The translations under genes were made by a program, and so were the position numbers. Source: Escherichia coli 042 (lineage in GTDB: Bacteria; Pseudomonadota; Gammaproteobacteria; Enterobacterales; Enterobacteriaceae). Taken from it: 64,000 nt of DNA. Below, in pieces: positions 1-64,000 of the stretch (positions within the stretch are counted from its first letter, which is position 1; each line of letters begins with the position of its first letter). The stretch lies in NCBI RefSeq assembly GCF_000027125.1, contig NC_017626.1; one strand, 5' to 3'. Below the pieces are notes generated by a model, which did no database searches, was not told the DNA's origin, and saw only the letters and a program-made list of their open reading frames with translations.

Positions 1-1
1 G

Positions 2-1042
2 AAATTTACCCAGCAACGCCCTCATGCGCCGACCGATTACATGGAAGCGTTGCAAACCGATGGGCAGTTTGATTACGCAGCAAGCCTGGTTAAATCCCTT
101 GCCTCTCTGCTGGTAGTAACCAGCGGCAGTGCAATTGGTCGCGAAGGTGCGATGATTCTTTTAGCTGCCCTTGCTGCCTCCTATTTTGCGCAACGTTTTA
201 CGCCACGCCAGGAGTGGAAATTTTGGATCGCCTGTGGAGCTGCGGCGGGAATGGCTGCGGCCTATCGTGCCCCGCTTGCTGGCAGTTTATTTATAGCCGA
301 AGTGCTGTTTGGCACTATGATGTTGGCCTCTCTCGGCCCGGTGATTATTTCCGCCGTCGTGGCGTTGCTGGTTAGCAATCTGATTAATCATAGCGACGCG
401 TTACTCTACAGCGTACAACTCTCAGTGACGGTTCAGGCTCGTGACTATGCGCTGATTATCAGTACAGGTGTGCTGGCAGGTCTGTGCGGACCACTGTTGT
501 TAACGTTGATGAACGCCTGTCATCGTGGATTTGTAAGTCTCAAGCTTGCGCCGCCCTGGCAACTGGCACTGGGCGGGTTGATCGTGGGTCTGCTTTCCCT
601 GTTCACACCTGCAGTGTGGGGCAACGGCTATAGCACCGTACAATCCTTTTTAACCGCTCCGCCACTGTTAATGATCATTGCCGGGATCTTCCTCTGTAAA
701 CTGTTTGCCGTGCTGGCGAGTAGTGGTTCTGGCGCGCCCGGTGGTGTCTTTACACCGACGCTATTTATCGGTCTTGCCATTGGCATGTTGTATGGTCGTA
801 GCCTGGGATTATGGTTCCCTGATGGCGAAGAAATGACGCTTTTACTCGGATTGACCGGGATGGCGACACTGTTGGCGGCAACCACGCACGCGCCGATTAT
901 GTCGACGTTGATGATATGTGAAATGACCGGGGAATATCAGCTACTCCCCGGTTTATTGATTGCCTGCGTAATTGCGTCGGTAATTTCGCGGACGTTACAC
1001 CGTGACTCTATCTACCGCCAGCACACTGCGCAGCATAGCTAA
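2..1042 (+). CDS. clcB: ClC-family chloride channel, 5' end cut by window edge
   Basis: ORF 41..1042 extends in frame to position 2; translation matches remembered E. coli ClcB C-terminal two-thirds; synteny with bioD2/mlc. Confidence 0.9.
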
Positions 1043-1690
1043 GCGGATGTATTGCCCCAGTTCACGCTGTTCGGCGCGCGGCAGATAAGGCAGTTCACCA
1101 ATGAGCGGTGCCGGAAGTTTTTTACCCAGCACATCAATGATTTCCGCATAATGCGCCAGTCCTGGATTGATTCGGTTAGCCACCCAGCCAATGAGCGGCA
1201 GCCCGTCGTTGGCAATCGCCTGAGCTGTTAGTAGTGCATGGTTAATGCAACCTTCCTGAATACCGACAACCATCAATACCGGCAGTTGTTCCTGCACCAC
1301 CCATTCAGAGAGTGGACGCAAATCATTCATCAGACTGCGCCAGCCGCCAGTCCCTTCTACCACGACATGATCGACTTTTTCGGTCAGGTTTGCCAGGCCG
1401 TTTGAAATGAGGGTGTAATTGATTGGGCAACTGTGCGCCACGCTACTTTCTTCTTCGCTTAACGCGATAGGATTAACTGCTTCATAAGGCAGTTCGATGG
1501 TTGAAACACTCTGCAACACCAGGGCATCTTTATTACGCAGCCCTTCGGGTGTCTCTTTGCTCCCCTTCGCTACGGGTTTATATCCCGCAACCGTTTTTCC
1601 CTGGGAGGCTAACGCTTGTAGCAATGCGCGGGAAACCACCGTTTTCCCTACAGAAGTGTCTGTACCGGTAATAAAGAAACGCTTCAGCAT
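995..1690 (-). CDS. bioD2: dethiobiotin synthetase paralog
   Basis: ORF 995..1702; P-loop GTDTSVGKT; K-12 YnfK starts MLKRFF (internal Met, so start set to 1690). Confidence 0.85.
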
Positions 1691-1814
1691 CACTAACTCC
1701 ACCGTTATGCTTCACAAATATAAACTAGGAAAATAATTAACTTTGAAAGTCTAAGTTATGCTTTCCTGGCCCAAATTGAGATAGCGCAAATTTTGGTAGA
1801 ACAGTTAAAAAATG

Positions 1815-3035
1815 TTAACCCTGCAACAGACGAATCAACAAAGAACCGTTATACATCGCGTCTTTTACCAGCGCAGCCCCTGCCATCGTACCCTGGTTAG
1901 AAAACTGAGTACTCTCAACGCTAATGTGCTGACTATACGCAGGAAGGGCCTGCTGACGGATGCTGTCCGAGATGACCGGGAAGAGGATATCTGCCGCTTT
2001 ACTTAACGGTGAGCCAATCAGTATTTTTTGTGGGTTAAATAAATTCACCATGATGGCAAGAATGCGCCCGACATGCGCGCCCACCCCGGTAATGATGTCT
2101 TTTGCCAGCAGATCGCCGCGCAATGCCGCCTGACACAATGAGTCCACGGTTAACGGCTGTCCATGTAACATCGAGCTCATGGATTGATTGAGACGCAGCT
2201 GTGCCAGCTCAAGAATACTGTCCACACTGGCGATGGTTTCGAGGCAGCCGTGATTCCCGCAATAACAACGTTTCCCATACGGGTCGACCTGTGTGTGGCC
2301 TATTTCCACGAGACTACTGCTGCCTGCGTGTAGCAGATGACCATCGGTAATGACGCCCGCCCCCACGTTGTGATCGATAACCACCTGAATCACATCGCGC
2401 GCCCCGCGTGAGGCACCAAACAAGGCCTCAGCCATCGTCCATGCGCTGATATCATGCTGAATATAAACCGGTACGCCGGTATGCTGCTCCAGCGCCTCGC
2501 CGAGCGGCATCTCTTTTACATCCTCGTAGAACGGCATGCGATGTACAATACCATTTTCCGTATCAATAATTCCCGGCAAGGTAATGGCAATCGAAGTCAG
2601 ACGCTCAAGTTTTTTCTGATGGCGGATAAAAAACTGATCGATATGGGAAATAATACGATCCAGCAATGGCAAGTCATCTTTTAACGCCAGTTCCTGCGAC
2701 TCTTCCACCACCAGTTTGCTGCTCAGATCGCGCAGAGCAAGGAAAATCTCCCCGCGACTAATGCGCAGAGAAAGATAGTGCCAGGCTTCAGTTTCAACCA
2801 CCAGCCCCACCGCCGGACGGCCACGGTTCCCCGCTTCTTTGATTTCCAGCTCTTGCACCAGGTGTGCTTCGAGCATCTCACGGACAATTTTAGTGATACT
2901 GGCAGGAGCCAGTTGCGCCAGACGGGAAAGATCGATACGCGAGACTGGACCAAGCTGATCAATCAGGCGATAAACCGCGCCCGCGTTGGTCTGCTTTATT
3001 TGATCAATGTGCCCAGGCTGGTTTTCAGCAACCAC
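1815..3035 (-). CDS. mlc: ROK-family glucose-responsive transcriptional repressor Mlc
   Basis: 406 aa ORF matching remembered Mlc sequence (MVAENQPGHIDQIK...). Confidence 0.92.
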   Translation of the reverse strand: MVAENQPGHIDQIKQTNAGAVYRLIDQLGPVSRIDLSRLAQLAPASITKIVREMLEAHLVQELEIKEAGNRGRPAVGLVVETEAWHYLSLRISRGEIFLALRDLSSKLVVEESQELALKDDLPLLDRIISHIDQFFIRHQKKLERLTSIAITLPGIIDTENGIVHRMPFYEDVKEMPLGEALEQHTGVPVYIQHDISAWTMAEALFGASRGARDVIQVVIDHNVGAGVITDGHLLHAGSSSLVEIGHTQVDPYGKRCYCGNHGCLETIASVDSILELAQLRLNQSMSSMLHGQPLTVDSLCQAALRGDLLAKDIITGVGAHVGRILAIMVNLFNPQKILIGSPLSKAADILFPVISDSIRQQALPAYSQHISVESTQFSNQGTMAGAALVKDAMYNGSLLIRLLQG

Positions 3036-3169
3036 CGCATACTCCCTATATTTTCGCGCTCCGAAATAATCTGTAGGCTATGGTGAAGCACTTCAATACG
3101 TGTCGTCAAATTTTTACTTAGGCATGTGATTAACAGCACATTTTTCGGGCTTTTTCGCTGAAATTTCCC

Positions 3170-4063
3170 TCACCTGAGAGCATTCAGCAGATGAATACGA
3201 AAGTTACGCGCAGCTGGACTTTGTTCATGATGTTTCGGCCAGACCAACCACATTTCAGAAACTGCATCCTCTTCAGCAATCGGCACCCAGCGCATTTCGT
3301 TGAGCTGAACACGTTTAAATGACGCAGGCAAAATTGAAACACCCAGACCGGCGGAAACCAGACCGATGATGGTCATTGCCTCGCCCACCTCCTGAGTGAT
3401 GACGGGCGTCAAATGGTAACGTCGCATCAGTCCGAGAATATCGTCATACAGCCCTGTCCCTACATGCGGATCAAAAAAGACAAAGGGTTCTTTCGCCAGT
3501 TCAGCCAGCGTTACATTCGGGTTATTTGCCAGGGGATGATCGTGCGGGATCATCGCCATAAGCGGTTCATGGACGATGACTGCGTGTTCAAGCGTCTCCG
3601 GTAACGCTGTGTTACGCAGCAATCCCATATCCAGCGTTCCTTCAATGAGCGGGGCGATTTGCTCGCGAGTGTTCATTTCGCGGGTTTGTAAATGGACATC
3701 AGGATAATCACGGCGAAACAGCGATAACGTATCGGACACCGCCCGAATAAAAGGAGCGGACGAAGTAAAACCAATGCGCAACTCCCCCGCTTCGCCCTGA
3801 TGCAGCCTTTCAGCGCGAGCGGCAGCGTCATCCACCATAGACAGGATTTGCCGACTATCTGCAAGAAACTGTTTTCCTGCTGCCGTCAGCAATACACTGC
3901 GATTGGTCCGTGCCAGCAGTCGGGCACCGATTTGTTGCTCCAGTGCCTGAATCTGCTGACTTAGCGGCGGTTGCGAAATATTCAGGCGGGCAGCCGCGCG
4001 CCCAAAATGCAGCTCTTCCGCAACAGCAACAAAGTAACGCAGATGACGAAGTTCAATATTCAT
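3170..4063 (-). CDS. ynfL: LysR-family transcriptional regulator
   Basis: 297 aa, N-terminal LysR HTH (MNIELRHLRYFVAVAEELHFGRAA); divergent from ynfM as in K-12. Confidence 0.85.
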   Translation of the reverse strand: MNIELRHLRYFVAVAEELHFGRAAARLNISQPPLSQQIQALEQQIGARLLARTNRSVLLTAAGKQFLADSRQILSMVDDAAARAERLHQGEAGELRIGFTSSAPFIRAVSDTLSLFRRDYPDVHLQTREMNTREQIAPLIEGTLDMGLLRNTALPETLEHAVIVHEPLMAMIPHDHPLANNPNVTLAELAKEPFVFFDPHVGTGLYDDILGLMRRYHLTPVITQEVGEAMTIIGLVSAGLGVSILPASFKRVQLNEMRWVPIAEEDAVSEMWLVWPKHHEQSPAARNFRIHLLNALR

Positions 4064-4169
4064 ATTTAAAACATCTTATTTGAGATTATTAATATATTAG
4101 ACAGAACAATTCCATTTTCCTACCCTATGTATAAACCTGATCCACAGGCATACTTAGCAAGGATTTCAA

Positions 4170-5423
4170 GTGAGCCGTACTACAACTGTTGATGGCGCTC
4201 CGGCAAGCGACACTGACAAGCAAAGCATTTCTCAGCCAAATCAATTTATTAAACGCGGTACGCCGCAATTTATGCGCGTCACCCTGGCGCTGTTCTCTGC
4301 CGGACTGGCAACCTTCGCACTTCTCTATTGTGTGCAACCTATCCTTCCGGTGCTTTCACAAGAGTTTGGCTTAACGCCTGCTAACAGTAGTATTTCACTG
4401 TCCATTTCAACGGCGATGTTGGCTATCGGTTTGCTGTTTACTGGCCCGCTATCCGATGCCATTGGTCGCAAACCAGTGATGGTCACGGCGCTACTGTTGG
4501 CCTCCATTTGTACGTTACTTTCGACAATGATGACCAGCTGGCACGGCATTTTGATTATGCGCGCCTTGATTGGGCTTTCGTTAAGTGGCGTGGCAGCTGT
4601 TGGCATGACTTATCTTAGCGAGGAAATCCACCCCAGTTTCGTGGCCTTTTCGATGGGGTTGTATATCAGCGGCAACTCAATTGGCGGTATGAGCGGACGC
4701 TTAATTAGCGGTGTCTTCACGGACTTTTTCAACTGGCGAATTGCTTTGGCGGCAATCGGTTGTTTCGCGCTGGCCTCGGCGTTGATGTTCTGGAAAATCC
4801 TCCCGGAATCACGCCATTTTCGCCCGACTTCACTGCGCCCTAAGACGTTATTCATCAACTTTCGTCTGCACTGGCGTGACCGGGGATTACCGTTATTGTT
4901 CGCAGAAGGCTTTTTGCTGATGGGGTCGTTCGTCACGCTGTTTAATTACATCGGCTATCGGTTGATGCTCTCTCCCTGGCATGTCAGCCAGGCCGTGGTT
5001 GGCTTATTATCGCTGGCCTATTTGACCGGTACATGGAGCTCCCCCAAAGCCGGAACCATGACCACCCGCTATGGGCGCGGTCCGGTGATGTTGTTTTCGA
5101 CGGGGGTTATGCTGTTTGGTTTACTGATGACCTTATTTAGCTCGCTGTGGCTGATCTTTGCCGGAATGTTACTCTTCTCAGCCGGATTCTTCGCAGCCCA
5201 CTCAGTAGCCAGCAGCTGGATCGGCCCCCGCGCAAAACGCGCTAAAGGCCAGGCCTCCTCGCTGTATCTGTTCAGTTACTATCTGGGGTCGAGTATTGCC
5301 GGGACGCTGGGTGGTGTTTTCTGGCATAACTATGGCTGGAACGGCGTCGGCGCATTTATTGCTCTGATGCTGGTCATTGCTCTGCTGGTCGGGACGAGTT
5401 TGCATCGTCGTCTGCACGCCTGA
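4170..5423 (+). CDS. ynfM: MFS transporter
   Basis: 417 aa polytopic membrane protein; K-12 synteny. Confidence 0.85.
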   Translation: MSRTTTVDGAPASDTDKQSISQPNQFIKRGTPQFMRVTLALFSAGLATFALLYCVQPILPVLSQEFGLTPANSSISLSISTAMLAIGLLFTGPLSDAIGRKPVMVTALLLASICTLLSTMMTSWHGILIMRALIGLSLSGVAAVGMTYLSEEIHPSFVAFSMGLYISGNSIGGMSGRLISGVFTDFFNWRIALAAIGCFALASALMFWKILPESRHFRPTSLRPKTLFINFRLHWRDRGLPLLFAEGFLLMGSFVTLFNYIGYRLMLSPWHVSQAVVGLLSLAYLTGTWSSPKAGTMTTRYGRGPVMLFSTGVMLFGLLMTLFSSLWLIFAGMLLFSAGFFAAHSVASSWIGPRAKRAKGQASSLYLFSYYLGSSIAGTLGGVFWHNYGWNGVGAFIALMLVIALLVGTSLHRRLHA

Positions 5424-5846
5424 AAAATAAGTCCGGACTGCGGTAAATACCCATCCGGACTTATTGCCTGCTCAAACCAACGTTAATAGCCATCCTAAAA
5501 TAGACGAAGCGCCAGCCAATTCCCGCAGCGCATCTAGCGTCATCAGGATTATAAGTACCCAAATAAACGGATTCATTTTGCTGTGTGTCATTTATTACTG
5601 ATGCGCAGTTATTCTACCGCTTTGTAAGTAGTAAAATAGTTAACCTGATCAAGACTACTATTATTGGTAGCTAAATTTCCCTTAAGTCACAATACGTTAT
5701 TATCAACGCTGTAATTTATTCAGCGTTTGTACATATCGTTACACGCTGAAACCAACCACTCACGGAAGTCTGCCATTCCCAGGGATATAGTTATTTCAAC
5801 GGCCCCGCAGTGGGGTTAAATGAAAAAACAAATTGAGGGTATGACA

Positions 5847-6155
5847 ATGAAAAAAGTATTAGCTCTGGTTGTTGCCGCTGCTATGGGTCTGTCTTCTGCT
5901 GCCTTTGCTGCAGAGACTGCGACCACACCTGCTCCGACTGCGACGACCACCAAAGCAGCGCCGGCGAAAACCACACATCATAAAAAACAGCATAAAGCAG
6001 CACCTGCCCAGAAAGCGCAGGCGGCTAAAAAGCATCATAAAAATGCCAAAGCTGAACAGAAAGCTCCTGAACAAAAAGCGCAGGCAGCGAAGAAACACGC
6101 CAAGAAACACAGCCATCAGCAACCGGCAAAACCTGCTGCACAACCCGCAGCGTAA
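5847..6155 (+). CDS. asr: acid shock protein (periplasmic, Lys/His/Ala-rich)
   Basis: ORF 5820..6155; K-12 Asr begins [21 protein letters not shown] (internal Met at 5847); signal peptide plus [12 protein letters not shown] repeats. Confidence 0.88.
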
Positions 6156-6247
6156 GTTATCAATAGTAATGCTGGCGCGCCCCCTCGCGCCTGAAAATTA
6201 CGGTGCTAAGCGGATAACGTTTAGCACCGCCTTTAGCGGAGGGTAGT

Positions 6248-6331
6248 ATGGTGGGCCGTTATCGCTTTGAGTTCATTCTTATCATCCTTATTTTATGCGC
6301 ACTGATTGCCGCCCGTTTTTATCTTTCCTGA
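6248..6331 (+). CDS. ydgU: small membrane protein YdgU (27 aa)
   Basis: Short ORF MVGRYRFEFILIILILCALIAARFYLS between asr and ydgD; matches remembered YdgU; too short for the ORF track. Confidence 0.55.
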   Translation: MVGRYRFEFILIILILCALIAARFYLS

Positions 6332-6430
6332 TCGTAGTTATCTGATTTTACTCCCACTTTCATCCCGTCCCGTCTATAGTATTTATGAGGGTTTGCTTTT
6401 AATAATCATAATTACCCACCAGAGTGTGAT

Positions 6431-7252
6431 ATGCGTACAACCATTGCTGTAGTGTTGGGTGCAATTAGTTTGACGTCTGCTTTTGTGTTTGCAGATAAAC
6501 CAGACGTTGCCAAATCGGCAAACGATGAGGTCAGCACCCTGTTTTTTGGTCATGATGATCGTGTGCCAGTGAATGACACGACCCAATCACCGTGGGATGC
6601 GGTTGGCCAACTGGAAACGGCCAGCGGCAATTTATGTACGGCGACGCTGATTGCACCCAATCTGGCATTAACGGCAGGACACTGTTTATTGACGCCGCCA
6701 AAGGGTAAAGCCGATAAAGCGGTAGCGCTGCGTTTCGTGTCAAATAAAGGTCTTTGGCGCTATGAGATCCACGACATAGAAGGCCGCGTTGATCCGACAC
6801 TGGGAAAGCGGTTAAAAGCAGATGGGGATGGCTGGATTGTACCTCCCGCAGCTGCGCCCTGGGATTTCGGTTTGATTGTGCTACGTAATCCCCCTTCTGG
6901 CATTACACCGTTGCCGTTATTTGAGGGAGATAAAGCCGCGCTTACCGCCGCATTAAAAGAGGCAGGTCGTAAAGTGACTCAGGCGGGATACCCTGAAGAT
7001 CATCTCGATACGTTGTACAGTCATCAAAACTGTGAAGTGACTGGCTGGGCGCAAACGTCGGTGATGTCGCATCAGTGCGATACCTTGCCGGGTGACAGCG
7101 GTTCGCCTCTGATGTTGCATACCGATGACGGCTGGCAATTAATTGGGGTGCAAAGTTCGGCTCCTGCCGCGAAAGATCGCTGGCGCGCCGATAACCGGGC
7201 CATTTCTGTTACCGGTTTTCGCGACAGGCTGGATCAACTGTCGCAAAAATAA
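6431..7252 (+). CDS. ydgD: secreted trypsin-like serine protease
   Basis: 273 aa, signal peptide, TAGHC and GDSGSPL catalytic motifs. Confidence 0.88.
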
Positions 7253-7257
7253 TGTTC

Positions 7258-7283
7258 AAACGCTGCCCGACAGCGCGGGCAGC
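7258..7283. terminator. hairpin between convergent ydgD and mdtI (approximate coordinates)
   Basis: cgctgcccg-acag-cgggcagcg inverted repeat. Confidence 0.5.
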
Positions 7284-7290
7284 GTGTTCA

Positions 7291-7620
7291 TCAGGCAAGT
7301 TTCACCATGATCATTCCAGCCAACAGCAAGACCAGGCCAATCCAGCCTTTACGATTTAACCGTTGACCAAACAAGATCCAACCTGCGGCTAACGTGGCGG
7401 CAATACCAAACCCGCCCCACAATGCATAAGCGACAGACAAGTCGATCCCTTTAACGGCCTGAGAAAGCGCACTAAAGGCAGCCAGCACCGCCGACAGGGA
7501 GAGCAAGCCAAATATTTTGCGACGAAAGCCGTCAGAAAATTTCAAAAAGACGTTAGCAACGATTTCCAGCACGATTGCCAATGCCAGCCAGGCGGCGTGA
7601 ACCCATTCAAACTGCGCCAT
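7291..7620 (-). CDS. mdtI: SMR-family spermidine exporter subunit
   Basis: 109 aa small multidrug resistance fold; K-12 synteny. Confidence 0.9.
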
Positions 7621-7972
7621 GGTTCACCTCCAGTTCAGGTTTACGCGCTTTACGGGTACCTGATTTGATCAATACAATCCCGGCCACCAGGGTGGTTAAC
7701 CCGGCAATTTTCATCAGCGATAAACTTTCGTCGAATAACAAAACGCTAAACAAGGTAATAAATAAAATACCGATACCTTCCCACAGCGCATAAGCCACGC
7801 CTAAGGCGATTTTTTTAACGGCGAAAGAGAGAAATATATACGACAGAGAAATCATCACCAGCATTAAAATAAAGCCGCCATTTCCCTCACTGACGCTCGC
7901 CCATTTCATGGACAGCGTACCGGTAATTTCTGTAGCAATAGCCAGGCCTAATAAAATCCAATAAATATACAT
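7607..7972 (-). CDS. mdtJ: SMR-family spermidine exporter subunit
   Basis: 121 aa; overlaps mdtI start as in K-12. Confidence 0.9.
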
Positions 7973-8383
7973 TGTCCTTCTCCTGCAAGAGAATTATTTT
8001 AATTTTCGCTTAATTCAGCGAAACCAAAGTAAAGTGGTCAAGCCCCGCGCTTAGCGCAAGCTTTGGCAGAAGAAAGGACTAAAGCGCGTTGCGCCAGTGC
8101 TGCTCACCTACGAGCAAGATAGTGGATGAGGTACGAAGATGGGTAAATGTAGAAAATAACGTCCTGAACAAATTGTCCATAATATTACAATTATCCGCAG
8201 TGTTGCTTCTCGTCATCGCGGATGATAATTGTCCTCGGTAGTTGAACACGCCTGATTTGTATCATAGCTTAAGAATTAACTCAAAATATTTTCACTTCTT
8301 TACCTGAGCGGTTTGATTTTCGTTATGATGACGGAGCGAAAAAGACATTATTATTAGCAAAGGAAGAAAAAACGGGGACAAGC

Positions 8384-8530
8384 ATGGCAAAGCCGATCAT
8401 CACGCTCAATGGCCTAAAAATCGTCATTATGTTGGGAATGCTGGTCATTATTCTCTGCGGTATCCGTTTTGCCGCCGAGATCATCGTGCCGTTTATTCTC
8501 GCATTATTTATTGCTGTTATATATAACTAA
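8384..8530 (+). pseudogene. tqsA: tqsA 5' fragment (codons 1–45) ending at the island junction
   Basis: Encodes [45 protein letters not shown] then IYN-stop from island DNA; remainder of tqsA resumes at 19546. Confidence 0.8.
8512..8520. repeat. attL core (TGCTGTTAT)
   Basis: Identical 9-mer at 19546..19554; lies at tqsA codons 44–46. Confidence 0.7.
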
Positions 8531-8591
8531 TTTCACTTAACGCATTGATTTAATTAAATGATTTGCACTACAAAAAGTGCCATAAATCGCA

Positions 8592-8650
8592 AAATGACTA
8601 CACCAGTGACTACACCGTTCGGTGCACTGTATGAAACAACGTGGAACAAA
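8592..8650. promoter_or_regulatory. arm-type repeat block (GACTACACC x2), homologous to block near attR
   Basis: atGACTACACCagtGACTACACCg plus shared flanking motifs, matching 19391..19460. Confidence 0.5.
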
Positions 8651-8929
8651 TAGACACAAGAAATATACAGGCGGGTCATCTTTCCAGGGGGAAGCGCGCT
8701 AATTCATGAGGGGCGTTAATGTTGATATGGGGATCCCCATAACGGGGCTACCGGATTTTTTTTCCGGTTAACTGTTAATCAGGCTGGTGGGCTTTACCTG
8801 TTTTGTAGGAGTGGTCATTATGACCATTCAGACAATGACCTTAATCAGAACTTTTCGCTAAAAAATGACGTTGGTCACGTCGTCCGGAAAGCACAAAATC
8901 CCGTCAATTTTTAATTAACGGTTAAACCG

Positions 8930-8990
8930 TCTTTTGTCACGGCGTGTCACTGGTTGTCACTCTCCGTCACGGTATGTCGCTACTCGTTAA
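8930..8990. repeat. helically phased TGTCAC/GTCAC array (about 5 copies)
   Basis: tgtcacggcgtgtcactggttgtcactctccgtcacggtatgtcgc, ~10–11 bp spacing; at 3' end of the leftmost island gene. Confidence 0.45.
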
Positions 8991-9268
8991 CGCCGTAACC
9001 GCTCCGGCTTCTTCCAGTGGTACGTAATTTTCTCCGTTTCCCGATACAGTGCCACGCGGCGATTGTAGGCCAGCATTTCAAGAACGCGGATCCGTATGTT
9101 GCGCATATCCACATCATTAAGCTGGATACCATCACGGCGCATCACCTCAGCAACCACACGCGCGTAATTTTCGGCGGTCACGCTGTCCGGCTGCGTGGCC
9201 TGTTCGTCATGCTGCTGGCTGATTCCGGTAACGCGGCGGATTAATCCCAGTAGTTCGGCTTCTGTCAT
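8987..9268 (-). CDS. hypothetical protein (93 aa)
   Basis: ORF 8987..9466 trimmed to Met MTEAELLG; upstream part of the track ORF is read-through of the cos repeat. Confidence 0.45.
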   Translation of the reverse strand: MTEAELLGLIRRVTGISQQHDEQATQPDSVTAENYARVVAEVMRRDGIQLNDVDMRNIRIRVLEMLAYNRRVALYRETEKITYHWKKPERLRR

Positions 9269-9301
9269 TGTGCCCCCATCGCTCTGATAGTCTGGTGTCG
9301 T

Positions 9302-9365
9302 CGGGTCCTTCCTGGAATTATGGCCCGTTACGGGGCGGCGACCTCGCGCGTTTTCACTATTTATG
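9302..9365 (+). other. lambda-type cos site, copy A (cosN GGGCGGCGACCT at 9333..9344)
   Basis: cgggtccttcc...gttacg|GGGCGGCGACCT|cgcgcgttttcactatttatgaaaattttt matches remembered lambda cosQ–cosN–left-end sequence. Confidence 0.75.
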
Positions 9366-9547
9366 AAAATTTTTCGGGATCCATGTCCGGTTTCTCTGCA
9401 AGTTAACCATATGAAAAATATAAAAACATGCTTTCCATGAACCGGACATGCGCAAAAAACAGACACTAAAACCGGACATCGAACCAGTTAACCGAAAGTG
9501 TGCACAAATCACATGCATTGCTGCGAGTGATTAACAAGTTATCGGCT

Positions 9548-9982
9548 TTACTGTTCTGTATCGGCTGATTGCTCCATGCTGGCACGGCGAACGCTTATGG
9601 CATGACGCCACCCAGCCAGAAAGCCAGCCATTTTATTTCGTGCCTTGCTCACATCTTCCGGTGAATAGCCGTAAATCTGCAAACCTTCATCAAATCGATG
9701 TTCTGTTTCTTCACTGGAGTACTCGTCACGCTCAGATGAAAGCAGCCTGGCAAACATAATTTTTTCCAGCGCACTGGTTTCTACGTGATATCTGATGGTC
9801 TCAAGACGGCTTTTACCTGAAGACCAAAGCAATGTATGCCCGATGTGATAACCGCCAGACTTTCCGCGATCCGCATTAAGATACGGCATCCCCTGTTTGG
9901 TCCATGCGCGAATAGTGGTTCTGTTAACCTTGAAATGTTCAGCTATTTCCTGCTGACTTACAAAACAAGCTTTATCAATCAT
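9548..9982 (-). CDS. Nu1-like small terminase homolog (N-terminal HTH); possible packaging-redirecting protein
   Basis: 144 aa; VSQQEIAEHFKVNRTTIRAWTKQGMP resembles lambda Nu1 VNKKQLADIFGASIRTIQNWQEQGMP; flanked by cos copies. Confidence 0.7.
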   Translation of the reverse strand: MIDKACFVSQQEIAEHFKVNRTTIRAWTKQGMPYLNADRGKSGGYHIGHTLLWSSGKSRLETIRYHVETSALEKIMFARLLSSERDEYSSEETEHRFDEGLQIYGYSPEDVSKARNKMAGFLAGWRHAISVRRASMEQSADTEQ

Positions 9983-10050
9983 AATGTTACCTTAACTGCA
10001 TGGTTAAATATTAATCAAGTGGTGGTGGTGTCACCTTCACGGAAAAACGT

Positions 10051-10114
10051 CATAAATAGCGAAAACCCGCGAGGTCGCCGCCCCGTAACGGGCCATAATT
10101 CCAGGAAGGACCCG
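10051..10114 (-). other. lambda-type cos site, copy B (cosN at 10072..10083), inverted relative to copy A
   Basis: Reverse complement is cgggtccttcctggaattatggcccgttacgGGGCGGCGACCTcgcgggttttcgctatttatg; ~90 bp upstream of the Nu1-like start. Confidence 0.75.
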
Positions 10115-10117
10115 TAA

Positions 10118-10138
10118 AAAAGCCGGATTTCTCCGGCC
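10118..10138 (-). terminator. rho-independent terminator after the 137-aa gene
   Basis: Minus strand gccggagaaatccggc followed by T-run; same hairpin recurs near 12390 and 12759. Confidence 0.6.
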
Positions 10139-10143
10139 TTGTC

Positions 10144-10557
10144 TCAGATGTTTTTCAGTATGCGATCGATGTCGCCGTCATCGCCCTGGTTTCTGCCATC
10201 GTATGCCATGCCAGCTGATACGGCTTGCGGGCTGTGCATGTCCATAAAGTTTTCAAAGGCTGCGGTAAGTTCCGGCGCAACCTTCGGACGTTCCTGCTCT
10301 ATGGTCATGCTAAGGATGCTTTTAGCCGTACCAACATCGATACAAGGCACGTTTGCCATTGCACGCAACAGCGGCTGATAGTCTTTATGCTCATGAAGCG
10401 CCATAATCGCATCAGCGCGCGGCTTGTCCTGCTCTTCCAGTTTGTTTAGTTGATGTACGGCCTCATAGGTTGATAAACCTCTGTCAGCCATTGCCCGCGC
10501 TTCGACTTTAAATTTACTCGCCAGCGGTAGCGTCATGATGCTTTCATTCGTTGCCAT
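10144..10557 (-). CDS. hypothetical protein (137 aa), last gene of capsid operon
   Basis: ORF; tightly packed after the gpD-like gene. Confidence 0.5.
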   Translation of the reverse strand: MATNESIMTLPLASKFKVEARAMADRGLSTYEAVHQLNKLEEQDKPRADAIMALHEHKDYQPLLRAMANVPCIDVGTAKSILSMTIEQERPKVAPELTAAFENFMDMHSPQAVSAGMAYDGRNQGDDGDIDRILKNI

Positions 10558-10569
10558 CGTTCCCCCTGC

Positions 10570-10905
10570 TTATCGGGCCAGCGGCTGAACGGATACGCCG
10601 GAACCCGCAAAGGCGGCGCATTTTTTCGCATCGGTGTCGACGCTCTCAGGCCAGTTAACGGCGGCAATATTGAATATCCCCGTCTTGTAACACTGTGCTG
10701 ATTTCTGCTTTGACGTGTCCACAGGGTACGAGGTCAGATAAACAGCCTTGCCAGATTCCTGACCATCCCACGGCTTAAACTCGCCATTGTCTGCCAGCAT
10801 CAGCGGGGTAAATTCCTGAATAACGCCAGCATCAGCGGCAAAATGTACCAACGTCGTGGATACCTGCTGACTGCCTGCAAATAACTCAATGTATGGAGTG
10901 TCCAT
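10570..10905 (-). CDS. head decoration protein, lambda gpD-like
   Basis: 111 aa; TPLMLADNGEFKPWDG...KTGIFNIAAVNWPESVDTDAKKCAAFAGSGVSVQ parallels lambda gpD (110 aa). Confidence 0.72.
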   Translation of the reverse strand: MDTPYIELFAGSQQVSTTLVHFAADAGVIQEFTPLMLADNGEFKPWDGQESGKAVYLTSYPVDTSKQKSAQCYKTGIFNIAAVNWPESVDTDAKKCAAFAGSGVSVQPLAR

Positions 10906-10917
10906 AGAATCCCCCCG

Positions 10918-11973
10918 TTAACCAATTTTGACGGTAACAAATTTGCGAATATCTGCCGGTACCGGCTGCGGTGCACTGTGTGTCTGCACGTACTCAATCG
11001 CCGGATCGCCGTCCTCAATCCAGTTTTTCGGGTAAAACATGTTTTGTGTTGCGCCCGTTCTTACCGCTTCCTGATCCATTATCGCACCATAGGCCACCAG
11101 CCCTTTATTGTTGGTGTTACCCAGGACCAGCAAATCAGGCTCAAGGAAATATTTTTCGGTACCATCGCTGTCAGTGTATTTGCCGGAATAGACGATAAGG
11201 GCCAGATCACCAAGATAGCCTTTAAAGCTCACCACTTCGCCCAGGTTTTTACAGGCCAGTTCGGCGGCGGATTCTGAACCACGGGAAAGATCGTACAGCT
11301 CACGGAATTTTTTAAAGCTGCGTAATGTGCGCCATACCTCAGCGCCCATAATCATGACGTTTGCGGGGCAACCAGCCTGATCAGCATAAAGCTCGATGTC
11401 ATAGATTGGGTCGTGCATGTCTTTATCCTGCTCGGACCATTTTTTACCCTTGGCCTGCTCTATGATGCAGTTTTCCGGTATTTTCCAGTCGATTTCATAG
11501 CGTTCTATGCCTTCGCCCTCAATGATGTTTTTTCCGGTCGTTACCGCATTCACCGCCAGCCATTCCACGCGTGCCTTAATGGCGTTTATCTGGCGGCGCA
11601 TGTTGCCAGTAATCAGGCGCATACGGCGATAGGTAGGGTCGTTAAGCTGTGCCGGATCTTCTCCAGCCATGCGCATGATGGTTTTCGTTGGATCGATTTC
11701 GTGCTTTGGCTTCATGTAGCCAGGTTTGATTGTGCTGGTTTCGTACCCTTTATCGCGCTGAACCTGGCTACCCACCATAGGCGAACAAAACGCCGACATG
11801 GTGACTTCTTCAATGTCCAGGGTATCCAGCATGATGTTTTGCGTGCTGAATGTCGCCACGTTCGGGAAAAACAGCGTGGTAAACAGAGGGCTGAATTTAA
11901 AATCCGCAATATCCCCGCGATTCAGGTACATGAAAAGCTGGTTAGTGTTAAGTGCCGTTGCTTTGCCTGCCAT
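10918..11973 (-). CDS. major capsid protein, lambda gpE family
   Basis: 351 aa (lambda gpE is 341 aa); adjacent to gpD-like gene. Confidence 0.75.
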   Translation of the reverse strand: MAGKATALNTNQLFMYLNRGDIADFKFSPLFTTLFFPNVATFSTQNIMLDTLDIEEVTMSAFCSPMVGSQVQRDKGYETSTIKPGYMKPKHEIDPTKTIMRMAGEDPAQLNDPTYRRMRLITGNMRRQINAIKARVEWLAVNAVTTGKNIIEGEGIERYEIDWKIPENCIIEQAKGKKWSEQDKDMHDPIYDIELYADQAGCPANVMIMGAEVWRTLRSFKKFRELYDLSRGSESAAELACKNLGEVVSFKGYLGDLALIVYSGKYTDSDGTEKYFLEPDLLVLGNTNNKGLVAYGAIMDQEAVRTGATQNMFYPKNWIEDGDPAIEYVQTHSAPQPVPADIRKFVTVKIG

Positions 11974-12212
11974 TATTCACCCCCATAATTTTTATGCATC
12001 CCAAGCGCCGCAAGTAAATAAGAGCGTACAAGTGAACCTATCGACGGCTCCGGCGTCATCAGCGGATCCAGTCCAGCCGCAACGCCAGCTTCATAGTTTT
12101 TTTTGTGGCGCTGCTTGAGCACCTCCACGATTTCGGGGCTTATGTACACCGAAACACCGCCTTTTTTCTCTTCAGCCATAGTAAGAAATTCCTCTTCGAC
12201 TAAAAAAATCAT
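11973..12212 (-). CDS. hypothetical protein (79 aa, or 68 aa from internal Met), first gene of capsid operon
   Basis: ORF; stop overlaps capsid start (ATGA). Confidence 0.45.
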   Translation of the reverse strand: MIFLVEEEFLTMAEEKKGGVSVYISPEIVEVLKQRHKKNYEAGVAAGLDPLMTPEPSIGSLVRSYLLAALGMHKNYGGE

Positions 12213-12235
12213 AACTGGATGTTTATCCAGTTATG
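12208..12235. promoter_or_regulatory. 12-bp inverted repeat (tcataactggat-gttt-atccagttatga) overlapping capsid-operon start codon
   Basis: Perfect 12-bp arms with 4-bp spacer; AT-rich region with further palindrome ttgcattttatgcaa just upstream. Confidence 0.5.
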
Positions 12236-12344
12236 ATTATAATCAGAATTGCATTTTATGCAATGATATTGAGTTATGTTGCAAATTATGAAATGATTAT
12301 CCCGATCACGAACGCCAGTGCATCCAAAAACCTCATATGCAAAA

Positions 12345-12410
12345 GCCCGATAAGAACCCTCTGACCTTATCGGGCTTTTTTTGGGCGCAAAAAAGCCGGA
12401 TTGCTCCGGC
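12345..12410. terminator. tandem hairpins (bidirectional terminator region, approximate)
   Basis: gcccgataag...cttatcgggc + T7, then aaaaaagccggattgctccggc. Confidence 0.55.
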
Positions 12411-12430
12411 TATGTGTGCTGTGTGCTGGC

Positions 12431-12655
12431 TCAGTCTCTGATCTCTTTCAGAAATTCTATCAATGCATCTATCTGTTCAGGATTTACCGCCAGCATTTCA
12501 CCGGATAGAGCACATCTCACAAAACCATGCTGATCCTTTTCAATCAGTGCGCCCGTCTCCAGGAATGCGCGGTAATCATTGATGCTCATCGTCTCCATGT
12601 TGTCAGCATGGTATTTATCACGCTGTTTTAATATCTCATCAAATTTCATCGGCAT
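12431..12655 (-). CDS. hypothetical protein (74 aa)
   Basis: ORF followed by terminator hairpin. Confidence 0.45.
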   Translation of the reverse strand: MPMKFDEILKQRDKYHADNMETMSINDYRAFLETGALIEKDQHGFVRCALSGEMLAVNPEQIDALIEFLKEIRD

Positions 12656-12758
12656 TGTTTTTTTCCTCTGTTGTGTCTGTTTGTTTCAGATAGTAACTAT
12701 GCCTGACCGTGACGAAAACCCGGTAATGCGCCATACCGTTTCAACTGGTGCAAAAAAA

Positions 12759-12774
12759 GCCGGATTTCTCCGGC
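12759..12774 (-). terminator. rho-independent terminator after PerC-like gene
   Basis: aaaaaaagccggatttctccggc. Confidence 0.6.
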
Positions 12775-12781
12775 TGTTTGA

Positions 12782-13054
12782 TTAGCTGTCCTGGTAATTG
12801 CGCCATATTTCATCACCAGCACCATCTATACCCATTTCGGCATAAGTGCGATCGACTGCCTTTTTCAGGTCTCCGAAATTATCCGGCGGCTCCGGTGCCC
12901 TCTGTGCCTTCCTTGAACATTCCAGCCGTCGCATCGTGATGTGATGCCGTTCCTTGTCTGTCTCCACCAGCTGCATGACTTCACCCCATCGCGCCGCCGC
13001 CCTCCGGTAAAAGCCTTTCGCCTCCAGTTCCTCCGCTATGCGGTCATGTACCAT
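12782..13054 (-). CDS. PerC-family transcriptional regulator-like protein
   Basis: ORF 12782..13174 trimmed to Met MVHDRIAEELEAKGFYRRAAARWGEVM, which resembles the PerC/Pch motif LExxGxWRRAAxRW. Confidence 0.55.
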   Translation of the reverse strand: MVHDRIAEELEAKGFYRRAAARWGEVMQLVETDKERHHITMRRLECSRKAQRAPEPPDNFGDLKKAVDRTYAEMGIDGAGDEIWRNYQDS

Positions 13055-13064
13055 CGTCACCCCC

Positions 13065-13475
13065 TCAGAACGAAATATCATCACCGTAAGGGTCATCGCC
13101 TCCCGCTGGTGGCTGATTACCCTGTGTGCCTGTGGTTTTGCGTCTGTTCCCGCCTGGACGTGCCGCGCGGGCACTGATTACGCTGTCTGCGATAACCTGC
13201 CAGCCCTGCCGCGTTTCTCCGTTCTGTCCGGTCCACTGGCTTACCTGCATCGTGCCGGATACGCTGGCAACATCGCCTTTTTGATGTTTAGCCAGGAAGT
13301 CGGCCTGTTTGCCAAATGCGATGACCGATAACCATAACGTCGCCTGTCCGTCCTGTGCCTGGCTGCATGGCAAAGATACCGCCATACGCGCCAGCGTCAT
13401 CGGTGTGCCCTTGCTGGTCTGTTTTACCTGCGGGTCGTCCACCAGCCGCCCGTAAGCGGCTATCTGTGCCGTCAT
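13065..13475 (-). CDS. ssb: single-stranded DNA-binding protein
   Basis: 136 aa; OB-fold segments parallel E. coli SSB; Gly/Pro-rich tail ending DDPYGDDISF (compare DFDDDIPF). Confidence 0.8.
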   Translation of the reverse strand: MTAQIAAYGRLVDDPQVKQTSKGTPMTLARMAVSLPCSQAQDGQATLWLSVIAFGKQADFLAKHQKGDVASVSGTMQVSQWTGQNGETRQGWQVIADSVISARAARPGGNRRKTTGTQGNQPPAGGDDPYGDDISF

Positions 13476-13753
13476 AATTCCACCTCTCCGGTTTTAACGT
13501 TGATGGTTGTTACCTGTTCCGCTTCGGCAATCTCCCGTTCTGTCAGCGTGGCAAAGTTTGCCGCCGCCGTGGTCATGAATGCGCTTATCAGGTCGGGATG
13601 TTCCTTCGCGTATCCTTCCCGCGTGTGGCGGTCTATCGTTCTGATTGCCACCTTTAAGGTGTGCTCAGTCATGTCTAACGCTTTATATTTTGGCTCTGTT
13701 CTGTCTCTGCGTTTTTGGGTCATTTCTCGCAACCTCTCACTTTTTCGCCTCAC
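13472..13753 (-). CDS. hypothetical protein (93 aa)
   Basis: ORF overlapping ssb start by 4 nt; 5' end overlaps iteron region. Confidence 0.4.
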   Translation of the reverse strand: MRRKSERLREMTQKRRDRTEPKYKALDMTEHTLKVAIRTIDRHTREGYAKEHPDLISAFMTTAAANFATLTEREIAEAEQVTTINVKTGEVEL

Positions 13754-13925
13754 TTTTTCAAGCGTCTCACTTCGTCGCAGTTGGGATTTTCGGTTTTTCT
13801 ATGTGTGTGTTTCATAAGTATTTTTTTACCCCTCACTTTTGAGGATGTATACAGGTCGAAAAGTGAGGGAGAGCGGGCTAATTTTGGCCCTCTTTCTATC
13901 CCCCTCGCTTTTGCTCCTCACTTTT
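13733..13925. repeat. candidate replication origin: CCTCACTTTT iterons (about 6 direct, 1 inverted) with AT-rich spacer
   Basis: Iterons at about 13733, 13748, 13764, 13829, 13859 (inverted), 13901, 13916; directly 3' of the replication ATPase gene. Confidence 0.6.
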
Positions 13926-15324
13926 ATAGCGGCGCTACATCATCCCCATCGATACGAATAACCCCATCTTTTTCCAGCTTGTACAGCCAGCGCCGGAAGT
14001 TTTTCATTTCATACCCCAGCTTTTTCATGTCATCACGTAACAGCGGGATCGTGCACTTGTCGCCGTTCTGTGTGCGTGAACGGATGCACCCCCATAGCGC
14101 GGTATGGTTTTCCGTCTTGTTCCCTGCCTCCTCGATGCGCTCCAGTTCAACAGGAGGGCGCGGATCATCCACCACCACCAGCGACGTGATTAATTCACCG
14201 TCAGCGTCGGTAAAAAGCTCCACCACGCGTAAGTCATATGCGGCTTCTTTGAGTTCCTCCGCGTCCTTCATTTTGGTGCATGAGATAACCAGCGCTTCGC
14301 TTCCTGCGTCCTCCCTGCGTATCCGGTATTCAGCATCCAGCGAAGCACGAAATGCACTGGAACCGCGCGCGCCTTTCGTCTCATCCTTGCCGGAATGGTG
14401 AACCACCAGCACCGTGGCCCCTGTGCGTCGTTTCAGTTCGTCACAACCACGGATAAACGCCCCCATATCACGGGAATCATTTTCATCATTCCCACCAAAG
14501 CAACGCGCCAGCGTATCCAGAATAATCATGCGTACAGGTTTACCCGTTTCCCGCTCCACCTGACGGGCAGCGATAACCATTTCATCAACATCAAGCGGGG
14601 CAGCCGGAAAGATGGGGCGGTTTACCAGATACAGATTTTTCACCTGCTCATCGTGCACAACCTCCCAGGCTTTTACACGACGCGGAACACCTATACCGCC
14701 TTCACCAACCACATAGAGAACCGCACCATGTGCAACCCTGCGGCCTCCCCACTGGCGACCAGTGGCAACATGGCACGCCCACGATCCAGCAAGGAATGAT
14801 TTATAGGACCCGCTAGCCCCGTATATGCTGCATAGCGATACCGCCGGAATAATCCCCTTAACCACGTAATCCAGTTGCGTGTCGTATCCGGTAGATCCAA
14901 CGCTCATCGGTAGCGTGGTTTTTCGCTGGTGTTTTTTTTCTTCCGCCGGCTCTTTCCCGCGCACCCGTTCCAGGTATTCGCGCCAGTTCTCCCGCATATG
15001 GCTGTGCATCCCTTCGGGGTAATAATTCGCATCAGTTACACCCGCCGCCGCCAGCTTGTGCGCAATGGCATTAATATTTGATGGCCTGATGTGGCCTGCC
15101 TTGTACAGCCGGACACAATAGCGCCCCTCGTCGATGATTCTCAGGTCTGCCAGTTCATCCAGTTGATCATCAGCCAGCACAACGGGAGGCACATTATCGC
15201 CAGCCAGTCGCCCGTCCTGTTCCTGCCACTGTTTCGCATGTGCCCAGGCATCACTACCCGCAAAAATAATGACTTCGGTCATCTTGTCGTAAGGCTGTTT
15301 TTTTAAGTTCGGTGCGCTTTTCAT
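13924..15324 (-). CDS. replication protein, RecA-fold ATPase / helicase-like (primase-replicase candidate)
   Basis: 466 aa; Walker A GASGSYKS, Walker B MIILDTLARCFGG, VLVVHHSGK motif typical of phage/plasmid RepA or DnaB-like ATPases. Confidence 0.75.
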   Translation of the reverse strand: MKSAPNLKKQPYDKMTEVIIFAGSDAWAHAKQWQEQDGRLAGDNVPPVVLADDQLDELADLRIIDEGRYCVRLYKAGHIRPSNINAIAHKLAAAGVTDANYYPEGMHSHMRENWREYLERVRGKEPAEEKKHQRKTTLPMSVGSTGYDTQLDYVVKGIIPAVSLCSIYGASGSYKSFLAGSWACHVATGRQWGGRRVAHGAVLYVVGEGGIGVPRRVKAWEVVHDEQVKNLYLVNRPIFPAAPLDVDEMVIAARQVERETGKPVRMIILDTLARCFGGNDENDSRDMGAFIRGCDELKRRTGATVLVVHHSGKDETKGARGSSAFRASLDAEYRIRREDAGSEALVISCTKMKDAEELKEAAYDLRVVELFTDADGELITSLVVVDDPRPPVELERIEEAGNKTENHTALWGCIRSRTQNGDKCTIPLLRDDMKKLGYEMKNFRRWLYKLEKDGVIRIDGDDVAPL

Positions 15325-15620
15325 TTCTTGCCCCTGAATCCGTTAACCATGGTTTTCAGCTTCTGGATGTTTGCCCGTGCCCTGGCGTTGCTGGTGGGCA
15401 CGTTATGCGGCGCGGTCTGTACCAGAGAAAAATCACGCCGGAACTGATAAACAGGCATCACGCAATCATATTCGTAACCTTCACGGCGGTAGGTTACGCG
15501 CCGTTCTTCCACGTCCTTAATCATTACCGTGCCGCCGTACTGGTCGCGGTAAATATCACCGCGCGTAAATTTAGGGTGAGTGTTGCCACTGGCAGTTAAG
15601 CCAGAATATTTAAGTTTCAT
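15321..15620 (-). CDS. hypothetical protein (99 aa)
   Basis: ORF overlapping rep start by 4 nt. Confidence 0.45.
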   Translation of the reverse strand: MKLKYSGLTASGNTHPKFTRGDIYRDQYGGTVMIKDVEERRVTYRREGYEYDCVMPVYQFRRDFSLVQTAPHNVPTSNARARANIQKLKTMVNGFRGKK

Positions 15621-15625
15621 TATTT

Positions 15626-15859
15626 TTATTCTCCGGTGTGCTGTTCTTTATATCTGTCGTGCAATAGATCTATTTCTTGCAGTTCCATTATTACAGGCTC
15701 AAGAAGCGTTATTAATGCTGTGGCAATTCTTGATTTTTGTTTGTCGCGTTCATTGTCGCCAAGTGTTTCAAGCCATATGCGCAATATTTCCATCATGTTT
15801 TCACTGTGAGAAAGTGCAAGAAATGCGCGGTCTATTGTTTGGTGGTAAATATCACGCAT
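15626..15859 (-). CDS. hypothetical protein (77 aa)
   Basis: ORF in operon context. Confidence 0.4.
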   Translation of the reverse strand: MRDIYHQTIDRAFLALSHSENMMEILRIWLETLGDNERDKQKSRIATALITLLEPVIMELQEIDLLHDRYKEQHTGE

Positions 15860-16319
15860 GGCTTACATCCTCAGGAAATTTTCTTCTATAACGCGCCTCT
15901 GCCACATATTCCGCATAATCGGCGGCGATATTCAGTACATCAAGCCCCGTTGATTTATATTCTCTCGTGGAAAGTAAGAAAAAAGCCGCTCTAATAAGTT
16001 CTGGCATTGACGAAAGCGCATCAGCCGCATCATCAGGAACGCCGGAAAATTCCTGTTTCAGGGAATTAAAACGATCATCACGCATAACCCCCCCCCCATT
16101 TTCACAATCAGCAATCAGGATAGCTTTGGCCTCATTCAGCGCCGTATCAGCACTAAATTGCATGACAGCCAGTGAGTGAGGAACGAAAGCACCGGCATAT
16201 TCTGTTTCGCTGGTGGCGTGCTTATGTGCCCTGTCCGCGATAACAGAAATATCAATCAGCGCGTGCATCAGCGTTTTGATGGCTTCGGCGGCTGCGTCCG
16301 GTGTGGTTTTATTGTGCAT
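15852..16319 (-). CDS. hypothetical protein (155 aa) containing a G10 homopolymer
   Basis: ORF; codons GGG-GGG-GGG at 16088..16097. Confidence 0.45.
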   Translation of the reverse strand: MHNKTTPDAAAEAIKTLMHALIDISVIADRAHKHATSETEYAGAFVPHSLAVMQFSADTALNEAKAILIADCENGGGVMRDDRFNSLKQEFSGVPDDAADALSSMPELIRAAFFLLSTREYKSTGLDVLNIAADYAEYVAEARYRRKFPEDVSHA

Positions 16320-16521
16320 AAAGCATCCCCTGAATATTCGTGTTAATCATTCCGGCACGTTTTGTGATTTCCTGTAATGATTCCCTTGTGGCGACAATTG
16401 CTTCATCTGGTAAGTGGTAATTACACACCACGCGACCTTTATCCACATTGACCAGTAGCTGCCCTGTGAATTTCTCACGAAACTGAATGCGGTTAAGGTC
16501 AGTAAGTGACAGATTAATCAT
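16309..16521 (-). CDS. hypothetical protein (about 70 aa from internal Met MINLSL)
   Basis: ORF 16309..16563 starts at GTG; ATG at 16521 is the likelier start. Confidence 0.4.
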   Translation of the reverse strand: MINLSLTDLNRIQFREKFTGQLLVNVDKGRVVCNYHLPDEAIVATRESLQEITKRAGMINTNIQGMLYAQ

Positions 16522-16711
16522 GGCGCACCTCCTGACGAATACGGGCGGCAAATACAGCAACACAACCGGACGGGCAACGGTTACGCGCTTCGCGTTCCGT
16601 CCAGGCGGTTACGTGGATGATTTGAGATTCTCCGGCACTCAGTGCCAGAAAACGCCACACAAAGGCCGTTTGTGTGTGTACAAGGTGTGGTATATGATTT
16701 ACAGCAACCAT
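16514..16711 (-). CDS. hypothetical small protein (about 65 aa), first gene leftward of regulatory region
   Basis: ORF 16514..16786 trimmed to Met MVAVNH. Confidence 0.3.
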   Translation of the reverse strand: MVAVNHIPHLVHTQTAFVWRFLALSAGESQIIHVTAWTEREARNRCPSGCVAVFAARIRQEVRHD

Positions 16712-16803
16712 AACGGCTCCTAGTTTACGTTGTTGGTTAGAAGCCCTGCGAGTGGTAACGACACTTGCGGGGCTTTGTCTTTTCATCGATTACCTTGATA
16801 AAG

Positions 16804-16884
16804 GTGTCAGCCACTATATTAGTAACGGGTGTCAGCCACGTCAATAGTGTTTTTCCGTTTTCTTGTGTGTATACTGTCAGCCAC
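16804..16884. promoter_or_regulatory. divergent regulatory region with three direct repeats GTCAGCCAC
   Basis: Repeats at 16806..16814, 16831..16839, 16876..16884; tatact box and aggaaa RBS precede the plus-strand small gene. Confidence 0.6.
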
Positions 16885-16905
16885 CTAATAACGAGGAAAT
16901 CAGAT

Positions 16906-17085
16906 ATGGCAACAAAAGCAGTTAATGCAAAATCCAAAAAGCTTGAGGCTCGAGTACCACACGCAATAGCTGATGCTGTAGAAAATTTAAAGGAAGATGG
17001 CGAAAGTACAGGGCAATTTATCGTTTCGGCACTTGAAGGCGAGATCAAACGCCGCCAGCGCCGCAAGGCCAAAGAATCAGAATAA
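16906..17085 (+). CDS. small ribbon-helix-helix-like DNA-binding protein (59 aa), candidate island regulator
   Basis: KKLEARVPHAIADAVENLKEDGESTGQFIVSALEGEI resembles Arc/CopG RHH; transcribed divergently from the leftward gene block. Confidence 0.5.
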   Translation: MATKAVNAKSKKLEARVPHAIADAVENLKEDGESTGQFIVSALEGEIKRRQRRKAKESE

Positions 17086-17127
17086 TCACTATCAGCGCCG
17101 TGGTGTGAGGTATTACGGCGCATTGCT

Positions 17128-17316
17128 ATGCAGGACAACACAATGACCGATAAAGAATTGACCAAAACATTATCACCGGCACGGAAAAGACGGCGCAGAA
17201 AGATAGAGCATGAATCAGAAAGATTCGCACCATGTGCTTTTGCCCTTGAGCAATTCCTTAAAGAGTACAGGGAAAAGCGCTCATTGCAGGTATGGCAACG
17301 AACTGAACCAGACTGA
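17128..17316 (+). CDS. hypothetical basic small protein (62 aa)
   Basis: ORF downstream of RHH gene; Arg/Lys-rich. Confidence 0.35.
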   Translation: MQDNTMTDKELTKTLSPARKRRRRKIEHESERFAPCAFALEQFLKEYREKRSLQVWQRTEPD

Positions 17317-17394
17317 TTGCATTGCCCACCAGCCTGATAGCGGCTATCATCCCCGTGCTTATGTTTGGGATCACACACACAAACGGCGCAGCGG

Positions 17395-17430
17395 GTTATC
17401 TGTTCAGAAAGGCGGCTCCATTTCGGGGCC
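17395..17430 (+). terminator. candidate terminator of the plus-strand pair (approximate)
   Basis: ggcggctccatttcggggccgc followed by tttttta. Confidence 0.45.
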
Positions 17431-17585
17431 GCTTTTTTTATACCTGAAAAACCCCAATTTTGTTGTTTTTCAGTTTCACCAGGGCGAACGAATCCCCGCC
17501 CACGTTCTGGCGTATATTCAATCTTCATGGTTATAGCTCTGTGTTCAGATGATTGATGTGTGGCGGCTGCGTGCCGCCAGCGTGA

Positions 17586-17774
17586 TTAATGAACTGCCTT
17601 GCAGCTATCCTTCCAGGCCAGAACCTCGGATAAAGACCAGCCAACGGAACGACCGCCAAGTTTACGACGTGATGGGAATTGTCCGGCCTTTTCCAGGCGG
17701 TAGCGACACGTACGGCTAAGGCCGGTTAGTTTTTCGCATTCTTTTTCACGTATAAACCGATCAGTGCTTAACAC
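17586..17774 (-). CDS. alpA: AlpA-family phage transcriptional regulator / excisionase-like
   Basis: 62 aa; LTGLSRTCRYRLEKAGQFPSRRKLGGRSVGWSLSEVLAW matches AlpA HTH pattern. Confidence 0.8.
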   Translation of the reverse strand: MLSTDRFIREKECEKLTGLSRTCRYRLEKAGQFPSRRKLGGRSVGWSLSEVLAWKDSCKAVH

Positions 17775-18140
17775 TATTGCCCCCCCTTTCGTTTCTTAAA
17801 GAGTCATCAGGTGTCTTATTGTGTCGTATTGTTCCCGCTAGAGTGATGAATGGCAAATATTGAGGATGTATGATTTACAGAAAATGAAACAGTAAGAATA
17901 AAATCTTTTAAATTCATGTTAATACAAAGGCATAAAATATTGTTTCATGCCTTTTTTCTCGCTCTTTAAAGAGTGATTCGCTAGTGTATAAAAAACCAGT
18001 GACACATTAAAAATCAGCCACTTATAAATCTGTATGCTTTTTCGCCTCTTGTTCGTGGTTGTTCCACATTGTTGCTCATTGTTGCACGTTGTATCTGTTC
18101 GCATATACAGTATGCGCATACTGAAAAAACACGAAAAAAA

Positions 18141-19370
18141 TTATTTTCTTCTGGCTACTGGTAGCGTGGTTACGTTTTCATGTGTTCCCGCCAGTATCCC
18201 TAACCGCTCCGTCCACATATCCAGCGCATTGCGTTTAGCATCCAGATAACGGGAATGATTATAAACTCGCTGCATTCCTGGCATCTGGTGGCCTGTAAGC
18301 TGCTCCACGACATGCGGATCAACGCCTAAATCGTTCAGCATGGTTGTAAAGGTGCGCCGGATGTCATGCAGTGACCAGTGAGGATGATTAAGCCTCCTGT
18401 GCGCTAATCTTCCATACTGCGATACGCTGGCCTCCTGTTTCACTTCCCCCAGCAATAAGCCCGTGTGCCTGTTCTGCTCCACCAGCTGCGTGACGAACGG
18501 CAGGATCGCTTCCGGTATGGGCCGGAATATTGCGACCTTCGTTTTGCTGTGCTCCTTCGGAACGGTCCATAGCATTTCCGTAAAATCCCACTCCCCGATC
18601 TCCGATAACCTCAGTTCTACCGTTCTGGCTCCGAAGACAATCAGGAGGCGGATTAACGCGACGTAGTAAGGGGAGAATATTTTTTTGTCCAGTGCCTGCA
18701 ATAATTCGCCAAGTTCTTTGTTACTTAAGACACGTTCGCTTATATCCGGTTTTTTCCCAACGTCCGCCACGTTCAGATCGTCCAGAACGTTGCTGATTGC
18801 ATAGCGCCGCCTACGGCAGAACTTAAGCGCCTGTTTGCACGCCTGTAGCACGAATCCGGCAGTAACAGGCGTTCGCTTTGCCACCTGGTCAAAACAGGCC
18901 AGCCAGTGCCGTAGCTCGCATTTATCCAGCGGCATAGCACCAATCTGCTGTATTACGTGATTATTAAGTCGCCTTTTCAGGGCGATATAATCCACGCGGT
19001 TTTCCTTTACGTAATACTCAAGCCAGTAGGTGAGCGCATCGCCAACCGTTACCGGCTTTAACGCTTCCTGTACGGTGTAATTAAGCTCATGACGTGGATT
19101 TTTCCCCTCTGCCAGCCATGCGCGACACTGGGCGGCTTTTTCCCTGGCTGATTTCAGGCTCAGATCAGGATAACTTCCCAGCTTAATGCGTTCGGGTCGT
19201 GTCTCCCTTCCCGTTCCGGCCCTGTATGTGAAATACCAGGTCAATTTCCCTGATGTTAAATATTTCACGCTCAGGTTTCCGCCATCACTATAAAACGTGT
19301 TTTTCTCCGCTGGCTTACCATGAAGTTTCCTTAGCAAGGTATCGCTCAGTTTGTTCATTGCTCTGCTCAC
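18141..19370 (-). CDS. int: tyrosine site-specific integrase (P4-like, N-terminal arm-binding domain)
   Basis: 409 aa; C-terminal HDIRRT...GHQ...VYNHSRY catalytic motifs; adjacent to attR. Confidence 0.9.
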   Translation of the reverse strand: MSRAMNKLSDTLLRKLHGKPAEKNTFYSDGGNLSVKYLTSGKLTWYFTYRAGTGRETRPERIKLGSYPDLSLKSAREKAAQCRAWLAEGKNPRHELNYTVQEALKPVTVGDALTYWLEYYVKENRVDYIALKRRLNNHVIQQIGAMPLDKCELRHWLACFDQVAKRTPVTAGFVLQACKQALKFCRRRRYAISNVLDDLNVADVGKKPDISERVLSNKELGELLQALDKKIFSPYYVALIRLLIVFGARTVELRLSEIGEWDFTEMLWTVPKEHSKTKVAIFRPIPEAILPFVTQLVEQNRHTGLLLGEVKQEASVSQYGRLAHRRLNHPHWSLHDIRRTFTTMLNDLGVDPHVVEQLTGHQMPGMQRVYNHSRYLDAKRNALDMWTERLGILAGTHENVTTLPVARRK

Positions 19371-19390
19371 GTTTTACCCCCTCTTTACGA

Positions 19391-19460
19391 AAAAGTGACT
19401 ACACCAGTGACTACACCGATCGTTGCACAAAGGGCTACAACGTGAAACAAGCTGGAACAA
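19391..19460. promoter_or_regulatory. arm-type repeat block (GACTACACC x2) between int start and attR
   Basis: gtGACTACACCagtGACTACACCg at 19397..19417, homologous to 8592..8650. Confidence 0.5.
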
Positions 19461-19545
19461 GGAAAATCACAAATCTGTTGATAATCAAAAACATAATGCA
19501 CAGCCTGAAACATTATGAAACAGCAAAAAACACCAAATGATAAAA

Positions 19546-19554
19546 TGCTGTTAT
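19546..19554. repeat. attR core (TGCTGTTAT)
   Basis: Identical to 8512..8520; in-frame stops TGA TAA immediately upstream. Confidence 0.7.
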
Positions 19555-20452
19555 TCTTAACCCGCTGGTGCAACACATGGTCCGCTGGCGAGTGCCGCGT
19601 GTACTGGCGGTGTCGATTTTGATGACCATCATCGTGATGGCGATGGTGTTGCTGTTAGCTTATCTGGGTTCCGCGCTCAACGAGTTGACGCGGACGTTAC
19701 CGCAATATCGCAACTCTATTATGACGCCGCTGCAAGCGATTGAACCGTTGTTGCAACGCGTAGGGATTGATGTCTCAGTTGACCAACTGGCGCATTACAT
19801 TGATCCGAACGCGGCGATGACGTTGCTCACCAACTTATTGACGCAGTTATCTAATGCCATGTCATCAATATTTTTATTGCTGCTGACGGTGCTGTTTATG
19901 CTGCTCGAAGTGCCACAATTGCCCGGAAAATTTCAGCAAATGATGGCGCGTCCGGTTGAAGGGATGGCGGCGATTCAGCGTGCGATTGACAGTGTTTCTC
20001 ATTATCTGGTGCTGAAAACAGCCATCAGCATCATCACCGGCCTGGTCGCCTGGGCGATGCTCGCCGCACTCGATGTTCGCTTCGCTTTTGTCTGGGGATT
20101 GCTGGCCTTTGCGCTTAATTACATCCCTAATATTGGTTCAGTTCTCGCAGCAATTCCCCCTATCGCTCAGGTACTGGTGTTTAATGGCTTCTACGAAGCG
20201 TTGTTGGTGCTGGCGGGATATCTGCTGATTAATCTGGTCTTCGGCAATATTCTGGAGCCGCGCATCATGGGACGTGGGCTGGGGCTTTCGACATTGGTGG
20301 TATTTTTGTCGTTGATTTTTTGGGGATGGTTGTTAGGACCGGTGGGTATGCTGCTTTCCGTGCCGTTGACAATTATTGTCAAAATTGCGCTTGAACAAAC
20401 AGCGGGAGGTCAAAGCATCGCCGTTCTGTTAAGCGATCTCAATAAAGAGTGA
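19546..20452 (+). pseudogene. tqsA: tqsA 3' portion (codons 44–344), separated from its start and promoter by the island
   Basis: In-frame continuation [14 protein letters not shown]...; track ORF 19568..20452 begins at an internal GTG. Confidence 0.8.
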
Positions 20453-20476
20453 CGGCCTCCGCAGAGGCCGTCAGGG

Positions 20477-21868
<1,392 letters not shown>

Positions 21869-21875
21869 TTACCCC

Positions 21876-23471
<1,596 letters not shown>

Positions 23472-23931
23472 TCATGTACGAGCTAAATGTTACTCCGTTA
23501 AAATAAATTAGTAACAAACGCCCTATAACGTACTGAAAATTATGCCTGTGATCTAGCGCCAAAAATCAGTATTTCGGCGTGAACTCGCAAAATATTAACG
23601 ATTCAGCCGTGATAGTGGGATAAACACCTTAGAACGCCGGATAAAGACTGATAATTGTCTTCGACGGTCGGGTAAAACGTGATATCACCCCGGCACGAAT
23701 CACTACTTAACATTAAATTAACTTATACAATTCAGTTGCTTCAGTAGTATTGATGCTGATACGGCTGTTTTTTAAGCATAGACGGTCATTTGAGCAGGAT
23801 TAAAATTGGCTTAAGGAATGTGATATGAAAAATGACGCAGACAGTTACACCGTTTAAATGCAATAATCAGCCACGTTTCTCGTTAATAACAATACCAGTA
23901 CCTGGTTTGCGCAAGGCGAAGGATTATTTTT

Positions 23932-24876
23932 ATGAAGCTTAAGAACACCCTCCTGGCGTCGGCACTGCTTTCTGCTACGGCATTCTCCGTTAACGCAGCA
24001 ACAGAACTGACACCGGAGCAAGCGGCAGCGGTTAAACCTTTTGACCGTGTAGTGGTTACCGGTCGTTTTAATGCTATTGGCGAAGCGGTGAAAGCCGTTT
24101 CTCGTCGCGCAGATAAAGAAGGTGCCGCCTCTTTTTATGTTGTCGACACTTCTGATTTTGGTAACAGCGGTAACTGGCGTGTGGTCGCTGACCTCTATAA
24201 AGCCGATGCTGAAAAAGCAGAAACTGAAAAGAATCGTGTCTTCAACGGGGTAATTGAACTGCCTAAAGACCAGGCTGTTTTGATCGAACCGTATGACACA
24301 GTTACCGTCCAGGGCTTCTTCCGCAGCCAACCGGAAGTGAACGATGCCATCACCAAAGCGGCAAAAGCGAAAGGTGCCTACTCTTACTACATCGTTCGTC
24401 AAATCGATGCCAACCAGGGCGGCAACCAGCGTATTACTGCATTCATCTATAAAAAAGATGCAAAGAAACGTATCGTCCAGAGCCCGGATGTAATCCCGGC
24501 AGATTCCGAAGCAGGACGTGCAGCTCTGGCTGCCGGTGGCGAAGCCGCGAAGAAAGTTGAGATTCCGGGTGTTGCGACTACCGCATCACCAAGCTCTGAA
24601 GTCGGTCGCTTCTTTGAAACCCAGTCATCAAAAGGCGGGCGTTACACCGTCACGCTCCCGGATGGCACTAAAGTCGAAGAACTGAACAAAGCGACCGCAG
24701 CGATGATGGTCCCGTTCGACAGCATCAAATTCTCTGGCAACTACGGCAACATGACTGAAGTCTCCTATCAGGTTGCGAAACGTGCCGCGAAGAAAGGTGC
24801 TAAGTATTACCACATCACCCGCCAGTGGCAGGAACGTGGTAATAACCTGACCGTCAGCGCAGATCTGTATAAATAA
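23932..24876 (+). CDS. ydgH: periplasmic DUF1471-repeat protein
   Basis: 314 aa with signal peptide; K-12 synteny. Confidence 0.88.
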   Translation: MKLKNTLLASALLSATAFSVNAATELTPEQAAAVKPFDRVVVTGRFNAIGEAVKAVSRRADKEGAASFYVVDTSDFGNSGNWRVVADLYKADAEKAETEKNRVFNGVIELPKDQAVLIEPYDTVTVQGFFRSQPEVNDAITKAAKAKGAYSYYIVRQIDANQGGNQRITAFIYKKDAKKRIVQSPDVIPADSEAGRAALAAGGEAAKKVEIPGVATTASPSSEVGRFFETQSSKGGRYTVTLPDGTKVEELNKATAAMMVPFDSIKFSGNYGNMTEVSYQVAKRAAKKGAKYYHITRQWQERGNNLTVSADLYK

Positions 24877-25061
24877 CTATTCAGTTACTCCTATAAGGCG
24901 GCTTGATGCCGCCTTTCGCATTTTTAGTCACAAATTTCCCCGCGACCATTGCATGCAGACACATCTCTTCGTAAAATCCCGCGCTTCAGTGGCAAACTCC
25001 ATTTTTATGCGTTTTGCCCTAATATTTATTCTTCTTATCACGTTTTAATCACTGGATATCG

Positions 25062-26444
25062 ATGGAAAAGAAACTGGGACTGAGCGCACTCACCGCGCTG
25101 GTATTAAGCTCAATGCTGGGCGCGGGTGTTTTCAGTCTGCCGCAAAATATGGCGGCAGTTGCCAGCCCGGCAGCACTGCTCATCGGCTGGGGCATTACTG
25201 GCGCTGGCATTTTATTGCTGGCCTTTGCCATGCTGATCCTCACGCGCATTCGTCCCGAACTTGACGGCGGTATCTTTACCTATGCCCGCGAAGGGTTTGG
25301 CGAGCTAATCGGCTTTTGTTCCGCATGGGGATACTGGCTGTGCGCAGTCATCGCCAACGTCTCCTATCTGGTGATCGTTTTTTCCGCGTTAAGCTTTTTT
25401 ACGGACACGCCGGAATTGCGCCTGTTTGGCGATGGTAATACCTGGCAATCGATCCTCGGTGCATCGGCTTTATTGTGGATTGTTCACTTTTTGATCCTGC
25501 GCGGAGTGCAAACCGCTGCCAGCATTAACCTGGTGGCGACACTGGCAAAATTGTTGCCGCTGGGTCTGTTTGTTGTGCTGGCGATGATGATGTTCAAACT
25601 GGATACCTTCAAGCTCGACTTCACCGGACTTGCACTTGGCGTACCCGTTTGGGAACAGGTGAAAAACACCATGCTGATCACCCTGTGGGTTTTCATTGGT
25701 GTGGAAGGTGCCGTGGTTGTTTCTGCGCGTGCGCGTAATAAACGTGATGTTGGCAAAGCGACACTGCTGGCGGTTCTCTCCGCTCTGGGCGTTTACTTGC
25801 TGGTAACGCTGCTTTCGCTGGGCGTGGTGGCACGTCCTGAACTGGCTGAAATTCGTAACCCGTCAATGGCCGGTCTGATGGTGGAAATGATGGGACCGTG
25901 GGGCGAAATCATCATCGCTGCCGGTTTGATCGTTTCCGTTTGCGGCGCGTACTTAAGCTGGACCATCATGGCGGCAGAAGTTCCGTTCCTGGCTGCCACT
26001 CATAAAGCATTCCCACGCATTTTTGCGCGCCAGAACGCACAAGCTGCGCCATCCGCCTCACTGTGGTTGACCAACATCTGCGTGCAAATTTGTCTGGTAC
26101 TCATCTGGCTGACCGGTTCCGATTACAACACGTTGCTGACCATCGCCTCAGAAATGATTCTGGTGCCCTATTTCCTGGTCGGCGCGTTCTTGCTGAAAAT
26201 CGCAACCCGTCCACTGCATAAAGCGGTAGGTGTCGGTGCCTGCATTTATGGCTTATGGTTATTGTACGCCTCTGGTCCAATGCACTTGCTGTTATCCGTT
26301 GTTCTGTATGCGCCGGGGCTGCTGGTTTTCCTGTATGCGCGTAAAACGCATATACATGATAACGTACTGAACCGTCAGGAAATGGTGCTAATTGGCATGC
26401 TGTTAATTGCCTCAGTTCCGGCGACCTGGATGCTGGTGGGATAA
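25062..26444 (+). CDS. ydgI: APC-family amino acid antiporter (arginine/ornithine-type)
   Basis: 460 aa polytopic transporter; K-12 synteny. Confidence 0.88.
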   Translation: MEKKLGLSALTALVLSSMLGAGVFSLPQNMAAVASPAALLIGWGITGAGILLLAFAMLILTRIRPELDGGIFTYAREGFGELIGFCSAWGYWLCAVIANVSYLVIVFSALSFFTDTPELRLFGDGNTWQSILGASALLWIVHFLILRGVQTAASINLVATLAKLLPLGLFVVLAMMMFKLDTFKLDFTGLALGVPVWEQVKNTMLITLWVFIGVEGAVVVSARARNKRDVGKATLLAVLSALGVYLLVTLLSLGVVARPELAEIRNPSMAGLMVEMMGPWGEIIIAAGLIVSVCGAYLSWTIMAAEVPFLAATHKAFPRIFARQNAQAAPSASLWLTNICVQICLVLIWLTGSDYNTLLTIASEMILVPYFLVGAFLLKIATRPLHKAVGVGACIYGLWLLYASGPMHLLLSVVLYAPGLLVFLYARKTHIHDNVLNRQEMVLIGMLLIASVPATWMLVG

Positions 26445-26480
26445 CGTTCATCCCATCGTTGGATAGCAAAGGAGATAACG

Positions 26481-27203
26481 ATGGGTAAAGCCCAGCCCTT
26501 GCCAATATTAATTACTGGCGGAGGTCGTCGCATCGGCCTCGCACTCGCCTGGCATTTCATTAATCAAAAGCAACCGGTGATTGTCAGCTATCGGACGCAC
26601 TATCCAGCCATTGATGGACTGATTAAGGCAGGTGCGCAGTGTATTCAAGCTGATTTTTCGACCAACGACGGTGTGATGGCGTTTGCCGATGAAGTACTAA
26701 AAAGTACCCATGGTCTGCGTGCTATTTTGCATAACGCCAGCGCGTGGATGGCGGAAAAACCGGGTGCGCCACTGTCCGACGTGCTGGCTTGCATGATGCA
26801 GATCCACGTTAATACCCCATACCTGCTCAACCATGCGCTAGAAAGATTACTGCGTGGGCACGGACACGCCGCCAGCGATATCATTCACTTTACCGATTAT
26901 GTGGTGGAGCGCGGTAGCGACAAACATATTGCCTATGCTGCAAGCAAAGCGGCACTGGATAATATGACCCGCTCGTTTGCCCGCAAGCTGGCACCGGAAG
27001 TGAAAGTGAATTCTATTGCGCCATCGCTGATCCTGTTTAATGAACATGATGATGCCGAATATCGACAACAGGCGCTGAATAAATCACTGATGAAAACCGC
27101 GCCTGGCGAGAAAGAAGTGATCGACCTGGTCGATTACTTACTTACCAGCTGCTTTGTCACCGGACGCAGTTTCCCTCTTGATGGCGGTCGTCATCTGCGT
27201 TAA
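26481..27203 (+). CDS. folM: dihydromonapterin / dihydrofolate reductase (SDR family)
   Basis: 240 aa; TGGGRRIG NAD(P) motif. Confidence 0.9.
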   Translation: MGKAQPLPILITGGGRRIGLALAWHFINQKQPVIVSYRTHYPAIDGLIKAGAQCIQADFSTNDGVMAFADEVLKSTHGLRAILHNASAWMAEKPGAPLSDVLACMMQIHVNTPYLLNHALERLLRGHGHAASDIIHFTDYVVERGSDKHIAYAASKAALDNMTRSFARKLAPEVKVNSIAPSLILFNEHDDAEYRQQALNKSLMKTAPGEKEVIDLVDYLLTSCFVTGRSFPLDGGRHLR

Positions 27204-27535
27204 TGCAGCTTAATCCAGCATATAATCAACACCCATACGCTTATCCCCCAGCATGCAACAGAACCAACAAAAGCGGCGGGCAAGCGCATCATTCCGGTGA
27301 AATACCACAGCGACGCCAGGTAAACAAAATAGGGAATAATCGACCACATGCTAAAAATGATGGTTGCGCGTAAGGCTTCAATGCCGCGTTCGCTGGCAAC
27401 AATATAATGCGCGATGAGCGCAAAGGTCGGGAAAAGTGGGATCAGCCCGGCGATATAATAATTTTTCGTTTTTGCTAAAACACCAATCAACAGCACTACC
27501 AGCGCACCGAGCGCGGCTTTGATTACCAGCCCCAT
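27200..27535 (-). CDS. ydgC: GlpM-family inner membrane protein
   Basis: 111 aa; K-12 synteny. Confidence 0.85.
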   Translation of the reverse strand: MGLVIKAALGALVVLLIGVLAKTKNYYIAGLIPLFPTFALIAHYIVASERGIEALRATIIFSMWSIIPYFVYLASLWYFTGMMRLPAAFVGSVACWGISVWVLIICWIKLH

Positions 27536-27663
27536 CTTTTTACCTTAACACTTCCATAACAAGTCATCAGTAGAATACCTGATGAAACCTTGTTTAGAAA
27601 CGATTGATAGTAAGTAAAAACAGCGCGGTGTATTGTGACGTTTTTATATCTACCGTGAATAAT

Positions 27664-28383
27664 ATGAACACTATCGTATTTGTGGAAGATGATGCGGAAG
27701 TCGGTTCACTGATTGCTGCGTACCTGGCAAAACATGATATGCAGGTTAACGTAGAGCCGCGCGGCGACCAGGCCGAAGAAACTATTCTGCGAGAAAATCC
27801 GGATTTGGTGTTACTCGACATCATGCTACCAGGCAAGGATGGCATGACCATTTGTCGTGATTTACGCGCAAAGTGGTCCGGACCGATTGTTCTTCTAACC
27901 TCTCTCGATAGCGATATGAACCACATCCTGGCACTGGAAATGGGTGCCTGCGACTATATTCTCAAAACGACACCCCCTGCTGTATTGTTAGCGCGCTTAC
28001 GTTTGCATTTGCGTCAAAATGAGCAAGCCACACTGAGCAAAGGTCTTCAGGAAACGTCTCTGACGCCCTACAAAGCCCTGCATTTCGGCACGTTGACCAT
28101 CGATCCCATCAACCGCGTAGTCACCCTCGCTAACACTGAAATCTCGCTCTCGACAGCTGATTTCGAATTATTGTGGGAATTAGCTACCCATGCTGGGCAA
28201 ATTATGGACCGCGATGCATTGCTGAAAAATTTACGCGGCGTCAGTTATGACGGACTGGATCGTAGCGTGGACGTGGCTATTTCGCGGTTAAGAAAAAAAC
28301 TGCTCGATAACGCCGCAGAACCTTATCGCATTAAAACTGTGCGTAACAAAGGCTATCTTTTTGCGCCTCATGCATGGGAATAA
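27664..28383 (+). CDS. rstA: two-component response regulator (OmpR family)
   Basis: ORF 27604..28383; K-12 RstA starts MNTIVFVEDD. Confidence 0.92.
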   Translation: MNTIVFVEDDAEVGSLIAAYLAKHDMQVNVEPRGDQAEETILRENPDLVLLDIMLPGKDGMTICRDLRAKWSGPIVLLTSLDSDMNHILALEMGACDYILKTTPPAVLLARLRLHLRQNEQATLSKGLQETSLTPYKALHFGTLTIDPINRVVTLANTEISLSTADFELLWELATHAGQIMDRDALLKNLRGVSYDGLDRSVDVAISRLRKKLLDNAAEPYRIKTVRNKGYLFAPHAWE

Positions 28384-28386
28384 GCG

Positions 28387-29688
28387 ATGAAAAAACTGTT
28401 TATCCAGTTTTACCTGTTATTGTTTGTCTGCTTCCTTGTGATGTCTCTGCTGGTTGGGCTGGTGTACAAATTTACCGCCGAACGCGCGGGCAAACAGTCG
28501 CTGGATGATTTGATGAACAGTTCGCTGTATCTGATGCGCAGCGAATTGCGTGAGATCCCCCCACACGACTGGGGTAAGACGCTGAAAGAGATGGATTTAA
28601 ATCTCTCTTTCGATCTGCGTGTCGAGCCACTGAGTAAATATCATCTTGATGATATTTCCATGCACCGGCTGCGTGGCGGCGAAATTGTCGCCCTGGACGA
28701 TCAGTACACGTTTTTGCAACGTATCCCGCGCAGCCACTACGTGCTGGCAGTTGGTCCTGTTCCTTATCTTTATTACCTCCATCAGATGCGATTACTGGAT
28801 ATCGCCCTGATCGCTTTTATTGCCATTTCCCTCGCCTTTCCGGTGTTTATCTGGATGCGTCCGCACTGGCAGGATATGTTAAAACTGGAAGCAGCGGCGC
28901 AACGATTTGGCGATGGGCATCTCAATGAGCGTATCCACTTTGATGAGGGTTCGAGCTTTGAACGACTTGGCGTCGCATTTAACCAGATGGCGGACAATAT
29001 CAACGCCTTGATTGCCAGCAAAAAACAGCTTATTGACGGTATCGCTCATGAACTGCGAACACCGTTAGTGCGCCTGCGTTATCGACTGGAGATGAGCGAT
29101 AACCTGAGCGCCGCCGAATCCCAGGCGTTGAATCGCGATATCAGTCAACTTGAAGCTTTAATTGAAGAGCTGCTGACTTATGCCCGACTCGATCGCCCAC
29201 AAAACGAGCTTCATCTTAGCGAACCAGACCTGCCGTTGTGGCTGTCAACGCATCTGGCAGACATTCAGGCAGTAACGCCCGATAAAACGGTACGGATTAA
29301 AACGCTCGCGCAAGGCCATTATGCGGCGTTGGATATGCGCTTAATGGAGCGCGTGCTGGATAATTTGCTCAATAACGCCCTGCGCTACTGTCACTCAACG
29401 GTTGAAACCAGCCTGCTACTGTCGGGGAATAGAGCGACATTAATTGTTGAGGATGATGGCCCAGGGATTGCCCCAGAAAACCGCGAACATATCTTTGAAC
29501 CTTTTGTTCGCCTCGATCCCAGCCGGGATCGCTCAACCGGCGGCTGCGGGCTGGGGCTGGCAATTGTCCACTCTATAGCACTGGCAATGGGCGGTACGGT
29601 TAATTGTGACACCAGCGAACTGGGTGGTGCTCGCTTCTCGTTTAGCTGGCCGTTATGGCATAACATCCCGCAATTTACCTCTGCCTGA
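28387..29688 (+). CDS. rstB: two-component sensor histidine kinase
   Basis: 433 aa; H-box IAHELRTPL; ATP-binding domain. Confidence 0.92.
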   Translation: MKKLFIQFYLLLFVCFLVMSLLVGLVYKFTAERAGKQSLDDLMNSSLYLMRSELREIPPHDWGKTLKEMDLNLSFDLRVEPLSKYHLDDISMHRLRGGEIVALDDQYTFLQRIPRSHYVLAVGPVPYLYYLHQMRLLDIALIAFIAISLAFPVFIWMRPHWQDMLKLEAAAQRFGDGHLNERIHFDEGSSFERLGVAFNQMADNINALIASKKQLIDGIAHELRTPLVRLRYRLEMSDNLSAAESQALNRDISQLEALIEELLTYARLDRPQNELHLSEPDLPLWLSTHLADIQAVTPDKTVRIKTLAQGHYAALDMRLMERVLDNLLNNALRYCHSTVETSLLLSGNRATLIVEDDGPGIAPENREHIFEPFVRLDPSRDRSTGGCGLGLAIVHSIALAMGGTVNCDTSELGGARFSFSWPLWHNIPQFTSA

Positions 29689-29730
29689 CACTACGCGCAC
29701 GATGGTCAAGTCACCACCATTGTGCTATAA

Positions 29731-32093
<2,363 letters not shown>

Positions 32094-32206
32094 GGCCTGC
32101 TCCTCACCTGATTAATTTTTTCTTTCTGTTTTGCTTTCGTTAAGCAACTTTTAGCTCACTCATTATTTACTATTTGATAACAAATGTTTGGTCTTTCGTG
32201 CCATGT

Positions 32207-32230
32207 AAAAAAACCGCCCCGAAGGGCGGC
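32207..32230 (-). terminator. rho-independent terminator after fumA
   Basis: Minus strand gccgcccttcggggcgg followed by T7. Confidence 0.7.
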
Positions 32231-32235
32231 TCTGT

Positions 32236-33882
32236 TTATTTCACACAGCGGGTGCACTGTGTGAGTTGTATCTGCTGGAAGAAGTCATTTCCTTTATCAT
32301 CCACAAGGATAAACGCCGGGAAATCTTCCACTTCAATTTTCCAGATGGCTTCCATTCCCAGTTCCGGATATTCAACACATTCCAGGCTCTTAATGCTTCC
32401 CTGCGCCAATACAGCTGCCGGACCACCGATACTACCGAGGTAGAAACCGCCGTGTTTTTTACAGGCATCCGTCACCTGCTGGCTGCGGTTGCCTTTCGCC
32501 AGCATGATCATACTTCCGCCCTGCGCTTGCAGTTGATCGACATAAGAATCCATCCGGCCGGCGGTCGTTGGGCCAAGAGAACCGGAGGCATAACCTTCCG
32601 GCGTTTTGGCCGGACCCGCGTAGTAAATCGGATGATCTTTAATATACTGCGGCAGCCCTTCGCCGTTATCCATCCGCTCTTTCAGTTTGGCGTGAGCAAT
32701 ATCACGACCAACGATAATCGTGCCATTCAGCGACAAGCGCGTAGAAACGGGATACTGCGACAACTGTGCGAGGATCTCTTTCATCGGACGGTTAAGGTCA
32801 ACGCGCACCGCTTCGCCTTCTCCCGCTTTACGCAGCTCTTCAGGGATATATTTACCTGGATTATGTTCCAGTTTTTCGATCCAGATCCCCTGACGGTTGA
32901 TCTTCGCTTTGATATTACGGTCAGCAGAGCAGGAGACGCCCATACCGACCGGGCAGGATGCGCCGTGACGTGGCAGGCGAATCACGCGGATGTCGTGAGC
33001 GAAGTATTTACCACCAAACTGCGCACCCAGACCAAGATTTTGCGCTTCGATCAGCAATTCTTTTTCCAGTTCCACATCGCGGAACGCCTGACCGTGCTCA
33101 TTCCCTTCCGTTGGCAGTTCATCATAGTATTTAGCGGAAGCCAGTTTCACCGTTTTAAGGTTCGTTTCCGCAGAAGTTCCACCAATCACAAATGCAATAT
33201 GATAGGGAGGACAGGCTGCCGTACCCAGCGTGCGCATTTTCTCAACCAGGTAATTTTTCAGTTTTCCCGGCGTCAGTAACGCTTTGGTTTCCTGATACAG
33301 ATACGTCTTGTTTGCCGAACCGCCACCTTTGGCGATACAGAGGAATTTGTACTCGTCGCCATCAACGGCATAAAGATCGATCTGCGCCGGCAAGTTGGTG
33401 CCGGTATTCACCTCTTTATACATATCCAGCGGCGCGTTTTGCGAGTAGCGCAGATTATCTTCGATATAAGTGTTATAGACACCGCGCGCCAGCGCCGCTT
33501 CATCACCACCACCGGTCCATACACGCTGCCCTTTTTTACCAACAATAATCGCGGTGCCGGTATCCTGACAGGTTGGCAGAACGCCTTTCGCCGCGATGTC
33601 GGAGTTGCGCAGGAATTGCAGCGCCACATATTTATCATTTTCGCTGGCTTCCGGGTCACGCAGAATGTCGGCCACCTGTTGTTGGTGAGCCGGACGCAGC
33701 ATAAATGACGCATCATGAAACGCCTGACGCGCCAACAAAGTTAACGCTTCGGGTGCGACTTTCAAAATCTCCTGCCCTTCAAATTCAGATACGCTAACGT
33801 GTTCGCTGGTTAGCAGGTAATACTCAGTATCATCTTTTTTGAGTGGAAAAGGAGCCTGATAATGAAAGGGTTTGTTTGACAT
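32236..33882 (-). CDS. fumA: class I fumarate hydratase (Fe-S)
   Basis: 548 aa; K-12 synteny. Confidence 0.95.
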
Positions 33883-34080
33883 TGTTCTCTCACTTACTGC
33901 CTGGTTTGGTTATGCTCTGGGCGGGTGTTCCGTTGCCCTGTTAAAAGCGAGTAACAATATCCTACACACTTTTTTAACAAAAACTGAGACTAGTACGACT
34001 TTTTGCGGCTCCAGGTTACTTCCCGTAGGATTCTTGCTTTAATAGCGGGATTAATTTCCACATATAAACAGGGATTGATC

Positions 34081-35256
34081 ATGCAAAAACTCATTAACTC
34101 AGTGCAAAACTATGCCTGGGGCAGCAAAACGGCGTTGACTGAACTTTATGGTATGGAAAATCCGTCCAGCCAGCCGATGGCCGAGCTGTGGATGGGCGCA
34201 CATCCAAAAAGCAGTTCACGAGTGCAGAATGCCGCCGGAGATATCGTTTCACTGCGTGATGTGATTGAGAGTAATAAATCGACTCTGCTCGGAGAGGCCG
34301 TTGCCAAACGCTTTGGCGAACTGCCTTTCCTGTTCAAAGTATTATGCGCAGCACAGCCGCTCTCCATTCAGGTTCATCCAAACAAACGCAATTCTGAAAT
34401 CGGTTTTGCCAAAGAAAATGCCGCAGGTATTCCGATGGATGCCGCCGAGCGTAACTATAAAGATCCTAACCACAAGCCGGAGCTGGTTTTTGCGCTGACG
34501 CCTTTCCTTGCGATGAACGCGTTTCGTGAATTTTCCGAGATTGTCTCCCTACTCCAGCCAGTCGCAGGTGCACATCCGGCGATTGCTCACTTTTTACAAC
34601 AGCCTGATGCCGAACGTTTAAGCGAACTGTTCGCCAGCCTGCTGAATATGCAGGGGGAAGAAAAATCCCGCGCGCTGGCGATTTTAAAATCGGCCCTTGA
34701 CAGTCAGCAGGGTGAACCGTGGCAAACGATTCGTTTAATTTCTGAATTTTACCCGGATGACAGCGGTCTGTTCTCCCCGCTGTTGCTGAATGTGGTGAAA
34801 TTGAATCCTGGCGAAGCGATGTTCCTGTTCGCTGAAACACCGCACGCTTACCTGCAAGGCGTGGCGCTGGAAGTGATGGCGAACTCCGATAACGTGCTGC
34901 GTGCGGGTCTGACGCCTAAATACATTGATATTCCGGAACTGGTTGCCAATGTGAAGTTCGAAGCCAAACCGGCTAACCAGTTGTTGACCCAGCCGGTGAA
35001 ACAAGGTGCAGAACTGGACTTCCCGATTCCTGTGGATGATTTTGCCTTCTCGCTGCATGACCTTAGTGATAAAGAAACCACCATCAGCCAGCAGAGTGCC
35101 GCCATTTTGTTCTGCGTCGAAGGCGATGCAACGCTGTGGAAAGGTTCTCAGCAGTTACAGCTTAAACCGGGTGAATCAGCGTTTATTGCCGCCAACGAAT
35201 CACCGGTGAGTGTCAAAGGCCACGGCCGTTTAGCGCGTGTTTACAACAAGCTGTAA
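34081..35256 (+). CDS. manA: mannose-6-phosphate isomerase
   Basis: ORF 34003..35256; ManA starts MQKLINSVQNYAWGS (391 aa). Confidence 0.93.
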   Translation: MQKLINSVQNYAWGSKTALTELYGMENPSSQPMAELWMGAHPKSSSRVQNAAGDIVSLRDVIESNKSTLLGEAVAKRFGELPFLFKVLCAAQPLSIQVHPNKRNSEIGFAKENAAGIPMDAAERNYKDPNHKPELVFALTPFLAMNAFREFSEIVSLLQPVAGAHPAIAHFLQQPDAERLSELFASLLNMQGEEKSRALAILKSALDSQQGEPWQTIRLISEFYPDDSGLFSPLLLNVVKLNPGEAMFLFAETPHAYLQGVALEVMANSDNVLRAGLTPKYIDIPELVANVKFEAKPANQLLTQPVKQGAELDFPIPVDDFAFSLHDLSDKETTISQQSAAILFCVEGDATLWKGSQQLQLKPGESAFIAANESPVSVKGHGRLARVYNKL

Positions 35257-35356
35257 GAGCTTACTGAAAAAATTAACATCTCTTGCTAAGCTTATTAAAG
35301 GCTTATAACACCTTCAGGCGGCCAGTCCGCCTGATTTCATTTTATGGATAATCATT

Positions 35357-36865
35357 ATGAATAAATCGCTGGTAGCGGTAGGCGTCATTGTTGCGCTAGG
35401 CGTAGTCTGGACAGGCGGCGCATGGTATACAGGCAAGAAGATTGAAACCCATCTCGAAGACATGGTCGCGCAGGCGAACGCGCAACTCAAACTGACCGCT
35501 CCTGAATCCAACCTGGAAGTGAGTTATCAAAACTATCATCGCGGCGTATTCAGCAGTCAGCTGCAACTGTTGGTGAAACCCATTGCCGGGAAAGAAAATC
35601 CGTGGATTAAAAGTGGTCAGAGCGTCATCTTCAACGAATCGGTTGATCATGGTCCCTTCCCCCTTGCCCAGCTAAAAAAACTGAACCTGATCCCGTCGAT
35701 GGCATCAATTCAAACCACGCTGGTTAATAACGAAGTTAGCAAGCCACTGTTTGATATGGCAAAAGGTGAAACGCCTTTTGAGATTAACTCCCGCATTGGT
35801 TACAGCGGAGATTCCAGTTCCGATATTTCGCTCAAGCCACTGAATTACGAGCAAAAGGATGAAAAAGTCGCCTTTAGCGGCGGCGAGTTCCAGTTAAATG
35901 CAGACAGAGACGGCAAAGCTATCTCCCTTTCCGGGGAGGCGCAAAGTGGTCGGATAGACGCGGTTAACGAATATAACCAGAAAGTACAGTTGACCTTTAA
36001 TAATCTGAAAACCGACGGTTCCAGCACGCTGGCAAGTTTTGGTGAGCGCGTAGGAAATCAAAAACTGTCACTGGAAAAAATGACCATTTCAGTGGAAGGC
36101 AAAGAACTGGCACTGCTGGAAGGCATGGAGATCAGCGGTAAATCGGATCTGGTCAATGACGGTAAAACGATCAATAGCCAACTGGATTACTCGCTAAACA
36201 GCCTGAAGGTACAGAATCAGGATCTGGGCAGCGGCAAGCTGACTTTAAAAGTCGGCCAGATTGATGGTGAAGCCTGGCATCAGTTTAGCCAGCAATATAA
36301 CGCGCAAACTCAGGCGCTGCTGGCACAGCCAGAAATTGCCAACAATCCCGAACTCTATCAGGAGAAAGTGACGGAAGCCTTCTTTAGCGCCCTGCCACTG
36401 ATGTTGAAAGGCGATCCGGTGATTACTATCGCGCCACTAAGCTGGAAGAACAGTCAGGGTGAAAGTGCGCTGAATCTGTCGCTGTTCCTGAAAGATCCGG
36501 CAACGACTAAAGAAGCGCCGCAAACGCTGGCGCAGGAAGTAGACCGCTCGGTTAAATCTCTGGATGCGAAACTGACCATTCCGGTGGATATGGCAACTGA
36601 GTTGATGACTCAGGTAGCGAAGCTGGAAGGTTATCAGGAAGATCAAGCGAAAAAACTGGCGAAACAGCAAGTTGAAGGTGCGTCAGCAATGGGGCAGATG
36701 TTCCGTCTGACCACCTTGCAGGACAATACCATCACCACCAGCCTGCAATATGCTAACGGTCAGATCACGTTAAACGGGCAGAAAATGCCACTGGAAGATT
36801 TTGTTGGGATGTTTGCGATGCCGGCATTAAATGTTCCGGCTGTACCCGCTATTCCGCAGCAGTAA
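35357..36865 (+). CDS. ydgA: DUF945-family protein
   Basis: 502 aa with N-terminal membrane anchor; K-12 synteny. Confidence 0.88.
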   Translation: MNKSLVAVGVIVALGVVWTGGAWYTGKKIETHLEDMVAQANAQLKLTAPESNLEVSYQNYHRGVFSSQLQLLVKPIAGKENPWIKSGQSVIFNESVDHGPFPLAQLKKLNLIPSMASIQTTLVNNEVSKPLFDMAKGETPFEINSRIGYSGDSSSDISLKPLNYEQKDEKVAFSGGEFQLNADRDGKAISLSGEAQSGRIDAVNEYNQKVQLTFNNLKTDGSSTLASFGERVGNQKLSLEKMTISVEGKELALLEGMEISGKSDLVNDGKTINSQLDYSLNSLKVQNQDLGSGKLTLKVGQIDGEAWHQFSQQYNAQTQALLAQPEIANNPELYQEKVTEAFFSALPLMLKGDPVITIAPLSWKNSQGESALNLSLFLKDPATTKEAPQTLAQEVDRSVKSLDAKLTIPVDMATELMTQVAKLEGYQEDQAKKLAKQQVEGASAMGQMFRLTTLQDNTITTSLQYANGQITLNGQKMPLEDFVGMFAMPALNVPAVPAIPQQ

Positions 36866-36909
36866 TTCACAGCCAAAATGCCGGAGATTTTTCTCTCCGG
36901 CGTTTTTTC

Positions 36910-38175
36910 TTACTTCAGCATAAAGTCATACTGAATACTCATTTTCACATCCCAGTAATTCAGGCGATCGCCCAGCGCACTGCCATCGCGCTTTTCCCGC
37001 CCTTTATCGGCAGCAAGAAAGAAATTCATCCCTTGTAACGGCCCTTCGCTGACCCGATAGTTCATACCACCTAAGATACCCGCGCCTTCAATCCGCACAT
37101 CTCGTTTACTGGATTCATAGCCGCGAGTCACAATCGGTGCAAATATCAGCGTAAATTGAGGAGTTAAACGATAGTTAACGCCCAATTGCCAGGACTGCAT
37201 TCCTTCACGGTTACGATCAAGACTTAATGAAAAGGGATAGCCAATGTCGGTGTCCACCACGGCACCATTCATTGCATGGCGCAAATAACCACCACTGCCA
37301 AATACGCTTCCCCACGGCGCATTCCAGGTCAATTGTCCACTAACCAACGCCGTTTCATTGGGCTGGCTGGTATTACGACTTAAACCTTCGAGTTGCGCGT
37401 AAAAGCCGAGCAACTCCCCTTTCAACGTATAATTCGGGTCAAGCGGTATGCTTTTCTCGAGAATACTTTGTATCTGATTGGAAACATCTTTCTGTACCGA
37501 TGCTCCCAGAGAATAGCGACTGGTATCATCATGCCAACTGGCGGCTAAAAAAGAACGTGCGCGATGTTTATCGTATTTTCCCGTCTGGCTGTTATAAACC
37601 CCTTCATCACGAATACCGGTTGTTGAATCGGTCCATAAAAATACTCGTGAACGCCACATTCCCCACAGATCAATATTTGGCGTTAAAGCCCAGTAACCTA
37701 ATGCTCCTTCAGAAACTGTCGGTAATGTACGTTGCGAACTGCCAGCCATTAACGGAATACGATAAGGTAAGCTACCATAACTATAATCCGTCCCGAAGCG
37801 ACCTAATTTAAGCAGGCTATTTTCACTGGGTTTTATTTTTACTGCCCCCAGGGCAAAGCCAAAACTTTTATCACCATCAAGATACCACCGGGTACTCATA
37901 TCAGCACGAGCACCTAATTTATAAACATAATACGCTCCGCCTTCAACGCCAATAATATTGGAATAATAACCACTATTGAAATCGAGCAATCCTCCCTGTA
38001 CCCATGCGTAAATATCTCTTCCCGCGCCAGCACTGGGCTTATCAGCCCTGCGCAATTCGTTTTTCAGTCTGATGCGTAGTCCCGCTTCATCGTCAGCCAG
38101 TTGCGCCGCGTAAGCAGAGGTAAGGCCAGAGGCAGCCGTCAGGCAAATAACGGCCATGGCCACTATTTTTCTCAT
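36910..38175 (-). CDS. uidC: outer-membrane glucuronide porin
   Basis: 421 aa with signal peptide; uid operon. Confidence 0.9.
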   Translation of the reverse strand: MRKIVAMAVICLTAASGLTSAYAAQLADDEAGLRIRLKNELRRADKPSAGAGRDIYAWVQGGLLDFNSGYYSNIIGVEGGAYYVYKLGARADMSTRWYLDGDKSFGFALGAVKIKPSENSLLKLGRFGTDYSYGSLPYRIPLMAGSSQRTLPTVSEGALGYWALTPNIDLWGMWRSRVFLWTDSTTGIRDEGVYNSQTGKYDKHRARSFLAASWHDDTSRYSLGASVQKDVSNQIQSILEKSIPLDPNYTLKGELLGFYAQLEGLSRNTSQPNETALVSGQLTWNAPWGSVFGSGGYLRHAMNGAVVDTDIGYPFSLSLDRNREGMQSWQLGVNYRLTPQFTLIFAPIVTRGYESSKRDVRIEGAGILGGMNYRVSEGPLQGMNFFLAADKGREKRDGSALGDRLNYWDVKMSIQYDFMLK

Positions 38176-38213
38176 AGTTGCACCTTTGATGTTCTGATTA
38201 TTTTTATTGAATA

Positions 38214-41446
<3,233 letters not shown>

Positions 41447-41785
41447 TTAACCAATTCTGTGTTGCACACAGTTATCTGTGAGAAACCCATGGAAGAGAAA
41501 TGGAAATAAAAAGAACTGACACCGCGATCAAAAAACCAAAAACTGCAATACCCACAGCGTGATATAGATCGCATTAATCTTTAAAACGGCGTTGACAGAA
41601 GCCATAAAATAAGCAACCGAACGTTCGTTCGAGCATAATGGGAACGATAAACTCTCATGACATATGGCTACAGTGAATATTTTGGGGGGAATTCTCCGAA
41701 CCCGGGAAGGATAATTTTTGCACAGAGAAATTACGATATGAAACGCGGGCTCAGTTGTCACCAGCCCGCGGAAAGAGAGAGAGGA

Positions 41786-42376
41786 TCAGGATGCGGTTAA
41801 GATACCGCCAATCATCGCGCGTAATCCCTGAGCAAACGACGCTTCACGCGCCAGATCTTCCGCTTCGATATCGGCCAGTACACCGTAGGTCAGATCCAGC
41901 AGTAAACGTGAAGTCATTGCCGTGTTGATGTCTGGGCTTATCTCGCCTTTTTGCTGGGCATCACGCATCCGCTGGGCAACAAATTCCGTGATCGTCATAT
42001 GCTTATTTTTAAGCATGGCGGCGACCTGTGGGTTACGCATCCCTTCCGCCATAATTTCGACCACCAGCGCCCGTTGTCCAAAGGCTTCATGGGTGAGAGA
42101 GACAATAGACTTGACCATATAGTCAACGAAATGAATCCCTTCAATCGGTTCCCGGAAACGGGCCAGCGCCCTCTCCTGGTCCTGTAAGATAATCGCCTGA
42201 ATCAGGGCTTCTTTGGAGATGAAATGGTGATAGAGCGTCCCGGGACTAATGGCGCAAGATTTACAGATGGCTTTCATCGAGGCACTGTGAAATCCATTTT
42301 CTGAAAAAATCTCTCTGGCAGCATTGAGGATCCGGGTCCGTGTCGGTTGTGCTTCAGTCTGCATGTTATCCATCAT
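41786..42376 (-). CDS. uidR: TetR-family repressor of the uid operon
   Basis: 196 aa; TetR HTH. Confidence 0.92.
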   Translation of the reverse strand: MMDNMQTEAQPTRTRILNAAREIFSENGFHSASMKAICKSCAISPGTLYHHFISKEALIQAIILQDQERALARFREPIEGIHFVDYMVKSIVSLTHEAFGQRALVVEIMAEGMRNPQVAAMLKNKHMTITEFVAQRMRDAQQKGEISPDINTAMTSRLLLDLTYGVLADIEAEDLAREASFAQGLRAMIGGILTAS

Positions 42377-42596
42377 TAAACCATTATAGTTAGCGTGAAT
42401 AACTAGTTTACCGCGTTGTCAGGTGAGCGCCTATCATTGCTGTTGAATAGTGCGAAGGCACACTCTATTCGTATACTTTTCACTCGGAAATTGGTTAACC
42501 AATAGCCGTGATTTGGCTGCCAGTTATTTAGCTGAGACGTTGATGAGTTTATCCCGATAAACAACACGCACGGTTGTTTACCGGTCCGTTAGTGTA

Positions 42597-43364
42597 TTAA
42601 TTGAGCTCCTGTACCCCACCACCGGAGACGGTGAGAATTTGTCCGCTTACCCAGCTGGCTGCAGGCGAGCAAAGGAACAGCGCCGCGTTAGCAATATCTT
42701 GCGGTTGGCCCAGACGTCTAATCGGTGTGTGCTGTAACATTTTTTGTTCAATTTCAGGTGTAATAACGGATTTCAGGGCATCGGTTAATATTGCCCCCGG
42801 CGCAATGCCATTCACCCGAATATTTTTTTCACCCAGGTCAAACGCCATGTTTCTGACCAGATGACTGGCCGCAGCTTTAGATGATGCATAGGAGGTCATG
42901 TTTATATTTTTATTTTCTGCCGCCATAGAAGTAATGGTCAGAATAACGCCACCGCCATTTTTTTCCATTTCTGGCGCAACAAGTTGTGACAGATGGAAAA
43001 AAGAAAATACATTCAGTTCATAAGCGCGGCGAAAATCTGCCATTGGCATATCAAACGGTTTAGGCCCACCGCCACCGGCGTTGTTAACCAGGATATCAAC
43101 TTTACCCAGCTTACTGACGGCAAAGTCTGCCAGTGCAGAGAGTTCCTGTTCGGAAGTAATATCGCAGCGCCAGGCAAATGCCTGACCACCCAGTTGTTGA
43201 ATTTCATCTACAACATGATTAGCTGCATCGGCGTTAATATCACTGACCACCACAGATGCGCCAGCTGTCGCGAATGTAATGGCAATTTCTTTACCAATAC
43301 CTGCACCGGCACCTGTGATGATGGCACATTTTCCGTCGAGTCTCAGGTTGTCAGAATTAAACAC
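42597..43364 (-). CDS. hdhA: 7-alpha-hydroxysteroid dehydrogenase
   Basis: 255 aa SDR; TGAGAGIG motif. Confidence 0.92.
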   Translation of the reverse strand: MFNSDNLRLDGKCAIITGAGAGIGKEIAITFATAGASVVVSDINADAANHVVDEIQQLGGQAFAWRCDITSEQELSALADFAVSKLGKVDILVNNAGGGGPKPFDMPMADFRRAYELNVFSFFHLSQLVAPEMEKNGGGVILTITSMAAENKNINMTSYASSKAAASHLVRNMAFDLGEKNIRVNGIAPGAILTDALKSVITPEIEQKMLQHTPIRRLGQPQDIANAALFLCSPAASWVSGQILTVSGGGVQELN

Positions 43365-43475
43365 ATAAACCTCCTGTGAACTTCAGTAAAAATAAAAGGC
43401 ACCGCCTGTGTGCCACATTTTTTATCATTAACCTTGAGGAAAGGACACTACCAGGTATAGCAGATAAAGAGAGGG

Positions 43476-44573
<1,098 letters not shown>

Positions 44574-44574
44574 A

Positions 44575-44606
<32 letters not shown>

Positions 44607-44607
44607 T

Positions 44608-46271
<1,664 letters not shown>

Positions 46272-46280
46272 GGATAAGAT

Positions 46281-47453
46281 ATGTTCGATTTTTCAAAGGT
46301 CGTGGATCGTCATGGCACATGGTGTACGCAGTGGGATTATGTCGCTGACCGTTTCGGCACTGCTGACCTGTTACCGTTCACGATTTCAGACATGGATTTT
46401 GCCACTGCCCCCTGCATTATCGAGGCGCTGAATCAGCGCCTGATGCACGGCGTGTTTGGCTACAGCCGCTGGAAAAACGATGAGTTTCTCGCGGCTATTG
46501 CCCACTGGTTTTCCACCCAGCATTACACCGCAATTGATACGCAGTCGGTGGTGTATGGCCCTTCTGTTATCTACATGGTCTCGGAACTGATTCGTCAGTG
46601 GTCTGAAAAAGGTGAAGGCGTGGTGATCCACACACCCGCCTATGACGCATTTTACAAGGCCATTGAAGGTAACCAGCGCACAGTAATGCCCGTCGCTTTA
46701 GAGAAGCGGGCTGACGGCTGGTTTTGCGATATGGGCAAGCTGGAAGCCGTGTTGGCGAAACCAGAATGTAAAATTATGCTCCTGTGTAGCCCACAGAATC
46801 CTACCGGGAAAGTGTGGACGTGCGATGAACTGGAGATCATGGCTGACCTGTGCGAGCGTCATGGTGTGCGGGTTATTTCCGATGAAATCCATATGGATAT
46901 GGTTTGGGGCGAGCAGCCGCATATTCCCTGGAGTAATGTGGCGCGCGGAGACTGGGCATTGCTAACGTCGGGATCGAAAAGTTTCAATATTCCCGCCCTG
47001 ACCGGTGCTTACGGGATTATAGAAAATTGCAGCAGCCGTGATGCCTATTTATCGGCACTGAAAGGACGTGATGGCCTTTCTTCCCCTTCAGTACTGGCGT
47101 TAACTGCCCATATCGCCGCCTATCAGCAAGGCGCGCCGTGGCTGGATGCCTTACGCGTCTATCTGAAAGATAACCTGACGTATATCGCAGATAAAATGAA
47201 CTCCGCGTTCCCTGAACTCAACTGGCAGATCCCGCAATCCACTTATCTGGCCTGGATTGATCTACGTCCGTTGAATATTGACGACAACGCGTTGCAAAAA
47301 GCGCTTATCGAGCAAGAGAAGGTCGCGATCATGCCGGGGTATACCTACGGTGAAGAAGGTCGTGGTTTTGTCCGTCTCAATGCCGGGTGCCCGCGTTCGA
47401 AACTGGAAAAAGGTGTTGCTGGATTAATTAACGCCATCCGCGCTGTTCGCTAA
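46281..47453 (+). CDS. malY: PLP-dependent cystathionine beta-lyase / MalT-interacting protein
   Basis: 390 aa; K-12 synteny. Confidence 0.93.
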   Translation: MFDFSKVVDRHGTWCTQWDYVADRFGTADLLPFTISDMDFATAPCIIEALNQRLMHGVFGYSRWKNDEFLAAIAHWFSTQHYTAIDTQSVVYGPSVIYMVSELIRQWSEKGEGVVIHTPAYDAFYKAIEGNQRTVMPVALEKRADGWFCDMGKLEAVLAKPECKIMLLCSPQNPTGKVWTCDELEIMADLCERHGVRVISDEIHMDMVWGEQPHIPWSNVARGDWALLTSGSKSFNIPALTGAYGIIENCSSRDAYLSALKGRDGLSSPSVLALTAHIAAYQQGAPWLDALRVYLKDNLTYIADKMNSAFPELNWQIPQSTYLAWIDLRPLNIDDNALQKALIEQEKVAIMPGYTYGEEGRGFVRLNAGCPRSKLEKGVAGLINAIRAVR

Positions 47454-47556
47454 CCCCAATTGCGCAACGTAAAAAATCGTTGCGCAATCGTGGATTTTTA
47501 CCCTGCTTTGTTTTTATAATGGTGCGCACTTTTATATCCAGAAAAAGAGTGCGACC

Positions 47557-48558
47557 ATGATTGATACCACCCTGCCATTAACTGATATCCATCGCCACCT
47601 TGATGGCAACATTCGTCCCCAGACCATTCTTGAACTTGGCCGCCAGTATAATATCTCGCTTCCTGCACAATCCCTGGAAACACTGATTCCCCACGTTCAG
47701 GTCATTGCCAACGAACCCGATCTGGTGAGCTTTCTGACCAAACTTGACTGGGGTGTTAAAGTTCTCGCCTCTCTTGATGCCTGTCGCCGCGTGGCATTTG
47801 AAAACATTGAAGATGCATCCCGTAACGGCCTGCACTATGTCGAGCTGCGTTTTTCACCGGGCTACATGGCAATGGCTCATCAGCTGCCTGTAGCGGGTGT
47901 TGTCGAAGCGGTGATCGATGGCGTATGTGAAGGTTGCCGCACCTTTGGTGTGCAGGCGAAGCTTATCGGCATTATGAGCCGGACCTTCGGTGAAGCCGCC
48001 TGTCAGCAAGAGCTGGAGGCCTTTTTAGCCCATCGTGACCAGATTACCGCACTTGATTTAGCCGGTGATGAACTTGGTTTCCCGGGAAGTCTGTTCCTTT
48101 CTCACTTCAACCGCGCGCGTGATGCGGGCTGGCATATTACCGTCCATGCAGGCGAAGCTGCCGGGCCGGAAAGCATCTGGCAGGCGATTCGTGAACTGGG
48201 GGCGGAACGTATTGGACATGGCGTAAAAGCCATTGAAGATCGGGCGCTGATGGATTTTCTCGCCGAGCAGCAAATTGGTATTGAATCCTGTCTGACCTCC
48301 AATATTCAGACCAGCACCGTGGCAGAGCTGGCGGCACATCCGCTGAAAACGTTCCTTGAGCATGGCATTCGTGCCAGCATTAACACTGACGATCCCGGCG
48401 TACAGGGAGTGGATATCATTCACGAATATACCGTTGCCGCGCCGGCTGCTGGGTTATCCCGCGAGCAAATCCGCCAGGCGCAGATTAATGGTCTGGAAAT
48501 GGCTTTCCTCAGCGCAGAGGAAAAACGCGCACTGCGAGAAAAAGTCGCTGCGAAGTAA
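47557..48558 (+). CDS. add: adenosine deaminase
   Basis: 333 aa; HRHLDG motif. Confidence 0.95.
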
Positions 48559-48593
48559 CAAAAATGGATGGTGCTAATTGCACCATCCTCTTT

Positions 48594-49634
48594 TCACGCA
48601 AGGCACAGCGTCGCGCGATGTTTGGCGGATTCGATGCCCAGCTCAATCAACTCCATTACCTGGATTGCCTGACTTGCCGGAACAGGATTTTCACCATCGC
48701 CATTTAACGCATCACGAATAGCCGCATAGTAAGCCGGATAATTCCCTGGTACTGTCAACAGCGTTTCTTCGACACGTTCCTCACCTTCCACGCGGGTAAG
48801 TACGCCATCACGCATATCGTAGCCCCAGTCTTCCTGCGGCAGACGCTCGCCATTTTTCAGACGTTCTTCCTGTGGATCGAGGCCATATTTCACATAACTG
48901 CCTCGGGATCCATGCACGATATAACGTGCTGACTCAGCGGCTGCCAGCATGGTGCCGTGTAAAATGACTCGCCGCTGCGGATAGGACAAGATGGCGTGGA
49001 AATAATCAGTCGACTGCGCTCCGGGCCGTAACTGTGCCAAATCTACCGTCATGCTAACCGGTAAACCAAATAGCGTAATGGCCTGATCAAGAAGATGCGG
49101 TGCTAAATCGTACCAGATACCGCTGCCAGGGCCGCCCTGTTCACGCCAACGATCGCGCACCTGCGGACGGAAGCGGTCAAAATGAGACTCAAAGTAAGCA
49201 ACTTCACCCAGTACGCCTTCCGCGAGCAAACCTTTTAGCGTCAGGAAATCGCTATCCCAGCGACGGTTATGGAATACAGACAGCACAAGCCCCAGGCTTT
49301 TTGCCAGCGCTTCCAGCTCTCGCGCTTGCGACAGTGTCACGGTAAAGGGTTTATCAACGACCACATGTTTACCCGCCTCAAGCGCCGCTTTGGCTAACGG
49401 GAAATGGGTATCGTTGGGTGTAGGGATGACAATCAGGTCTATGTTGGGATCGTTAAACAGATGCTTCGGCTCAGAGACAACCGTAACCGTTGGCCAGTCG
49501 GCTTTTACTTTTGTTTCATCGCTGCTGGAGATTACCGCCAGTTCCAGCCCGGGCGTGCCCGCAATCAGGGGCGCATGGAAGGTTTTGCTCGCATAACCAT
49601 ACCCAATCAACCCAACACGGATGTTGTCGCTCAT
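48594..49634 (-). CDS. ydgJ: Gfo/Idh/MocA-family oxidoreductase
   Basis: ORF 48594..49673; K-12 YdgJ starts MSDNIRVGLIGYG (346 aa). Confidence 0.9.
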   Translation of the reverse strand: MSDNIRVGLIGYGYASKTFHAPLIAGTPGLELAVISSSDETKVKADWPTVTVVSEPKHLFNDPNIDLIVIPTPNDTHFPLAKAALEAGKHVVVDKPFTVTLSQARELEALAKSLGLVLSVFHNRRWDSDFLTLKGLLAEGVLGEVAYFESHFDRFRPQVRDRWREQGGPGSGIWYDLAPHLLDQAITLFGLPVSMTVDLAQLRPGAQSTDYFHAILSYPQRRVILHGTMLAAAESARYIVHGSRGSYVKYGLDPQEERLKNGERLPQEDWGYDMRDGVLTRVEGEERVEETLLTVPGNYPAYYAAIRDALNGDGENPVPASQAIQVMELIELGIESAKHRATLCLA

Positions 49635-49876
49635 GTCATTGCCTCTCATTGAAGTATGATGGCTATTTGACACTATCCTTTACCCTCGCTCAACAGTTTA
49701 ATAACCTGCCAGCAATAAGGGATGTTGTTTAACTTAAGTCAAAAAAATAGCGAATTTTCCAACGACAAAAGCTAAATATCGCAAAAACCTCAGTAAAAAT
49801 CTTGCTGGAGCTATTATTGCTAAGTAACATTTACCCCCTGAAGTTAATGGATCAATCAACAGAGATGTGGGCTGTA

Positions 49877-50002
49877 ATGAATCGTCTTATTGAATTAACA
49901 GGTTGGATCGTTCTTGTCGTTTCAGTCATTCTTCTTGGCGTGGCGAGTCACATTGACAACTATCAGCCACCTGAACAGAGTACTACGGTACAACACAAGT
50001 AA
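49877..50002 (+). CDS. blr: beta-lactam resistance small membrane protein (41 aa)
   Basis: MNRLIELTGWIVLVVSVILLGVASHIDNYQPPEQ... within ORF 49802..50002. Confidence 0.75.
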   Translation: MNRLIELTGWIVLVVSVILLGVASHIDNYQPPEQSTTVQHK

Positions 50003-50274
50003 GCTCTACGCTTGTAGAGCGACATGCTGGCCGACCGGGTGCATGTTTTAACTTGTCGGATATTAAACCAGGAATTTATTATCTTGTTCGATGTTGTTGG
50101 TGATTGTCAGGGATAGTAAAGCGCGTTACTCTTTTCAGAGCAGTTTTTCATCCCTGAATATTTGCCATCAGCGCATTCTTATTATTGTAATAATACAAAC
50201 GTTCACTTTTGGTGAAATTTTATCATCACTAATAATACCTACCCCTTTGGTATTAATTATTTTATGGATCTTTT

Positions 50275-50490
50275 ATGACTGTTCAGGACTACTTATTAAA
50301 ATTTCGCAAAATCAGTTCACTCGAAAGTCTGGAAAAACTCTACGACCATCTTAATTACACCCTGACGGACGATCAGGAACTGATCAATATGTATCGTGCT
50401 GCCGATCACCGTCGCGCAGAGCTGGTTTCTGGCGGCCGTTTGTTTGACCTCGGCCAGGTACCGAAGTCCGTCTGGCACTATGTCCAATAA
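50275..50490 (+). CDS. cnu: Hha-family nucleoid-associated protein Cnu
   Basis: 71 aa matching remembered YdgT/Cnu. Confidence 0.9.
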
Positions 50491-50575
50491 AGAAAGTAGC
50501 GATCGGTTATAAAAGCCTTATAATAACGCCCCTAAAATTAGATTTGCCTGTTTGCGCCGCTATTCTGGAGAACCT

Positions 50576-51016
50576 ATGACCACCACAACGCCACAACGTA
50601 TTGGAGGCTGGTTGCTTGGCCCATTGGCCTGGCTTTTAGTCGCTCTGTTAAGTACGACGCTGGCGTTGTTGCTGTATACCGCTGCGTTATCTTCTCCGCA
50701 AACATTTCAAACGCTCGGCGAACAAGCACTGACGACACAAATCTTATGGGGCGTTTCTTTTATTACCGCTATCGCCATGTGGTATTACACACTGTGGTTG
50801 ACCATCGCTTTCTTTAAACGTCGGCGTTGTGTTCCTAAACACTATATTATCTGGCTGCTTATTTCCGTATTGCTGGCAGTAAAAGCGTTCGCTTTTTCAC
50901 CCGTGGAAGATGGCATAGCCGTTCGCCAGTTACTGTTTACTTTGTTGGCAACCGCATTGATCGTCCCCTATTTTAAACGCTCGTCGCGGGTGAAAGCGAC
51001 GTTTGTGAATCCGTAA
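50576..51016 (+). CDS. ydgK: DUF2569 inner membrane protein
   Basis: ORF 50552..51016; YdgK starts MTTTTPQRIG (146 aa). Confidence 0.88.
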   Translation: MTTTTPQRIGGWLLGPLAWLLVALLSTTLALLLYTAALSSPQTFQTLGEQALTTQILWGVSFITAIAMWYYTLWLTIAFFKRRRCVPKHYIIWLLISVLLAVKAFAFSPVEDGIAVRQLLFTLLATALIVPYFKRSSRVKATFVNP

Positions 51017-51092
51017 TAACCTTACAGTTAACCTGTTGTCGCCTGCTCTGGATTAACGGATAATAGGCGGCTTTTTTATTTCAGGCCGAAAA

Positions 51093-51673
51093 ATGACTGA
51101 CTACCTGTTACTGTTTGTCGGAACTGTACTGGTCAATAACTTTGTACTGGTCAAGTTTCTCGGTCTCTGTCCGTTTATGGGGGTTTCCAAAAAGCTGGAA
51201 ACCGCGATGGGCATGGGGCTGGCTACAACGTTTGTGATGACGCTGGCGTCTATTTGCGCCTGGCTTATCGATACGTGGATTTTGATCCCGCTTAATCTGA
51301 TTTACCTGCGCACCCTGGCGTTTATTCTGGTGATTGCTGTGGTTGTGCAGTTCACCGAGATGGTGGTGCGCAAAACCAGCCCGGTGCTTTACCGTCTGCT
51401 GGGGATTTTTTTGCCGCTTATCACCACCAACTGTGCAGTGCTCGGCGTGGCGTTGCTGAATATCAATCTCGGGCACAATTTCTTGCAGTCGGCGCTGTAC
51501 GGTTTTTCCGCCGCTGTCGGTTTCTCGCTGGTGATGGTGCTCTTCGCCGCCATCCGCGAACGCCTTGCTGTGGCTGATGTCCCGGCACCTTTTCGCGGTA
51601 ATGCCATTGCGTTAATTACCGCAGGTCTTATGTCTCTGGCCTTTATGGGCTTTAGTGGTTTGGTGAAGTTGTA

Positions 51674-51674
<1 letters not shown>
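51093..51674 (+). CDS. rsxA: Rnf/Rsx electron transport complex subunit A
   Basis: 193 aa; rsxABCDGE operon. Confidence 0.93.
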
Positions 51675-54470
<2,796 letters not shown>

Positions 54471-55529
54471 ATGGTATTCAGAATAGCTAGCTCCCCTTAT
54501 ACCCATAACCAGCGCCAGACATCGCGCATTATGCTGTTGGTGTTGCTCGCAGCCGTGCCAGGAATCGCAGCGCAACTGTGGTTTTTTGGTTGGGGTACTC
54601 TCGTTCAGATCCTGTTGGCGTCGGTCAGTGCTCTGTTAGCCGAAGCTCTCGTACTCAAACTACGCAAGCAGTCGGTAGCCGCAACGTTGAAAGATAACTC
54701 AGCATTGCTGACAGGCTTATTGCTGGCGGTAAGTATTCCCCCCCTCGCGCCATGGTGGATGGTCGTACTGGGTACGGTGTTTGCGGTGATCATCGCTAAA
54801 CAGTTGTATGGCGGTCTGGGGCAAAACCCGTTTAATCCGGCAATGATTGGTTATGTGGTCTTACTGATCTCCTTCCCGGTGCAGATGACCAGCTGGTTAC
54901 CGCCACATGAAATTGCGGTCAACATCCCTGGTTTTATCGACGCCATACAGGTTATTTTCAGCGGTCATACCGCCAGTGGTGGTGATATGAACACGCTACG
55001 CTTAGGTATTGATGGCATTAGTCAGGCGACACCGCTGGATACATTCAAAACCTCTGTCCGCGCAGGTCATTCGGTTGAACAGATTATGCAATATCCGATC
55101 TACAGCGGTATGCTGGCGGGCGCTGGTTGGCAATGGGTAAATCTCGCCTGGCTGGCTGGCGGCGTATGGTTGCTGTGGCAGAAAGCGATTCGCTGGCATA
55201 TTCCCCTCAGCTTCTTAGTAACGCTGGCGTTATGCGCAACGTTGGGCTGGTTGTTCTCACCAGAAACACTGGCATCACCGCAAATTCATCTGCTGTCTGG
55301 TGCGACTATGCTCGGCGCATTCTTTATTTTGACTGACCCGGTTACCGCTTCTACGACCAATCGTGGTCGTCTTATTTTCGGCGCGCTGGCGGGCTTATTA
55401 GTCTGGTTGATCCGCAGTTTCGGCGGCTATCCTGACGGCGTGGCTTTTGCCGTCCTGCTGGCGAACATCACGGTTCCTCTGATCGATTACTACACGCGTC
55501 CGCGCGTCTACGGCCATCGCAAAGGGTAA
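54471..55529 (+). CDS. rsxD: Rsx complex subunit D
   Basis: 352 aa membrane protein. Confidence 0.93.
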
Positions 55530-55532
55530 ACC

Positions 55533-56153
55533 ATGCTGAAAACTATCCGAAAACACGGCATTACACTGGCACTATTTGCAGCGGGTTCTACAGGGTTAAC
55601 TGCGGCCATCAACCAGATGACCAAAACGACAATTGCTGAACAAGCCAGTCTGCAACAAAAGGCGTTATTTGATCAGGTGCTGCCAGCCGAACGCTATAAC
55701 AATGCGCTGGCACAGAGTTGCTATCTGGTCACTGCGCCAGAGTTAGGTAAAGGTGAGCATCGGGTTTACATCGCCAAACAGGATGACAAACCGGTAGCCG
55801 CCGTTCTGGAAACAACCGCGCCAGATGGCTATTCCGGTGCGATTCAGCTGCTGGTGGGAGCCGATTTTAACGGCACGGTACTTGGCACGCGCGTGACAGA
55901 GCACCACGAAACGCCAGGGCTTGGCGATAAAATCGAACTGCGCCTTTCTGACTGGATCACCCATTTTGCGGGTAAAAAAATCAGTGGTGCGGATGATGCG
56001 CACTGGGCGGTGAAGAAAGATGGTGGTGATTTCGACCAGTTCACCGGCGCGACGATTACTCCCCGCGCGGTGGTTAATGCGGTAAAACGCGCCGGATTGT
56101 ACGCTCAGACGTTACCGTCACAACTTTCTCAACTTCCTGCCTGTGGAGAATAA
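55533..56153 (+). CDS. rsxG: Rsx complex subunit G
   Basis: 206 aa. Confidence 0.93.
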
Positions 56154-56156
56154 AGC

Positions 56157-56852
56157 GTGAGCGAAATTAAAGACGTTATTGTTCAGGGGTTGTGGAAAAA
56201 CAACTCTGCGCTAGTCCAGCTGCTCGGCCTCTGTCCGCTATTGGCGGTCACGTCAACTGCCACTAACGCTCTGGGTTTAGGACTTGCGACTACGCTGGTA
56301 CTGACGCTGACCAACTTGACCATTTCGACGCTGCGTCACTGGACGCCAGCCGAGATCCGCATTCCCATTTACGTGATGATCATCGCCTCGGTGGTCAGCG
56401 CTGTACAGATGCTGATCAACGCCTACGCCTTTGGCCTGTATCAATCATTAGGGATTTTTATTCCGCTGATTGTCACTAACTGTATCGTTGTGGGCCGCGC
56501 TGAAGCCTTCGCCGCCAAAAAAGGTCCGGCGCTTTCGGCACTGGACGGCTTTTCAATTGGTATGGGCGCAACCTGCGCTATGTTCGTGCTGGGTTCACTA
56601 CGCGAAATAATCGGCAATGGCACGTTGTTTGACGGTGCAGATGCGCTGTTAGGTAGCTGGGCAAAAGTATTACGCGTGGAGATTTTCCACACCGACTCCC
56701 CTTTCCTGCTGGCGATGCTGCCACCTGGTGCATTTATTGGCCTGGGACTGATGCTGGCAGGGAAATACCTGATTGATGAAAGAATGAAAAAGCGCCGTAC
56801 TGAAGCAGCTGCCGAACGTGCATTGCCAAACGGTGAAACAGGGAATGTCTGA
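56157..56852 (+). CDS. rsxE: Rsx complex subunit E
   Basis: 231 aa. Confidence 0.93.
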
Positions 56853-57487
56853 TGAACAAAGCAAAACGCCTGGAGATCCTCACTCGCCTGCGTGAGAACA
56901 ATCCTCATCCCACCACTGAGCTTAATTTCAGTTCGCCTTTTGAATTGCTGATTGCCGTACTGCTTTCCGCTCAGGCGACCGATGTCAGTGTTAATAAGGC
57001 GACGGCGAAACTCTACCCGGTGGCTAATACACCTGCAGCGATGCTTGAACTGGGCGTCGAAGGGGTGAAAACCTATATCAAAACCATTGGGCTTTATAAC
57101 AGCAAAGCAGAAAATATCATCAAAACCTGCCGTATCTTACTGGAACAGCATAATGGCGAGGTTCCGGAAGATCGTGCTGCGCTTGAAGCCCTGCCTGGTG
57201 TAGGTCGTAAAACAGCCAACGTCGTATTAAACACTGCATTCGGCTGGCCGACTATTGCTGTCGACACGCACATTTTCCGCGTTTGTAATCGTACTCAATT
57301 TGCGCCGGGGAAAAACGTCGAACAAGTAGAAGAAAAGCTACTGAAAGTGGTTCCGGCAGAGTTTAAAGTCGACTGCCACCATTGGTTGATCCTGCACGGG
57401 CGTTATACCTGTATTGCCCGCAAGCCTCGCTGTGGCTCTTGTATTATTGAAGATCTTTGTGAATACAAAGAGAAAGTTGACATCTGA
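56852..57487 (+). CDS. nth: endonuclease III
   Basis: 211 aa; HhH and C-terminal 4Fe-4S Cys cluster. Confidence 0.95.
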   Translation: MNKAKRLEILTRLRENNPHPTTELNFSSPFELLIAVLLSAQATDVSVNKATAKLYPVANTPAAMLELGVEGVKTYIKTIGLYNSKAENIIKTCRILLEQHNGEVPEDRAALEALPGVGRKTANVVLNTAFGWPTIAVDTHIFRVCNRTQFAPGKNVEQVEEKLLKVVPAEFKVDCHHWLILHGRYTCIARKPRCGSCIIEDLCEYKEKVDI

Positions 57488-58097
57488 AGAAAAGGGGTAA
57501 CACCGATTACCCCATTGATAACCTTTCTTTATCCTCTTTTAAAACATCTTTTTAACGTCAATGATGCCATTGCTTAGCGTTATCATCAGGTAATCCGTTT
57601 GCGGATAACCAAAAATGCAGGTTAATTGTTTTTTTAATAGCGAAATTTTCTATTCATTCGTGATCAAGATCACGATGCTGTGGCAATGTAAAAACATTGC
57701 AAGAACTAGGTTAAAATCATTTAAATTTACACACGCAACAAATATTGACCTACAAAACATTACACTGGCTATTTTTCAGAAACTGGACTATCTCACTAGG
57801 AAAAACGCTAAATAGCAGAACATATCGCCGTTAAGCCATCATCCCCCTCTCAGGGTAGTGAAAAAATCTGCCGTTACGTTTTTTGAAAAATTTAACGCTG
57901 GATAACATTTCCCGGAATGGTTGAATTCCCCGCCTCAGTTATATGTAACAGATTATTACAAAGGACTTGTCTGAAAGTGCAAGATAGTGAACATTACCTG
58001 CCGTTTCCCCTCCCACTATAACAATTGCGCGTATGTTTTTTAGGCATAACGCGAGAAAGCACCCCCGTTAATATGGGATGTAAAAAAAGAGGTAAAA

Positions 58098-59600
58098 GTG
58101 TCCACTGCAAACCAAAAACCAACTGAAAGCGTCAGTTTGAACGCTTTCAAACAACCGAAGGCGTTCTATCTCATCTTCTCGATTGAGTTATGGGAACGTT
58201 TTGGTTATTACGGCCTACAAGGAATTATGGCTGTTTACCTGGTTAAACAACTGGGTATGTCTGAAGCGGATTCAATCACCCTTTTCTCTTCCTTTAGTGC
58301 CCTGGTTTATGGTCTGGTCGCTATCGGCGGCTGGTTAGGTGACAAGGTACTGGGTACTAAACGCGTAATTATGCTTGGCGCTATTGTGCTGGCGATTGGT
58401 TATGCTCTGGTTGCCTGGTCTGGTCACGACGCCGGTATCGTTTATATGGGTATGGCGGCTATTGCGGTCGGTAACGGCCTGTTTAAAGCTAACCCGTCTT
58501 CTCTGCTTTCTACATGCTATGAGAAAAACGACCCGCGTCTGGACGGTGCATTCACCATGTACTACATGTCCGTCAACATCGGCTCTTTCTTCTCTATGAT
58601 CGCCACCCCGTGGCTGGCCGCGAAATACGGCTGGAGTGTTGCGTTTGCGTTGAGCGTTGTAGGCCTGCTGATCACTATCGTTAACTTCGCCTTCTGCCAA
58701 CGCTGGGTTAAACAGTACGGTTCAAAACCAGACTTCGAGCCTATCAACTACCGTAACCTGCTGCTGACCATTATTGGTGTTGTGGCACTGATCGCTATCG
58801 CCACCTGGCTGCTGCACAATCAGGAAGTTGCGCGTATGGCGCTGGGCGTTGTTGCCTTCGGTATTGTGGTTATCTTCGGTAAAGAAGCCTTCGCGATGAA
58901 AGGTGCTGCGCGTCGTAAAATGATCGTTGCCTTCATCCTGATGCTCGAAGCCATTATCTTCTTCGTGCTGTACAGCCAGATGCCAACGTCACTGAACTTC
59001 TTTGCGATTCGTAACGTTGAGCACTCCATTCTGGGTCTGGCCGTAGAACCTGAGCAGTATCAGGCACTGAACCCGTTCTGGATCATCATCGGTAGTCCGA
59101 TTCTGGCCGCTATCTATAACAAGATGGGCGATACCCTGCCGATGCCAACCAAGTTTGCAATCGGCATGGTGATGTGTTCTGGTGCGTTCCTGATTCTGCC
59201 GCTGGGTGCGAAATTCGCGTCTGACGCTGGTATCGTGTCTGTAAGCTGGCTGGTCGCGAGCTATGGCCTGCAGAGTATCGGGGAACTGATGATCTCTGGT
59301 CTGGGTCTGGCAATGGTCGCACAACTCGTTCCGCAGCGTCTGATGGGCTTCATTATGGGTAGCTGGTTCCTGACCACTGCCGGTGCAAACCTGATTGGTG
59401 GTTATGTTGCGGGTATGATGGCTGTGCCGGATAACGTTACCGATCCGCTGATGTCACTGGAAGTCTATGGTCGCGTATTCTTGCAGATTGGTGTCGCTAC
59501 TGCCGTTATTGCAGTACTGATGCTGCTGACCGCGCCGAAACTGCACCGCATGACGCAGGATGACGCTGCAGACAAAGCGGCGAAAGCTGCTGTAGCGTAA
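58098..59600 (+). CDS. dtpA: proton-dependent di/tripeptide permease
   Basis: 500 aa POT-family transporter. Confidence 0.93.
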
Positions 59601-59622
59601 AATTCAGGGAAACTCTTTTACA

Positions 59623-59656
59623 AGCCGCTAACTTTTCGTTAGCGGCTTTTTTTTTG
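59623..59656 (+). terminator. rho-independent terminator after dtpA
   Basis: agccgctaac-tttt-cgttagcggct followed by T9. Confidence 0.8.
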
Positions 59657-59705
59657 TTCAGCAACGCACTACCATACTTTAAACCACAGACAAAAGGAGT
59701 TACCG

Positions 59706-60311
59706 ATGAAATTGTTCTACAAACCGGGTGCCTGCTCTCTCGCTTCCCATATCACCCTGCGTGAGAGCGGAAAGGATTTTACGCTCGTCAGTGTGGATTT
59801 AATGAAAAAACGTCTCGAAAACGGTGACGATTACTTTGCCGTTAACCCTAAGGGACAGGTGCCTGCATTGCTGCTGGACGATGGTACTTTGCTGACGGAA
59901 GGCGTAGCAATTATGCAGTATCTTGCCGACAGCGTCCCCGACCGCCAGTTGCTGGCACCGGTAAACAGTATTTCCCGCTATAAAACCATCGAATGGCTGA
60001 ATTACATCGCCACCGAGCTGCATAAAGGCTTCACACCTCTGTTTCGCCCTGATACACCGGAAGAGTACAAACCAACAGTTCGCGCACAGCTGGAGAAGAA
60101 GCTGCAATATGTGAACGATGCTCTGAAGGATGAGCACTGGATCTGCGGGCAACGATTTACAATTGCTGATGCCTATCTGTTTACGGTTCTGCGCTGGGCA
60201 TACGCGGTGAAACTGAATCTGGAAGGGTTAGAGCACATTGCGGCATTTATGCAACGTATGGCTGAACGTCCGGAAGTACAAGACGCGCTGTCAGCGGAAG
60301 GCTTAAAGTAA
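59706..60311 (+). CDS. gstA: glutathione S-transferase
   Basis: 201 aa; [16 protein letters not shown]. Confidence 0.95.
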
Positions 60312-60354
60312 TAGCCATCGGCCCACAGGTCGTTGTGGGCCGAAATGAGATATT

Positions 60355-61218
60355 TCAGAGCTTTGTTGCGCTGAAATAATGTTCTGGTTTGGCAATACGA
60401 TCCTGAGCAGCAACCACTTGCAGCTCATATTCCTGCATTGCTTTGGTGGTCACCATGATTTCGTATACTGCAGCGGTCACATGTTCCAGGGCCTCCTGCA
60501 GCGTTGCCCCCTGAAGCAGTTTCACCAGCAGTAAACCGCTCGTCACATCACCAACACCTACCGGCTGGCGCATACCAAAATCCACCAGCGGACGGCTGAT
60601 ATGCCAAGCTTCATCGGCGGTAACCAGCAGCATTTCAAAACGGTCACGGCTGTAGCCAGCCCGCGCCAGGTGTTTAACCAACACAATTTGTGGCCCTTGC
60701 GCAATGAGTTCACGCGCTGCCAGAACCGCTTCTTCGACGTTATTTACCGGATGCTCACAGAGTATCTCCAGCTCAACCAGATTCGGCGCAATGATATCGC
60801 TGGCAGGCAAACCGTGACGCACATGAAACTCTGCGACACCCGGTGCAACGATACAGCCTTTTTCCGGATGACCCATTACCGGATCGCAAAAATATTTCGC
60901 CTGCGGATTTGCTGCTTTCACCTGACGAACGATACCGAGAATATGTTCACCCTGCTCCGCCGAACCCAGATAGCCACTTAATACGGCATCACAGGTGTGT
61001 AATTTATCAATGGCGGCAATGCCTTGCACAATTTCGGTTAAATGGCTGGGCGGCATCACGCAGCCAGTCCATTTGCCGTATTGGGTGTGATTAGAAAATT
61101 GAACGGTGTTCAGCGGCCAGACGTTCGCGCCCAGGCGGCGCATCGGAAACTCTGCCGCACTGTTACCCGCATGACCATAAACAACGTGAGACTGGATAGC
61201 GAGAATATTTTTCATCAT
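60355..61218 (-). CDS. pdxY: pyridoxal kinase 2
   Basis: 287 aa. Confidence 0.93.
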
Positions 61219-61237
61219 GTTCCCTGTATAAAAACCA

Positions 61238-61262
61238 GGGGGAGTGATTTCTCACTCCCCCT
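61238..61262 (-). terminator. terminator after tyrS (approximate)
   Basis: gggggagtga-tttc-tcactccccc hairpin followed by T-run on minus strand. Confidence 0.6.
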
Positions 61263-61276
61263 TTCCACTTAATGCA

Positions 61277-62551
61277 TTATTTCCAGCAAATCAGACAGTA
61301 ATTCTTTTTGCCGCGACGCAGTAAGGTAAAACGACCAAACAGACGATCTTCTTCTTTAAAGAAGTATTCAGGATCGGACTGTTTTTCACCGTTAATGGTG
61401 ATGGCATTGGAAGCGATAGTTTTACGCGCCTGACCACGAGAAGGTTGCAGTTCAGAATCGACCAGCGCCTGCATCAGGTCTGCGCCCTTTTCCATCTCAA
61501 CCATCGGTACGCCGTCCTGCGCCAGCTGTTCGAAGTCCGCTTCACTCAGCGCACTCAAGGAACCGCTGAACAGGCATTCGGTAATACGTTTTGCCGCCTG
61601 CAAACCTTCTTCACCATGCACCAGACGTGTCACCTGTTCCGCCAGTACATACTGGGCGCGCGGTGCTTTACCACTGTTTTTATCTTCTTCTTCCAGGGCG
61701 TTGATCTCTTCAATGCTCATAAAGGTGAAGAACTTCAGGAAGCGGTAAACGTCGGCATCCGCAGTGTTGATCCAGAACTGGTAGAATTTGTACGGGCTGG
61801 TTTTCTTCGGATCCAACCAGACTGCGCCGCCTTCAGTTTTACCAAATTTGGTGCCGTCTGCTTTAGTGATCAGCGGAACGGTCAGGCCAAACACCTGATT
61901 CTGATGCAGACGACGGGTCAGGTCGATACCAGAAGTGATGTTACCCCACTGGTCAGAACCACCAATTTGCAGCACCACACCGTACTGTTTGTTCAGACAG
62001 GCGAAGTCATAACCCTGCAACAGGTTGTAGGAAAACTCAGTGAACGAAATCCCCTGATCTTCACGGTTGAGACGCTGCTTAACCGCTTCTTTGTTGATCA
62101 TCTGGTTAACGGAGAAGTGTTTGCCAATATCGCGCAGGAAGGTCAGCACATTCATATTGCCGAACCAGTCATAGTTGTTCGCCGCGATAGCAGAGTTTTC
62201 TCCACAGTCGAAATCGAGGAACGGGGCAACCTGCTTGCGGATTTTGTCCACCCACTCCTGAACAGTTTCTTCGGTGTTCAGCTTACGCTCAGCAGCTTTG
62301 AAGCTCGGGTCGCCAATCAGACCCGTCGCGCCGCCTACCAGCGCAACCGGCTTGTGGCCCGCCTGCTGGAAGCGTTTCAGGCATAACAATGGAACAAGAT
62401 GCCCCAAATGCAAGCTGTCAGCGGTAGGATCGAAGCCGCAATAGAGCGCGATCGGGCCTTGCGCCAGTCGCTCTGCTAACGCTTCCTCGTCCGTCACCTG
62501 GGCTACCAGCCCCCGCTCTTGCAATTGTTTAATCAAGTTACTGCTTGCCAT
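61277..62551 (-). CDS. tyrS: tyrosyl-tRNA synthetase
   Basis: ORF 61277..62563; TyrS starts [10 protein letters not shown]; HLGH and KFGKT motifs. Confidence 0.95.
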
Positions 62552-62679
62552 CAAAATCTCCATGTATATAACGACTGCACCTTTGCCGGTACACGACTTT
62601 TCGCCAGATGCGAAAGAGACATAGAATAAAGTGCCAGAATCAGGAGTACCAGCGATTAAAGCAAGATTTTTGCATCTTT

Positions 62680-63336
62680 TCAGGGGGCAAGACGATCAAT
62701 CTTCCACGCATCATTTTCACGCTGGTACAAAAAGCGGTCATGCAGGCGATGCTCACCGCCCTGCCAGAACTCAATCTGTTCAAGGCTGACGCGAAAACCG
62801 CCCCAAAAACTCGGCAATGGCACTTCGCCCTGTTGAAACTTCTGCTTCAGCTCCAGGAATTTACTTTCAAGGATACCGCGGGCAGAAATGCGACTGGACT
62901 GCTTCGAAACCCATGCACCAATCTGGCTATCACGGGGGCGACTATGAAAATATTTCATCACTTCGAGAGTCGAAAGTCGTTCCGCTTTACCGATCACCAT
63001 CACTTGGCGCTCAAGGGTATGCCACGGGAACAGCAGGCTAACGCGCGGATTATTTTCGATTTGATGTGCTTTACGGCTGCCGAGGTTGGTGTAAAACACC
63101 ATGCCTTTTTCGTCGTAATGTTTGAGTAAAACGATGCGCTGATAAGGCTGACCATGTTCATCCACGGTAGCGACCACCATCGCGGTAGGGTCCGCCAGTT
63201 TGGCTTCACACGCCTGAGAGAGCCAGCGTTCAAAAAGGGTTAATGGATCGGCGGGAAGATCGCGGCGGCGTAATCCGCCTTTGGTGTATTCACGGCGCAG
63301 ATGCGCGATTTGCTGCAATTCGTCGTTATCAGACAT
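62680..63336 (-). CDS. pdxH: pyridoxine/pyridoxamine 5'-phosphate oxidase
   Basis: 218 aa. Confidence 0.95.
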
Positions 63337-63394
63337 GGTTTTCTTTACGGATTGTCAGTGGGTGACGCTATTGTGCGCCGCCCCTGGAAAAATC

Positions 63395-63724
63395 TCAACG
63401 CTGTGGATTTTGTAACTGACAGTTATTCAAGACGATGCGGTCGCGTTTATAGACAGTCGCTTCCTCGCCTTTCGACCAGAAAACATAGATCCCGTCGGTG
63501 TAACGTGCACCAGACGCAGAAATGCCCTGTTTGAGATGCAGTAGTTGATTATCGTAAACAAAACTGACTTCCTGGCGCGGATTATTCAGTTTGACCGTCA
63601 ACGGTTTTTCATCACACTGGTATTCCAGCGTATCGGTTTGCATGCGCTCAACCAGTTGATTGAACGCGCTACAGCCGGTGAGAAGGACCGGCAAACAGAT
63701 CAGTAACAGTTTTTTCATAGACAT
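63395..63724 (-). CDS. mliC: membrane-bound lysozyme inhibitor of C-type lysozyme
   Basis: 109 aa lipoprotein (LTGCSAF lipobox). Confidence 0.9.
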
Positions 63725-63828
63725 ATCCCGAAGACTTTCCTGGTCTGGAGGGCAATACGCCCTCCCTAACGTTCCAAGTGTAACGGCAGACGCGGTAAGA
63801 AAAATTCAGTTAACTCTGATATCACGGG

Positions 63829-64000
63829 TTAGCGGGGAAAATAGCCCCGAGTACCGTCTCCTGGCTTGCGCCAGTGACGGAAGGCAGATTTCCTGGTAAT
63901 CCCGCCAGCGTCCGCCAGGCAAGCCAGGCGAAAGCCAATGCTTCCATGTCATCGCCACTAATGCCAACGGCATCGGTGGTGGTGACTTCTGTGCCTGGCA
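63829..64000 (-). CDS. anmK: anhydro-N-acetylmuramic acid kinase, 3' end only (window edge)
   Basis: Minus-strand reading frame ending ...GYFPR-stop at 63829; position matches K-12 anmK after mliC. Confidence 0.6.

Follow-up and report, generated by a model that had tools for sequence, protein, structure and literature searches.

The window is the whole stretch of DNA that was analyzed and has a length of 64 kb. Its part of about 8.9-19.4 kb is a Gram-negative-type PICI that resides in tqsA, beside pntAB. At one end of the island lie int and alpA; the replication module is co-oriented, phage-like late/packaging genes are present, and the insertion is site specific. The size taken as typical of a PICI was about 10-15 kb. 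Lambda-type head, decoration, and TerS genes lie at 9.5-12 kb, to the left of the replication module. The block read leftward on the - strand also holds several small ORFs, SSB, and PerC. A leftward small-ORF/replication block had been proposed from the sequence alone, and with the Icd-like gene, the small ORFs, and the RepA-type helicase, it proved to be real. Two small ORFs of 59 and 62 aa run against these neighbors on the + strand, between alpA and the Icd-like gene. The genes of this part of the island are arranged as follows:

13924-15324, - strand, RepA-type helicase of the leftward replication operon
16514-16711, - strand, Icd-like gene (cell-division inhibitor family; NF033153, 64.8 bits), first in the leftward operon, with its Shine-Dalgarno sequence GGAG as the complement of 16717-16720
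16906-17085, + strand, 59-aa YlcI/YnfO-family protein, a predicted ribbon-helix-helix (RHH) repressor, with GAGGA 7 nt 5' of the ATG
17128-17316, + strand, second small ORF of 62 aa (phrog_21027), whose CFT073 homologue starts at the internal ATG 17143
17406-17440, + strand, strong intrinsic terminator (-21.7 kcal/mol, z = -4.75, followed by U7)
17586-17774, - strand, alpA (excisionase/activator family), convergent with the RHH unit
18141-19370, - strand, tyrosine integrase at the island end, adjoining the truncated tqsA

The RHH gene and the 62-aa ORF are probably cotranscribed, and the terminator at 17406-17440 ends this unit, lying between it and the convergent alpA. The same annotated order of an icd-like gene, a YlcI-type gene, a small ORF, alpA, and int is found in EcCICFT073, the prototype of Gram-negative PICIs.

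The 59-aa ORF on the + strand, already named in the original prediction, is a real gene as judged from its Shine-Dalgarno sequence (GAGGA) and its match to NCBIfam NF041551. This entry, the "YlcI/YnfO family," is matched over residues 9-50 with a score of 60.6 bits (cut-off, 30; E = 1.1e-16). The protein also matches phrog_949 with E = 3e-23. A near-identical RefSeq genome annotates a 263-aa - strand ORF instead of the two small ORFs. Three features of the 59-aa ORF, namely its family match, its ribosome-binding site, and its pattern of substitutions, favor the small + strand genes as the real ones. In a tblastn search against GenBank phages, no real homologues were obtained, the sole weak match being a 16.5-kb "induced prophage" record; hence, the YlcI-type subfamily of the window looks satellite specific in the GenBank phage set. 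The YlcI of K-12 was set aside as a guide to function since it lies next to the cos of the DLP12 prophage, which is a different context.

A Pfam-A scan of the 59-aa protein gave no match even at E ≤ 10, hence no curated RHH family. A profile sequence search of the PDB gave nothing meaningful, and a Foldseek search of the monomer model against the PDB returned no useful match (E > 5). The monomer model consists of an extended N terminus and two helices. RHH proteins fold only as dimers; therefore, two copies joined by a flexible linker were modeled. The linker of this dimer model is artificial, and the shallow alignment of 23 close relatives was given the same treatment. In the linked-dimer model, residues 10-18 of both copies form strands and residues 19-28 and 35-58 form helices, with a pLDDT of about 90 in these elements. 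Herein, the two copies are intertwined, and their N-terminal strands pair into one ribbon; the model resembles solved RHH dimers. The RHH fold, which had been put forward for the protein together with a call for structure prediction, is thus what the linked dimer adopts: it has the β-α-α topology, and the turn between the two helices is the invariant G32-E33-S34. Within the modeled ribbon, K12, E14, and R16 are predicted to face the DNA. We take the motif K12-L-E14-A-R16-V-P to align with Q9-F-N11-L-R13-W-P of Arc. In the Arc-operator complex, Gln9, Asn11, and Arg13 contact bases.

The RHH gene on the + strand and the icd-to-RepA operon on the - strand are divergent and 194 bp apart. Three direct repeats had been described between them, in the interval 16787..16905, and are indeed present: the exact 10-mer TGTCAGCCAC occurs on the + strand at 16805-16814, 16830-16839, and 16875-16884, with start-to-start distances of 25 and 45 bp. 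Copies 1 and 2 extend to GGTGTCAGCCAC. The original prediction was right in the coordinates and the spacing of the repeats. It missed that each of them is an 11-bp pseudo-palindrome, GTG-N5-CAC, and that a hairpin at 16740-16776 belongs to a conserved structured RNA on the + strand, which is described below. The 9-mer GTCAGCCAC has no further copy in the 64-kb window on either strand, the expected number being 0.57 copies. At least three copies of it arose in only 2 of 100 shuffles, for which clustering within 80 bp was not required. The core TGTCAGCCA has two extra matches, at 4982 and 10482, which were judged to be probably due to chance rather than sites since both lie within coding regions, one of them a host gene. 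That the three repeats go beyond chance is concluded mainly because matched sites hold the same three positions in 64 distinct related loci. The sites and the promoters predicted around them are listed here:

16804-16814, + strand, candidate operator O1, GTGTCAGCCAC, just 3' of the leftward -10 and over the predicted start
16816-16844, - strand, leftward sigma-70 promoter of the icd-like/replication operon, predicted by a consensus scan
16829-16839, + strand, candidate operator O2, GTGTCAGCCAC, which fills the spacer and abuts the leftward -35
16847-16875, + strand, predicted rightward promoter of the RHH gene, with the -10 TATACT (16870-16875) and a T-rich upstream tract
16874-16884, + strand, candidate operator O3, CTGTCAGCCAC, which shares its first two bases with the end of the rightward -10 and lies over the predicted start

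According to the consensus prediction, the leftward promoter consists of the -35 TTGACG (16844-16839), a 17-nt spacer, and the -10 TAATAT (16821-16816); the -35 of the predicted rightward promoter is weak. In an alignment of 14 diverse class representatives, invariant bases are found at three places: in O2 (GTG..CA), next to it in the -35 (TCAA), and in the rightward -10 (TA..T). The leftward -35 TTGAC is kept in all classes. In related loci, O1 keeps its position, which is -100 to -112 relative to the ATG of ylcI. Because O3 overlaps the rightward -10 and the predicted start, it is the likely site of autoregulation. The sites are spaced by 23-25, 35, and 45 bp, which does not place them on one face of the DNA; hence, cooperative binding is not obvious.

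The region matches, at least in part, 1,156 of 5,426 complete E. coli genomes. The comparison covered 11 annotated E. coli loci, one Edwardsiella locus, and 80 IMG/VR contigs. Herein, the Edwardsiella hoshinae locus was the only one obtained by a narrow peptide-pattern scan of genome contigs. After removal of duplicates, 64 different protein/upstream-DNA combinations were left, and nearly all of these have matched sites at positions of about -102 (or -112), -77, and -32 relative to the start codon. The N5 core differs among the loci, giving about 10 classes, and across the 64 combinations each site class has its own counterpart in residues 11-15 of the 59-aa protein, in a one-to-one pairing:

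residues 11-15 KKLEA, site GTGTCAGCCAC
residues 11-15 KKIDV, site GTGTCAGACAC
residues 11-15 KR[FI]D[VA], site GTGTC[GC]GACAC
residues 11-15 QALKA, site GTGTGGCCCAC
residues 11-15 QT[VIL]AA, site GTGTTGAACAC
residues 11-15 QMTTV, site GTGTATTTCAC
residues 11-15 QSVTA, site GTGTAAGACAC
residues 11-15 QK[LV]QA, site GTGGAWTCCAC
residues 11-15 QKMSA, site GTGGCACCCAC
residues 11-15 QQLNA, site GTGAATCGCAC

Perfect palindromes occur as sites in classes other than that of the window (GTGTTGAACAC, GTGTCGGACAC, and CTGGATTCCAG), and in the classes QMTTV and QSVTA, the site is found in both orientations within one island. Of the 3.01 bits that describe the site class, residue 14 accounts for 2.81 and residue 12 for 2.33. 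Within each class, residues 11, 12, 14, and 17 are constant, the helix residues vary, and Arg16 is invariant. A difference of one residue is accompanied by a difference of one base: KKxE versus KKxD goes along with GCCAC versus GACAC, and KK versus KR with CAG versus CGG. The positions that correspond to the base-contacting residues of Arc are exactly the two specificity-linked positions, 12 and 14, together with the invariant Arg16.

Coinheritance alone is weak evidence for such a pairing because no more than 100 bp separate the operators from the N-terminal codons, and part of the association is linkage. Two results from the comparison of the window with locus L037, an old relative of the same class, reach further than linkage. 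Between these two, the three sites are identical in 33 of 33 positions, versus 58% identity in the rest of the 135-nt upstream region; the chance of 33/33 at 58% identity is 0.58^33, which is about 1.6e-8. In the gene, the differences in codons 1-19 are 11 synonymous and 0 non-synonymous, and those in codons 20-50 are 8 synonymous and 11 non-synonymous. The same pattern of codon substitutions is seen in other classes. From the identity of the sites and the codon pattern, it follows that the β-strand and the sites are constant within a class and change together between classes.

A further predicted element lies on the + strand over the start of the Icd-like gene:

16691-16698, + strand, candidate -10 of the antisense RNA (TATATG/TATGAT, with TGG before it), a prediction
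16705-16785, + strand, predicted antisense small RNA of about 80 nt, with an inferred 5' end

The predicted RNA consists of a 5' hairpin (about 16706-16738), a terminator hairpin (16740-16776), and a U-rich tail, and is complementary to the Shine-Dalgarno sequence, the start codon, and the 5' UTR of the icd-like gene. Only on the + strand is the hairpin at 16740-16776 accompanied by a T-tract. The two-hairpin structure is kept across 18 diverse loci, with compensatory changes in 16 of 24 pairs. When all pair cells are counted, 402 of 428 pair on the + strand (59 of them G.U) versus 346 on the - strand. The + strand RNA of 16703-16788 has a folding energy of -35.5 kcal/mol with z = -5.1, versus z = -1.4 for its complement. 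Ten nucleotides 5' of the first hairpin, and at constant distance, a TAnnnT is present in every one of 13 sequence variants (as TATGAT, TATGCT, TATAAT, TAGACT, TACTAT, TATCAT, TACACT, or TAGTAT); since this -10 lies within coding sequence, part of its conservation may be a constraint on the protein. An Rfam scan of 5000-21000 at E ≤ 1 found no family, which argues against an RNA of the P4 CI, C4, or isrK type at this place. On the basis of the conserved + strand structure, the + strand T-tract, and the TAnnnT, an antisense RNA of about 80 nt is predicted. This RNA is probably part of the repressor module.

Taken together, the locus resembles a satellite repressor/operator module, as had been proposed: an RHH-like protein and its cognate sites are located at a divergent promoter region, and the sites overlap the predicted promoter elements and covary only with the β-strand of this protein. 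Sequence comparison makes it quite likely that the repeats are the operators of an autoregulated 59-aa RHH repressor, which would hold the icd-like/replication operon off. Its rank as a "master" repressor is inferred from the geometry of the region. A dimer of the YlcI/YnfO RHH protein would read each 11-bp GTG-N5-CAC element via its N-terminal β-ribbon, with residues 12 and 14 and Arg16 facing the bases. Occupancy of O1 and O2 would cover the leftward -10, the start, and the spacer and would thereby switch off the Icd-like, small-ORF, and replication genes, and occupancy of O3 would limit the RHH gene's own promoter. The + strand antisense RNA over the icd ribosome-binding site would probably serve as a second lock on leaky transcripts. 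For release, two candidate routes can be envisaged. Either transcription from the alpA promoter would cross the convergent unit in the leftward direction and enter the operon, thereby also disturbing the RHH gene, or a helper-encoded anti-repressor, in line with the helper-encoded inducer of the original prediction, would inactivate the RHH protein.

The role of AlpA gives rise to a different weighting of the same elements. The induction route described for Gram-negative PICIs is helper-dependent expression of AlpA, an explanation that needs no repressor, and overexpression of AlpA alone starts excision and replication of EcCICFT073 (PMC6092414). In P4-type satellites, transcription of the left operon comes from a late promoter farther upstream and passes through the alpA homologue (PMC10111431), and in the window, the strong terminator at 17406-17440 sits between the convergent units. 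On such a reading, the RHH protein would bind its sites without being the main silencer, most transcription of the leftward operon would start at the alpA promoter, and the convergent RHH unit, the bidirectional terminator, and the bound operators would form an insulator/roadblock or serve the fine-tuning of Icd. We regard this arrangement as rather unlikely; the conserved -35/-10 pair that is bracketed by O1 and O2 in every class is hard to explain without a promoter at this position. That the RHH protein and the 62-aa ORF are a toxin-antitoxin-like pair, with repeats that only autoregulate the pair and have no role in the life cycle of the island, is improbable. The 62-aa ORF and the Icd-like protein are each common to several site classes and were rejected as partners of the sites.

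AlpA itself may be considered as the protein that binds the repeats and turns on the leftward operon from them. AlpA-family proteins do bind repeated sites, AlpA activates downstream genes of EcCICFT073 (PMC6092414), and alpA is only 700 bp away from the repeats. However, AlpA is 100% identical in the window, with its GTGTCAGCCAC sites, and in CE10, with its TGGAWTCCA sites (CTGGATTCCAG), and in islands with three other classes of site, 1-4 of its 62 residues differ. Conversely, three unrelated AlpA/HTH types go with one site class, and RM13514 has the sites of the window together with a different AlpA. Hence, AlpA was rejected as the partner of the sites, and this explanation is very improbable. 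Hardly credible is a role of the repeats as iterons of the island replication origin that are bound by a RepA/primase initiator: direct repeats near a replication operon would suit the iteron-based origins of PICIs (PMC6092414), but published PICI origins lie downstream of pri/rep and the repeats upstream of the operon, only three sites are present, each overlapping a promoter element, and the site class is independent of the initiator, with CFT073 (primase family) and RM9088 (DUF927) sharing the YlcI protein and the site type but not the replication protein, and the window and 94-3024 having RepA-family helicases and different sites.

An RHH repressor at divergent promoters, as preferred here, can be compared with several known systems. 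The immI region of P22 (Mnt, Arc; Pant/Pmnt; sar) likewise comprises a small RHH repressor with operators that overlap divergent promoters. Its antisense RNA is paralleled in the window by the predicted short RNA that would cover the ribosome-binding site of the first gene under repression. There is no detectable sequence homology between the two, and the window has one repressor, whereas P22 has two. P22 uses one 21-bp operator, in contrast to three separate 11-bp elements in the window, and controls an antirepressor rather than the icd-like and replication genes of a satellite. The control of repB in pMV158 by CopG, an RHH protein, and the antisense RNA II follows a similar logic to that of the window unit. 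However, CopG is cotranscribed with repB and has one pseudo-symmetric element, whereas the repressor of the window is divergent and has three sites. Omega of pSM19035 (inc18) is an RHH dimer that uses short repeats, direct or inverted and variable in number, at several promoters. Sites of the window family are similar in that they occur in either orientation within one island; the sites of Omega are contiguous 7-bp heptads, whereas the 11-bp sites of the window type are 12-34 bp apart.

Stl (Rpr) of SaPIs and Gram-positive PICIs shares with the window a repressor gene that is divergent from the replication operon and the existence of many sequence-specific variants among islands. Stl is a larger HTH protein that is co-oriented with int, whereas the 59-aa protein is, according to the model, an RHH protein and is encoded opposite to int and alpA. 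For Stl, de-repression by a helper protein is established (PMC6092414). The immunity system of P4 (CI RNA, PLE/PLL, Vis) has in common with the window an alpA/vis homologue, an icd-containing leader, and a primase-type replication gene, and the start of its left operon is controlled at the RNA level (PMC10111431). In P4, immunity involves no protein repressor, and the CI RNA comes from the sense strand and acts in trans, in contrast to the predicted cis-antisense RNA of the window. The logic of the proposed unit is closest to P22 immI and CopG/RNA II, and its biological role would resemble that of Stl.

The founding PICI paper describes the global repressor in Gram-negative islands as unclear (PMC6092414), and later genomic surveys present the islands as essentially unidirectional, with the divergent unit unmentioned (PMC10111431). 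The literature searched on YlcI/YnfO/DUF3950, on PICIs and RHH, and on EcCICFT073 contained no account of the gene, the sites, or the RNA in PICIs. The 59-aa RHH protein is a strong candidate for this repressor. A question of satellite biology thereby becomes directly testable, and since the experimental workhorse EcCICFT073 carries the module and the EcCIEDL933 type an Arc-like analogue, this can be done in existing strains. In addition, the uncharacterized YlcI/YnfO (DUF3950) family would gain a concrete function together with a candidate code of recognition, nature would offer a set of about ten small repressor/operator pairs that are orthogonal to one another, and a predicted, unannotated antisense RNA would guard the gene of a cell-division inhibitor.

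Joined into one picture, these elements would give Gram-negative PICIs their missing master repressor, the YlcI-type RHH protein, which would also determine immunity. This protein would form at least 10 non-cross-reacting classes by means of two β-strand residues, would act with a cis-antisense RNA, and would be lifted by the helper, either by an anti-repressor that recognizes the invariant tail EIKRRQRRKAKE at the C terminus or by read-through that depends on AlpA; elsewhere, as in EcCIEDL933, Arc-like cassettes would fill the slot. As a whole, this picture is tentative and somewhat doubtful.

The slot itself can be followed in prophage Sp7 of strain Sakai, whose island is of the EcCIEDL933 type. 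Its icd leader with the hairpin and its 62-aa ORF are about 98-99% identical to those of the window, but where the window has the YlcI-type gene with its sites, Sp7 carries an Arc-like RHH ORF (phrog_228, "Arc-like repressor"). This ORF is accompanied by two GGTGACCAC sites, one of which abuts TTGACA. Because the flanks are shared while the gene and the sites are swapped, the slot behaves as an exchangeable immunity-type cassette. In strain 94-3024, both a YlcI-type and an Arc-like gene are present.

The ribbon–helix–helix (RHH) gene of the YlcI type (16906–17085, + strand), which encodes a predicted 59-aa repressor, and the three probable operators in front of it are accompanied by the following features of the window.

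16665–16679 and 17373–17387: perfect 15-nt inverted repeat (GCCGTTTGTGTGTGT / ACACACACAAACGGC) with arms 693 nt apart.
16691–16698, + strand: candidate −10 for a predicted antisense RNA.
16705–16785, + strand: conserved structured RNA of two hairpins, with a terminator on this strand.
16737–17528, − strand: 263-aa ORF, which a RefSeq genome with 99.3% identity (strain 14EC001, L001 12338–13129) lists as a hypothetical protein.

The 263-aa ORF lies across the two conserved + strand genes. Among the other islands examined, only Sakai Sp7 has a similar ORF annotated (ECs_1576, 247 aa). The 263-aa ORF is probably a mis-call that masks the RHH gene.

Across all specificity classes, which are named by residues 11–15 of the RHH protein, the helices of the 59-aa protein vary, whereas its basic C-terminal tail EIKRRQRRKAKE (residues 46–57) is near-invariant. 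The tail could serve as the contact surface for a shared partner, either a helper or a host factor, or for nonspecific DNA contacts. The operators also differ among relatives. Strain RM9088 (L006, 1576–1632) has four instead of three, the additional copy having arisen via a 23-bp tandem duplication. Class QT[VI]AA (L005, L013, L042, L045, and L062) has an additional GTGTTGAACAC site approximately at −62 from the ATG; this site contains TTGAAC, which fits a −35 of the rightward promoter. Members of the 94-3024 subgroup of this class have a degenerate sequence (CTGCATTTGTT) where O3 normally lies.

On the leftward side, the predicted RNA runs antisense to the icd-like gene across its ribosome-binding site and start codon. 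Compensatory changes are found in its two hairpins, and G·U pairs (n = 59) occur on the + strand only. No Rfam family was found for this RNA. The arms of the 15-nt inverted repeat, one of which lies in the icd-like coding sequence, flank the predicted promoter of the antisense RNA together with the operators and the two small + strand genes. This repeat may mark a boundary of cassette exchange, or it may be an icd fragment in inverted orientation.

In E. coli Sakai Sp7 (L095, EcCIEDL933-type, 1791–2024), window-like flanks enclose an Arc-like RHH ORF that replaces the YlcI-type cassette.

1833 (TTG) to 2024: Arc-like RHH ORF, 63 aa.
1791 and 1825: two GGTGACCAC repeats beside this ORF, the second adjoined by a TTGACA −35.

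In L006, L008, and L011, the position of the 62-aa ORF is taken by − strand genes of the AntA/AntB antirepressor family or BRO-N type, which lie downstream of alpA, between it and the YlcI-type gene, and are reminiscent of ant in the immI region of P22.

With strain 14EC001 the window shares 99% identity over the regulatory and replication half, whereas the late regions are unlike; that of 14EC001 is of the capsid-forming PICI type and carries an IS1 insertion.

Window, 8.9–12 kb: lambda-type head, decoration, and TerS genes.
14EC001 (L001), 330–7741: HK97-type capsid, protease, portal, HNH, and terminase genes.

The K-12 namesake YlcI (DLP12, L094 4252–4446, − strand) is likewise RHH-like in sequence (RNIRFP...GSGNFSAWVIE). 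Unlike the YlcI-type gene of the window, it adjoins a lambda-type cos/nohD region. The DNA upstream of K-12 ylcI has CCACGTCAA as well as repeated GCATCTAC motifs.

Follow-up and report, generated by a model that had tools for sequence, protein, structure and literature searches.

In Gram-negative PICIs, islands that parasitise phages, alpA is the master switch, and how a helper phage turns it on is an open question in the literature (PMC6092414; PMC10803314). In an island of the Escherichia coli 042 chromosome, alpA is separated from the integrase gene int by a gap of 366 bp (positions 17775-18140), and it was asked which of the two genes this gap serves and by which of its elements. The GC content of the gap was 34.7%, compared with 50.2% for the window, that is, the whole 64-kb stretch of DNA that was analysed, which confirmed the AT-rich spacer of about 365 bp noted in a preliminary description of the sequence. 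Both genes are read from the minus strand in the order int (18141-19370), gap, alpA (17586-17774), hence the gap lies 3' of int and 5' of alpA, and the promoter side of int (19371-19560) is at the opposite end of that gene. The control of int by AlpA, put forward in the preliminary description, was not upheld, since the gap is downstream of int and the AlpA protein of the island EcCICFT073 activates the alpA promoter and not Pint (PMC6092414). Because of this and of the position of the gap 5' of alpA, any control exerted at the gap was taken to be that of alpA.

It was concluded that the gap, a conserved part of the int-alpA module of a Gram-negative PICI, is probably the region that regulates alpA in cis. 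Its main features are likely to be a set of phased boxes, an IHF site, a terminator-like hairpin and a promoter, rather than the 16-bp palindrome. The probability of this reading, taken jointly with the explanation by AlpA boxes, an IHF bend, the hairpin and the promoter PalpA, was estimated at about 0.6.

The island is an 11-kb PICI inserted in tqsA, a gene which was split in the annotated relatives. It carries int, alpA, a gene for a RepA-type helicase (AAA_25, 13924-15324), SSB, capsid genes and terS. The co-oriented alpA (PF05930) follows int, most genes point in one direction, and the replication gene is followed by an origin of two iteron sets (AAAGTGAGG, 13740-13925) flanking an AT-rich stretch 3' of repA, the place where PICI origins lie (PMC6092414). 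An att site with flanking direct repeats was found, the core identity block TGCTGTTAT being present at 19546-19554 and again at 8512-8520. The island limits were thus set at ~8521-19554, and the size of 11.0 kb falls within the expected ~10-15 kb. Induction by helper phages and high-frequency transfer have been reported for the relatives EcCICFT073, EcCIEDL933 and EcCIMP1 (PMC6092414; PMC11773190). The product of int, the upstream gene of the pair, was a P4-type tyrosine integrase of 409 aa with the Pfam domains Arm-DNA-bind_3 and Phage_integrase, annotated as a tyrosine-type recombinase.

The int-gap-alpA module was detected in 878 of 5426 complete E. coli genomes (about one in six), the O157/O55 lineage included, and it is common to classical and capsid-forming islands. 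No annotation was present in the gap in 871 genomes carrying the module. A permissive Rfam search of positions 16500-20000 gave no relevant match, a blastn search of a phage database with the gap as the query gave no match, and a scan of representative genome contigs with AlpA returned two unrelated loci only, those representatives being without the island. A word-indexed protein search yielded only 19 AlpA relatives. In the more distant of them the repeats upstream of alpA differed and an extra gene was located between int and alpA, so that their gaps were not comparable. Conservation was measured on 57 distinct aligned gap copies with identity down to ~62%, all of one int/alpA lineage, and additionally on 13 representatives clustered at 95% identity. 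The architecture of the gap was rigid across the 57 copies. The spacings between the modules were fixed (28-30 bp from the last box to the IHF site and 168-170 bp from the IHF site to the -35 hexamer), changes of gap length corresponded to 10-bp box steps, and the length between the -35 hexamer and copy 1 of the motif described below was 39, 49, 54, 59 or 69 bp.

Several other candidates were considered for the gap and rejected. A 66-aa open reading frame (17919-18119) had no Pfam match, was unconserved and had no start context in one sequence group of the alignment (group B), and a 33-codon frame starting from the ATG at 17917 was stopped after two codons in the group B copies. By inspection, no Ogr/Delta-type TGT-N12-ACA site, CRP site, lambda CII TTGC-N6-TTGC site or sigma-54 promoter fitted the aligned sequences. 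A LexA-like CTGT-N8-ACAG sequence overlapping the flank of the 16-bp palindrome occurred in only 2 of the 57 copies, which is consistent with alpA being reportedly SOS-independent.

The alpA gene has a GTG start and encodes a 62-aa protein, the PICI master activator, which matched the family PF05930 with an E value of 5e-17. The AlphaFold model of the protein (pLDDT 86) was structurally closest to the GIsul2 excisionase (8c3t, TM 0.83-0.90). The other top matches were RdfS, Pukovnik Xis, TorI and BldC, and the top PDB excisionase matches were 8c3t, 8dgl, 4j2n and 1z4h. Judged by this model, AlpA is predicted to be an excisionase-type winged-helix protein of the Xis/TorI/RdfS fold, and it is the sole small winged-helix protein of the conserved module. 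The AlpA of PICMI also resembles TorI and Xis and was proposed to be a member of an excision complex (PMC10803314). In EcCICFT073 alpA is induced by helper phages (PMC6092414), and in EcCIMP1 AlpA and PalpA behave in the same way, alpA being also required for excision (PMC11773190). Recombination directionality factors recognise direct repeats that are spaced by one helical turn, and 186 Apl occupies att as well as a promoter region (PMC7498355). Filament-forming winged-helix proteins place one protomer on each turn of DNA (PMC11963761).

Repeats of this very kind were found in the gap. Five RAACAAY boxes with an exact 10-bp spacing (18047-18098, minus strand), seen as TTGT on the plus strand at 18049, 18059, 18069, 18079 and 18089, form a candidate AlpA array distal to alpA, and the box consensus was RAACAAYGWG. 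Four TTGT words at exact 10-bp spacing occurred at just two loci in the 64 kb, where none was expected, namely in the gap and in the int-proximal att arm. Five or six boxes were present in 46 of the 57 distinct gaps, and the remaining 11 had broken chains of 2+3, 2+2, 3 or 4. Two further boxes, AACAATACGACACAAT (17818-17833, minus strand), lie proximal to alpA, and relatives have up to four degenerate ones there.

The same boxes were present on both att arms. The int-proximal arm (19394-19475, minus strand) has four TTGT words at 10-bp spacing (19427-19460) and a fifth located 12 bp upstream of these; after them come two arm-type sites GGTGTAGTCACT in tandem (19394-19417). The far arm (8593-8659, minus strand) has three TTGT words at 10-bp spacing (8636-8659) and then two arm-type sites (8593-8616). 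The far-arm module, and likewise the arrangement of phased TTGT words followed by two arm-type sites on both arms, was shared by three PICIs of differing cargo (that of the window, L001 and L087). The array of the gap and that of the int-proximal arm are made of the same boxes in inverted orientation, with int between them. Exact 10-bp direct repeats, located on both arms between the core and the arm-type sites, are what an array for a directionality factor would look like, and the best reading of the sequence and of the protein model is that AlpA is an excisionase and autoregulator resembling Cox, Apl and Vis, with the boxes as its candidate sites.

As the boxes adjoin arm-type sites on both att arms, they might instead be extra arm-type sites of the integrase, or sites of a host protein or of the helper inducer. 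This was considered rather unlikely. The arm-type site is a different 12-mer, GGTGTAGTCACT, arranged in tandem pairs as in P4. It is replaced by GGTGTAGTTAAT in accordance with the N-terminal variant of Int (GTCACT versus GTTAAT), whereas the TTGT boxes stay unchanged, so that neither their sequence nor any co-variation links the ACAAY/TTGT boxes to Int. Moreover, direct repeats at one-turn spacing are the hallmark of small winged-helix directionality factors (PMC11963761; PMC7498355), and no other protein of this type is encoded in the conserved module than AlpA.

The preliminary description had pointed to other elements, namely a repeated motif and a palindrome. Two copies of the motif were indeed found on the plus strand, tcTTAAAGAGTcAT at 17795-17807 (copy 1) and cTTTAAAGAGTgAT at 17964-17977 (copy 2), at a start-to-start distance of 170 bp instead of the ~165 bp given earlier. 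Both contain ACTCTTTAAR, the extended 19-nt copies were 79% alike, and copy 2 is itself part of a perfect 12-bp palindrome, CTCTTTAAAGAG (17962-17973). An exact 9-mer direct repeat appeared in ~44% of simulated 366-bp sequences with the composition of the gap, and the repeat alone is therefore not significant. For ACTCTTTAAR, 0.09 occurrences were expected in the 64 kb and three were counted, the third of them at 17257-17266, at a distance of 530 bp. The ACTCTTT of copy 1 was invariant in all 57 distinct gaps, and the ACTCTTTAA of copy 2 was kept in only 23 of them. The 16-bp perfect palindrome CAGTATGCGCATACTG was confirmed just 3' of int (18108-18123, 17 bp past the int stop), with no second copy in the window. 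Perfect palindromes of at least 16 bp appeared in ~1% of gap-like simulations (P≈0.01), and the window held three against ~1.6 expected. Judged against chance, neither the repeat nor the palindrome stands out, and it is their conservation that sets the features apart. The 16-bp palindrome was perfect in 34 of the 57 copies and had one mismatch in three, while in 20 an extra ACAAC box was found in its place; it is a lineage-specific feature.

An explanation in which the two TTAAAGAGT copies are AlpA operators controlling int, and the palindrome is the int terminator, was found improbable. The invariance of copy 1, the partial conservation of copy 2, the over-representation of ACTCTTTAAR, the two occurrences of a related heptamer, ATCACTC, in front of alpA in a relative with 72% identity, and the place of the palindrome right behind int speak for it. 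However, the gap is downstream of int and Pint did not respond to AlpA in EcCICFT073, as stated above, and the motif copies are unphased, 170 bp apart and missing from the att arms. The motif proved to be conserved, but nothing tied it to AlpA, and the 10-bp-phased ACAAY/TTGT boxes appear to be better candidates for AlpA sites. As a terminator the palindrome failed, since no T-run follows it on either strand, its RNA folded no better than shuffled sequences (z of -1.4 and -1.8), and it is missing in a third of the copies. What remained of the earlier proposal was an interval tied to AlpA regulation with a possible int-ending structure, which is a different one, a hairpin at 17929-17951. Between the palindrome and int, directly after the int stop on the minus strand, lie the T-tracts TTTTTTTCGTGTTTTTT (18124-18140), seen on the plus strand as two A-tracts 10 bp apart. 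At least 90% conservation of these tracts was recorded across the 13 representatives, and they may form an intrinsic bend.

The hairpin belongs to an element (17921-17957, minus strand) composed of an A6 tract, a 9-bp stem, a 5-nt loop and the tail UUUGUAUU, which was read as a putative int 3' terminator and insulator. The stem, GGCAUGAAA (17951-17943) paired with UUUUAUGCC (17937-17929), contains three G-C pairs of nine. Compared with shuffled sequences, its fold had a z of -4.62 for the minus-strand RNA and of -3.30 for the plus-strand RNA (dG -9.5 to -13.8). The pairs were counted over the variants by a script, as the two sequence groups were out of register in the MAFFT alignment. In the 19 distinct variants nearly all non-Watson-Crick pairs were of the G·U type when read in the minus-strand RNA and of the A·C type in the plus-strand RNA, and pair 4 changed in a compensatory manner (A-U, G·U or G-C). 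The tail UUUGUAUU was present in 48 of the 57 copies and UACUAC-type tails in the other nine; the U-tract is weak, and a simple terminator scan did not call the hairpin at 17929-17951. The weak tract and the negative scan speak against a terminator, and the element is a candidate for a structure that ends int transcripts.

It was also considered that the hairpin serves the plus strand, ending a ~48-nt RNA that starts from TTTACA-N17-(A/G)ATAAA (17874-17902) and diverges from alpA. In its favour, TTTACAGAA is invariant and always lies 16-17 bp from (A/G)ATAAA, the plus-strand fold has a z of -3.3, and the A6 tract, which provides a plus-strand U6 tail, is invariant in the distinct gaps. Nevertheless, such an RNA is quite improbable, because nearly all non-Watson-Crick variants are G·U pairs in a minus-strand RNA but A·C mismatches in a plus-strand RNA, the -10 hexamer has no critical last T, no Rfam family was matched, and nothing is annotated there in the 871 genomes. 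Owing to the invariant A6 tract, a plus-strand or bidirectional use of the hairpin itself may still occur.

The alpA promoter was proposed to lie at 17828-17856 on the minus strand, with the -35 hexamer TTGCCA (17856-17851), a 17-bp spacer and the -10 hexamer AACAAT (17833-17828), and the transcription start was placed near 17821. This PalpA was picked up by a promoter scan. Its -10 hexamer has no first T. TTGCCA-N17-(A/C)ACAAT was present in all 57 distinct gaps despite a 10-bp indel between the hexamers. A second promoter-like site, TTAACA-16-TATTCT, was found in 35-44 of the 57 copies. Two conserved blocks on the minus strand precede the promoter, TTCTGTAAA (17874-17882, highly conserved, approximately -53 to -61 from the proposed start), which is a candidate activator site, and ATGAATTTAAA (17907-17917, approximately -86 to -96).

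A match to the IHF consensus WATCARNNNNTTR, namely AATCAGCCACTTA preceded by an A/T-rich stretch (18012-18024, plus strand), is located between the distal array and the promoter. It was found in 56 of the 57 distinct gaps at the same aligned position, with the specified bases invariant and the N positions variable, and the chance of such a match per gap-like sequence was 0.073. The sequence thus has the properties of an IHF site, including the A/T-rich 5' flank. By inspection, the motif copies had two mismatches to the same consensus and were rejected as IHF sites. The most conserved block of the gap, TTTTTATACACTAGCGAATCACTCTTTAAA (17994-17965, extending to 17962, minus strand), holds motif copy 2 and the whole 12-bp palindrome. 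Within these ~30 bp GAATnACnC was invariant in the 57 gaps, and symmetric changes kept the dyad in some variants (CGCTTTAAAGCG) while other changes broke it.

Based on these elements, the following sequence of events was proposed. The int transcripts would run ~190 nt beyond the stop codon and end at the hairpin (17929-17951) and its U-tract, so that alpA would be insulated from int. From its conservation, the weak sigma-70 promoter TTGCCA-N17-AACAAT (17856-17828) is expected to transcribe alpA. AlpA would bind head-to-tail to RAACAAY boxes one turn apart, five of them distal and two at the promoter, and the same boxes on the two att arms, where they adjoin the arm-type sites of the integrase, would probably be bound as well. 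The distal array is ~225-280 bp from the proposed start, so that activation from it needs looping, which counts against the proposal. Since the IHF site is conserved and the spacings are fixed, we suggest a nucleoprotein complex bent by IHF, in which the distal array could be drawn close to the promoter. Such a looped complex would result in positive autoregulation, as shown experimentally in related PICIs, and the arrays of the att arms would let AlpA direct excision together with Int. The block with motif copy 2 would be a candidate target of the helper signal, as would TTCTGTAAA near -57 and ATGAATTTAAA near -91.

A further speculation, with little likelihood attached to it, is that the gap forms an intasome-like complex of fixed geometry, made of an AlpA filament and an IHF bend, which physically contacts the att-arm arrays. 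With such bridging, int would be looped out and excision would be tied to the positive feedback of alpA, and a helper phage might trigger the switch by perturbing the architecture (through IHF, H-NS, supercoiling or a factor at the conserved blocks) rather than as a classical activator.

The preferred reading, AlpA boxes with an IHF bend, hairpin and PalpA, has parallels in several known systems. Like AlpA, P2 Cox, 186 Apl and P4 Vis are small DNA-binding proteins encoded beside their regulatory region, Vis being an AlpA homologue. Their sites are one-turn direct repeats at att and at a promoter region (PMC7498355), an arrangement shared by the boxes described here, and in P4 a tandem array of three 10-bp repeats precedes vis. 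The box sequence RAACAAY differs from theirs, and the sites proposed here are candidates recognised from sequence. In this island arrays are found on both att arms, and the IHF site separates the promoter from a distal array ~200 bp away. Apl and Cox act mainly as repressors. AlpA, in contrast, was reported to be a positive autoregulator (PMC6092414). The PalpA promoters of EcCICFT073 and EcCIMP1 occupy the same genetic position, the int-alpA interval, and are likened to the present one by that position. There alpA is a helper-induced, positively autoregulated master activator (PMC6092414; PMC11773190). The whole interval was used in the reporters of those studies, and no cis-elements of the alpA control region were described in the literature searched. 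The lambda attP intasome is alike in its tandem arm-type sites on both arms, in the phased sites for a small protein that separate these from the core, and in a conserved IHF consensus within a spacing-constrained region. In lambda, Xis sites are confined to the P arm, whereas the putative small-protein arrays of the island are on both arms, and its IHF site and largest array belong to a promoter region 1.3 kb away from the core.

Two other explanations were highly improbable. In the first, modelled on P4, the phased repeats would be replication-origin iterons for the replication protein of the island. In the P4 record the annotated origin, directly upstream of vis, includes type 2 repeats (three in tandem, 10 bp each) and TGTTCACC type 1 repeats (8 bp) spaced by ~10-11 bp. 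TGTTC resembles the plus-strand TTGTTC boxes, and the gap combines an AT-rich composition with a repeat set on either side. However, the boxes are also present beside the arm-type sites on both att arms, and they are unlike the iterons that the island has 3' of repA. A gap 100% identical over 801 bp also serves a cf-PICI with a DUF5906 primase instead of the RepA helicase. As identical gaps serve islands with different replication proteins, the repeats travel with int and alpA and not with the replicon.

In the second, AlpA would be a Q-like antiterminator as in Pseudomonas aeruginosa; a central-block promoter would yield a short terminated RNA, and AlpA would allow the polymerase to pass the hairpin into alpA. 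The P. aeruginosa system, with its ABE, sigma-dependent pause and terminator tB, has exactly such a layout (PMC7969949), and it shares with the PICI a name and a terminator-like hairpin upstream of the regulated gene. Here, the conserved hairpin is between the highly conserved block and alpA, and a weak promoter-like TTTAAT/TTTATA-17-TACACT is upstream of it in 12 of the 57 copies. But this site is unconserved, and the P. aeruginosa AlpA, unrelated in fold and size, has a Q-like fold of eight helices with a C-terminal helix-turn-helix around residues 128-142 (PMC9371919). The 62-aa PICI AlpA is predicted to be an excisionase rather than a multi-helix Q-like regulator, and it had no PDB sequence match to its namesake.

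The base-level map of the gap, composed of candidate AlpA boxes that recur on the att arms, a predicted IHF site, a putative terminator, the proposed promoter and three further conserved blocks, makes the helper induction of alpA directly testable, and it predicts that AlpA acts both as an excisionase and as an autoregulator via one box type. A separate observation concerns the proximal boxes, which overlap the -10 hexamer and the start site of the proposed PalpA. Such a position usually means repression and would count against activation.

In the alpA leader (minus strand), the first motif copy reads ATGACTCTTTAAGAAA (17792-17807), and its CUCUUU is predicted to pair with the AAAGGG of the Shine-Dalgarno sequence. 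A leader RNA sequestering the Shine-Dalgarno sequence and the GUG start was predicted, yet its fold had a z of only -1.06 compared with shuffled sequences and was set aside; at most, the motif copy might act as an anti-Shine-Dalgarno sequence. The Shine-Dalgarno sequence itself, AAAGGGGGGG (17780-17789), contains a G-run that varied from 2 to 7 among the relatives.

In the window, a stretch of E. coli chromosome, the int gene (18141-19370, minus strand, Arm-DNA-bind_3 and Phage_integrase domains) and the alpA gene (17586-17774, minus strand, PF05930) were separated by a gap of 366 bp (17775-18140), and since both genes were read from the minus strand, the order of transcription was int, gap, alpA. 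The gap was confirmed to be AT-rich (34.7% GC versus 50.2% in the window) and to contain, exactly where the preliminary description had placed them, two copies of an ACTCTTTAAR-type motif and a 16-bp palindrome (18108-18123). By themselves, the motif repeat and the palindrome were weak signals: an exact 9-mer repeat arose in ~44% of simulated gaps and a 16-bp palindrome in ~1%, the window having three such palindromes versus ~1.6 expected.

Both genes belonged to an 11-kb island located in tqsA, adjoining pntBA, and bounded by the 9-bp repeat TGCTGTTAT (8512-8520 and 19546-19554). The other island genes encoded a RepA-type helicase, SSB, a major capsid protein, a decoration protein, a connector and TerS, and this layout is that of a Gram-negative phage-inducible chromosomal island (PICI). 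The int-gap-alpA module was present in 878 of 5426 complete E. coli genomes and IMG/VR contigs carried it at further integration sites as well. Over the 801 bp surrounding the gap, identity to O55:H7 strain USDA5905 was 100%; in that strain, the identical module stands at the head of another island, which is an EcCIEDL933-type capsid-forming PICI (bioRxiv 10.1101/2022.09.08.507074) with a DUF5906 primase. Therefore, the module moves between islands as a unit. The window island (8521-19554) shared its int-gap-alpA module and its two att arms with the islands of two relatives, L001 and L087, but these islands differed in how they replicate (RepA helicase or DUF5906 primase) and in their packaging modules (capsid/decoration/terS or a full capsid-forming set), a clear case of modular exchange.

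Fourteen diverged E. coli copies and 69 IMG/VR loci yielded 57 distinct gap sequences, which fell into two sequence groups and reached down to ~62% identity to the window. Conservation across the gap was strongly patterned. Along the minus strand, the int stop codon was followed by conserved T-tracts, the palindrome, five or six RAACAAY boxes at exact 10-bp spacing (five in the window, 18047-18098), the IHF consensus WATCARNNNNTTR (18012-18024), a ~30-bp block, the best conserved of the gap, ending in motif copy 2, then an A6 tract, a 9-bp hairpin (17929-17951) and UUUGUAUU, two conserved blocks, ATGAATTTAAA and TTCTGTAAA, the hexamers TTGCCA-N17-(A/C)ACAAT, proximal ACAAT boxes (17818-17833), motif copy 1 (ATGACTCTTTAAGAAA) and a G-rich Shine-Dalgarno sequence preceding the GTG start. 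The IHF consensus occurred in 56 of the 57 gaps, its specified bases being invariant and its N positions varying freely, and TTGCCA-N17-(A/C)ACAAT was found in all 57 despite a 10-bp indel between the hexamers. Spacings were nearly fixed from the last box to IHF (28-30 bp), from IHF to the -35 (168-170 bp) and from the hairpin to the -35 (81-82 bp); the gap length varied solely by box number, in 10-bp steps. Three of the conserved blocks are natural places to seek the helper-phage signal. The G-run of the alpA Shine-Dalgarno sequence (17780-17786) counted seven residues in the window and two to seven among relatives, which alters the spacing to the start codon.

An unbroken run of five or six boxes was present in 46 gaps, with interrupted chains in the other 11. 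Four TTGT, the plus-strand form of the boxes, at exact 10-bp spacing were found at two loci of the 64-kb window with none expected: in the gap and at 19427-19460 upstream of int, the int-proximal att arm. In this arm, two tandem 12-mers, GGTGTAGTCACT, begin 13 bp after the boxes, and the far island end (8593-8659) carried the same module of three boxes followed by two 12-mers; both arm modules were kept in three islands with different cargo. The 12-mers showed the behaviour of integrase arm-type sites: each arm carried them as a tandem pair, an arrangement also annotated in P4, and they co-varied with the Int N-terminal variant (GTCACT versus GTTAAT), the TTGT boxes remaining unchanged. The island iterons AAAGTGAGG also differed in sequence from the boxes and were located 3' of repA, the known position of PICI origins. 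Therefore, the boxes, which travelled with int/alpA, are neither arm-type sites nor origin iterons.

Several further repeats were recorded. The arm-type 12-mer GGTGTAGTCACT (19394-19417) was changed to GGTGTAGTTAAT in L022, L025, L070 and other IMG/VR loci, whose Int N-terminal sequence and int ribosome-binding region differed as well, a site-protein covariation. At the island replication origin (13740-13925), directly 3' of the RepA-type helicase gene, two AAAGTGAGG-type iteron sets flanked an AT-rich stretch. Just 3' of terS (8936-8985), five GTCAC, the last being GTCGC, were repeated at exact 10-bp spacing; besides the TTGT/ACAA arrays this was the sole 4-mer phased at least four times in the whole window, and the array may serve for packaging (pac) or for TerS binding. 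Three AACAA-like boxes with 10-bp spacing, GACAATCACCAACAACATCGAACAAG (50083-50108, minus strand), which lay in a core-genome intergenic region between a ydgJ-like ORF (48594-49673) and a 71-aa ORF (50275-50490), upstream of rsxA, were probably due to chance.

Direct repeats one turn apart, occurring at att as well as in a promoter region, are the signature of small directionality factors with two functions, of which 186 Apl is an example (PMC7498355), and winged-helix filament formers place one protomer per DNA turn (PMC11963761). AlpA was the sole small protein of the winged-helix directionality-factor type in the module, and its AlphaFold model (pLDDT 86) best matched the GIsul2 excisionase (TM 0.83-0.90), RdfS, Pukovnik Xis, TorI and BldC. 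We proposed from the box pattern, the model and these analogies that AlpA would bind the RAACAAY/TTGT boxes, the phased boxes common to the gap and the att arms being its likely sites. The layout superficially resembled that of Pseudomonas aeruginosa AlpA, which acts as a processive antiterminator and has its site embedded in a promoter, with a terminator downstream (PMC7969949). Such a reading was rejected: the P. aeruginosa protein, built of eight helices in a Q-like fold (PMC9371919), is unrelated to the 62-aa PICI AlpA, and the hairpin has no conserved upstream promoter.

The AlpA-dependent control of int suggested earlier was not upheld, the control being that of alpA. The AlpA of EcCICFT073 acts as an activator on its own promoter and not on the int promoter, and alpA is switched on by helper phages, not by the SOS response (PMC6092414). 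The same applies to EcCIMP1, whose alpA is required for excision (PMC11773190), and the AlpA of Vibrio PICMIs, similar to TorI and Xis, was proposed to be a member of the excision complex (PMC10803314). A bifunctional excisionase/regulator acting with IHF is a system of a known kind. The element map of the alpA control region appears to be new for PICIs; no paper defining its cis-elements was found in the literature search, and the NCBI annotation pipeline left the gap empty of features in all of 871 genomes. A LexA-like sequence (CTGT-N8-ACAG), TACTGTATATGCGAACAGAT (18094-18113, minus strand), was retained in 2 of the 57 gaps, most reading CTGG, and is probably fortuitous.

The preliminary description pointed to a genuine control region of biological importance; the terminator candidate is the 9-bp hairpin instead of the palindrome. 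The palindrome, which is not the int terminator, had no T-run on either side, its fold was not significant, and it was not conserved in group B, one of the two sequence groups; it was perfect in 34 of the distinct gaps and replaced by another ACAAC box in 20, and the window held no second copy of it. The 61-nt hairpin segment folded far better than shuffled sequences (z of -4.62 for the minus and -3.30 for the plus strand). In 19 distinct variants, the pairs departing from Watson-Crick were nearly all G·U on the minus-strand RNA (five pair positions, 19 cells), which would be A·C mismatches on the plus strand, and one pair varied between A-U, G·U and G-C. This strand-specific pattern points to selection on the sense transcript, i.e. 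the int 3' end. A terminator or insulator role is plausible. The U-tract was modest and absent in 9 of the 57 gaps, and the invariant A6 would give a plus-strand U6 tail. A simple terminator scan did not call the hairpin, probably owing to pairing between its A and U tracts.

ACTCTTTAAR was over-represented in the window (3 versus 0.09 expected). The ACTCTTT of motif copy 1 was invariant across the distinct gaps and lay within the predicted alpA leader, where its CUCUUU can pair with the Shine-Dalgarno AAAGGG; int is also preceded by a similar pairing (CUUUUU/AAAGAG). The alpA leader folded no better than chance against shuffles (z of -1.06). Motif copy 2 was part of the ~30-bp central block; some variants kept its dyad through symmetric changes (CGCTTTAAAGCG), and others disrupted it. 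The TTAAAG core of the motif is reminiscent of the P2 Cox boxes of P4, which we take as a lead only. A third copy, ACTCTTTAAG (17257-17266, minus strand), lay inside a plus-strand ORF (17128-17316), and L001, a cf-PICI, had two extra ACTCTTTAAG copies (13530-13539 and 13758-13767), one per duplicated ylcI-like gene; these copies may be functional or may merely coincide with coding sequence.

Three GTGGCTGACA copies (minus strand; 16884-16875, 16839-16830 and 16814-16805) surrounded a good minus-strand promoter, TTGACG (16844-16839), 17 bp, TAATAT (16821-16816), heading the main operon of the island. Divergent from it were small plus-strand ORFs, annotated as YlcI/YnfO family in a relative, which ended at a strong plus-strand terminator (17411-17439). 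This region (16765-17440) looks like a repressor-operator switch, yet Gram-negative PICIs have been described as having no known repressor. A 247-aa hypothetical protein without a Pfam match, annotated in a relative (minus strand, 16785-17528), overlapped these ORFs as well as their terminator; it is possibly an annotation error, and alpA and the plus-strand genes would then be transcribed towards each other. More distant PICIs with AlpA 68-72% identical (L088, 2455-2500; L092, 2425-2477) had an extra gene of 257-302 aa between int and alpA, and their alpA Shine-Dalgarno sequence formed part of the 3' arm of a strong 8-12-bp hairpin; L092 also carried two direct ATAGTGATATCACTC repeats, 22 bp apart, just upstream.
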